A stretch of DNA of 32,000 bases from the NCBI GenBank assembly GCA_013378385.1, contig JACAFS010000001.1:11501-43500 (forward strand), given 5' to 3'. The translations under genes and the position numbers were made by a program. The notes under the pieces were generated by a model that did not search any database, was not told the origin of the DNA, and saw only the letters and a list, made by a program, of their open reading frames with translations. Positions 1 through 32,000 of the stretch are shown piece by piece; within the stretch, counting starts at the first letter, position 1; each line of letters begins with the position of its first letter. The DNA is from Nitrososphaerota archaeon (GTDB lineage Archaea > Thermoproteota > Nitrososphaeria > Nitrososphaerales > UBA57).

Positions 1-1
1 C

Positions 2-334
2 CGTTCTAGTCAACATGGAATTGATCCAGATATCGTAGCACTGTGGAAAGACGCTGATGTAATCGAACGTCATTTTACTATACTTGATTCTTCACAAACA
101 AAAGACGGCCCTGTTTCTGTTAATCCTGAACAATTGAAAAATATTGTTGACTATTCAAAGTATAACCATGACGAATTGTTTAAACTCGTAGAAAATATAC
201 CTGACTATGATAAGATGTTGGGTTCAAAAACTCATTCTTTAAGTGAAGAAGAATTACTTAATCGAGATTATTATCGTGGGCGTTTTGCTTCTAAAATTAA
301 TGGAAAAACTATATACAATTGGGAAGAAAGATAA
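2..334 (+). CDS. 3' end of a CDS entering from the left window edge; hypothetical protein, function not recognised
   Basis: The frame of the 134..334 track ORF stays open with no stop back to nt 2 (RSSQHGIDPDIVALWKDADVIERHFTILDSSQTKDGPVSVNPEQ, then LKNIVDY...). The track start at 134 is a TTG, so this is probably the C-terminus of a longer protein. TAA at 332..334 lies 3 nt before the next ATG. Confidence 0.5.
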   Translation, partial: RSSQHGIDPDIVALWKDADVIERHFTILDSSQTKDGPVSVNPEQLKNIVDYSKYNHDELFKLVENIPDYDKMLGSKTHSLSEEELLNRDYYRGRFASKINGKTIYNWEER

Positions 335-337
335 TTC

Positions 338-2302
338 ATGGTTGATAAGCGCATTCTTGGTATTATTCCTGCTCGAGGAGGGTCAAAAACCATTCCTAGA
401 AAAAATATTAAAAATATCTTGAATCGTCCTCTTATATCTTATACAATTGTCGAAGCATTAAAATCAAAAACTCTGTCTAATCTTATTGTATCTTCAGAAG
501 ACGACGAAATTATTCGTATCTCTAAATCTTATGGCGCATCTGTTCCATTTATTCGTCCTGATTCATTGGCACAAGATGATTCATTAGCTATTGACGTTCT
601 TACTCATGCAATACTGGAACTCGAGAAAAAAGAAAATATTACTTATGATGCAGTAGTAATGCTACAACCTACCACTCCCTTACGTACCGCAGACGATATT
701 GATTATTGCATAACTAAATTGTTCGAATCTGATTATGATTCTGTTATTAGTGTTGTCGATGTTGGTGCCATACATCCTCATCGAATGAAAAAAATTGTTA
801 ACGATGAATTAGTAGATTATGCAGATGAAACTGTAGAAAATATGCCAAGACAATCTCTTCCTTCTGTGTATATAAGAAACGGAGCAATTTATGCTACTAA
901 ACGTGATATTCTCATAAATTCAAAATCACTCAAAGGAACTAAGAGTCATGCATATATTATGCCTCCTGAACGTTCACTAAATATCGATGAAAATCTTGAT
1001 CTCAGATTCACTGAACTACTAATGAAAGACTTTGATTGGTCACATATTAAAGAAATTAATTCTATTTCTGTACCTTGGAAATCTTGGTATGGTAATGAAT
1101 CATTAAATCTGACTTTTCCTGAATCTTGGAATATTAATATCTCTCAAATGAACGACGCATCAGCAATCTCTGACGAAGATATCTCGTCTTCAATTTCCAA
1201 TCCGATTAATTCAGAAAAATTATCTGTTCTTGCTAAACAAAAAAAATCTGTCTGTATTGCAGTTGATGATTTAACTAAACCTACTCAAGCCTTCAGAATT
1301 ATCCCTTTTATTTTAGACGAACTTCATCAGTCTGGCTTATCTGATGAAAATATCTATTTCATTATCAGTACAGGAACTCATAGATCTCTAACTCACGATG
1401 AATTGTGTAAGAAACTAGGAACAAAAATCGTTTCTAAATATAAAATATATTGCCATAGCGCTTATCAAAACAATAAATATCTAGGAGAAACATCTGCTGG
1501 CACTCCTGTATACATAGATAATTTATACCTTCAAGCAGATCTTAAAATTGGAATTGGGACTTTAATGCCACATCCATATGCTGGTTTTAGCGGTGGTGGA
1601 AAAATAGTATTACCTGGTCTTGCAGGCATCGAATCTATTGACGTAAATCATAAACCTGTCAATAAATCTCTTCAAGGTAAAATTGGACAAGTTGAAAACA
1701 ATAGCAGAAGAGCTGACATAGAAGAGGCAGCAAATATGGCTGGGTTGGATTTCATTGTTAACACTATTTCTAATTCTCTTGGCGATACTGCTTCTATATA
1801 TTCAGGAAATCCTGTCGATGTATTCTCCACTGCCTCAAAGAAAGCTATTGAAGTTTATTCCACAAAGGTTCCGTACAACATAGACATTGGAGTTTTCAAT
1901 GCTTTTCCTCGCGACACATGGTTCTTACTTGCATTAAATTCACTCAATGTATGGGGTTCTCGAGATTCAGATAAAGAAATTGTCAGAAAAGGCGGTACAA
2001 TTGTCGTAATCACATCTGCATCTGAAGGAATTGGCGAACATGGATTAGTAGGTAAAGGAATGATTCACCATATTCGTAGAGATAAACATGGAACATTTGG
2101 CGGTCCACTTCAAGGTCGAAATCTTATATTCTATTGTCCTACAATTAATCAAAATTATATCTACGATCATTATTCAGAGGAAGTTAAAATTTTCAATAAC
2201 TGGGATTTACTCATTCGTGAATTACAAAAACAGCATGGAAATGACACTGACGCAGTAGTATTTCCTAATAGTTCTCTACAAATTGATTCAAATCTGGTTT
2301 AA
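338..2302 (+). CDS. Two-domain fusion protein: N-terminal NeuA/acylneuraminate-type cytidylyltransferase (CMP-sugar-acid synthetase family) plus a C-terminal complete LarA-like (DUF2088) nickel-pincer-cofactor racemase/epimerase domain
   Basis: Residues 1-235 carry ILGIIPARGGSKTIPRKNI, MLQPTTPLR and RQSLPSVYIRNGAIYA, the CMP-NeuAc/Pse/Leg synthetase motifs. Residues ~243-654 align end to end with lactate racemase LarA: NPINSEKL, DDLTKP (LarA DHTRP), STGTHR, MPHPYAGFSGGGKIVLPG, DVNH. ATG at 338, TAA at 2300..2302, and no stop or frame change between the domains. Confidence 0.85.
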   Translation: MVDKRILGIIPARGGSKTIPRKNIKNILNRPLISYTIVEALKSKTLSNLIVSSEDDEIIRISKSYGASVPFIRPDSLAQDDSLAIDVLTHAILELEKKENITYDAVVMLQPTTPLRTADDIDYCITKLFESDYDSVISVVDVGAIHPHRMKKIVNDELVDYADETVENMPRQSLPSVYIRNGAIYATKRDILINSKSLKGTKSHAYIMPPERSLNIDENLDLRFTELLMKDFDWSHIKEINSISVPWKSWYGNESLNLTFPESWNINISQMNDASAISDEDISSSISNPINSEKLSVLAKQKKSVCIAVDDLTKPTQAFRIIPFILDELHQSGLSDENIYFIISTGTHRSLTHDELCKKLGTKIVSKYKIYCHSAYQNNKYLGETSAGTPVYIDNLYLQADLKIGIGTLMPHPYAGFSGGGKIVLPGLAGIESIDVNHKPVNKSLQGKIGQVENNSRRADIEEAANMAGLDFIVNTISNSLGDTASIYSGNPVDVFSTASKKAIEVYSTKVPYNIDIGVFNAFPRDTWFLLALNSLNVWGSRDSDKEIVRKGGTIVVITSASEGIGEHGLVGKGMIHHIRRDKHGTFGGPLQGRNLIFYCPTINQNYIYDHYSEEVKIFNNWDLLIRELQKQHGNDTDAVVFPNSSLQIDSNLV

Positions 2303-3417
2303 CTAATTTGTATCTGCCCTAAATTTTCCTTAATCTTTCTCATAAATGCATCCCAACTAAATTCCTCCACTGCTCTGTTTCTCGCTGACATGCCCATTTT
2401 CATTCTCTTTTGATTATTTTCTAGCAGATCAAATATCTTATTCTCCCATTGATCTAAATCATCTTGTAACAAGTATCCCGTTATATCGTTAATTATAGTT
2501 TCTTTTGGCCCGCCTGTATTGAATGCAATTACCGGTTTTCCACATGCCATTGCTTCAATTGGCGCAATTCCGAAGTGTTCTTCTTTGGGCGTATATAAAA
2601 ATACACTACAATTCTTATATGAGTTCACTAATTCTGAATCTGTTACATCTGTATGAATCTCTACATTATCGATTAAATCTAATTCTTTAATTTTCTTATT
2701 TAATTCATCTAAATGCCATTCAAATCCTGGTTGTTTTACTCCGATAATGATTAATTTTATTTTGTTATTTCTTCTCTTCATCTTTTTAATTAATTCTATT
2801 GAGAATGTAAGATTCTTATTTGGAACAATTCTATTTACTGTCAGAATATATTTATTATCTGTTTCATTTAGTGTGAATTTATTTATATCAACTCCTGGAA
2901 AGATAATTGTACTATTTCTGTTAAATTTCTCATGTATTGCACTTTTTGTAAAATCAGAATTGCATAATATTGAATTTGTTTCTTTGAATCCTTTATTCTC
3001 TTCTCGATCTATTGGAAAATGTAATAATCTTCTGATTAAATCACTTTTTTTAACTAATAATTGTTCTGGATGATGACAATATATCATTGATGGTTTGTAT
3101 TTGTCTGCCAGATAGTAATTCGAACTAAACACAAATAAATCAGGTTTAAATTTATCAATTCCAGCTTTCATCATCTCCTTACTTTCTCGGTATGCAGTTA
3201 TTGCTCTAAATCTTCCAAAATAATCTAGTTTTCCATTACTAACTATGACATTTTCTTTTCTAAAATCTTCAAAAGCCTTTTCTTCATCGTAAATAGCAGT
3301 AAAATAAGCAACTTCATGACCTAGTTTCTTTAATGAATCTCCCATTCCTAGCACTAATCTTTGCGCACCAGTCTGCATAGATATATCATAATGTATTATT
3401 GCTATTTTCATAATCAT
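2299..3417 (-). CDS. Glycosyltransferase, GT4 family (GT-B fold)
   Basis: C-terminal EX7E-type motif PKEEHFGIAPIEAMACGKPVIAFNTGGPKETI and PGVDINKF. 372 aa, a typical GT4 length. 4-nt overlap with the upstream gene, and its stop overlaps the stop of the convergent 338..2302 gene. Confidence 0.85.
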   Translation of the reverse strand: MIMKIAIIHYDISMQTGAQRLVLGMGDSLKKLGHEVAYFTAIYDEEKAFEDFRKENVIVSNGKLDYFGRFRAITAYRESKEMMKAGIDKFKPDLFVFSSNYYLADKYKPSMIYCHHPEQLLVKKSDLIRRLLHFPIDREENKGFKETNSILCNSDFTKSAIHEKFNRNSTIIFPGVDINKFTLNETDNKYILTVNRIVPNKNLTFSIELIKKMKRRNNKIKLIIIGVKQPGFEWHLDELNKKIKELDLIDNVEIHTDVTDSELVNSYKNCSVFLYTPKEEHFGIAPIEAMACGKPVIAFNTGGPKETIINDITGYLLQDDLDQWENKIFDLLENNQKRMKMGMSARNRAVEEFSWDAFMRKIKENLGQIQIS

Positions 3418-4316
3418 TCTACTTGTTTTCTATATATGTTTAATAGTTTCTCAATTACTTTCTTCCTGTCATGATTATCAATTATGAATTGCCTATTCTC
3501 TTTTGATTCCTTTTTTCTTTCAATTTCATCTAACAATTCAATTACTCGCTCATTTACATTTTCTTTATGTCTGTAATCTATAGTTACCAGACCACAGGCC
3601 ATGGCTTCTAAACATGTTTTACTGTATGACGATACTCCTTTCGTAAATATTCTATCAATATATATATCATATTCCTTCAAATTTTCATGCAATTCTAGAT
3701 ATGAAAATGGTCTTCTGTCATGTATGTCTACTTTAATGCCATTCTTTTCCATAAGTTCAATTAAATACTTTGGCACTCTTTCATACCATGAATTAAATCC
3801 AATTGCTTTTAATTGAGCATTTTGTTTTACCTTCGGACAAAATCTAGTTGTATCTATTGGATTAGGTAAATACTCTGCATCTTGTCTAATTGTTTTTGCT
3901 AATTTCAACATTTCTGGCGTTGATACAATCACTGAATTCGCATATTTCAAATTTCCTTCAATAATTTTACTCCATCTTGTTAAGTCTTTACTATTTTTTT
4001 TAAACTCTTCATCATACAATCCAAATAAATCTGTTCCATGACAATGCAATACATTAATTTCTTTCTTAATTAATCGTACAAAAAATGCATCTTGTAATGC
4101 ATAATTCACGTGTATTATTCCTTTCGCTTTAATCGCATTTACAAAAGGATTTATGATTTTCCCATACACTGAGTATAGTGCATTCGTATTTACATTTGGA
4201 CCTGCATAATTTCTCGGTAAATATTTAACATCCATATTTACCTCTCTGAGTCCATTTGCTAATTCATAACCTACCCAAGCTGCATCATTCAGAATTGTTA
4301 CTTGATTGTTGTTCAA
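3414..4316 (-). CDS. Glycosyltransferase-like protein (divergent, short GT4-like)
   Basis: LPNPIDTTRF (GT4 NGVD..F-like) and SKTCLEAMACGLVTI (LEAMA.G motif). Translationally coupled to the downstream GT4 by a 4-nt overlap. Confidence 0.6.
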   Translation of the reverse strand: MNNNQVTILNDAAWVGYELANGLREVNMDVKYLPRNYAGPNVNTNALYSVYGKIINPFVNAIKAKGIIHVNYALQDAFFVRLIKKEINVLHCHGTDLFGLYDEEFKKNSKDLTRWSKIIEGNLKYANSVIVSTPEMLKLAKTIRQDAEYLPNPIDTTRFCPKVKQNAQLKAIGFNSWYERVPKYLIELMEKNGIKVDIHDRRPFSYLELHENLKEYDIYIDRIFTKGVSSYSKTCLEAMACGLVTIDYRHKENVNERVIELLDEIERKKESKENRQFIIDNHDRKKVIEKLLNIYRKQVE

Positions 4317-4368
4317 TATAGATTATTTACAGATATTCTTTATAACATCTACCAATATTGCTGTTTGT

Positions 4369-5343
4369 TTATTCTAATAATTTTTTAAACCATGAAATTG
4401 TTATGTCTAAACCTTTATCGATACTATATGTTGGTTTCCATTTTAACAATTTCTCTGTTTTACTACAGTCAGCTTCTAATCTTTCTAAATCTGCCGCCCT
4501 TTCTGATTCATAAACTAGTTCAGACGAAGACCCTGATATGTCCCTAATCTTCTTTGCAAGATCTAATATGCTTGTTTGAATACCTGTTCCTATATTGAAT
4601 ACTTCTCCTTGTGTTTTTTCCCTTTCTTTCATTACTCTTACATATGCTTCTACTGCGTCTTTTACATACATCAAATCTCTAGTTTGTTTCCCATTTCCAT
4701 GAATCTTGATATTCTCATTTTTTATCGCTCTAGTTGCAAATTCTGGCACTACTGCTGCATATCCTCTATATGAATTACTCTGATTTTCACCATACGTATT
4801 GAAATTTCTAATTACTGAAACTGGATATTTATACCATTCATGTAATACCATGCATTGTTTTTCTGCAGCCAATTTTGTTGCCGCATAAAAACTTCTAGGA
4901 CGACAAGGATGATCCGTATCCATTGGAGTATATACAGGATTGCCATATACTTCTGGCGAAGATGCATAAATTAGAAATGGTTTACTTTTAGTTTTTAATA
5001 ATTCTTGACATAGACTAAACGTTCCTTTTTCATTTGATTCAAAATATTCCATTGGCTTCTGCATTGATTCTGGAATTGATACTAATGCGGCCAGATGAAT
5101 TATCGTGTCAATTCCTGCTTCGTCAATTTTTTCCGATTTTAAATCTCTGTAGTCCATCTCCCAATTTACAAACCTCTCATTAAACTTCTCTTTGTCTTCA
5201 ATTATATCAAACGGATCTACTGGAAAATCTTCTAATCTATGTAGATTGTCTACTCCATATATTTCTGCATCGGTTTCCTTTAATAATAAATCAATTAAAT
5301 GCGAACCATAAAAACCTGAAGAACCTGTAACTAATATTTTCAT
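4369..5343 (-). CDS. NAD-dependent nucleotide-sugar epimerase/dehydratase (extended SDR)
   Basis: ILVTGSSGFYGSHL (TGxxGxxG Rossmann motif), SSPEVYG, YAATKLAAE (YxxxK catalytic motif), GNGKQTRDLMYVKD. Substrate cannot be assigned from sequence alone. Confidence 0.85.
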   Translation of the reverse strand: MKILVTGSSGFYGSHLIDLLLKETDAEIYGVDNLHRLEDFPVDPFDIIEDKEKFNERFVNWEMDYRDLKSEKIDEAGIDTIIHLAALVSIPESMQKPMEYFESNEKGTFSLCQELLKTKSKPFLIYASSPEVYGNPVYTPMDTDHPCRPRSFYAATKLAAEKQCMVLHEWYKYPVSVIRNFNTYGENQSNSYRGYAAVVPEFATRAIKNENIKIHGNGKQTRDLMYVKDAVEAYVRVMKEREKTQGEVFNIGTGIQTSILDLAKKIRDISGSSSELVYESERAADLERLEADCSKTEKLLKWKPTYSIDKGLDITISWFKKLLE

Positions 5344-5385
5344 TTTATTACTCTACTTCTTCATACATAATAAATTCTTTTCTAA

Positions 5386-6084
5386 TTAAATTATCAATCT
5401 GTGACATTCATATGCTTCAGCATATTTTACACCTATCTCGGTACCTCTAAGCTCTGCTATATTCTCAATTACTCTTGGTGTTCTGGGATGGTTCTTACTT
5501 CTTACTTGAGACGAATACAAAGATAATGCCTTGATTTTCTTTTTTAATTCTTTTGATATATCAACATAAAAATTAGGATGAAATCTTTTTCTAGTCCAAT
5601 TTGTTTCAGGTTGTTCATACGATAATACCATATTTGTAATATCTTTCTCATTATTTCTAACAGGCCTACATGCTGTAAAACTAGCTTTGGCAACAGCAAC
5701 ATGATCCTGATTTGTTGAACCTATAAAAGGAATTGCCACTATGTCTGGTTTTACTGTTGATAATGAAACCTCACCTTTCTCAATAGTGTTTATCAAATTC
5801 TTTTGTGGAACTTTGTCGAGTTTAAGGTGATATTCGTCACCTGCCCATGCTAAATCAAATGAATCTACCTTCAGATATCTCATTACTTTATTCATTTCTA
5901 GTATTCTTTTCTCGGAGTTACTGGTTCCTCCATATTGTTTGATATTTCCCACTGTAAAACATAAAACATGAACTTCTCCACCCCCTGCTTTAACCTTTGA
6001 AATTAAACCTCCACATCCAAGGACTTCATCATCAGGATGAGGGGCAATAACTAATAATTTCTTGTTCTTGTAATTTATTGTCAT
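5386..6084 (-). CDS. PIG-L/LmbE family N-acetyl-sugar deacetylase
   Basis: LLVIAPHPDDEVLGCGGLI is the PIG-L signature (AHPDDE), followed by a downstream NQDH motif. 4-nt overlap with the upstream methyltransferase gene. Confidence 0.85.
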   Translation of the reverse strand: MTINYKNKKLLVIAPHPDDEVLGCGGLISKVKAGGGEVHVLCFTVGNIKQYGGTSNSEKRILEMNKVMRYLKVDSFDLAWAGDEYHLKLDKVPQKNLINTIEKGEVSLSTVKPDIVAIPFIGSTNQDHVAVAKASFTACRPVRNNEKDITNMVLSYEQPETNWTRKRFHPNFYVDISKELKKKIKALSLYSSQVRSKNHPRTPRVIENIAELRGTEIGVKYAEAYECHRLII

Positions 6085-6839
6085 TTCCTAGCTGATATTC
6101 CCATTACTACTTTTTTTGTTATAAACTTATTTTCTTTTACGAATATGTCTTCGATTACTTTCTCAAATTTATTCTGTTCTTCCTTTTCAAATAACGTATA
6201 AGATTTCCAGTATCTTAATAATTCATCTTTACTAGGAAATGTGACAGGATTCTCAAAAATATCTATTTTTACTTCTCCAAATAATGTTTCAAAATATGGC
6301 AAAGCTTTTGACTCCATAAAATTATTGTGCATATTATATTCTTCAGGAAGCTTTTCAAAAGTTTCATGTATGTCGGTTAATTCTTTGTTATTTCTCTTGA
6401 TTGGCCCACAAACAAAACATTTACCTCCTTCTTTTAACTTATCATATATGTCATTAATTGTTTTTTTATAATTTTTTGAATAATATAAACCAAAACAACA
6501 CAAAATTAAGTCGAATTGAGCATTTTTGAATTCACTATCTATATATTCCATACTTCCATTTTTTAAAAATACTTTCTCTCTTTCTACATTTGATTCAATT
6601 TCATTTAGAAGATCTTTTGATATGTCTAATCCCGTGACTGATCCATTTTCATTAATTGCTTCACTTATTGGAATTAGTTGTTTTCCATTTCCACATGCTA
6701 TGTCTAATACTTGGTCATCTTCTTTAATCTCTAATTTCGGAATTATCCAGTCATTTATTTCGAATTTCGCATAATTTGCATGTGCAGCTAGCCTATTATT
6801 CAATGCATTGCTGGAATTTTGCGCTCTTACCAATTTCAA
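6081..6839 (-). CDS. Class I SAM-dependent methyltransferase
   Basis: Motif I VLDIACGNGKQ, followed by GLDIS and DLILCCFGLYY (post-I/II motifs). Start is a TTG and therefore uncertain. Confidence 0.8.
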   Translation of the reverse strand: MKLVRAQNSSNALNNRLAAHANYAKFEINDWIIPKLEIKEDDQVLDIACGNGKQLIPISEAINENGSVTGLDISKDLLNEIESNVEREKVFLKNGSMEYIDSEFKNAQFDLILCCFGLYYSKNYKKTINDIYDKLKEGGKCFVCGPIKRNNKELTDIHETFEKLPEEYNMHNNFMESKALPYFETLFGEVKIDIFENPVTFPSKDELLRYWKSYTLFEKEEQNKFEKVIEDIFVKENKFITKKVVMGISARK

Positions 6840-6873
6840 TCACTTTGCTTATAATTTCTTATAAATTAAACCA

Positions 6874-8457
6874 TTACTCTATTGTGTACTTAATTTTCTT
6901 AATTATTTTAGATTTATCAGCATCTATTATATATTTTCCAAGCCGTGGACCTTTATTGCTACCTAGAAGTATCTGGTATATCAGTTGAAATAATACCCTG
7001 GGTTTCATATCATTTGATTTTGCTATCTCAAATATTTCACTTTGAATAACATCAGGATCGGAATTCTTCTCTAATAACGTAACAATTTCTGATAATGGTT
7101 TCTTATGTTCGTCTAACACTTCCACATTTCCAATCGTATCCGTTTTAAAATCTCGCGCCCAATTTATTCCTAATTTAATCCTATGTAATATATTATCATC
7201 AATTTCCTTCACATACTGATATTCGACCAGTTTCTTTGATATATACTCGATAGAATTATCTTCAGGGGCTATTTCCGCTAATTCTACTAATAGTCTATAC
7301 GGAAGGTGAATTGATTCTTTTTCTGGTGGGTTTAAATGATTGACATATTCATATAATCCCTTCATTCTAATTGTCTTGTCTTTATTCTCGGACATAGTCT
7401 TATTGAAATATATATCCTCTACTACGTCCACTTCATCCATGTATGTTGGAATATCTTCTACTGATAATGATCTTGCTCCTGAAATTCTTTTGAACATTAA
7501 TAATAACAACGATGAAGGAGTTCCATACTCGAGCCATTTTTGTGGTGTTAAAACATTTCCTATTGATTTAGATATCTTCTTACCTGATTTATCTAAAAAC
7601 ATCTCATATCTGATATGAAATGGATGAACGTGATTGAGAATATTCCCTGATATCCAATCATTAATCTTTACAGAATCTTCTATATCTTTTCCATAAGCTT
7701 CAAATCTTATGTCCAGAGCAGACCATCTTGCAGCAAATTCAACTTTCCAACCTAGCTTTCCCTTTCCTTCTGATAACTTTGTTTCACCATCATGGCCACA
7801 ACCTTTGATTAAATTTCCTCCAATTTCAACGTCATTACATCTATAATGTATTATGTCTCTCTCATTGTCGAATTCAGTCGGAACTGTCACATATATCTTA
7901 TTACAATTACCACATATTGGATAATACGGTAATAATTTTTCAAATTTTGTTTGTCCAGTTATTTCTGCTATTTTCTTTCCAATTATCTCTGAATTTTTTA
8001 GTATCTTACTTGTCTGGTTTCTCAATATCCCCTCTTTGTAAATTTTTGTTGCACTCTTAAAATCATAATCAATATTTAATTTGTCTAATCCGTCAAGTAA
8101 CAAAGAACTCATATGTTGACCATAGGATGTATGACATCCAAATGGATCGTCAATTGATGATACGGGTTTCCCTAGCTCTTCTTGAAGTCTATCTGGAAAA
8201 CCCTCTGGAACTTTTCTAAGACCATCCATGTCATCTGAATACGCTATCAGTTTTGATTTATACCCGTTGTCTTCTAGTGCAATTTTTACTCCATATGCTC
8301 GTACTGCATCCCCTAAACTTCCTATATGAGGAATTCCTGATGCTCCTAGTCCACTTTCAACATTAATTATTTCTGTAGAACGTTCTAGTTGAACTTCTCT
8401 CTTTATAATATCATTAGTTAATTTATCTATCCAGGTCCCTCTTCCTATAGTGCTCAA
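6874..8457 (-). CDS. lysS: Lysyl-tRNA synthetase, class I (archaeal type)
   Basis: SGIPHIGSLGDAVRA (HIGH-type motif of class I LysRS) and GKKISKSIGN (KMSKS-type). 527 aa, typical length. TTG start at 8457. Confidence 0.9.
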   Translation of the reverse strand: MSTIGRGTWIDKLTNDIIKREVQLERSTEIINVESGLGASGIPHIGSLGDAVRAYGVKIALEDNGYKSKLIAYSDDMDGLRKVPEGFPDRLQEELGKPVSSIDDPFGCHTSYGQHMSSLLLDGLDKLNIDYDFKSATKIYKEGILRNQTSKILKNSEIIGKKIAEITGQTKFEKLLPYYPICGNCNKIYVTVPTEFDNERDIIHYRCNDVEIGGNLIKGCGHDGETKLSEGKGKLGWKVEFAARWSALDIRFEAYGKDIEDSVKINDWISGNILNHVHPFHIRYEMFLDKSGKKISKSIGNVLTPQKWLEYGTPSSLLLLMFKRISGARSLSVEDIPTYMDEVDVVEDIYFNKTMSENKDKTIRMKGLYEYVNHLNPPEKESIHLPYRLLVELAEIAPEDNSIEYISKKLVEYQYVKEIDDNILHRIKLGINWARDFKTDTIGNVEVLDEHKKPLSEIVTLLEKNSDPDVIQSEIFEIAKSNDMKPRVLFQLIYQILLGSNKGPRLGKYIIDADKSKIIKKIKYTIE

Positions 8458-8467
8458 TTCTTAATCA

Positions 8468-9052
8468 TTATTCCTTTCTTTTTTGTATTTTCTTATTTAC
8501 TTTTTTTTCCTCTTTTTTACTAGCTCCGATATAAAATACCAGTAATCCAATTATGACTAAAATATTTGCAATACCACTGTAACTTGATTCAAGTCTTATT
8601 GATATTGAATTCTCTACAGTCTCCTCTGTGTTATGATTCCAAACAACAACTGTTACTTTTTCCATTCCTGGATCTAACATTCTTTTGAATGTTCCTGCCA
8701 ATTCTAGTTTCTCAACTATTGGTTCCCAATCATCACAAATTTCACCTCCCTCTCTTGATCCTCCACATCTCTTGAAAATATCGTAATTCTCCTCATCAAA
8801 TACATACAAATCTATGACATCTCCCCTTGTCTCAATTCCATCTCTAACTTCTGGCCCTTGGTTGTTATTTGTTAATTCAAGTCGATAATTGGCCATGGGC
8901 AGAGGAAGTGTTTGTACATCTGCATAGTATGTTATGAAAGAATTAACTGGGATTACGTCAAATTCTGATAATACTGTTACTGAGCTCAAAGAAAACACAT
9001 ATGCCCCGAATATTGCTATAACCACGCCAATTACTAAGATCTGTTTATTCAT
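8468..9052 (-). CDS. Hypothetical membrane protein: N- and C-terminal TM helices flanking a probable extracytoplasmic domain, with a Lys-rich tail
   Basis: Hydrophobic segments ILVIGVVIAIFGAYVFSL and ANILVIIGLLVFYIGA, then tail SKKEEKKVNKKIQKRKE. Ends 10 nt upstream of lysS on the same strand. No family recognised. Confidence 0.55.
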   Translation of the reverse strand: MNKQILVIGVVIAIFGAYVFSLSSVTVLSEFDVIPVNSFITYYADVQTLPLPMANYRLELTNNNQGPEVRDGIETRGDVIDLYVFDEENYDIFKRCGGSREGGEICDDWEPIVEKLELAGTFKRMLDPGMEKVTVVVWNHNTEETVENSISIRLESSYSGIANILVIIGLLVFYIGASKKEEKKVNKKIQKRKE

Positions 9053-9128
9053 TCTTTACATCTTCTCAATTATAAAAATAGATTAATAAAATATACGCTA
9101 CACTCTCAGAATTGATAAATATGTTCGT

Positions 9129-9308
9129 TTATCGGTTACGAACGACTTTATCCCATTTTTGACCAACAGTTCTATTGAGTATGATTCTTGTTTTGAACGA
9201 TCTCTTTGATTTTACTCTAGGATTCCTACTTGTTCTTACTTTACCTTCGACTTTAGGTGTTTGACCTCTAACTTTACCTGCTTTTGTCAATGAACCGTGA
9301 GTTGGCAT
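9129..9308 (-). CDS. rps30e: 30S ribosomal protein S30e
   Basis: HGSLTKAGKVRGQTPKVEGK... is the S30e signature. The track start (9314) is a TTG, and the ATG two codons in (9308) gives MPTHGSLTKAGKVRGQTPKV. A TATA-like box lies ~26 nt upstream of that ATG. Confidence 0.85.
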   Translation of the reverse strand: MPTHGSLTKAGKVRGQTPKVEGKVRTSRNPRVKSKRSFKTRIILNRTVGQKWDKVVRNR

Positions 9309-9327
9309 ATCCAATCATAGTTATTCG

Positions 9328-9341
9328 ACATTTAAAAATGT
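9328..9341. promoter_or_regulatory. TATA-like quasi-palindrome ACATTTaaAAATGT between the divergent S30e and nop5 genes
   Basis: Centred ~26 nt upstream of the S30e ATG (9308) and ~50 nt upstream of the nop5 TTG (9384). It is the only strong A/T box in the 69-nt spacer. Confidence 0.3.
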
Positions 9342-9383
9342 GATGTTATTTTCAGTGTTATTGAGAAACTTTAAGAATGGTTA

Positions 9384-10613
9384 TTGACTATTTTCAATAT
9401 CTTGGCCAATAAACTCATTCTCACTGAAGCAGGTATTATTATTATCAATGATAAATATGAAGTACTTCAAAGCCATAGATTTCAACCTGGTTCTGAAATT
9501 TCACTCTATTCAGAGACCAAACGAGGAATTATTGCCGCTAACATTAAAGAATTCCTTTTAAGTCAATCTGATTTATTATCTGATTCTTCTGAGGTAAATG
9601 ATCAATCATTACTAACAATCCTGCATAACCTCTATCCGAATGAAAATTTTATTTATAAAACAATTAATTCCTCAAACCTCTTCCCATTATTTGTTCAATC
9701 CGGTTTCTTTAATTCTGAAGAGGAAATCCGAAATTTTCTTCAGGAATTCTCTATTGAATACTCCAAACAACAAATTCGTGATGTTTCTGGAAAGGAAGAC
9801 TTGCAAATAATTGAAGGAATTAATTCTCTCGACGAACTTGATAAAGCTATTAACATTCTCATGGCTCGTATTAACGAATGGTATGGCCTACACTTTCCTG
9901 AACTCGAAAACCTACTCAAGGATAGTAATGTATATTTCAAATTTGTATCTCTTGGTCTAGACAGAACATCTATTACTGAAAAAGACCTAAGTTCTTTTAG
10001 TTTTTCTGAAAAAAAACTTGATGCTATCTTTAGTTCCGCTCAAAATTCGAAAGGTGGAAGCATTAACTCCAAAGACTTATCGATTATTTCTATCTTGTCG
10101 GAAAATATAATAAATCAAGTCAAGGTACGTGATAAAGTATTGAATTATATTAATAATTTAATGAATAATATTGCTCCTAATCTAAGTGCAATTGCAGGTC
10201 CTACTGTTGGCGCTCGTTTAATTGCAAAATCTGGTGGTTTGATGAAACTTGCTAGATTGCCGTCAAGTACAATCCAAGTTCTAGGTGCTGAAAAAGCCCT
10301 GTTTAGATCATTAAAAAGCGGAAGTCGACCTCCTAAACATGGAATCATTTTCCAACATGATATGGTACATTCTAGCCCTAAGCACCAGCGTGGAAAAATT
10401 GCACGTTCTTTGGCAAGTAAGATTGCTATTGCTGCACGAATTGATGCATTTCGTGGTACTAAGGAAATAGACATTGAAAATAGCCTTGACGAACGCTATC
10501 GTGAAATTCAGGAAAAATACGCTTCTCCTGTAGCAAATAGAAATAACTTTACAAAGAAAAAACATAAAAAACTTAGGCGAAGTATGAATGAAAAACGACG
10601 AAGATCTTCCTGA
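9384..10613 (+). CDS. nop5: C/D box sRNP core protein Nop5 (Nop56/58 homologue)
   Basis: Nop domain GPTVGARLIAKSGGLMKLARLPSSTIQVLGAEKALFRSLKSGSRPPKHGIIFQH, a central coiled-coil region, and a short basic C-terminal tail. Immediately upstream of, and overlapping, fibrillarin. TTG start is uncertain. Confidence 0.9.
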   Translation: MTIFNILANKLILTEAGIIIINDKYEVLQSHRFQPGSEISLYSETKRGIIAANIKEFLLSQSDLLSDSSEVNDQSLLTILHNLYPNENFIYKTINSSNLFPLFVQSGFFNSEEEIRNFLQEFSIEYSKQQIRDVSGKEDLQIIEGINSLDELDKAINILMARINEWYGLHFPELENLLKDSNVYFKFVSLGLDRTSITEKDLSSFSFSEKKLDAIFSSAQNSKGGSINSKDLSIISILSENIINQVKVRDKVLNYINNLMNNIAPNLSAIAGPTVGARLIAKSGGLMKLARLPSSTIQVLGAEKALFRSLKSGSRPPKHGIIFQHDMVHSSPKHQRGKIARSLASKIAIAARIDAFRGTKEIDIENSLDERYREIQEKYASPVANRNNFTKKKHKKLRRSMNEKRRRSS

Positions 10614-11271
10614 TAATGTAGATTGGATTGAAGTTGCAGGAAAAGAAAAACTTGCAACAAAAAACTATGTTCCAGGTAATAGTGTATATGGGGAGCATCT
10701 CCAAAAATCTTCTACCCATGAATTTCGTATCTGGGACCCATACCGCAGTAAACTAGCCGCTTGTATAATAAATGGTATGAAAAACATTCCCTTCACAAGT
10801 GGTTCAACAATCTTGTATCTGGGCTCTTCTACAGGAACTACTCCTTCACATGTTTCTGATATCGTTGGCAAAGATGGATTATTATTTTGTGTTGAAATTT
10901 CTTCTCGTGTAGCACGTGATTTTATTGATAACGTCGTATCTTTCCGTAATAATATAATTCCAATCATTGCCGACGCTCATAATATTGATAGCTATACTTC
11001 AATTTTTAGAAATATTGATAGCGTTTATTGTGATATATCTCAACCTGATCAAACTGATATTGCTATATCTAATTGTAAAGAATTTCTTTCAAGTGGTTCA
11101 AAGTTACTTCTTGTAATTAAATCACGCAGCATTGATACAACAAAGTCCCCAAAATCTATTTATGAACAAGAAATGACTAAATTAGAATCTAGTGGTTTTG
11201 ATATCGATCAAATGATTGACCTTCATCCTTTTGATAAAGATCATGCGTTAATAATGGCAACAATGCGATGA
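10588..11271 (+). CDS. flpA: Fibrillarin-like rRNA/tRNA 2'-O-methyltransferase
   Basis: EFRIWDPYRSKLAA, ILYLGSSTGTTPSHVSDIV (SAM-binding motif), DISQPDQ. Shows the classic nop5-flpA pairing with a 26-nt overlap. Confidence 0.92.
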   Translation: MKNDEDLPDNVDWIEVAGKEKLATKNYVPGNSVYGEHLQKSSTHEFRIWDPYRSKLAACIINGMKNIPFTSGSTILYLGSSTGTTPSHVSDIVGKDGLLFCVEISSRVARDFIDNVVSFRNNIIPIIADAHNIDSYTSIFRNIDSVYCDISQPDQTDIAISNCKEFLSSGSKLLLVIKSRSIDTTKSPKSIYEQEMTKLESSGFDIDQMIDLHPFDKDHALIMATMR

Positions 11272-11278
11272 TATACGA

Positions 11279-11983
11279 TCATAAATAATCTTCAATTTTT
11301 GGCTGTAAATCTATCCATGTTTTCCAAGATTTTCTTGTAAAATCCGGCATTTTTTTATTCTTCATAACCCATTCTCGTAAAAATATTCTAGTAATTGGAT
11401 CTGAAGGATAACCGCTACCTATAATTCCATGAATTCTTTCTAATTTTAGAATCTCATTGTCACGATTGAATTTTGCAATTATTCAAGCCGCTGCAACAAT
11501 TATATATCTCTCATCTGCTTTATGCCTAGAATATATCTTCATTCTCGTATCAATTCGATTAATTATTCTCTGTTTAAATCTCTCTGGATTGACATCACAT
11601 GAATCTACATAAATTGAATTTGATTTCAATTTATTCATCATCTTTGCAATTGAATTTGCTTCTAATTCATTTAGTCCAATTATCTTATTTCCCGGGTAAT
11701 AGTTCTTCTTTTTTGCAAATTCTTTTCTCAATCTTACTGCTTTATCAATTTTCTTTTCGGATAACCTAGTTATTGAAACATGTTGTGATTCCTCCATGAT
11801 AATTTTTGAAAGAATTTCTCTATTCTTTGGCGTGACTTTTTTTGAATCTTTTACACCAAGTTTTGAAAATTTTCTAATTATTTTTTTATCTGCGGTAACA
11901 CACGCTATTACTAACGGACCAATAATAGATCCCCTTCCTGCCTCGTCTACTCCTGATACCAGTTTATTATTCAAATTCTTCAA
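11279..11983 (-). pseudogene. rnhB: Ribonuclease HII interrupted by a single in-frame TGA (11483..11485) at the conserved Ser of the AAASIIAK motif. Either a recent nonsense mutation, a read error or a readthrough site.
   Basis: Upstream part (the track ORF 11483..11983) reads GVDEAGRGSIIGPLVIA ... RHKADERYIIVAAA, then TGA. The same frame continues without further stops for 67 codons (IIAKFNRDNEILKLERIHGIIGSGYPSDPITRIFLREW...EDYL) to TGA at 11279..11281. GSGYPSD and the IAK motif are canonical RNase HII. Confidence 0.8.
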
Positions 11984-12509
11984 TTATACTTTTGTATATA
12001 CTATCAATCACTTCAACTTTGTGTTTATCATTTAAATCATGAAGTTCTAAATTTGCTGATTTTTTTATTTCTTGAATAATTGGATGATTAAATTTTGTTT
12101 GTATTGCACATAGTATCTTCTTATCTTCATTTAATAATGACTGAAGCACATCACAAAATTTATTACTAAAAAGCTCCATTGGCCCTATCATATCTATTAT
12201 TATTAATTCTGCTTTTGTTGATGATTGATGTAATTCATCAATGATCAAGTTGTCAATGTTGTCTATATTTATCCTAAATTTCTGTAATCTTGGACCTGTT
12301 TTTTTATCTACATCTGCTAATTCAAAAGTAATACCTGTTGAAATATTCATAATTTCTATTCCAGTCCTCTTTCCGTATTTTCGTATATCTCTTGTCAATA
12401 TGCCTCCCATAGAAATATTATCCGATGACAATCTATAGTGTAATGTATTGATTACTTTGGTCTTTCCTGTACCAGTTCTTCCTGTTACTCCCCATACCTT
12501 CGAATTCAT
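11967..12509 (-). CDS. THEP1-type nucleoside-triphosphatase (NTPase_1 family P-loop protein)
   Basis: Walker A GVTGRTGTGKTKV, and Walker B plus family motif LIIIDMIGPMELFS (compare DEIGKMELFS). 180 aa. 17-nt overlap with the rnhB start. Confidence 0.75.
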   Translation of the reverse strand: MNSKVWGVTGRTGTGKTKVINTLHYRLSSDNISMGGILTRDIRKYGKRTGIEIMNISTGITFELADVDKKTGPRLQKFRINIDNIDNLIIDELHQSSTKAELIIIDMIGPMELFSNKFCDVLQSLLNEDKKILCAIQTKFNHPIIQEIKKSANLELHDLNDKHKVEVIDSIYKSIIEEFE

Positions 12510-12538
12510 CTAATTATTCCCTGTTTTCTATAGATATC

Positions 12539-12552
12539 CGATAATTTATATA
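12539..12552 (+). promoter_or_regulatory. BRE/TATA-like element CGATAATTTATATA upstream of the coiled-coil protein gene
   Basis: A purine-rich CGATAA is followed by TTTATATA (12545..12552), close to the archaeal BRE+TATA consensus, ~50 nt upstream of the TTG at 12599. Confidence 0.3.
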
Positions 12553-12598
12553 AAATATCCATAAATTATTTATTTGGCAATTATATCCAAATGATTAC

Positions 12599-13507
12599 TT
12601 GTCAGAATTAGAATCTACGAACGTCGACGAAATTACCACTAAAATCAAGGATTTACTGGATTCCAGGAAAAATCTTGTGACTCAACTCAAATCCCTGAAT
12701 AAAAAAAGACTCGATATGCGTGATGAAATTAATACTATTACTTCTCAATTGGGAGAAGATCAGGCAGTTTTAGAACCACTATATGGCGAGGTGGGCACTT
12801 ATCGTAAAGAAAGACAAGGATTACTAAATGAAAAGAAACAAATTTGGACACAAATTAATGATACTAATGATGGCATTAAACAGAATGATTCTTTAAGTAA
12901 AGACCAAAACTCAAAACCCGATCGTAAATTTAATAAAAAAGAAAATTCCAAAAATATATCAAAACGAATAAAAGAAATTGAATGGAAACTTCAAACTGCA
13001 CAATTAACACGACAAGAAGAAAAACAGCTTATTGACAGTATTAAAACACTACAAAAAAAATATAACGTTTGGAAAAAATCTGCCACCGCTCGTAAAGAAT
13101 TATCTACATTATTTAAAAAAATTAAAACAATAGGAACTAATATAGACACAATTGACAAATCTCGAGAAAATATAAAAACATCTCTTGATGAAAAAAAGTC
13201 AGTCTTTGATACAAAGTTTAAACAACGTGAACAGCTATTCAATGAAATGAACGGTTTTAACGATGATATTAGAGAGTTAGAAACTACACTCAAAGCCAAT
13301 TCTAAAGAATTACAGTTATTGAAAACTCAACGAACTGAAATTTTCAAATCAATTAAATCTGTTAGCAAGTCTGAAATTCTTAAGAAAAAGAAAGTTATTC
13401 TTGAGAAAGAAAAATCCAAGGCTAAAGAAAAACTTGAATCTGGACAGTCCCTTTCATTTGATGAATTAAGATTAGCTTACGATGATGATGATGAGTACCT
13501 CTCGTAA
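12599..13507 (+). CDS. Lys/Glu-rich coiled-coil protein (archaeal uncharacterised coiled-coil family, COG1340-like)
   Basis: Heptad-like K/E/L/Q-rich sequence throughout and an acidic C-terminus DDDDEYLS. TTG start is uncertain. The family call rests on composition and architecture only. Confidence 0.55.
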   Translation: MSELESTNVDEITTKIKDLLDSRKNLVTQLKSLNKKRLDMRDEINTITSQLGEDQAVLEPLYGEVGTYRKERQGLLNEKKQIWTQINDTNDGIKQNDSLSKDQNSKPDRKFNKKENSKNISKRIKEIEWKLQTAQLTRQEEKQLIDSIKTLQKKYNVWKKSATARKELSTLFKKIKTIGTNIDTIDKSRENIKTSLDEKKSVFDTKFKQREQLFNEMNGFNDDIRELETTLKANSKELQLLKTQRTEIFKSIKSVSKSEILKKKKVILEKEKSKAKEKLESGQSLSFDELRLAYDDDDEYLS

Positions 13508-14654
13508 GAAAAGAACTTCTATTTCTAGAAGAAAAAAACAATCATCAAAACACACTCCTATTCTTATCATATGCATTGATAGAGATGACGATTTAGGTGA
13601 GAAAACTAATCTTAAATCTCCCATTATTGGCTCCAAAAACTGTGAAAATGCTGGAATGAAACTTGCTATTAGTGATCCTGAAGAAGCAGACGCTAATGCT
13701 ATTTTCGCCGCTGTTAAAACCTATAACGAATTATCGCGCACTGGACGTAAATGCGAAGTTGCGATTGTTACTGGTAATCATTCCGGTGGGTTCCAATCAG
13801 ATGAAAAAATGCGTAAACAAATTCAATCAATTGTAAATAAAACAAAGATAGTTGATGCAATTCTTGTATCAGATGATTCTGACGAATCAAGTATTATACC
13901 ATTAGTTCAAGATATAATTTCAATTAACTCAATTCAAAGAATTGTTATCAAACATAGTGGAGCACTTGAAGAAACATACGCTGTTCTCGGCAGATATCTA
14001 AAAATGTTAATTTTTGATCAACGATATTCAAAATTTGCATTAGGTATACCCGGTTTATTATTTCTCTCTTGGGCATTTCTTGCATTATTCAATCTTCTTG
14101 AACAAGCTATCACTGTAACTCTGGCAATTCTTGGTATGGCTTTTGTCATTCGTGGTTTTGATTTAGATAGACTCACTAGATCTTTACCTAAATTAGAACT
14201 TACGTCTTATGTCCGATTATTCTCGTCTGTAGCAGGTTCCCTTGTATTAATTATTGGTACTTTCTTAGGAGCTTCTAGTATCTCACAATCAATTTCCATC
14301 AATGAAGCATTTTCTAGCCCCTCGAATCTTCTTTCATCAGCACCAGAATTAATTGGCGTCTTTGCCGTTGAATCTCTACTTCTTTTATGGATTGGCCTTG
14401 GATTATTTATTGCAGGCGATTTACTATCTAATTGGATTATTAATAAAAAACGACGTGTTATTCGCGGTGTAATACTGTTACTTACATTGGTTTTCCTGTT
14501 CTTACCGATTCAACAATTTGCAAAACTTCTTATTGGTATGGGTGATACATTTACTTTCATTGCATCCCTTATTTTCGGACTTGCTGGATCTTTTATCAGC
14601 GTAATATTTCTCTATCAAAGATACATTCGCTTACCTAGATCACGACGCAAGTAG
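13482..14654 (+). CDS. Archaeal integral membrane protein, DUF373-like
   Basis: Soluble N-terminal domain ILIICIDRDDDLGEKT...PIIGSKN...DPEEADANAIFAAV, followed by ~6 hydrophobic helices. Four tandem ATGs at the start. Overlaps the upstream gene by 26 nt. Confidence 0.65.
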   Translation: MMMMSTSRKKRTSISRRKKQSSKHTPILIICIDRDDDLGEKTNLKSPIIGSKNCENAGMKLAISDPEEADANAIFAAVKTYNELSRTGRKCEVAIVTGNHSGGFQSDEKMRKQIQSIVNKTKIVDAILVSDDSDESSIIPLVQDIISINSIQRIVIKHSGALEETYAVLGRYLKMLIFDQRYSKFALGIPGLLFLSWAFLALFNLLEQAITVTLAILGMAFVIRGFDLDRLTRSLPKLELTSYVRLFSSVAGSLVLIIGTFLGASSISQSISINEAFSSPSNLLSSAPELIGVFAVESLLLLWIGLGLFIAGDLLSNWIINKKRRVIRGVILLLTLVFLFLPIQQFAKLLIGMGDTFTFIASLIFGLAGSFISVIFLYQRYIRLPRSRRK

Positions 14655-14666
14655 GCAAGATTACTC

Positions 14667-15449
14667 TTGTTTATTAATCTCTTACGTTATGTAGGCGTCT
14701 ACAGGTTTTATGAAAATTATCTAAAAAATCAAATTAGTAAATCAAATCCTCCTGTTCATATTGCATTGATTTTAGATGGTAATAGACGATGGGCTAAATC
14801 TAAATTCATTCCTGAGTGGATGGGACATTTTGCAGGTGCAAACATTGTGGATGATTTATTAGATTGGTGTGTAGAATTAGATGTTAAAATAATTACTCTA
14901 TATGCTTTATCTGCTGAGAATCTAACTCGTCCACAACCTGAAGTAGATAGACTGTTTGAAATCATATCATCTAAATTGTCTGAATTGCTGAACGAACCAA
15001 AAATTGATCAATATCGCGTTCATGTTAAAGGATTGGGTGATTCATCACTTCTTCCAACTGAAATACAAGAAAAAATTAAGGAGATAGAAATCAAAACTCA
15101 AGATTACGACGGCCTATTCTTTAATTTAGCTCTTGCATACGGCGGTAGATCAGAGATATTAGAAGCTGTAAAGAATGTCGCAACTGAAGTGATAGATGGT
15201 TCTATTGAAATTGATAATATTACAAACGAAATGGTCGAAAATCATTTATCTACATCGCATCTCTCATCCCCAGAACCTGATTTAGTTATTAGAACTTCCG
15301 GAGAAGAACGTCTAAGCGGATTTCTTCTATGGCAAAGCGCCTATAGTGAATTGGTTTTTCTTGATGTTTATTGGCCTGACTTCCGAAAAATTGATTTAAT
15401 GCGAGCTATAAGAACATACCAAAATAGAAATAGGAGATATGGTGAATAA
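14667..15449 (+). CDS. uppS: cis-Prenyltransferase, undecaprenyl-diphosphate synthase family
   Basis: HIALILDGNRRWA, ITLYALSAENLTRP, IRTSGEERLSGFLLWQSAYSELVF. TTG start. Confidence 0.9.
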   Translation: MFINLLRYVGVYRFYENYLKNQISKSNPPVHIALILDGNRRWAKSKFIPEWMGHFAGANIVDDLLDWCVELDVKIITLYALSAENLTRPQPEVDRLFEIISSKLSELLNEPKIDQYRVHVKGLGDSSLLPTEIQEKIKEIEIKTQDYDGLFFNLALAYGGRSEILEAVKNVATEVIDGSIEIDNITNEMVENHLSTSHLSSPEPDLVIRTSGEERLSGFLLWQSAYSELVFLDVYWPDFRKIDLMRAIRTYQNRNRRYGE

Positions 15450-15463
15450 GGTGTGAGTATAAG

Positions 15464-16468
15464 ATGACAGTAACCGTTGCAGTTGGTGGATTTTATGGAG
15501 ATGAAGGTAAGGGTAAAATTGTAGCCTTTCTTTCGCTTAAAGACTCTCATTCTCTTGCAGTTCGCGGTGGCGTAGGACCAAATGCTGGTCATACTGTTAA
15601 CTTCGGCGATCAAGTTCTAAAATTAAGAATGCTTCCTAGTGCAGTTGTAAACAAATCTACTAAATTATTAATCGGCCCTGGCGTACTTGTAAACCCTGAT
15701 GTAACACTTAACGAAGCTACAAAATACGATGCATTAAATCGACTTGTTGTTGATAAAAGCTGTGCAATTATTGAAAAAAAACATATTGAATCTGATAAAT
15801 CTGGTTTTCTTGCTTCAAAAGTAGGAAGTACTGGCAGTGGTACTGGCCCTGCAAATTCAGATAGAATAATGAGAATTGCTAAATTAGCTAAAGACATCGA
15901 TGTATTCCAAAATTATATAGACGATGTTCCAGATATTGTAAATTCTACTATTGATTCAGGTAATGACGTTCTTGTTGAGGGAACTCAGGGTACATTTCTA
16001 TCCCTGTATTTTGGCAATTACCCTTTTGTAACTTCTAAGGATGTTACTGCATCCGCTATATGTTCTGACGTAGGCCTTGGACCAAAAAAAGTCGATGATG
16101 TTATTGTCATATTCAAAGCCTTTGTAACTCGGGTTGGCGAAGGCCCATTTACTGGTGAACTATCTCCTGAAGAGACAGAAAATCGAGGATGGGCTGAAAT
16201 AGGCACGGTCACTGGTAGAACTAGGCGTGCTGCTCCATTTGATTTCACTTTAGCAAAAAAGGCTATTATGCTAAATTCTGCTTCTAGTATTGCAATTACT
16301 AAACTTGATGTTCTTTACCCTTCTGCTCGTGGAGTAACAAAATACGAAGAATTAGATTCTCCTTCAAAGTCATTTATTGAAAATATCGAAAATGAACTAA
16401 AAATTAATGTTAGTCTTATTGGTACTGGTCCTGAAGTTTATGAAACGATCGATAGAAGGGTGAAATAA
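15464..16468 (+). CDS. purA: Adenylosuccinate synthetase (short archaeal type)
   Basis: GGFYGDEGKGKIV (P-loop GDEGKGK), GGVGPNAGHTV, GSTGSGTGPA, GTVTGRTRR. 334 aa. Confidence 0.9.
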   Translation: MTVTVAVGGFYGDEGKGKIVAFLSLKDSHSLAVRGGVGPNAGHTVNFGDQVLKLRMLPSAVVNKSTKLLIGPGVLVNPDVTLNEATKYDALNRLVVDKSCAIIEKKHIESDKSGFLASKVGSTGSGTGPANSDRIMRIAKLAKDIDVFQNYIDDVPDIVNSTIDSGNDVLVEGTQGTFLSLYFGNYPFVTSKDVTASAICSDVGLGPKKVDDVIVIFKAFVTRVGEGPFTGELSPEETENRGWAEIGTVTGRTRRAAPFDFTLAKKAIMLNSASSIAITKLDVLYPSARGVTKYEELDSPSKSFIENIENELKINVSLIGTGPEVYETIDRRVK

Positions 16469-16487
16469 TTTATCATTCTCTAATAAG

Positions 16488-17219
16488 TTGAAAAAGATCT
16501 CAGAGATAAATCAAAGTCGCGTTATATTGTCATTAGATTTAACTTGTCCTCCTGAACAAATTCTTAAGAAATCAATTTCTTTAATCAAATCTACATCAAA
16601 TGATATATGCGCTGTTAAAATTAATCATCATTTATTGTTGCCCTTATCTCTAAACGACCTCAAAAGACTTTTATCGGTCATTCATAATAATAATCTACTT
16701 GCTATTGCAGATTTAAAATTAAATGATATCTCTGCTACAAATCTTATCGTAATTAAACATCTATGGAAAATGGGGTTTGACGCAATTATTGTTAATCCTT
16801 TTGTAGGATATTCTGAAGGATTAGATTCTCTATTGGAGAAATCTAAATCCAAGAATAAAGGAGTATTGTTTTTAGTTTATATGAGCCATGCAGGTGCTAA
16901 AGATGGTTATGGACTTGATATCCTGAAACAAGGTAAAAAAAAGAAATTATATACTGAATTTATAGAACGTGCTAAACTATGGCATGCCGACGGAATCATT
17001 GTGGGAGCCACTAAACCTAAACTTATTAAAGAAATCTCAAGTCTTACTCATAACAATTTGGATATCTACACACCTGGTATTGGCGCACAAGGTGGCGATG
17101 TGTCTAAATCAGTCAAATCCGGCGCTGATTATATAATTGTTGGACGTTCAATATTGAATTCTAGAAATCCTTCTCTCACTACTTCACGTATTCGGATTAA
17201 TTCTTGGCTAAATTCTTAA
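16488..17219 (+). CDS. pyrF: Orotidine 5'-phosphate decarboxylase
   Basis: ILSLDL, AVKINHHLL, ADLKLNDI (catalytic D.K..D), YTPGIGAQGGD, IIVGRSI. TTG start. Confidence 0.85.
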   Translation: MKKISEINQSRVILSLDLTCPPEQILKKSISLIKSTSNDICAVKINHHLLLPLSLNDLKRLLSVIHNNNLLAIADLKLNDISATNLIVIKHLWKMGFDAIIVNPFVGYSEGLDSLLEKSKSKNKGVLFLVYMSHAGAKDGYGLDILKQGKKKKLYTEFIERAKLWHADGIIVGATKPKLIKEISSLTHNNLDIYTPGIGAQGGDVSKSVKSGADYIIVGRSILNSRNPSLTTSRIRINSWLNS

Positions 17220-17619
17220 TTAATTGACTTCCTTTCCTTAGTATATCTTTTGAATTATCAAAAGTAATCAATTTTAACACGTTATCATAGTCTTCCCATT
17301 TATAATCTAAGTGCTCAGATGATATTTTTACATCCTTTTGTTCTGTTTCAGCTAAGTAGTAAGACACAATTTTATGTACTCTTTTTGTTTTTTTATAATA
17401 ATGATATTCCACTTTTTCATTAAATCCTTTATGAAGTGTAATGCTGTTTATTCCAGTCTCTTCGAATAATTCTCGTTTCACTGTTTCTTCTTCTTTTTCT
17501 CCTTGTTCAATATTGCCTTTTACAAAATCCCAATGCCCAGATGGATATTTTAAGACGAGAAACTGAAGTTCTTCTGCCCTATTAAATAAAATTACTCCGG
17601 CTGACCTTTCTTCTAACAT
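17197..17619 (-). CDS. Nudix hydrolase
   Basis: Complete Nudix box GHWDFVKGNIEQGEKEEETVKRELFEETGI (Gx5Ex7REx2EExG). Its 3' end overlaps the convergent pyrF by 23 nt. Confidence 0.85.
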   Translation of the reverse strand: MLEERSAGVILFNRAEELQFLVLKYPSGHWDFVKGNIEQGEKEEETVKRELFEETGINSITLHKGFNEKVEYHYYKKTKRVHKIVSYYLAETEQKDVKISSEHLDYKWEDYDNVLKLITFDNSKDILRKGSQLIKNLAKN

Positions 17620-17625
17620 CAGGTA

Positions 17626-18429
17626 TCATTTATGATAATCCATTTCATTCAATATATTATTTCCTAATATTTCCGTGCACGCTGTAACGTATGATGCCCC
17701 TTCTTTGGATAATATATTGAAATCATTTTGTTCATTGAGGAATTCTATGAATATTCCTGAACACTTCCCAATATACATTGCAGGTAGACAATCAAACGTT
17801 CTCAACTGTTTTGAAGGTGCAATAAAAGCATCTATCTTACCTGCTGCCACGAATACGTTCTCTATTATTGCAGAACCTAGTATTCTCTGCGCCTTAGTTT
17901 TTTCAAATATTTTCTGCATATGTTCATAAGATTTCCTTGCATTTCCTGATCTTATATTCAAATCTACAGCAATTACTGCTTCATTTAGTTTTTCTATGTT
18001 GTTTGGTTTTATTGTTGAATCATTGACTGTTGCTTTTTGCAGCTCACCCAAATACAAATCTCCTTGAATTATATCTATTACTCCTGATGCAATTATATCT
18101 GAAAATTTTTCTCCTTTCGCAATTGCAATAGTTGAACTAAAAAATGGAATCTGCCTTACCGAATTTAAACTTCCATCTAACGGATCAATTAATACGAATA
18201 TGTTGTTATTTCCTTCAATTATTCCTGTTTCTTCTGATACAATTGTCGCTCCTGGTATGTCCTTCTTAATTTCTTTTAGTATAGTTTTTTCTGCCAATAC
18301 ATCAATTTCATATTGCATATCCCCAAATGCATTTTTATCTAATTCACTATGATTTCCTTTAAAGTATCTATCTTTAATCGTATTTTGTGCTTTTATTAGT
18401 GTCTTTTCTATAATTTCCGAATAATTCAA
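17626..18429 (-). CDS. suhB: Inositol monophosphatase / fructose-1,6-bisphosphatase family protein
   Basis: IVSEETG, VLIDPLDGSLN (DPxDG[ST] metal motif), FDCLPAMYI (WD..A-like). Divergent from the inositol-1-phosphate synthase gene. TTG start. Confidence 0.85.
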   Translation of the reverse strand: MNYSEIIEKTLIKAQNTIKDRYFKGNHSELDKNAFGDMQYEIDVLAEKTILKEIKKDIPGATIVSEETGIIEGNNNIFVLIDPLDGSLNSVRQIPFFSSTIAIAKGEKFSDIIASGVIDIIQGDLYLGELQKATVNDSTIKPNNIEKLNEAVIAVDLNIRSGNARKSYEHMQKIFEKTKAQRILGSAIIENVFVAAGKIDAFIAPSKQLRTFDCLPAMYIGKCSGIFIEFLNEQNDFNILSKEGASYVTACTEILGNNILNEMDYHK

Positions 18430-18468
18430 TTATATATTCATTGTTCAAAGAATCTTAAAAGCTTAATA

Positions 18469-19557
18469 TTGTATACTATTTTAAATTCATTTGTGCCAAA
18501 GGTAAAAGTAGCTCTTGCCGGTATAGGTAATTGCGCATCTGCATTAATTCAAGGTTTGGAATATTATCGGCAGAATCCTGAAGAAACTGTAGGATTAGTT
18601 GATTATTCTATTGGTGGAATAGAACCTAACGATATAGAATTTGTTGCTGCATTTGATGTTAACGATAAAAAAGTAGGTTTTGATCTTTCCAACGCTATTT
18701 TTGCACATCCAAATAATACTGCAAAAATTATAGACGTACCTAATCTTGGCGTTGAAGTAACTCGTGCTCCTGTTAAGGACGGTATAGGAAAATATCTAAA
18801 AGATGTAGTTGATGTACAAGATCCAAATGGCGCTGACGTTGTTGATATAATTAAAAGTTCCGGTGCAGATATATTGATTAATTATTTGCCTGTGGGAAGT
18901 ACTGACGCTACTAAATATTATGCTCAATGCGCTTTAGACTCTAATGTCGGTTTCATAAATTCAATGCCTGTTTTTATTGCCTCTAATCCTGAATGGCAAG
19001 CTAAATTTATTGATAAAGGACTTCCAATTGCCGGAGACGATGTCATGAGTCAATTGGGTGCCACTGTTGTTCATAAAAGTCTTATTAAATTATTTGTTGA
19101 ACGTGGAGTAAAAGTCGACGAAACCTATCAACTGAATATAGGCGGAGATGCTGATTTTCTTAATATGCTGGAAGAATCGCGATTAGTTGATAAGCGTGAA
19201 AGTAAAACCTCTGCCGTTCGTGCAATGTCTCCTTATCCTATTCCTACTCGAATTGGCCCTAGTGATTATGTAGATTTTCTTAAAAACGATAAGATCTGCT
19301 ATGTCTATATTAAAGGTCATTATTTCGGAAATATTCCTGTTACATTAGATTTGAAACTTCATGTCATGGATGCTTATAATAGTGGAGGGGTCATTGTGGA
19401 TGCCATCCGTGCTACTAAGGTTGCTTTAGATCGAAAAATCTCTGGACCATTGAACAGTATATCCGCTTATTGTTTTAAACATCCTCCTGTTCAAATGCCC
19501 TATGAAGAGGCAAAAACTGAATTTCTTGAATTCATTGCTGGTAATCGAGAACGTTAA
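18469..19557 (+). CDS. myo-Inositol-1-phosphate synthase (archaeal type)
   Basis: VALAGIGNCASALIQGLEYY, LPIAGDD, LNIGGDADF, SKTSAV. The in-frame GVG at 18493 is a GTG that would give a more typical N-terminus (PKVKVALAGIGNCAS) than the TTG at 18469. Confidence 0.9.
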   Translation: MYTILNSFVPKVKVALAGIGNCASALIQGLEYYRQNPEETVGLVDYSIGGIEPNDIEFVAAFDVNDKKVGFDLSNAIFAHPNNTAKIIDVPNLGVEVTRAPVKDGIGKYLKDVVDVQDPNGADVVDIIKSSGADILINYLPVGSTDATKYYAQCALDSNVGFINSMPVFIASNPEWQAKFIDKGLPIAGDDVMSQLGATVVHKSLIKLFVERGVKVDETYQLNIGGDADFLNMLEESRLVDKRESKTSAVRAMSPYPIPTRIGPSDYVDFLKNDKICYVYIKGHYFGNIPVTLDLKLHVMDAYNSGGVIVDAIRATKVALDRKISGPLNSISAYCFKHPPVQMPYEEAKTEFLEFIAGNRER

Positions 19558-19566
19558 ATCTCTTAT

Positions 19567-20244
19567 TTATCTACTCTCATCAAATAACTCATTTAATACA
19601 GAAAAAGTCCTTGCTACATCTTTTGTTTTTACTACAATTATTGTATCTGTAAAACAACTAACTGTATCTTCTATATTTATTTGTCTTTTAGCAACCTGTC
19701 CATATATTGTAAATACAAATCCTGGTACTGAGATTACCTCTATTGGGCTATGTACAATTATTGCCGCTAAATCATTTGAATCTTCTAATATCTCTGATTT
19801 ATTGAATATCTTCAATAATTTTTCTCTAAGTCTTTCAGAATATATTATTGTTAATGCTGAAGTTGCTTCCGAAATCTGAATAAATTCTTCATTATTTTTT
19901 AATATTACATTTTGTATATTTTCTTGATTGCGATCATTCTTTTTAACCGATAATTTAGCAACACCAGTTCTTACATTTATATCACTTTTTGCAATAACAT
20001 CTGTAATTTCATTATTGATTGACGTATACTTTGGAACAATTCTTTTTACAGCTGTTATTATTGCATCTTCATTAACTTCTGAAATTCCCATTTTCTCAAT
20101 CTTGGGTTTTAGTAATCTTGCTATTCCACTAATATTAGCATAATCTCTAGCTATTGAATCTTGTATTCCTAAATCTGATTCTATTAAATTTCTTGTAATT
20201 CTTGCAACAGATTGATTTATCTGTTTCTGGTCATCTATAGCCAA
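19567..20244 (-). CDS. Hypothetical protein with an ACT-like C-terminal region; possible small-molecule-binding regulator
   Basis: The C-terminal LAAIIVHSPIEVISVPGFVFTIYGQVAKRQINIEDTVSCFTDTIIVVKTKDVARTFSVLNELF resembles ACT domains of aspartokinase-type regulators. The N-terminus (GIQDSIARDYANISGIARLL) is weakly HTH-like. Divergent from argG. Call is by pattern recognition only. Confidence 0.45.
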   Translation of the reverse strand: MAIDDQKQINQSVARITRNLIESDLGIQDSIARDYANISGIARLLKPKIEKMGISEVNEDAIITAVKRIVPKYTSINNEITDVIAKSDINVRTGVAKLSVKKNDRNQENIQNVILKNNEEFIQISEATSALTIIYSERLREKLLKIFNKSEILEDSNDLAAIIVHSPIEVISVPGFVFTIYGQVAKRQINIEDTVSCFTDTIIVVKTKDVARTFSVLNELFDESR

Positions 20245-20247
20245 TAA

Positions 20248-20276
20248 TGGTCAATTATGACCAAAAGATATTAAAA
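20248..20276. promoter_or_regulatory. Putative shared bidirectional promoter region: palindrome TGGTCAattaTGACCA (20248..20263) next to an A/T box ATATTAAAA (20268..20276)
   Basis: Perfect 6-bp inverted arms with a 4-nt spacer. The A/T box centre lies ~28 nt from the TTG of the minus-strand gene (20244) and ~30 nt from the argG ATG (20302), as expected for archaeal TATA boxes on leaderless or short-leader mRNAs. Confidence 0.3.
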
Positions 20277-20301
20277 GGTTTCTTTACAAACTTCTCACAT
20301 A

Positions 20302-21477
20302 ATGTCCAAAAAAGTAGTTTTAGCATTTTCTGGAGGACTTGATACCTCTATCTCAGTTAGTTGGCTAAAGAAAAAGCATAATCTTGACGTAATTACTGCT
20401 ATTGTTGATATTGGTCAAGATGAAAACTTTGACGAAATTGAAAAAAAGGCCTACTCAATTGGCGCATCAAAACATTGTACTATTGATGCCAAACAAGAAT
20501 TTATTAATAATTATATTTTCTCTGCAATAAAATCAAATGCCTTGTATCAGAATAAATATCCGTTGGCCACTGCTTTGGGTAGACCTCTTATTGCATACAA
20601 GCTAGTAGAAATTGCAAATCAAGAAAATACTAAAATCTTTTCTCATGGCTGTACGGGAAAAGGTAATGATCAAGCCAGATTCGATGTTACATTGAGATCT
20701 GTTATGCCCGACGCTAAAATTATTGCCCCAGTTAGAGATGAGAATATGAGCAGAGATGAAGAAATTCAATATGCAAAAGACCTTAACGTGTCCATTGAAA
20801 AGAAATCCCAATACAGCATTGACGAAAACTTGTGGGGTAGATCTATAGAAGGTGGAATTTTAGAAGATTCTTTCGAAGAACCTCCAAAAGATATTTACAA
20901 ATGGGTTAATGTAAACAATGACTTGGCTGATAGATACATAGAAATTGATTTTAATAATGGCATTCCAATTTCAATCGACGGTATTACTGATTCTCTGGAA
21001 ATGATTACTCATCTTAACGATGTTGCAGGAAAATATGGTATTGGAATTGTTGACCACATAGAAGATAGGCTTATGGGGATAAAATCAAGAGAAATATATG
21101 AAGCACCTGCTGCCACCGTACTTATTGAGGCTCATAAAGATCTAGAAAAATTAGTATTGACTAGAAATGAATTGGAAATAAAGTCCTTATTAGAACAAAA
21201 ATGGAGTTGGATGATTTATTCAGGATTATTTGTAGATCCATTGGTAAAAGCTATTAATTCATTTATTAATAAGACTCAAGAACGTGTTAATGGCACTGTT
21301 AGACTAAAACTTAGGAGTAATTCATTAACTGTGGTTGGCAGAAAATCTGAAAATTCTATTTATGATCAGAATCTTTCTTCGTATTCCTCTTCATCTGATT
21401 TCAATCAAACTTACTCTAAGGGTTTTATTGAAATCTGGGGACTCCAGTCTAAATTTAACGAAGGAGAGACAAAATGA
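20302..21477 (+). CDS. argG: Argininosuccinate synthase
   Basis: VVLAFSGGLDTS (PP-loop), HGCTGKGNDQARF, and DENLWGRS-type motifs. 391 aa. Confidence 0.95.
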   Translation: MSKKVVLAFSGGLDTSISVSWLKKKHNLDVITAIVDIGQDENFDEIEKKAYSIGASKHCTIDAKQEFINNYIFSAIKSNALYQNKYPLATALGRPLIAYKLVEIANQENTKIFSHGCTGKGNDQARFDVTLRSVMPDAKIIAPVRDENMSRDEEIQYAKDLNVSIEKKSQYSIDENLWGRSIEGGILEDSFEEPPKDIYKWVNVNNDLADRYIEIDFNNGIPISIDGITDSLEMITHLNDVAGKYGIGIVDHIEDRLMGIKSREIYEAPAATVLIEAHKDLEKLVLTRNELEIKSLLEQKWSWMIYSGLFVDPLVKAINSFINKTQERVNGTVRLKLRSNSLTVVGRKSENSIYDQNLSSYSSSSDFNQTYSKGFIEIWGLQSKFNEGETK

Positions 21478-22964
21478 CTAATGATATAGATATATTGAGA
21501 GGTAATAGACTCTCTAAGACCTCTGACTTAGCTTCTTCTTTTATTAGTTCTACCGATGAGGATTTACTGATCCTAGATCCTGTCAAAAAAATCAATATTG
21601 CACACATGCTTATGTTGGTGAAACAAAATATCCTTGATAAAAAAACTGCAAATAAATGCATTAAAACTCTAAAGTCAATTGACGATTCGTTTGAACTAGA
21701 TCCTGGCCTTGAGGACGTTCATATGAATGTTGAATCATTTGTAATTAATCGTATTGGTAGTGAAACCGGTGGACAACTTAATCTTGCCAAGAGTAGAAAC
21801 GATCAAGTTGCAACCGCAATCAGAATGACGACTCGTACATTTATCTTAAGTATATTGACCAGTATTCATGACTTGCAAAAGGTTCTTCTTAATCTAGCAA
21901 AAACACATACTGATTATCTTATGCCTTCTTTTACTCATCTCCAACATGCACAAATTATAACTCTTTCACATAATCTTCTTGCTCATTATGATTCATTATC
22001 TAGAGATGTAGACAGATTTCAAGAAACCTATGACAGAGTTAACAAATCTCCACAAGGTTCTGGTGCAATTGCCTCAGTAATTATTCATGTTGATAGAGAT
22101 TATATTGCTAAATTACTTGGTTTTAATGGCATTGTAGAAAATTCAATTGATGCCACCACTACTCGTGATTTTTGCATTGAATTATTGTCGAATCTTACGT
22201 TGTTAATGTTAAACATTGAGAAAATCGTTAATGAATTGGTCCTTTGGAGTACCTCTGAATTCTCATATGTTGAAATTTCTGATGAATTCAGTTCAACTAG
22301 TAGTATAATGCCTCAAAAAAAGAATCCTGTTATTGCCGAATTGATAAGATCTAAATCTTCGATTATTATCGGCGATCTTGTTGCGTCAATTGGCATAATT
22401 AAATCACTTACTCTAGGATATAGTATCGATATACAAGATTTAACTCCTAGATTATGGAATTCTATAAATAAATCATTGTCATCAGTTCAACTATTGTCTA
22501 ACATGCTGAATACCTGTAAATTTAACAAAGAGTCTATGTATGCTAATCTAGACGATACTATGATTGCTGCTGATTTAGCTAATTACCTTGCATCAAACTA
22601 TAATATTTCCTTCAGACAATCACATCATATTGTTGGAACTCTATCGAAGTCCTCAATTGATTCTAATACAAAATTATCTGAATTAGTAAAAACCGACATT
22701 GATAAAATAACTAAGAAAATAACTGGTAAAACAATTAAAGTAAATGTATCGGAAATTGATTCAATCTTTAATTATTCTAACAATGTTAATTCAAAAACTA
22801 CAAACGGTTCTCCTTCTAATTCCGAGAGTAATAGAATGATTAAACTAAGAACAGTACAACTTTCTAATTCATCTAAATTTATTAAAAAACAACAAAATCT
22901 ACTTACTAAATCTGAAATTCTTCTAGAAAAATCTATAAGAAATCTATCAGGAGGTGGAAATTAA
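21474..22964 (+). CDS. argH: Argininosuccinate lyase
   Basis: LAKSRNDQVATAIRM and SSTSSIMPQKKNP (fumarate-lyase signature). ATGA overlap with argG. Confidence 0.93.
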   Translation: MTNDIDILRGNRLSKTSDLASSFISSTDEDLLILDPVKKINIAHMLMLVKQNILDKKTANKCIKTLKSIDDSFELDPGLEDVHMNVESFVINRIGSETGGQLNLAKSRNDQVATAIRMTTRTFILSILTSIHDLQKVLLNLAKTHTDYLMPSFTHLQHAQIITLSHNLLAHYDSLSRDVDRFQETYDRVNKSPQGSGAIASVIIHVDRDYIAKLLGFNGIVENSIDATTTRDFCIELLSNLTLLMLNIEKIVNELVLWSTSEFSYVEISDEFSSTSSIMPQKKNPVIAELIRSKSSIIIGDLVASIGIIKSLTLGYSIDIQDLTPRLWNSINKSLSSVQLLSNMLNTCKFNKESMYANLDDTMIAADLANYLASNYNISFRQSHHIVGTLSKSSIDSNTKLSELVKTDIDKITKKITGKTIKVNVSEIDSIFNYSNNVNSKTTNGSPSNSESNRMIKLRTVQLSNSSKFIKKQQNLLTKSEILLEKSIRNLSGGGN

Positions 22965-23137
22965 TGGAGCAAAAATGTCAAGATTGTGATGCAACAATGC
23001 AGATTCTAGACGACGTTGTAATAGGAGAGATTATAAGTTGTCCTGATTGCGGTAACGAATTTGAAGTTAAGAAAATCGATTCAAATGCTGTTACATTATC
23101 GCCTGCAGAATCAGTTGGAGAAGATTGGGGAGAATAA
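22964..23137 (+). CDS. lysW: Amino-group carrier protein LysW/ArgW (57 aa, absent from the supplied ORF track)
   Basis: My translation is MEQKCQDCDATMQILDDVVIGEIISCPDCGNEFEVKKIDSNAVTLSPAESVGEDWGE. It has a CxxC...CxxC zinc ribbon and the diagnostic C-terminal EDWGE. The ATG shares its A with the argH TAA (TAATG). Stop falls 1 nt before the lysX ATG. Confidence 0.9.
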   Translation: MEQKCQDCDATMQILDDVVIGEIISCPDCGNEFEVKKIDSNAVTLSPAESVGEDWGE

Positions 23138-23138
23138 T

Positions 23139-24005
23139 ATGACCAATCGTATCAGTATTATCTACGATCGCGTGCGTTGGGAAGAAAAAGAAATTTTCAA
23201 TGCATTTGAGGAAAGAAATATCCCATTTAGCAAACATGATGCAAAAGCACTCGTATTGCGTAGTAATGACTCTGACGAATCAATTCAATCTTCGTTTGGC
23301 ACTTCTATAATTCAAAGATGCATTAGTCATTATCGTGGTATGCTTATTGCCCATTATTTAGAATCAAAAAACTGTTTAGTGGTTAATAGTTCTAACACAA
23401 GTAGAATATGCGGTAATAAATTCCTATCTACATTGAAATTTGAGGAATCTGGCATAAAAACTCCTCTTACTTTATTCAGTTTTTCCGATAAATCTGCCGA
23501 AGATTCTGTAGAAGAATTGGGTTATCCATCTGTCTTGAAGCCTATTGTAGGAAGTTGGGGAAGAGGCGTTGTAAAATTAAATGATAAAGATTCTGCTAAG
23601 GCTCTGATTGAAATGAGATATAATGACGATGGATTATTCTCGAAAATTTTTTATGTCCAACAACATATCAGTCGACCTCCAAGAGATATTAGGACGGTTG
23701 TTGTAGGAAATGAAGTTGTTGGTGCTGAATATCGTTATTCTTCTAATGATGATTGGAGGACTAACTTCTCACTTGGAGCAAAAATTGAGAATTGCCCTAT
23801 TACGAAGGAGTTGGAAGAAATTGTTCTTAAGGCATCAGACTCAGTTGGTGGCGGAATCCTTGGCGTTGATCTAATGGAGGGCGAAGACGGATTCTTAGTT
23901 CATGAAATTAATAATAATGTTGAGTTTAAAGGCGTTTCAAAATTCACCAAAGATAATATAGCATACAAAATTGTAGACTATATTGATCATATTTCAAAGA
24001 GGTAA
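23139..24005 (+). CDS. lysX: RimK/ATP-grasp ligase LysX/ArgX (attaches glutamate or 2-aminoadipate to LysW)
   Basis: ISIIYDRVRWEEKE, VLKPIVGSWGRGV, GVDLME...LVHEINNNVEF (ATP-grasp). I place the start at ATG 23139. The track extension to TTG 23061 would overlap lysW. Confidence 0.9.
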   Translation: MTNRISIIYDRVRWEEKEIFNAFEERNIPFSKHDAKALVLRSNDSDESIQSSFGTSIIQRCISHYRGMLIAHYLESKNCLVVNSSNTSRICGNKFLSTLKFEESGIKTPLTLFSFSDKSAEDSVEELGYPSVLKPIVGSWGRGVVKLNDKDSAKALIEMRYNDDGLFSKIFYVQQHISRPPRDIRTVVVGNEVVGAEYRYSSNDDWRTNFSLGAKIENCPITKELEEIVLKASDSVGGGILGVDLMEGEDGFLVHEINNNVEFKGVSKFTKDNIAYKIVDYIDHISKR

Positions 24006-24011
24006 TTTGTA

Positions 24012-25064
24012 ATGAAGGTTGGAGTAATTGGTGCATCGGGTTTTGTCGGAGGAGAACTATTGAGATTAATCATTAATCATCCTGAAGTTGAACTTTCTTT
24101 TGCAACTTCTAGACAGTACGATGGCCAATTTTTATATAAAATTCATCCTAATTTGAAGGGATTTACAGATGTCAAATTCTCATTATTTGATTCATCGAAG
24201 GTTGCTGATCAATGTGACCTTCTTTTTACTGCCGTTCCACATGGTAGTTCATATGAATTCATGAATGAACTTGTTAATTCTGGCGTAAAAATTGTTGACC
24301 TTAGTGCTGATTATAGACTTTCGAATCCAGATATGTATGATAAATGGTATGGTTTTACACATCCTCTACCTGACTTATTGAATTCATTTACGTTCGGTTT
24401 ACCTGAACTTCATAGGGATTCGATAAAATCAAGTAAGTTTACATCTACTCCTGGATGCACTGCTTTAACTTCGATTCTTGCGTTGGCGCCTTTGATTCAA
24501 AACAAAATAATAGATTCTAATAATATTATTATTGACTCAAAAGTTGGTTCATCTGGTGCTGGTGTAAAACCTACTATTGGTTCTCATCATGCTAATAGGT
24601 ATGGTGTTATCCGTCCATTCAAACCTTACGCACATAGACATACTGCTGAAATCGATCAAGAACTTTCGAATTTATCTGAAAACTCTGTAAATGTTTCACT
24701 GTCTGTTCATTCAGTAAATCTTGTTCGTGGTATATTATGTACTTCATACGCCTCTATTGATTCTGATATTACCGAAGTTGAAGTATGGAAAGCTTATAGG
24801 AAATTCTATTCTGACTCGCCTTTTATTAGATTTATTGGAGATAAGAAAGGTCTGTACAGATATCCTGATCCTAAACTACTTATTGGCTCCAATTTTTGTG
24901 ATATTGGATTTGCTTATGACAAATCTGCATCTAGACTTGTTGTTATGTCTTCATCAGATAATCTGATTAAGGGAGCTGCAGGAACTGCTATTCAAAATAT
25001 GAATCTTATGTCTGGTTTTGATGAAACTATAGGTTTATGGACTCCTGGAATACATCCAATGTGA
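24012..25064 (+). CDS. lysY: LysY/ArgC: [LysW]-aminoadipyl/glutamyl-phosphate reductase (N-acetyl-gamma-glutamyl-phosphate reductase family)
   Basis: KVGVIGASGFVGGELLRL (NAD(P)-binding), STPGCTALTSILALAPL (active-site Cys), SSSDNLIKGAAG. Confidence 0.9.
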   Translation: MKVGVIGASGFVGGELLRLIINHPEVELSFATSRQYDGQFLYKIHPNLKGFTDVKFSLFDSSKVADQCDLLFTAVPHGSSYEFMNELVNSGVKIVDLSADYRLSNPDMYDKWYGFTHPLPDLLNSFTFGLPELHRDSIKSSKFTSTPGCTALTSILALAPLIQNKIIDSNNIIIDSKVGSSGAGVKPTIGSHHANRYGVIRPFKPYAHRHTAEIDQELSNLSENSVNVSLSVHSVNLVRGILCTSYASIDSDITEVEVWKAYRKFYSDSPFIRFIGDKKGLYRYPDPKLLIGSNFCDIGFAYDKSASRLVVMSSSDNLIKGAAGTAIQNMNLMSGFDETIGLWTPGIHPM

Positions 25065-25069
25065 TTTCC

Positions 25070-25879
25070 ATGGTTACAATAGTAAAAATCGGTGGAAGTC
25101 TACATAGTAAAGGATTGACAAAAAATTTATTTGAGGATATTAAAAATTTCTCTAAAACTGAGTCATTGGTTGTCGTTCATGGAGGTGGAAACACAGTAAC
25201 TGAAATTGCAGAAAAACTAGGTAAGAAACAAGAATTCATTGTTTCTCCATCTGGTGTGAAAAGCAGATATACTGATAAAGAAACTGCATCAATCTTCATG
25301 ATGGTTATGTGTGGAAAAATTAATAAAGAAATTGTAGTATCATTACAATCTCTAGGTGTTAATGCAGTAGGATTAGGTGGCATCGATGGTAATATATTGA
25401 GTGCAATTCGTAAGAAAAGGCTCTTGATAATAGACGAAAGAAAAAGAAAACGTGCAATTGAAGGTGGATTTACGGGTAAAATAAAAAACGTTAATACTGA
25501 ATTGATTAATGACTTGATTAAATCAGGATACCTTCCAGTAATATCTCCAGTTGCTCTAGGCGATGAATTTGAAATTTTGAATGTTAATGGCGATCGTGCC
25601 GCATCTAATATTGCAACTCATCTAAATGCCGACCGTGTTATCTTCCTAACGGATGTTGATGGAATATCGTTGAATGACAAGCTTGTTACCAATCTAACTC
25701 TAGCAGAGTCTAAAGAAATTCTTCCAGACCTTGGATTTGGTATGGAACAAAAATTAATTTCTTGTATAGAATCCTTAGATCATGGTGTTAAAGAAGGAAT
25801 CATTGCTTCAGGGTTAGTTGACAACCCCATATCTAACGCTGTAAAACATTCCAATTGTACGGTGATTAATAATGAATGA
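25070..25879 (+). CDS. lysZ: LysZ/ArgB: [LysW]-aminoadipate/glutamate kinase (acetylglutamate kinase family)
   Basis: MVTIVKIGGS, VVVHGGGN, NVNGDRAA. Start is taken as ATG 25070. In-frame GTG 25061 (GTGA overlap with the lysY stop) is also possible, and track TTG 25037 is unlikely. Confidence 0.88.
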   Translation: MVTIVKIGGSLHSKGLTKNLFEDIKNFSKTESLVVVHGGGNTVTEIAEKLGKKQEFIVSPSGVKSRYTDKETASIFMMVMCGKINKEIVVSLQSLGVNAVGLGGIDGNILSAIRKKRLLIIDERKRKRAIEGGFTGKIKNVNTELINDLIKSGYLPVISPVALGDEFEILNVNGDRAASNIATHLNADRVIFLTDVDGISLNDKLVTNLTLAESKEILPDLGFGMEQKLISCIESLDHGVKEGIIASGLVDNPISNAVKHSNCTVINNE

Positions 25880-27056
25880 TGAAGAATTAATTAATTCAGA
25901 GGATAAATATCTGGCTCCTGTTTACCAAAAATTTCAAATTATCCTTGATAAAGGAAGTGGATGTTACGTATGGGACTCTTCAGGTAAAAAATATCTCGAC
26001 CTGATGGGGGGTTATGGCGTTTCATTATTAGGTCATTCAAATAAAACCATTGTTCAAGCCATAACTAATCAAGCAAATAAATTGACTAGTTGCCATGGTT
26101 CATTTTATAATGCGGAAAGGGCAAATGCTGTATTAAACATAAATAAAATTACACCAAAGAATCTTGATAATATATATTTATGTAATAGTGGGGCTGAAGC
26201 AGTTGAAGCTGCATTAAAATTATGTAAGAAACACTCGAAAAATAAAATTATTTCTATGTCTGGTTCATATCATGGTAAAACAATAGGTTCTTTGTCTCTA
26301 ACCTGGAATCCTAAATACAAAAAGTCTTTTCAACCTCTTCTTGACGATGTTGATTTCATCCCATTTGGGGATGCTGATTCATTGTCTAAAATTGATGATA
26401 ATACTGCTGCTGTCTTTTTAGAAGTTATTCAGGGTGAAAATGGCGTAAAATTTGCTTCAGTTGAGTATTTTAATAAATTACAAGAGCAATGTGATAAACA
26501 TAATGTACTGTTAGTCGTTGATGAGATTCAAACAGGTCTTGGAAGAACTGGTAAAATGTGGGCTCATGAGCACTATGATTTGAAACCAGACATTTTATGT
26601 ATTGGAAAAGGATTGGCCGGGGGAATGCCTGTCGGAGCAATGATTTCAAGAAGCGACATGACAAATTTCTCTCTTGGCGAACACACTACTACATTTGGTG
26701 GTAATCCTTTGACCTCTTCTGCAATCAATGCATCTATTGAGTATATCTTACAAGAAAATATAATCGATAATGCAGAAAAAACTGGTCAAATATTTCTTAA
26801 TGGGCTTGAAGAACTTAAATCAAAATATGATTCTATTCGTGATGTTCGTGGACTTGGATTGATGATTGCTATAGAATCAAAATTCCCAATCAAAGATATA
26901 TTATTTGATGGATTGAATAACGGCCTGATTATGCTATATTCTGGTAGAACTATATTGAGATTTTTACCTTCGTTAACATTGAATGAATCCCAAGTTGCTT
27001 CATCTCTACAAATTCTAGATAAGTTATTTCAAAATTCTCAGAAAAAGGTAAAATGA
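25872..27056 (+). CDS. lysJ: LysJ/ArgD: class III PLP aminotransferase (acetylornithine aminotransferase family)
   Basis: NSGAEAVEAALK, LLVVDEIQTGLGRTGKMWAHEHY, CIGKGLAGGMPVGA (PLP Lys), TFGGNPL. 8-nt overlap with lysZ. Confidence 0.9.
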   Translation: MNDEELINSEDKYLAPVYQKFQIILDKGSGCYVWDSSGKKYLDLMGGYGVSLLGHSNKTIVQAITNQANKLTSCHGSFYNAERANAVLNINKITPKNLDNIYLCNSGAEAVEAALKLCKKHSKNKIISMSGSYHGKTIGSLSLTWNPKYKKSFQPLLDDVDFIPFGDADSLSKIDDNTAAVFLEVIQGENGVKFASVEYFNKLQEQCDKHNVLLVVDEIQTGLGRTGKMWAHEHYDLKPDILCIGKGLAGGMPVGAMISRSDMTNFSLGEHTTTFGGNPLTSSAINASIEYILQENIIDNAEKTGQIFLNGLEELKSKYDSIRDVRGLGLMIAIESKFPIKDILFDGLNNGLIMLYSGRTILRFLPSLTLNESQVASSLQILDKLFQNSQKKVK

Positions 27057-27057
27057 T

Positions 27058-28338
27058 ATGGACGATATCGATAAAACTATAATAAAAATTCTCACAAAAG
27101 ATTCTAGAACTCCTAATACTGAAATTGCTCAACAAGTAAAACTATCTGAGTCTAGTGTAAGAGCTCGTATTGATAAACTTGTTTCTTCAGGCGCAATAAA
27201 AAATTTTACTATTACTCTGAGCGATAAACATCTTACACTATTGGAAAACTCACTAAAAATTTACTCTCCTTCTGGTCAAGAAAAACAATTCTCCGATTTC
27301 TTATTCGACACATTGAATAATTCTGGATTTACTCATGTACGTCGTGATTCCGCTAATAATGTATATGGTGAAATTGGTGAAGGTTCTCCTACTCTTTTAT
27401 TATGTGGGCACATGGATACTGTTCCCGGTCTGATTAATGTAGAAATCAAAGATCATGCAATCTATGGTAGAGGGGCATCTGACGCTAAATCTTCTTTAAT
27501 ATCTATGCTTATAGCGGCTTCTTCATTCAAAGATAAATTAAAATCTGGAAGAATAATCTTTTCTGCAGTTACTGATGAGGAAGGCACAGGTTTAGGAATT
27601 AGAGAGTTACTTAAAGATGGACTGAAAGAACAACCTGATTGTGCTATCTTTGGGGAACCTAGTGGAATAGATAAAATTACAGTTGGATACAAAGGTAGAT
27701 TTTCTGTTAAATTTACTTGTGAAACCCCTACCGTACATGCTAGTGCACCCTGGATGTCTTCTAACGCAATTGAATTATTATTCATATTATGGAACGATAT
27801 CAAAACTAAACTTCAAACTAATGAAGATAATCGTTATAAACAGATTACTTCGTGTTTGACCCAAATTAATGGAGGAAATGCCGATAATGTAATGCCTGGT
27901 AGTTGTAACTTGATGTGTGATATTCGTTATCCTTTTAATTATAATCCTGATCAAATAACTAACAAAATCGCCGACATCATATCTAATTTTAATAAAAAAT
28001 ATTCTATTGAAGATAATGTGAAATCTACCTTTGCTTATGAAATTATTGACTCTACTCCTGCTTTTGAATGTTCTAAATCCTCAGTTGTTAGCCGCTCTGT
28101 AAGCCGAGCTATAATCAAAAAACTCAATTCTAAGCCTCAATTTGTACATAAAACTGGCACTGGTGATATGAATCTTCTTGGAAATAAGATGAATATACCC
28201 GTACTCACTTATGGACCCGGAAATCCTCATCTATCTCATACTTCTAATGAACATATTATGATTGATGAGTTCCTTACGTCAATTGATATATATCAAAATT
28301 CAATTGAAAATGTTTTCAATCTTATCCAAAGAATTTAA
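27058..28338 (+). CDS. lysK: LysK/ArgE M20 metallohydrolase ([LysW]-lysine/ornithine hydrolase family) with an N-terminal AsnC/Lrp-type helix-turn-helix domain fused in frame
   Basis: Residues 1-56, MDDIDKTIIKILTKDSRTPNTEIAQQVKLSESSVRARIDKLVSSGAIKNFTITL, match the Lrp/AsnC HTH. From ~residue 60 the protein reads LLENSLKIYSPSGQEKQFSDFL, LLLCGHMDTVPG, YGRGASDAKS and TDEEGTG (M20/ArgE/LysK). 426 aa, about 60-70 aa longer than I expect for stand-alone LysK (from memory). No stop separates the two parts. Confidence 0.85.
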   Translation: MDDIDKTIIKILTKDSRTPNTEIAQQVKLSESSVRARIDKLVSSGAIKNFTITLSDKHLTLLENSLKIYSPSGQEKQFSDFLFDTLNNSGFTHVRRDSANNVYGEIGEGSPTLLLCGHMDTVPGLINVEIKDHAIYGRGASDAKSSLISMLIAASSFKDKLKSGRIIFSAVTDEEGTGLGIRELLKDGLKEQPDCAIFGEPSGIDKITVGYKGRFSVKFTCETPTVHASAPWMSSNAIELLFILWNDIKTKLQTNEDNRYKQITSCLTQINGGNADNVMPGSCNLMCDIRYPFNYNPDQITNKIADIISNFNKKYSIEDNVKSTFAYEIIDSTPAFECSKSSVVSRSVSRAIIKKLNSKPQFVHKTGTGDMNLLGNKMNIPVLTYGPGNPHLSHTSNEHIMIDEFLTSIDIYQNSIENVFNLIQRI

Positions 28339-28374
28339 TAATGTACATTTTCCATTAACTACTCAGTGTAGCTA

Positions 28375-30567
28375 ATGCCAAAATACAAATCTACAAATGA
28401 CATTATGAAAGTCATAAGCAATAAAGATCAAATTAGAAATTTCAGTGTTATTGCTCATGTAGATCATGGCAAAACTACTATGAGTGATAGCCTACTTTCT
28501 GGTTGTGGTATTATTAGTCCTAGTGTTGCTGGAGAAGCTCTTGCATTAGACACTATGGATATGGAACAGAAACGAGGTATTACTATTAATTCAACTAATA
28601 TTACTCTTTATCACGAACATGAAAATGTTCCATTTGTTTTTAACATGATAGATACTCCTGGCCATGTAGATTTTAATACACGTGTTTCAAGAAGTCTACG
28701 TGCAATTGACGGAGCTGTCGTTGTTTCTGACGCTGTAGAAGGAGTTATGACTCAGACTGAAACAGTAACAAGACAAGCCTTGGAAGAACTTGTCCGTCCT
28801 GTTCTTTATATTAATAAAATCGATAGACTTGTAAAAGAACTAAGATTAACTCCTGAAAAAATGCAAGAACATCTTATGGGTGTAATACGTGAATTTAATG
28901 CATTGATTGATTTATATGCCGAACCTGAATTAAAAGACAAATGGAAAGTTAGTATTCAGGATAATAGTATTGCCTTTGGATCTGCAAAAGATAGATGGGC
29001 TTTCAGTGCTGCTACTTCGAAGAAGTCAGGTGTAAATTTCAAGACTATTTTTGACGCCTATAACAATGATAAAGTAGACGAACTTGTAGAGAATTCTCCA
29101 TTACACGAAGCAATTCTCGGCATGGTTATTCAACATCATCCTGCTCCTCACGTAGCTCAAAAATATAGAATTCCTAAAATATGGAAAGGAGATTTGGATA
29201 GCGAAATAGGAAAAGCACTTATAAATTGTGATGAAAAAGGACCTGCCGTCATGATGATTGTAAATATCAATATTGACCCTATGGCAGGTAGTGTAGCTAC
29301 TGGCAGATTATTCTCTGGAACTTTGAAAGACGGAGATACAGTACAACTATTGGGAGCAAAAAGATCAGGTAGAATCCAATCTGTTAATATGTTTATGGGA
29401 AATCAACGCGAACTTGTCGGTCAATTTACTGCTGGTAATATTCCTGCATTGTTAGGCCTTGAACATGCACGAGCTGGCGAAACCTTGAGCTCCCAAAAAG
29501 GATTTGTCGAATTTGAATCTATTTCATATGTATCTGAACCTGTTGTGACAATCGCTATCGAATCAAAACATCCTAAAGAACTACCTAAATTAGTCGAAGC
29601 ATTACGTAAACTCAATATTGAAGATCCAAGTCTTGTAGTAAAAATTAATGAAGAAAGTGGTGAAATGTTGATTGCTGGAATGGGCGTATTACATCTTGAA
29701 GTTGCTACAAATCTATTGAAAGAACAAAATATTGAGATTATTACTTCTCCTCCACTTATTAATTATCGAGAAACTATTTCTGGTAAAGCTGGACCAATCA
29801 TGGCAAAATCTCCCAATCGACATAACAAATTATTCTTTAGGGTCGAGCCTTTATCTAATACCGTAATTGAATTAATTCGTTCAGGAAAAATTTCTGATAA
29901 TACCGATAAAAAAGAACTTGCTGAAATATTAAGAAATGAAGGTTGGGATAGGGATGAAGCTAAACGCGTTGTTTCAATTGAACCTGGCGGAAACATGTTT
30001 GTCGATGCTACTAAGGGTGTACAATATGTACAAGAGTCAATGGATTCTATACTTGCAGGATTTTTTGACGTAGTGAATAATGGACCAATTGCTTATGAGA
30101 ACGTTCGTGGTTTTAAAGCTACATTCCATCATTATGTGCCTCACGAAGACGTCGCACATCGTAGTTATGCACAACTAATGCCTGCAACTCGTCGTGCTTT
30201 ACTTGGTGCTTTGTTGTCTGCTACTCCTACTCTTCTTGAACCTATTCAAGGTATTGAAGTAAAAGCTCCAGCCGATTTAATTGGAGAAATAGCCGGTGTA
30301 ATATCATCTAAACGTGGCAAAGTAGGTGAAATCACTCAAAAGGCTCATTTATCAGTAATACATGGAGAAATCCCTGCTTCTGAAACATTTGACTTGTCCG
30401 AAAAAATGAGAGGTGCTACTGCAGGTAAAGCCATCTGGTCTACACACTTTAAAGAATGGTCTCAGGTTCCAAATTCTATGCTTGAAACTGTAATTGCCGA
30501 TATTCGAAAACGACGTGGTTTATCTCCTTCTCCTCCTCCTGCATCGGATTTCATCGATAAAGATTAA
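28375..30567 (+). CDS. fusA: Translation elongation factor aEF-2
   Basis: IAHVDHGKTT, DTPGHVDF, INKIDR (G1/G3/G4 motifs). Domain IV loop reads HEDVAHRSYAQ. 730 aa. Confidence 0.95.
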   Translation: MPKYKSTNDIMKVISNKDQIRNFSVIAHVDHGKTTMSDSLLSGCGIISPSVAGEALALDTMDMEQKRGITINSTNITLYHEHENVPFVFNMIDTPGHVDFNTRVSRSLRAIDGAVVVSDAVEGVMTQTETVTRQALEELVRPVLYINKIDRLVKELRLTPEKMQEHLMGVIREFNALIDLYAEPELKDKWKVSIQDNSIAFGSAKDRWAFSAATSKKSGVNFKTIFDAYNNDKVDELVENSPLHEAILGMVIQHHPAPHVAQKYRIPKIWKGDLDSEIGKALINCDEKGPAVMMIVNINIDPMAGSVATGRLFSGTLKDGDTVQLLGAKRSGRIQSVNMFMGNQRELVGQFTAGNIPALLGLEHARAGETLSSQKGFVEFESISYVSEPVVTIAIESKHPKELPKLVEALRKLNIEDPSLVVKINEESGEMLIAGMGVLHLEVATNLLKEQNIEIITSPPLINYRETISGKAGPIMAKSPNRHNKLFFRVEPLSNTVIELIRSGKISDNTDKKELAEILRNEGWDRDEAKRVVSIEPGGNMFVDATKGVQYVQESMDSILAGFFDVVNNGPIAYENVRGFKATFHHYVPHEDVAHRSYAQLMPATRRALLGALLSATPTLLEPIQGIEVKAPADLIGEIAGVISSKRGKVGEITQKAHLSVIHGEIPASETFDLSEKMRGATAGKAIWSTHFKEWSQVPNSMLETVIADIRKRRGLSPSPPPASDFIDKD

Positions 30568-30590
30568 TCGTTCTTTGCTTCACATTATTC

Positions 30591-31052
30591 GTGAATGCTC
30601 AGTCATCTGTTAGATTTTCTCATTATCGGTTCGACGATTTATCTCTAGTTGATCTTTATGATATCTTGAAAATCAGAAGTCTCGTCTTCAACCATCAACA
30701 ACGATTAATCGATATTTCCGATGGAAAATGTATTGAAATTGACGGCAAAGATGTGTTTTGTACGCATATAGTTGGTAGACTCCAAGACAATCAAATTGTT
30801 GCTACTGCTCGATTATTCGATCGCCAGTCTCCTCTCAAATTAGGAAGGTTTGCCGTAGATCCTGATTTTCAAAAACATGGTTTTGGGACTCAACTTCTAG
30901 ATTATCTTGATTCTATTATTGACTCGAAGCCAATCGAGATGGATGCGCAATCTTATCTCATTGATTGGTATTCAAAATTTGGTTGGTCTGTTTCTGGCCC
31001 TGAATTCATTGAATGTGGAATTAAACACGTGAGAATGATAAAAAATTTATGA
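30591..31052 (+). CDS. GNAT family N-acetyltransferase, ElaA-like
   Basis: LYDILKIRSLVF.., ATARLF...LKLGRFAVDPDFQKHGFGTQLL (acetyl-CoA-binding R/Q-x-x-G-x-G/A-like), FYxxFG-like WYSKFGW, GIKHVRM. GTG start. Confidence 0.7.
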   Translation: MNAQSSVRFSHYRFDDLSLVDLYDILKIRSLVFNHQQRLIDISDGKCIEIDGKDVFCTHIVGRLQDNQIVATARLFDRQSPLKLGRFAVDPDFQKHGFGTQLLDYLDSIIDSKPIEMDAQSYLIDWYSKFGWSVSGPEFIECGIKHVRMIKNL

Positions 31053-32000
31053 TTAGTTAATCTGCACTAATTTTTTAAATTCACTATCAATCTTTTCAGG
31101 GGCTATATTTAATCCATTAATTATTATCTCATTGAATATCTCTAATGCTCGTTTCTCTTCTAACGCACCTACTATTATTGATACACCACTATCAACAATA
31201 CTGATTGTTATTTGTTCATTATATTGTATTGTTGTACCTAGTTTGCCTCTTCTAATTATGTTTAATTTCTTATCTACGATAATCTTGTTCAGCTCATCTA
31301 AATCAATTTCTAGATTATCTTTTGGACTTACTATGTGAACCGATTTACCTTCTCTACCGCATATGTCTTCTATTAATTTTCTTCTTGATCTCTTTGTCGA
31401 TAAATCTGCATTTACTCCACAGACATTACATTTGGTCTGTTTTATTATTCTAACTTTATCATAATCTAAATTTTTTATATCTGCTAGGAATAATTTATTT
31501 GCTAAATTTGGTTCTTGTCCAGTTATTATTTTTACAGCCTCAGACACTTGAACACTTGATATTGTAGTCAATATTGAAGGATGAACTCCTTCAGTGCCGC
31601 ATTTTGGCATTTCTTCATCTTTTAGTGATGGCTGGAAACACTCTAAACATGGTGTTTTTCCAGGAATTATTGAAGTAGAAGAACCTGTAGTTACTATTGC
31701 AGATCCAAAAATATATGGTATATTCAATTTTACACATGCTCTATTTATTGAATATCTTGCAGATACTGAATCTAAACCATCAATCACTACGTCTGAACCT
31801 GTGACTACTTCATCTACAGTGTCATCATTAATTGATAATGTTAAAGGCTCGATATCTACCAGTGGATTTATTCTTTTTAATCTCTCGTAAGCCGCTTCAG
31901 CTTTTGATAATCCAACATCTTCATCTCCATATAGTACTTGTCTGTGTAAATTTGATACTTCTACAACATCTCTATCTACTATTCTTATTTTTCCAATCCC
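31053..32000 (-). CDS. E1-like ThiF/MoeB/UbaA family adenylyltransferase with a ~115-aa C-terminal extension; 5' end lies beyond the right window edge
   Basis: The frame is open from nt 32000: GIGKIRIVDRDVVEVSNLHRQVLY...DVVIDGLDSVSARYSINRACVKLNIPYIFGSA. Two Zn-type CxxC pairs are present (CLEC, CNVC). The track start at 31787 is an internal GTG. Confidence 0.85.
   Translation of the reverse strand, partial: GIGKIRIVDRDVVEVSNLHRQVLYGDEDVGLSKAEAAYERLKRINPLVDIEPLTLSINDDTVDEVVTGSDVVIDGLDSVSARYSINRACVKLNIPYIFGSAIVTTGSSTSIIPGKTPCLECFQPSLKDEEMPKCGTEGVHPSILTTISSVQVSEAVKIITGQEPNLANKLFLADIKNLDYDKVRIIKQTKCNVCGVNADLSTKRSRRKLIEDICGREGKSVHIVSPKDNLEIDLDELNKIIVDKKLNIIRRGKLGTTIQYNEQITISIVDSGVSIIVGALEEKRALEIFNEIIINGLNIAPEKIDSEFKKLVQIN

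Follow-up and report, generated by a model that had tools for sequence, protein, structure and literature searches.

A conserved gene fusion in marine ammonia-oxidising archaea joins a predicted CMP-nonulosonate synthetase to a LarA-type domain

Why would a gene that appears to activate a sugar acid also encode a relative of lactate racemase? The question is raised by one gene of a marine Nitrosopumilales archaeon, at positions 338-2302 (+ strand) of the window (the whole 32,000-nucleotide stretch of DNA that was analysed). The open reading frame begins with ATG, has no internal stop and encodes a single protein of 654 aa. Using Pfam, PDB sequence search, AlphaFold2 (AF2) and Foldseek, we identified in it a CMP-ulosonate synthetase and a LarA-type domain. 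The N-terminal cytidylyltransferase domain comprises residues 1-235 (338-1042, +), the LarA-type domain, with both LarA subdomains, comprises residues 243-654 (1064-2299, +), and a short linker lies between the two structural matches (residues 236-242; 1043-1063, +). The AF2 model has a mean pLDDT of 93.8 and a pTM of 0.88. No segment falls below pLDDT 50, and the blocks that cover residues 231-250 (the linker region) average 89-94. In current databases the protein is named "DUF2088 domain-containing protein", "hypothetical protein" or "N-acylneuraminate cytidylyltransferase".

Split versions of the gene pair occur in other organisms, as might be expected if assembly error or a frameshift had united two genes in the single frame. 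We regard this as next to impossible, and rejected it. An identical 654-aa protein is encoded on four independently assembled contigs from four samples (ENA, Logan, JGI), and six marine Nitrososphaerales/Nitrosopumilales MAGs carry copies of the fusion with 93-96% identity. MAGs with the gene include JAKZTE01, CAZKFJ01, DAHJ01/UBA223, JABUBF01 and JACAFT01. In ocean metagenomes the gene is common: 215 sequences make up the 90%-identity cluster of the protein, and one of them, of fusion length (654 aa), is recorded on 87 contigs. Across archaea and bacteria there are 27 full-length fused clusters (45-94% identity), which retain one frame. The fusion is genuine and conserved, not an artefact. 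The first-pass annotation, which had read the frame as one NeuA-type/LarA-type fusion, is thus borne out, and its residue and nucleotide coordinates (e.g., for His348, Lys422 and His438) were exact on recheck. It knew of no described example, and we likewise found no published description of a NeuA-LarA fusion in the literature searched. NeuA is known to be fused to an esterase in E. coli K1 and group B Streptococcus, and in mammals to a phosphatase-like domain; we know of no NeuA fusion with a redox or epimerase domain.

Residues 1-235 are predicted, from sequence and fold matches, to form an intact CMP-nonulosonate synthetase of the NeuA/PseF type. CTP_transf_3 (PF02348) was identified by Pfam at residues 8-185 (E 8e-20, 72 bits; gathering score 22.6). 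PDB sequence search matched the protein to the CMP-Neu5Ac synthetase of V. cholerae (6ifd; E 2e-29), and Foldseek aligned ~228 columns of the model to this structure with a TM of 0.90. The fold is that of NeuA, PseF and CMP-Kdn synthetases generally (6ifd, 1eyr, 9ftb, 9t4z; TM 0.84-0.90). The stretches PARGGSK (residues 11-17), QPTTPLR (110-116), PRQSLP (170-175), NGAIY (181-185) and NIDENLD (215-221), which we take to be those that bind CTP, Mg and the sugar, have near-identical counterparts in 6ifd, 1eyr and 9ftb, and the gene follows neuB in its operon. Unlike these synthetases, the protein carries a 412-aa LarA domain, and it falls below the PseF equivalog cut-off (148.5 bits vs 205.7; NCBIfam). 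KdsB models score at most 45 bits, and there is no equivalog-level assignment to either PseF or KdsB. We also considered that the domain might serve cofactor synthesis, in which LarC uses CTP, and dropped this, given the NeuA-like sequence and the position behind neuB.

Residues 243-654 are modelled as a complete two-domain LarA fold. Lar_N (PF09861; COG3875 for the LarA superfamily) was identified by Pfam at residues 251-441 (E 1.5e-54, 184.8 bits; cut-off 23.3), and PDB sequence search matched the protein to malate racemase Mar2 (6d6z; E 1.6e-43), Isosphaera pallida LarA (9eid; E 3e-41) and L. plantarum LarA (5huq; E 5e-32). The C-terminal ~85 residues are not aligned to LarA by sequence search but are aligned by structure. 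Foldseek placed ~430-440 columns of the model on the LarA structures 9eia, 8ezf and 5huq, with target-normalised TM 0.83-0.85, and thus the match spans the whole length of the domain, as had been claimed for it.

It had also been claimed that every residue known to matter in LarA has a counterpart here. This is the case for the catalytic and cofactor residues. Alignment to LarA places His348 (1379-1381, +) opposite catalytic His108, His412 (1571-1573, +; an invariant column) opposite catalytic His174, Lys422 (1601-1603, +) opposite the cofactor-tethering Lys184, and His438 (1649-1651, +) opposite the Ni ligand His200. The 57 closest relatives all have this set, as do 119 of 120 homologues among the matches listed, and the one that does not (P0097) matches the N-terminal domain only. 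Lys314 (1277-1279, +), in the motif DDLTKP (residues 310-315), stands opposite the carboxylate-binding Arg75 of LarA; close relatives have Lys or Arg, so the positive charge is kept although the residue differs. The claim does not hold for Tyr294, Gln295 and Lys298. In three independent pairwise alignments, anchored gap-free on the conserved P524-x-D526, these are opposite Leu530, Leu531 and Asn534, in the helix WFLLALNSLN of the second LarA subdomain (residues 528-537; 1919-1948, +). In characterised LarAs, the three residues hold the substrate carboxylate and the 2-OH (PMC11851776). Their replacement speaks against an alpha-hydroxy acid, one of the substrates first proposed. The Tyr/Gln/Lys triad is also missing from many uncharacterised LarAH groups, so that its absence does not set this clade apart.

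No NCBIfam equivalog cut-off for a characterised alpha-hydroxy-acid racemase is reached. The best model is that of LarAH6 malate racemase (238.8 bits vs a cut-off of 500), the LarA lactate racemase model scores 198.8 bits (cut-off 460), and a "putative hexonate epimerase" model reaches no more than 21 bits. All scores are less than half of every characterised-LarA cut-off. Given these scores, the missing triad and the genomic context, we rejected lactate or malate racemase function. The domain has the two-domain fold of L. plantarum LarA, Mar2 and Isosphaera pallida LarA (TM 0.83-0.85), and has in common with L. plantarum LarA and its characterised homologues the catalytic His pair, the tethering Lys, the Ni-ligand His and a cationic residue at the Arg75 position. 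It differs from them in its low identity (23-26% in structural alignments), in the Leu/Leu/Asn replacement, in the fusion to a cytidylyltransferase and in its setting, as the gene lies in a biosynthetic glycan operon with neuB, whereas characterised LarAs function in hydroxy-acid metabolism.

The 3' end of this neuB (the last 110 codons and the stop) occupies positions 1-334 (+) and is cut by the window edge. Positions 2-331 are 100% identical to residues 204-313 of a 313-aa NeuB (PF03102) on contig L001, and the TAA stop at 332-334 is 3 nt ahead of the ATG of the fusion. The first-pass annotation had missed this context. The best NCBIfam models for this NeuB are NeuB_NnaB (156.5 bits, cut-off 399.65) and PseI (133.5 bits, cut-off 340.25). 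As both scores are below cut-off, we consider it a divergent synthase. No match to a SAF domain was identified in it by domain search. On the other side of the fusion is a convergent gene for a GT4-family glycosyltransferase, with a 4-nt overlap (2299-3417, -; Glycos_transf_1, E 1.2e-38), a neighbour also present in L001 and L005. Beyond it are genes for a 300-aa protein with no Pfam family (3414-4316, -), whose counterpart in L005 has a faint GT4 signal, an NAD-dependent sugar epimerase/dehydratase of the SDR type (4369-5343, -; GDP_Man_Dehyd 5e-53, Epimerase 6e-51), a PIG-L family de-N-acetylase (5386-6084, -) and a SAM-dependent methyltransferase (6081-6839, -). These glycosyltransferase and sugar-enzyme neighbours support the glycan-cluster setting that was first proposed for the gene. 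The accompanying guess that an ulosonic acid is involved is strengthened by neuB 3 nt upstream and by NeuB or DAHP-synthase-type enzymes elsewhere in the clade.

The archaeal loci (L001, L005, L017) carry genes for an AP_endonuc_2 protein, a CBS-NDP-sugar dehydrogenase and a TagF-like transferase. The best specific model for the dehydrogenase is UDP-ManNAc dehydrogenase, at 278.6 bits under a cut-off of 750. Within 10 kb in these three loci we identified neither a NeuC-type 2-epimerase nor a PseB/PseC-type dehydratase/aminotransferase; NeuC is present in clusters L018 and L143. The idea that AP_endonuc_2 travels with LarAH from catabolic clusters was rejected, as the two AP_endonuc_2 proteins share only a 67-residue match (E 1e-4).

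NeuB is encoded within ~5 kb of the fusion in 6/6 fused lineages examined (L001, L005, L017, L014, L018, L143). L143 has a minimal neuB-neuC-(neuA-larA) set, and there the fusion is the sole cytidylyltransferase on a 9-kb contig. Three lineages of the same LarA clade have the split form (L015, L016, L020), in which a cytidylyltransferase gene is followed by an adjacent LarAH gene. In a neighbour-joining tree these do not separate from the fused forms but are mixed among them. Split loci L016 and L020 encode a DAHP-synthase-type enzyme (342.8 bits, cut-off 335) instead of NeuB, and also an AroE-like dehydrogenase; L020 adds a KpsC/S-like transferase. At L015 there is no ulosonate synthase within 10 kb. 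Common to clusters L016 and L020 and the fused loci are enzymes predicted to make a 2-keto-3-deoxy acid from PEP and to activate it with CMP. Thus, with NeuB or a DAHP-synthase-type enzyme alongside, the clade is linked to the activation, as CMP-sugars, of 3-deoxy-2-ulosonic acids made from PEP. Outside any glycan cluster is P0039, a close stand-alone Nitrososphaerales relative, which together with L015 counts against the pathway proposed below. P0053, the nearest outgroup examined, branches just outside the clade in the same tree and sits in a sugar-acid catabolic cluster, which suggests that the ancestry of the clade is in sugar-acid handling.

We propose that the protein carries out two steps of a pathway to a sialic-acid-like sugar (a 3-deoxy-2-ulosonic acid), a reading on which we consider the balance to be even. 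NeuB, encoded in the same operon, would condense PEP and an aldose to an ulosonic acid, and the N-terminal domain would join this acid to CMP. The LarA domain, if loaded with nickel-pincer nucleotide (NPN), would take either the free ulosonic acid or its labile CMP ester and release an epimer. The CMP-sugar would then be consumed by the glycosyltransferases of the cluster to form a cell-surface glycan. Action of LarA on the CMP-sugar and epimerisation before CMP activation are equally possible. Since C2 of a 3-deoxy-2-ulosonic acid bears no hydrogen, racemisation at the alpha carbon in its canonical form is not open to such an acid, and the epimerisation site would have to be another carbon. 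We favour C4, the carbon nearest the carboxylate anchor, but this is a guess. Loss of the Tyr/Gln/Lys triad fits a site other than C2. In our tentative chemical version, which is possible although the odds are against it, the nickel-pincer cofactor inverts a carbinol of the ring or side chain (e.g., C4), in a nonulosonic acid, a heptulosonic acid or the CMP ester of either, to give an epi-sialic-acid-like sugar. The idea is that of NAD-dependent SDR sugar-nucleotide epimerases such as UDP-galactose 4-epimerase, in which a tightly bound cofactor accepts hydride from a sugar carbinol, so that this is briefly oxidised, and delivers it back to the opposite face. SDR epimerases differ in having an unrelated fold and NAD rather than nickel-pincer nucleotide, and the SDR of this cluster (at 4369-5343) is a separate protein.

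As of 2026, every known LarA-family reaction was a racemisation or epimerisation of an alpha-hydroxy acid at its alpha carbon (PMC13524815). The domain may then be a conventional alpha-hydroxy-acid epimerase that acts on another molecule of the pathway, with the fusion to NeuA serving only co-regulation or complex formation. Candidate substrates are a precursor that is a uronic acid (a hexuronate from one of the two NDP-sugar dehydrogenases of the cluster, at its C5) or an aldonic acid, an ulosaric diacid at its omega-1 carbon, and a small hydroxy acid (lactate, glycerate) with which the glycan is decorated afterwards. Alpha-hydroxy acids are the substrates of every characterised LarAH, and both catalytic His and the cationic residue at the Arg75 position are kept. 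The archaeal module always has the CBS-NDP-sugar dehydrogenase beside AP_endonuc_2-NeuB-fusion, and outgroup P0053 resembles an aldonate epimerase. In the flanks read of bacterial loci L014, L018, L143, L016 and L020, however, there is no NDP-sugar dehydrogenase, and what these loci have in common is the synthase and cytidylyltransferase only. The repeated fusion or adjacency to a cytidylyltransferase argues for consecutive steps on one molecule, and the triad that would hold the carboxylate and 2-OH is absent. We therefore consider a conventional substrate rather unlikely. Among LarA-family proteins, the gluconate 2-epimerases GntE1/GntE2 (LarAH19/20) and P0053-type LarAH do use sugar acids, acting at C2 of aldonic acids in catabolism. 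The acids associated with the present protein are instead 2-keto-3-deoxy acids without a hydrogen on C2, in a biosynthetic, CMP-activating setting.

The cofactor could also be used for something other than epimerisation, such as redox isomerisation of a 2-keto-4-hydroxy acid by hydride transfer from C4 to C2, or hydride shuttling between two substrates. The open-chain form of an ulosonic acid is a 2-keto acid, the species that stands beside reduced NPN in the LarA mechanism, and the substrate-positioning residues are changed. Hydride shuttling by NPN enzymes was reported in 2026 for an unrelated fold, and such chemistry is without precedent in the LarA fold (PMC13524815). Reduction at C2 would abolish the anomeric centre that the fused cytidylyltransferase requires, and both catalytic His are kept, as in two-face epimerases. 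We judge this use of the cofactor improbable.

An NPN-dependent epimerase requires that the cofactor be made. We identified no larB, larC, larE or Ni transporter in any ~10-kb flank read, of fused or split loci. At L013, a bacterial LarA match, LarBCE are likewise absent, with only serC/serA and his genes present. Metagenomes scanned for the LarB motif AGTSDxPVAEEA, back-translated with an AT bias, yielded at least 120 loci. None of the loci listed was an AOA larB locus by tetranucleotide signature or by LarC-Mdh-LarB gene order: among the larB loci listed, the best tetranucleotide similarity to the window was 0.94, vs 0.975 for true relatives. The best-ranked loci resemble a lactobacillus-type larA-B-C-E operon and an archaeal larE-larB-larC set near hypA/nikR-like genes. 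A published AOA annotation table does include NPN-maturation genes for marine Nitrosopumilales, and lists a NifS-LarE-LarC-Mdh-LarB cluster for the MAG labelled Alpha_AOA_ma1 (PMC8397731).

These results bear on whether the LarA-like domain is catalytically silent, either because it is a structural, regulatory or substrate-binding module or because the cofactor is not made. The flanks without larB/C/E would agree with this, as would the finding that LarAH12 of Nitrososphaera gargensis was inactive in vitro (PMC7583248). Against it are the His/His/Lys/His set, kept in archaea and bacteria alike (119/120 of the matches listed), the NPN-maturation genes tabulated for related marine AOA (PMC8397731) and a fold model that is confident throughout. 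A silent domain is therefore most improbable.

LarAH12 and the 361-aa "nickel-dependent lactate racemase" of marine AOA MAGs are, like the protein studied here, LarA-family members of AOA. Proteins of the 361-aa type were taken as possible lactate racemases in AOA studies. Unlike the fusion, both are stand-alone, in a RimI / Zn-protease / PyrE / PqqC context, and lack a link to neuB or a cytidylyltransferase. Carbohydrate processing has been proposed, from genomic context, for the single-histidine LarA homologues of Blautia wexlerae and Streptococcus plurextorum (9q3k, 9q3j; PMC12611868). These have the LarA fold with a non-canonical active site from which one catalytic His is missing, form octamers and adjoin glycolytic genes. 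The present protein keeps both His and matches them much more weakly (E ~1e-14 by sequence, TM 0.64).

The reading of the gene as a fusion corrects the current database names of its product. The conserved link of a LarA clade to CMP-ulosonate synthetases and PEP-dependent ulosonate synthases, as a fusion or as neighbouring genes, offers a concrete starting point for tests of whether nucleotide sugars are made with nickel-pincer chemistry of a new kind. If the proposed pathway is correct, these would be the first LarA-family enzymes with a substrate other than an alpha-hydroxy acid, and an enzyme would be supplied for epimeric ulosonic acids of unexplained biosynthesis. This bears on the diversity of nonulosonic acids, several of which are epimeric sugars without known routes. 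Abundant ammonia-oxidising archaea of the deep ocean would then need nickel for their cell-surface glycan, a trace-metal demand in marine Thaumarchaeota beyond that of urease.

The gene at 338..2302 (forward strand, ATG start) is a single uninterrupted open reading frame of 654 aa, in which Pfam recognizes CTP_transf_3 at residues 8-185 and Lar_N at residues 251-441, both far above gathering scores. In a PDB sequence search, residues 3-230 aligned with synthetases of CMP-Neu5Ac, CMP-Pse and CMP-Kdn (E 1e-29 to 1e-15), and residues ~250-570 with Mar2 malate racemase and with LarA from both L. plantarum and Isosphaera pallida, the latter a broad-spectrum enzyme (E 1e-43 to 1e-32). The AlphaFold2 model, built with 73 homologues as input, is of high confidence along the whole chain (pLDDT 93.8, pTM 0.88). 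Foldseek aligned ~228 columns of it with CMP-Neu5Ac synthetase (TM 0.90) and ~430-440 columns with LarA structures (TM 0.83-0.85). As the latter alignment is so long, the LarA part is complete, including the C-terminal ~85 residues left unaligned by the sequence search. The fusion of a NeuA-type cytidylyltransferase to a LarA-type nickel-pincer domain described in the first-pass annotation is thus confirmed, with residue and nucleotide coordinates exact on recheck and one correction concerning substrate residues.

The fusion is genuine. The identical protein occurs on four contigs from four samples, six marine Nitrososphaerales/Nitrosopumilales MAGs encode it at 93-96% identity, and 27 fused full-length clusters (45-94% identity) keep the same architecture, which excludes an assembly artefact. 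The 90%-identity cluster to which it belongs comprises 215 sequences, one of them recorded on 87 contigs. Databases name it 'DUF2088 domain-containing protein', 'hypothetical protein' or 'N-acylneuraminate cytidylyltransferase'; the JGI name, 'nickel-dependent lactate racemase/CMP-N-acetylneuraminic acid synthetase', comes from automatic concatenation.

Five stretches of the N-terminal domain (PARGGSK, QPTTPLR, PRQSLP, NGAIY and NIDENLD) align with near-identical counterparts in solved CMP-Neu5Ac/Pse synthetases; they form the CTP, Mg and sugar-carboxylate sites. Alignment of the LarA domain with L. plantarum LarA pairs His348 with His108, His412 with His174, Lys422 with Lys184 (the cofactor tether) and His438 with His200. 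All 57 closest relatives keep these four residues, as do 119 of the 120 matches listed, the lone exception (P0097) aligning with the N-terminal domain only. Lys314 lies opposite LarA Arg75, and relatives have Lys or Arg at that position. The view that every important LarA residue has a counterpart holds for the His/His/Lys/His set but was too strong for the substrate site. Tyr294, Gln295 and Lys298 of characterised LarAs help to bind the substrate 2-OH and carboxylate (PMC11851776); opposite them, in three gap-free alignments anchored on P524-x-D526, are Leu530, Leu531 and Asn534. This replacement is weak evidence consistent with an altered binding mode, as the triad is also missing from many other uncharacterised LarA homologue (LarAH) groups. 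Against each NCBIfam equivalog model, the protein reaches less than half the cut-off (e.g., 238.8 against 500 for malate racemase LarAH6, and 198.8 against 460 for lactate racemase). The domain is a member of the LarA superfamily outside all characterised racemase families.

The window begins with the 3' end of neuB (1..334, forward strand), whose product is 100% identical to residues 204-313 of the 313-aa NeuB on a longer contig bearing the same fusion, and whose stop codon lies 3 nt ahead of the fusion ATG. NeuB is encoded within ~5 kb of the fusion in all six of the fused lineages examined. Upstream of neuB, three archaeal lineages have a module in common (L001 5028..9003, L005 3924..8964, L017 4993..9001): genes for a TagF-like Glyphos_transf transferase, for an NDP-sugar dehydrogenase whose N-terminus bears a CBS pair, and for a TIM-barrel protein of the AP_endonuc_2 family (sole PDB relative, the uncharacterised MJ1311), followed by those for NeuB and the fusion. 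The opposite strand encodes GT4 transferases, an SDR epimerase, a PIG-L deacetylase and a methyltransferase, and the oligosaccharyltransferase AglB lies ~4 kb away in one lineage. The module has neither NeuC nor an aminotransferase, so synthesis of the aldose for NeuB probably follows an unusual route. In the window, a 300-aa open reading frame with no Pfam family (3414..4316, reverse strand) separates the genes for the GT4 transferase and the SDR epimerase; in L005, the corresponding protein gives no more than a faint Glyco_transf_4 signal.

More distant fused members have bacterial-looking neighbors. On L014, the gene order is fusion, GT2-cytidylyltransferase, formyltransferase, deacetylase, NeuB and PMT-like protein; on L018, the fusion is accompanied by two NeuB, one NeuC and two additional cytidylyltransferases. 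L143 carries a minimal neuB-neuC-(neuA-larA) cluster, and its contig encodes no cytidylyltransferase other than the fusion. An asparagine-synthase-like amidotransferase gene (L143 4096..5883) starts at the last base of this fusion gene, and its product could amidate a sugar carboxylate.

In three further lineages of the same LarA clade (L015, L016, L020) the two domains are encoded by adjacent separate genes in unchanged order. In L016 (5474..8513) and L020 (6990..9254), between cytidylyltransferase genes of capsule-like clusters, a DAHP-synthase-type enzyme (342.8 bits against a cut-off of 335) takes the place of NeuB, together with an AroE-like dehydrogenase. L016 has a GFO_IDH_MocA oxidoreductase within this region in addition, and L020 also a KpsC/S-like transferase. 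These genes point to a heptulosonic acid activated with CMP, which would mean an unusual role for a shikimate-pathway enzyme family. No synthase was found within 10 kb in L015. Most clusters have in common a 3-deoxy-2-ulosonic acid derived from PEP and the CMP activation of that acid. In a crude neighbor-joining tree, fused and split forms are mixed inside one clade, and one seemingly stand-alone member is a gene cut by a contig end. P0053, a homologue branching just outside, sits in a sugar-acid catabolic cluster (MR_MLE dehydratase, PfkB kinase, DHDPS-like aldolase, ABC transporter), and P0039, a close Nitrososphaerales relative, has no glycan context. The same cytidylyltransferase type is also joined to other partners: to a SAM methyltransferase in P0097 (482 aa, 50% identity to the N-terminal domain of the fusion), and to a GT2 glycosyltransferase in ~460-aa proteins of LarAH-bearing clusters (L014 12022..13416, L016 3315..4688).

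Given well-established family functions and the operon structure, NeuB would make an ulosonic acid and the N-terminal domain its CMP ester. Residue conservation makes it most likely that the LarA domain carries the nickel-pincer cofactor, takes a hydride transiently and gives it back, His348 and His412 serving as the acid-base pair. Since the four key residues are kept, the domain is unlikely to be silent. The canonical alpha-carbon reaction is ruled out for a 3-deoxy-2-ulosonic acid, since C2 of such an acid bears no hydrogen. The domain may instead act conventionally on another hydroxy acid of the pathway (a hexuronate from one of the NDP-sugar dehydrogenases, an ulosaric diacid or a small acyl substituent), which would retain known chemistry but accounts poorly for a cytidylyltransferase and a synthase as the sole constant partners across clusters. 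Because the minimal L143 cluster gives no sign of any other alpha-hydroxy acid, we favor epimerisation at a different carbinol carbon, either of the ulosonic acid or of its CMP ester; C4, the carbinol nearest the carboxylate anchor, is a guess. A non-epimerase redox isomerisation is possible, but the anomeric centre needed by the synthetase would be lost. Fusion with the synthetase could serve to hand over a labile CMP-sugar, or to supply the synthetase with the right epimer.

Support for a cofactor supply is indirect and comes from related archaea: published annotation tables list larB and larC in sediment Nitrosopumilales, and in the MAG Alpha_AOA_ma1 a NifS / LarE (COG1606) / LarC (COG1641) / Mdh / LarB (COG1691) cluster, with LarB and LarC in the same orthologue clusters as those of the sediment clades (PMC8397731 supplements). 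The same MAG encodes a 361-aa stand-alone LarA homologue in a RimI / protease / PyrE / PqqC context (PMC8397731 supplements), which is typical of LarAH group 12. Its gene order is unlike that of the window, and therefore it represents a relative, a different organism. AT-rich metagenome loci (L034 2594..4948, L050 2756..5056, L070 1866..4132) have larE-larB, then a short LarC N-terminal reading frame (~238-241 aa), beside hypA-like and nikR-like genes; this LarC looks split or truncated compared with forms of roughly 390-450 aa in other loci.

The window is archaeal by gene content (Nop56/58, fibrillarin, class I LysRS, DUF373, a LysX-type Lys/Arg biosynthesis cluster, aEF-2; ~32% G+C). Taken with the MAGs that encode the fusion, this makes the source a marine member of the Nitrosopumilales. 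The Lys/Arg cluster (23061..28338) ends with an M20-family peptidase gene (27058..28338, forward strand) encoding an AsnC-type helix-turn-helix (residues 1-48) before the Peptidase_M20 and M20_dimer domains, an unusual fusion of a DNA-binding domain onto the last enzyme of the pathway. The RNase HII reading frame in the 11483..12509 region (reverse strand) begins with TTG, is only 166 aa long and shares 17 nt with the upstream NTPase gene. Its Pfam match, moreover, covers the profile only as far as position 141 of 199, which may reflect truncation of the protein or divergence of its C-terminal part. We also identified, at 17626..19557, genes for myo-inositol-1-phosphate synthase and, divergently oriented, an inositol-monophosphatase-family protein, adjoining a NUDIX hydrolase gene, and two reading frames with no Pfam family (8468..9052, reverse strand, 194 aa; 12599..13507, forward strand, 302 aa).

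None of the LarA-family papers searched links the family to a cytidylyltransferase or to nonulosonic acids, whether through fusion or through association, in agreement with the earlier statement that no described example was known. No nonulosonic-acid cluster study with DUF2088 surfaced in the literature search. Genomic papers on ammonia-oxidising archaea describe only stand-alone LarA of sediment clades, read as a possible lactate racemase. The first-pass interpretation, that an alpha-hydroxy, aldonic or ulosonic acid is epimerised and then CMP-activated for a surface glycan, has partial support, and the neuB linkage makes it more specific. What appears to be new is recruitment of a LarA-superfamily domain into CMP-ulosonic-acid biosynthesis, by fusion or adjacency, in both archaea and bacteria. 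The known reactions of LarA homologues are only racemisation and epimerisation of alpha-hydroxy acids (PMC13524815, 2026), and the predicted chemistry of the LarA domain in the fusion may fall outside them.

Follow-up and report, generated by a model that had tools for sequence, protein, structure and literature searches.

An AsnC/Lrp-type DNA-binding domain fused to LysK in marine Nitrososphaerales: the remainder of a LysM-like regulator kept under selection on a biosynthetic enzyme

Regulators of the Lrp/AsnC family are the commonest in archaea. Their C-terminal RAM domain, an alpha-beta sandwich through which dimers and octamers form and effectors bind, is regarded as essential to dimerisation and sensing alike. 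Enzyme–regulator fusions, or "trigger enzymes", are represented in bacteria by BirA, PutA and NadR, and in the known cases the ligand state of the enzyme controls DNA binding. In archaea, RbkR combines a riboflavin kinase with a wHTH (PMC5397151). The closest described regulator of the pathway considered here is LysM, which in Sulfolobus solfataricus and S. acidocaldarius activates lysWXJK as an Lrp-type regulator and has main and accessory sites spaced 21 bp apart (PMC3597687). FL11 (PH1519) from Pyrococcus sp. OT3 (PDB 2e1c, 2zny) is a lysine-responsive FFRP that comprises a complete HTH and RAM and forms octamers and cylinders; the demi-FFRPs are stand-alone archaeal RAM proteins (PMC2995911). 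On the enzyme side, the closest relatives are LysK of Thermus thermophilus (PDB 5xoy), encoded by the last gene of the LysW pathway, and the ArgE/DapE M20 deacylases.

The window analysed here is a stretch of 32,000 nucleotides from a Nitrososphaerota archaeon (GenBank assembly GCA_013378385.1, contig JACAFS010000001.1, positions 11,501 to 43,500 of the forward strand), and all coordinates refer to it. A single 426-aa ORF at 27058..28338 on the + strand leads from an AsnC/Lrp-type HTH through a short flexible linker into a whole LysK without an intervening stop, and constitutes the last gene of an eight-gene operon, argG-argH-lysWXYZJ-K. The relevant genes and parts are as follows:

20302..27056, + strand: argG, argH, lysW, lysX, lysY, lysZ and lysJ, assigned from ORFs and Pfam; tightly packed, ending 1 nt 5' of the fusion gene
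27058..27201, + strand: AsnC/Lrp-type HTH (aa 1-48), derived from an operon-encoded LysM-like regulator
27202..27216, + strand: remnant of the Lrp hinge, NFTIT (aa 49-53), with the deletion junction T53/L54 at its end
27217..28338, + strand: LysK part, an M20 [LysW]-lysine/ornithine hydrolase (aa 54-426 and stop), its own start codon missing

The hinge remnant and the junction were placed by alignment with the separate Lrp (..TKYTIDTKYN..) and LysK (MIVLSKQF..) of G007, the genome of an unfused species of the same genus. A preliminary description of this DNA had proposed that an Lrp HTH lacking a RAM runs in frame into a full LysK, which was borne out by Pfam, by TIGR01902 and by the uninterrupted ORF. 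Its assignment of the first ~56 residues to the Lrp-like part held for the HTH but not in extent, as FTITL is a remnant of the Lrp hinge and LysK begins at about L54 (nt 27217).

The HTH_AsnC-type model of Pfam (PF13404) matched aa 1-41 of the fusion with an E-value of 1.6e-14 (score 53.8 bits, cut-off 27); HTH_24 covered aa 1-48. Among PDB sequences, LrpA (1i1g) was the top match of the HTH, with LrpA and FL11 found at E 5e-9 to 2e-7 (FL11 at about 2e-7). No match to AsnC_trans_reg (RAM, PF01037) was obtained with Pfam in the fusion ORF, where the residues past aa 53 are LysK; PF01037 was matched by the unfused Lrp orthologue of G007. In the LysK part, Peptidase_M20 was matched at aa 114-417, M20_dimer (PF07687) at aa 210-315 (E 1.4e-15), and the N-acetyl-ornithine/lysine deacetylase model TIGR01902 at aa 61-419, at 271.9 bits (cut-off 163.1). 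The score for the NF003367 equivalog (261.5) stays under the NCBIfam cut-off of 363, which is unsurprising in an archaeal orthologue this distant. The T. thermophilus LysK 5xoy was matched by sequence at E 7.8e-42 and by Foldseek with a TM of 0.90 (5xoy_B), and the fusion shares with this enzyme and the ArgE/DapE deacylases the fold, the metal and catalytic residues and the dimerisation domain, differing from it in ~53 extra N-terminal residues that make up an independent DNA-binding-type domain. H118, D120, D142, E174, E175, E200 and H394, the metal-binding and catalytic residues, are invariant across 59 sequences, and the LysK part is, judged by its residues and fold, catalytically intact.

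In the AF2 model, the three HTH helices lie at aa 3-14, 20-27 and 31-44, and the pLDDT drops below 50 at aa 49-54; the HTH forms a domain of its own that is not packed on LysK and is joined to it by a tether of low confidence. Linker length varies, with a 6-aa insertion just 3' of the hinge remnant in one species (G006), and the remnant FTITL is also conserved among the fusions. By sequence and model, the polypeptide thus displays the architecture of a trigger enzyme, in which an intact catalytic domain and a DNA-binding-type domain are joined. It resembles such enzymes in carrying the DNA-binding domain at the N-terminus of a pathway enzyme whose gene stands among those of its own pathway, and departs from them in the class of HTH (Lrp/AsnC), in the class of enzyme (M20 hydrolase), in that its regulatory function is putative, and in having arisen recently, when the regulator lost its own sensor domain to a deletion. 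With the demi-FFRPs it has in common that the halves of an Lrp occur apart, although these proteins represent the opposite half, a RAM without an HTH.

The fusion is natural and not an assembly artefact. An identical unbroken frame was observed in six further species-level genomes. Two further contigs, one from JGI (102.6 kb) and one from Logan, carry it as well, called there as one 417-aa gene, and the fusion is present in 17-18 metagenomic protein clusters, each with up to 106 member sequences. All fused sequences form a single clade (support 100/99) with the unfused G007 as sister, corresponding to seven of the eight species of one marine Nitrososphaerales genus. The genomes of the fusion lineage measure ~0.8-1.0 Mb, compared to 1.3-1.9 Mb in sister genera, and the ammonia-oxidation gene amoA was not found in the genus. 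The survey of relatives that the preliminary description had recommended places the fusion in one clade and nowhere else: none was found among ~300 other genomes of the class, nor outside the clade in a region-restricted search of 5.8e9 proteins. Matches in other genomes that start near query position 20 were rejected, as they represent readthrough of a stop from a same-frame lysX. In a library of 1.84e9 representatives, no protein with both halves, and none below E 1e-30, was present among the best 150 matches, and the long proteins matching in two stretches are probably tandem Lrp-like proteins. The genome contains only one other M20 paralogue, 31% identical and located on a different contig.

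The fusion HTH is the surviving half of a LysM orthologue that was encoded in the operon and lost its RAM. Each of the eight unfused genomes of the family encodes a full-length LysM-like Lrp, with both HTH and RAM, directly 5' of lysK, with lysJ on its other side wherever the context is known, and it is the slot of this regulator that the fusion HTH fills. Sulfolobus LysM, cited earlier as a precedent for an Lrp-family link to the pathway, has thus proved a fitting one. With the HTH of the full-length G007 Lrp, for which FL11 was the best match of solved structure (E 1.2e-13, full length), the fusion HTH shares 64-68% identity. LysM-type Lrp genes also occur in or close to the lys cluster in other families, where those near lysW are 45-48% identical to the Lrp of G002, a genome of a sister genus. 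The likeness to LysM comprises the AsnC/Lrp-type HTH and the position of its gene inside a LysW-pathway cluster. The lysine-responsive RAM pocket is deleted, and unlike LysM, the fusion is left with no lysine-binding pocket and no Lrp dimer or octamer interface, being instead covalently joined to LysK; relative to FL11, with which it shares the HTH and the link between Lrp and lysine, it keeps the equivalents of residues ~5-57 only.

The alignments show that a single in-frame deletion of ~290 nt took the RAM, the stop codon, a 17-nt spacer and the first three lysK codons, and that the fusion arose once, in the ancestor of seven of the eight species of the genus. Relocation of the RAM was rejected, as a tblastn search of the whole genome with the RAM of G007 as query gave no match; what RAM matches the genome has are on other contigs, and its three stand-alone RAM ORFs show no detectable relationship to the domain that was lost. 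No second LysM-like Lrp was found in the genome, which is 96% complete. Homologues encoding the two parts separately beside a full Lrp, which had been named earlier as evidence that would speak against the fusion, were seen only in outgroups, where they represent the ancestral state, and the fusion is thus not contradicted by them. It is this origin, by RAM deletion from an operon-encoded LysM-type Lrp, that is new here.

The 52-residue HTH is under purifying selection no weaker than that on the LysK enzyme. Between fusions, amino-acid identity amounts to 81-96% in the HTH versus 75-84% in LysK, and the dN/dS of the HTH is 0.03-0.16 at a near-saturated dS of 0.6-1.2, neutral evolution being rejected with p from 2e-5 to 7e-8. 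With synonymous sites near saturation and amino-acid changes rare, the HTH emerges as better conserved than the enzyme. No frameshift or truncation was found in the seven species and 18 metagenomic clusters, in which only the linker varies. When the DNA-contact residues mapped in PMC2715240 are considered, five of the six positions are invariant in all fused sequences and the same in the unfused G007, namely N, S, E, S and R at positions 24, 34, 35, 37 and 39 (FL11 numbering), and position 36 is S, A or G. The LysM pattern F24 S34 E35 A36 A37 R39 (PMC2715240, Table 4) is found in the unfused G002 and in G299, a genome of another family, and the fusion differs from it in N24, S/A/G36 and S37. 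No conserved internal start codon was present near the junction in the species compared, and LysK can therefore be made solely as the fusion. The shorter LysK suggested previously, translated from an internal TTG at L61, was rejected, as this codon is TTA or CTC in other species.

The gene order of the operon is kept in seven genomes of the genus, in G002 and on the JGI contig. Between argG and a divergent gene, the following elements were recognised:

19567..20244, - strand: divergent gene for a 225-aa protein in which a helical N-terminal domain precedes a tandem ACT (Pfam ACT_7, AF2, Foldseek)
20228..20243, no strand: degenerate second box TGGTCATCTATAGCCA, with 2 mismatches, its centre 20 bp from that of the main box
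20248..20263, no strand: perfect 6-4-6 palindrome TGGTCAATTATGACCA, candidate operator, directly 5' of the argG BRE/TATA
20264..20276, + strand: A-rich BRE-like stretch and TATA-like box (AAAG ATATTAAAA), ~30 nt 5' of the argG ATG

From its position, the element at 20264..20276 is likely the promoter of the eight-gene operon; a scan for sigma-70 promoters and terminators was set aside as not meaningful in an archaeon. The palindrome, of the form TGGTCA-N4-TGACCA, is the sole match in the 1-Mb genome at 0-1 mismatch. In an alignment of the spacer from six fused species and one unfused species, 28 of the 33 positions of the palindrome and BRE/TATA are invariant, compared to 8 of 24 elsewhere in the spacer. 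The second box overlaps the first codons of the ACT-protein gene, and its conservation is confounded by coding constraint. A (semi-)palindromic candidate operator just 5' of BRE/TATA, with a weaker second site ~20 bp off, is a further likeness to LysM. The candidate box differs in its GGTCA arms and 4-bp centre from the TTCGA-WWW-TCGAA of LysM. FFRPs bind palindromes of 13-15 bp sequence-specifically as dimers, the general form being abcde-WWW-edcba, and the box likewise departs from their contact code, which for E35/R39 proteins specifies CG at arm positions c and d and a 3-bp centre (PMC2715240). The canonical FFRP box CGA-WWW-TCG occurs 18 times in the genome but not near the operon, so that the Yokoyama contact code does not mark the palindrome as a site of the fusion HTH. 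Moreover, the proximal half-site TGACCA-AAAA is kept even in genera with different Lrp contacts (F24/A36/A37), and given this constancy it may be part of the BRE or a site of another factor. No TGACCA palindrome precedes the separately located lrp-lysK pair of genus g5.

Whether the fusion protein is a RAM-less LysM derivative that still binds the candidate operator, with the LysK dimer as its scaffold, is in our estimate evenly poised. Under this model, it would still be a transcription factor of the argG-argH-lysWXYZJ-K operon, in which the M20 dimerisation domain of LysK would replace the RAM in pairing two HTHs, each on a flexible tether of ~10 residues. The dimer would bind TGGTCA-N4-TGACCA, and perhaps also the degenerate box 20 bp off, beside the argG BRE/TATA, a position corresponding to that at which Sulfolobus LysM and Ptr2 act as activators by aiding TBP/TFB. 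Such an autoregulator would fit the selection on the HTH, its unchanged contact residues, the M20 dimerisation domain and the conserved operator-like palindrome, and as selection keeps the HTH intact, the enzyme may also control its own operon. Two versions, a ligand-tuned trigger enzyme and an activator blind to ligands and required by the promoter, appear about equally probable. In the former, bound lysine, ornithine or LysW-substrate would tune DNA binding through the open or closed state of the M20 enzyme. That LysK has taken over both tasks of the RAM, i.e. pairing the HTHs and sensing the end product or LysW-bound substrate via M20 open/closed motion, is somewhat unlikely. In M20 dimers such as DapE and CPG2, the catalytic domains, and hence the N-termini, are at opposite dimer ends, and HTHs on 10-residue tethers may therefore not easily reach adjacent major grooves.

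A different explanation, which we judge unlikely, is that the HTH is functional without reading DNA and serves at the protein level, by docking LysW, by stabilising or solubilising LysK or by contacting another pathway enzyme. Purifying selection shows that the peptide matters and not what it does, LysW is strongly acidic, the hinge remnant FTITL is conserved, and loss of the RAM removes the canonical Lrp dimer normally needed for DNA binding (PMC2995911). However, the HTH carries a net charge of no more than about +2, LysK works without the domain where it is unfused, in the sister species and ~300 other genomes, LysX, LysY, LysZ and LysJ all lack one, and conservation falls on just those residues that make up the DNA contacts of the ancestral Lrp, on a domain modelled by AF2 as tethered rather than packed on LysK. 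The earlier suggestion that a basic HTH was recruited to dock LysW accordingly gained no specific support. Even less can be said for the HTH as a neutral leftover of a streamlining deletion, kept only to supply lysK with a start codon and translational coupling. The reduced genomes would agree with it, as would the fact that the deletion took lysK's own start and left the gene in need of some upstream coding sequence, but an HTH better conserved than its enzyme at near-saturated synonymous sites, and free of frameshifts and truncations throughout the sample, speaks strongly against a leftover, which we consider highly improbable.

The palindrome could instead serve as operator to a different factor, the ACT protein being the likeliest, with the fused HTH binding elsewhere or non-specifically (e.g. 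in nucleoid tethering) and exerting no control over the operon. In G012 and G299, too, the ACT-protein gene lies divergent to argG, and the protein and a TGACCA-containing box occur together at the argG promoter in every genome examined (genus g1, G002, G012 and G299); the protein was not found in three complete genomes of amoA-bearing families. Its AF2 model contains three N-terminal helices with invariant basic residues, and both the constancy of the proximal half-site across differing Lrp contacts and the poor fit of the palindrome to the FFRP code would be compatible with such a binder. Yet no HTH or other DNA-binding family was seen in the protein by Pfam and PDB sequence searches, and its ACT tandem resembles aspartokinase regulatory subunits (the Foldseek match covers the tandem only), which makes it at least as plausible that the protein is an allosteric partner of LysZ, an amino-acid kinase without ACT domains. 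The ACT protein is thus a candidate for either function, a rival binder of the palindrome or an allosteric subunit. A regulator embedded in the operon that it controls is, furthermore, the classical LysM arrangement, and the other-factor explanation seems improbable to us. The RAM-less LysM derivative acting at its own operon remains the reading that we prefer.

If LysK has indeed taken over both tasks of the RAM, the last enzyme of lysine and arginine synthesis would directly set the transcription of its own operon and would be the first trigger enzyme derived from an Lrp; if the HTH has gained a role other than DNA binding, this would be an unusual exaptation of a DNA-binding fold. In either case, the RAM has been lost naturally, yet the orphan HTH is under strong selection on a dimeric enzyme. 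This raises the questions of whether an unrelated dimeric scaffold can replace the RAM, and whether regulation has been lost, frozen "on" or rewired to ligands of the enzyme. The genus, in which the unfused sister species serves as a ready control, offers a tractable case of the passage from a one-component regulator to an enzyme–regulator fusion during genome streamlining, and one that bears on how amino-acid pathways are controlled in uncultured deep-ocean Nitrososphaerales.

The operon argG-argH-lysW-lysX-lysY-lysZ-lysJ-(HTH-lysK) is tightly packed, with only 1 nt between the lysJ stop and its last gene:

27058..28338, + strand: HTH-lysK fusion gene, a single 426-codon ORF

The preliminary description had claimed that an Lrp HTH runs in frame into a full M20 enzyme and that the RAM half of an Lrp protein (AsnC_trans_reg, for ligand binding and dimerisation) is missing; the domain searches bore out both points. 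Pfam assigned residues 1–41 to HTH_AsnC-type (E 1.6e-14), 1–48 to HTH_24 and 114–417 to Peptidase_M20, with the M20 dimerisation domain at 210–315, and found no RAM domain in the ORF. In NCBIfam, residues 61–419 matched TIGR01902 (N-acetyl-ornithine/lysine deacetylase) well over the cut-off, the [LysW]-lysine hydrolase equivalog ranking second. Among solved structures, residues 1–59 came closest to LrpA and FL11, two Lrp proteins of archaea, and residues 61–418 to Thermus LysK (5xoy). The AlphaFold2 model (pLDDT 89) has three parts, namely a three-helix HTH (residues 3–14, 20–27 and 31–44), a low-confidence tether (45–54, pLDDT <50 at 49–54) and a confidently modelled LysK body; Foldseek aligned the model to 5xoy with a TM of 0.90. 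The metal and catalytic residues of M20 enzymes (H118, D120, D142, E174, E175, E200 and H394) did not vary among 59 aligned homologues. Six more species-level genomes carry the same unbroken frame. Gene calls make it a single 417-aa gene on a JGI metagenome contig of 102.6 kb and on a Logan contig, and it recurs in 17–18 protein clusters (ENA, JGI, Tara and Logan assemblies), of which some contain 76–106 sequences. These recurrences show that the fusion is not an artefact.

The distribution in related genomes, proposed as a check in the preliminary description, proved to be narrow. In the GTDB family of the genome (f1; 15 species, 5 genera), full-length matches (query 1–426) were found in seven of the eight species of the genus and nowhere else; in G007, the eighth species, and throughout the other genera, the match started only at about residue 50. 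Elsewhere in the class, about 300 further genomes lacked the fusion. When the HTH region was searched against proteins of 234–745 aa in a collection of 5.8 billion, the 18 clusters of the fused clade were the sole matches, and among the best 150 hits in a library of 1.84 billion representatives, none matched both halves. In all of these searches, the fusion is thus confined to one clade of the genus. All eight unfused genomes of the family carry a complete Lrp gene (137–148 aa; HTH_AsnC-type plus AsnC_trans_reg) directly upstream of lysK, located between lysJ and lysK wherever the context is known. The arrangement that the preliminary description had set against a fusion, with the two parts encoded separately beside a full Lrp, therefore holds for these eight genomes but not for the seven fused species.

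The fused HTH is 64–68% identical to that of the G007 Lrp, and the alignment ends at the hinge. At the junction, the fusion reads ...FTIT/LSDKHLTLLEN, where the G007 Lrp has ...YTIDTKYNAP... and the G007 LysK has MIV/LSKQFVSLLES, so a single in-frame deletion of about 290 nt took out the RAM (some 88 codons) with its stop codon, the 17-nt spacer behind it and the first three codons of lysK. In a maximum-likelihood LysK tree, the seven fused sequences formed one clade (100/99) with G007 as sister, which indicates that the fusion arose as a single event. Nowhere else in the genome, which is 96% complete, was the deleted RAM found, and neither the three stand-alone RAM ORFs there nor the two remaining full-length Lrp genes are related to it. 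Lrp genes that share 45–48% identity with the Lrp of G002, from a sister genus, lie in or near the lysW-lysX-lysK cluster in further families of the class. The DNA-contact pattern of the two orthologues whose HTH was read (G002, and G299 from another family) is F24 S34 E35 A36 A37 R39, the pattern given for Sulfolobus LysM in the table of Yokoyama et al. Together, contact pattern and location show that the ancestor of the fused HTH was a LysM orthologue.

Several observations concern the surroundings of these genes. The stand-alone RAM ORFs, 75–84 aa long, occur in a 1-Mb genome having only two or three full-length Lrp genes:

C45:11857-12060 (L047): stand-alone RAM ORF
C75:2946-3155 (L050): stand-alone RAM ORF
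C90:1657-1827 (L051): stand-alone RAM ORF

In other families of the class (G088, L052; G022, L053; G299, L054; G238, L055), lysK directly follows lysX (lysW-lysX-lysK), and in some of these genomes the two share a frame, giving a read-through frame of 667–690 aa; N-terminal LysK extensions in other genomes of the class were rejected as fusions, being read-through from lysX. A LysM-like Lrp lies 0.1–1.3 kb upstream of lysW in three of the four (G088, G022 and G299), and none was found in the examined stretch of G238. An lrp adjoining lysK is specific to family f1. In one genus of this family with larger genomes (g5; G012–G014; L044–L046, L059), the operon is split, since the lrp-lysK pair and ACT-argG lie on different contigs and a search of the 9 kb upstream of the pair found no argG-lysJ genes; a stretch upstream of lrp, CAATATCTTTTTCACCTCCACA, is conserved there.

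Within the fused clade, the HTH displayed dN/dS values of 0.03–0.16 (dS 0.6–1.2, with synonymous sites near saturation) and 81–96% amino-acid identity, compared to 75–84% for the LysK part, and simple binomial tests rejected neutrality (p from 2e-5 to 7e-8). Five of the six base-contacting positions in the FL11–DNA crystal (24, 34, 35, 37 and 39 in FL11 numbering; N20, S30, E31, S33 and R35 of the fusion) were invariant in seven genomes and 17 metagenomic clusters and identical in the unfused G007, position 36 (S/A/G) being the only variable one. The low dN/dS, the rejection of neutrality and the invariant contacts show that the fused HTH still has a function. The linker alone is variable, with six extra residues in G006. 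This insertion (…GDDQPLYDYY…; L010 against window 27202-27234) falls exactly at the old deletion junction, and no HTH of the clade has diverged more than that of G006 (dN/dS as high as 0.25 in comparison with close relatives); constraint may be relaxing, or the tether being retuned. The earlier idea of a shorter LysK made from an internal TTG did not hold, as other species have TTA or CTC at this codon and the fused species compared share no start codon near the junction; LysK is thus produced only as the fusion.

A candidate operator was found in the 57 nt that separate argG from a divergent gene:

19567-20244, - strand: ACT-domain protein, 225 aa, divergent from argG (Pfam, AlphaFold2 model, Foldseek)
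20248-20263: perfect palindrome TGGTCAATTATGACCA, candidate operator
20264-20276: A-rich/TATA-like stretch AAAG ATATTAAAA, abutting the palindrome, with the argG ATG about 30 nt downstream

In the 1-Mb genome, no other site matches the palindrome with 0–1 mismatches (chance would give about 0.03 such sites, as estimated from base composition), and a copy with two mismatches is located upstream at a distance of exactly 20 bp. Six fused species and the unfused G007 shared 28 of 33 positions of the palindrome and BRE/TATA stretch without change, against 8 of 24 in the remaining spacer. This layout, a palindrome before the BRE/TATA with a second box 20 bp off, closely parallels that of Sulfolobus LysM, an activator of transcription whose semi-palindromic binding site lies 11 bp ahead of the lysW BRE/TATA and is joined by a weaker one at a distance of 21 bp (PMC3597687). 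Binding of the palindrome by the fused HTH is nevertheless only something we infer, for three reasons. The FFRP (Lrp/AsnC family) contact code assigns E35/R39 proteins C-G at arm positions c and d and a 3-bp centre, whereas the arms of the palindrome read GGTCA and its centre is 4 bp long; the surroundings of the operon contain no CGA-WWW-TCG box. G002, G012 and G299, whose Lrp proteins have contact residues other than those of the fusion, share the conserved half-site next to the promoter, TGACCA-AAAA, while their distal half is degenerate. Finally, the ACT protein accompanied the palindrome-type site every time in the genomes examined.

Gene calls can mask this site when argG is started inside the palindrome. 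On JGI contig Ga0315335_000637 (L057 2191-3420), argG is called from such an ATG, yielding 409 aa instead of 391; the ATG is in frame only in the G008-like lineage, where the spacer is 1 nt shorter, and out of frame in the window.

The smallest DNA-binding unit of Lrp proteins is a dimer, for which the RAM is required (PMC2995911). The RAM is gone from the fusion, but the family of LysK dimerises via the M20 dimerisation domain, which is present. LysK would thus supply the dimer, two tethered HTHs would still read the candidate operator, and the fusion would act on the promoter of its operon as LysM does, a reading that we hold to be about evenly balanced between right and wrong. M20 enzymes open and close, and Thermus LysK was reportedly crystallised with lysine bound (5xoy); a true trigger enzyme, in which the ligand state of LysK modulates DNA binding, is rather doubtful, the alternative being a ligand-blind activator retained since the promoter depends on it. 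M20 dimers hold their catalytic domains, and with them the N-termini, far apart, so the two HTHs might span both boxes, 20 bp from each other, instead of the two halves of one box.

The palindrome could instead be the site of the ACT protein or another factor, which we regard as unlikely, although the ACT protein is a real rival for it. In this protein, five helices at the N-terminus precede a tandem ACT domain, with aspartokinase regulatory (beta) subunits as best fold matches; it adjoins argG in G012 and G299 too, and was not found in three complete genomes of the amoA-bearing families f2 and f4. Pfam and PDB sequence searches placed it in no recognisable DNA-binding family, and a role as allosteric partner of LysZ is equally conceivable; as LysZ has the amino-acid-kinase fold but no ACT domains, the pair would resemble a split aspartokinase. 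A role of the HTH other than DNA binding, such as the docking of LysW put forward in the preliminary description, is similarly improbable, given a net charge of just about +2 and the lack of such a domain in unfused LysK orthologues and other LysW-dependent enzymes. That the HTH is a neutral remnant is contradicted by the selection analysis and seems very hard to uphold.

Judged from its domains, the protein is a member of the LysK/M20 family; lacking the RAM, it is not a full member of the Lrp family, although its HTH descends from the group of LysM orthologues. A literature search turned up no account of an Lrp HTH joined to LysK or another M20 enzyme; in function, the fusion, known here from sequence and model, is comparable to enzyme-regulator fusions, of which archaeal RbkR (PMC5397151) is one. 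An archaeal amoA model matched 11 of 11 genomes of four ammonia-oxidiser sister families and none of four genomes of family f1, and the organism is thus probably not an ammonia oxidiser. With small genomes (0.8–1.0 Mb in the genus, compared to 1.3–1.9 Mb in sister genera), no amoA and an origin in marine metagenomes, Tara included, the lineage would fit the 'heterotrophic marine Thaumarchaeota', which have small genomes (PMC7300363).
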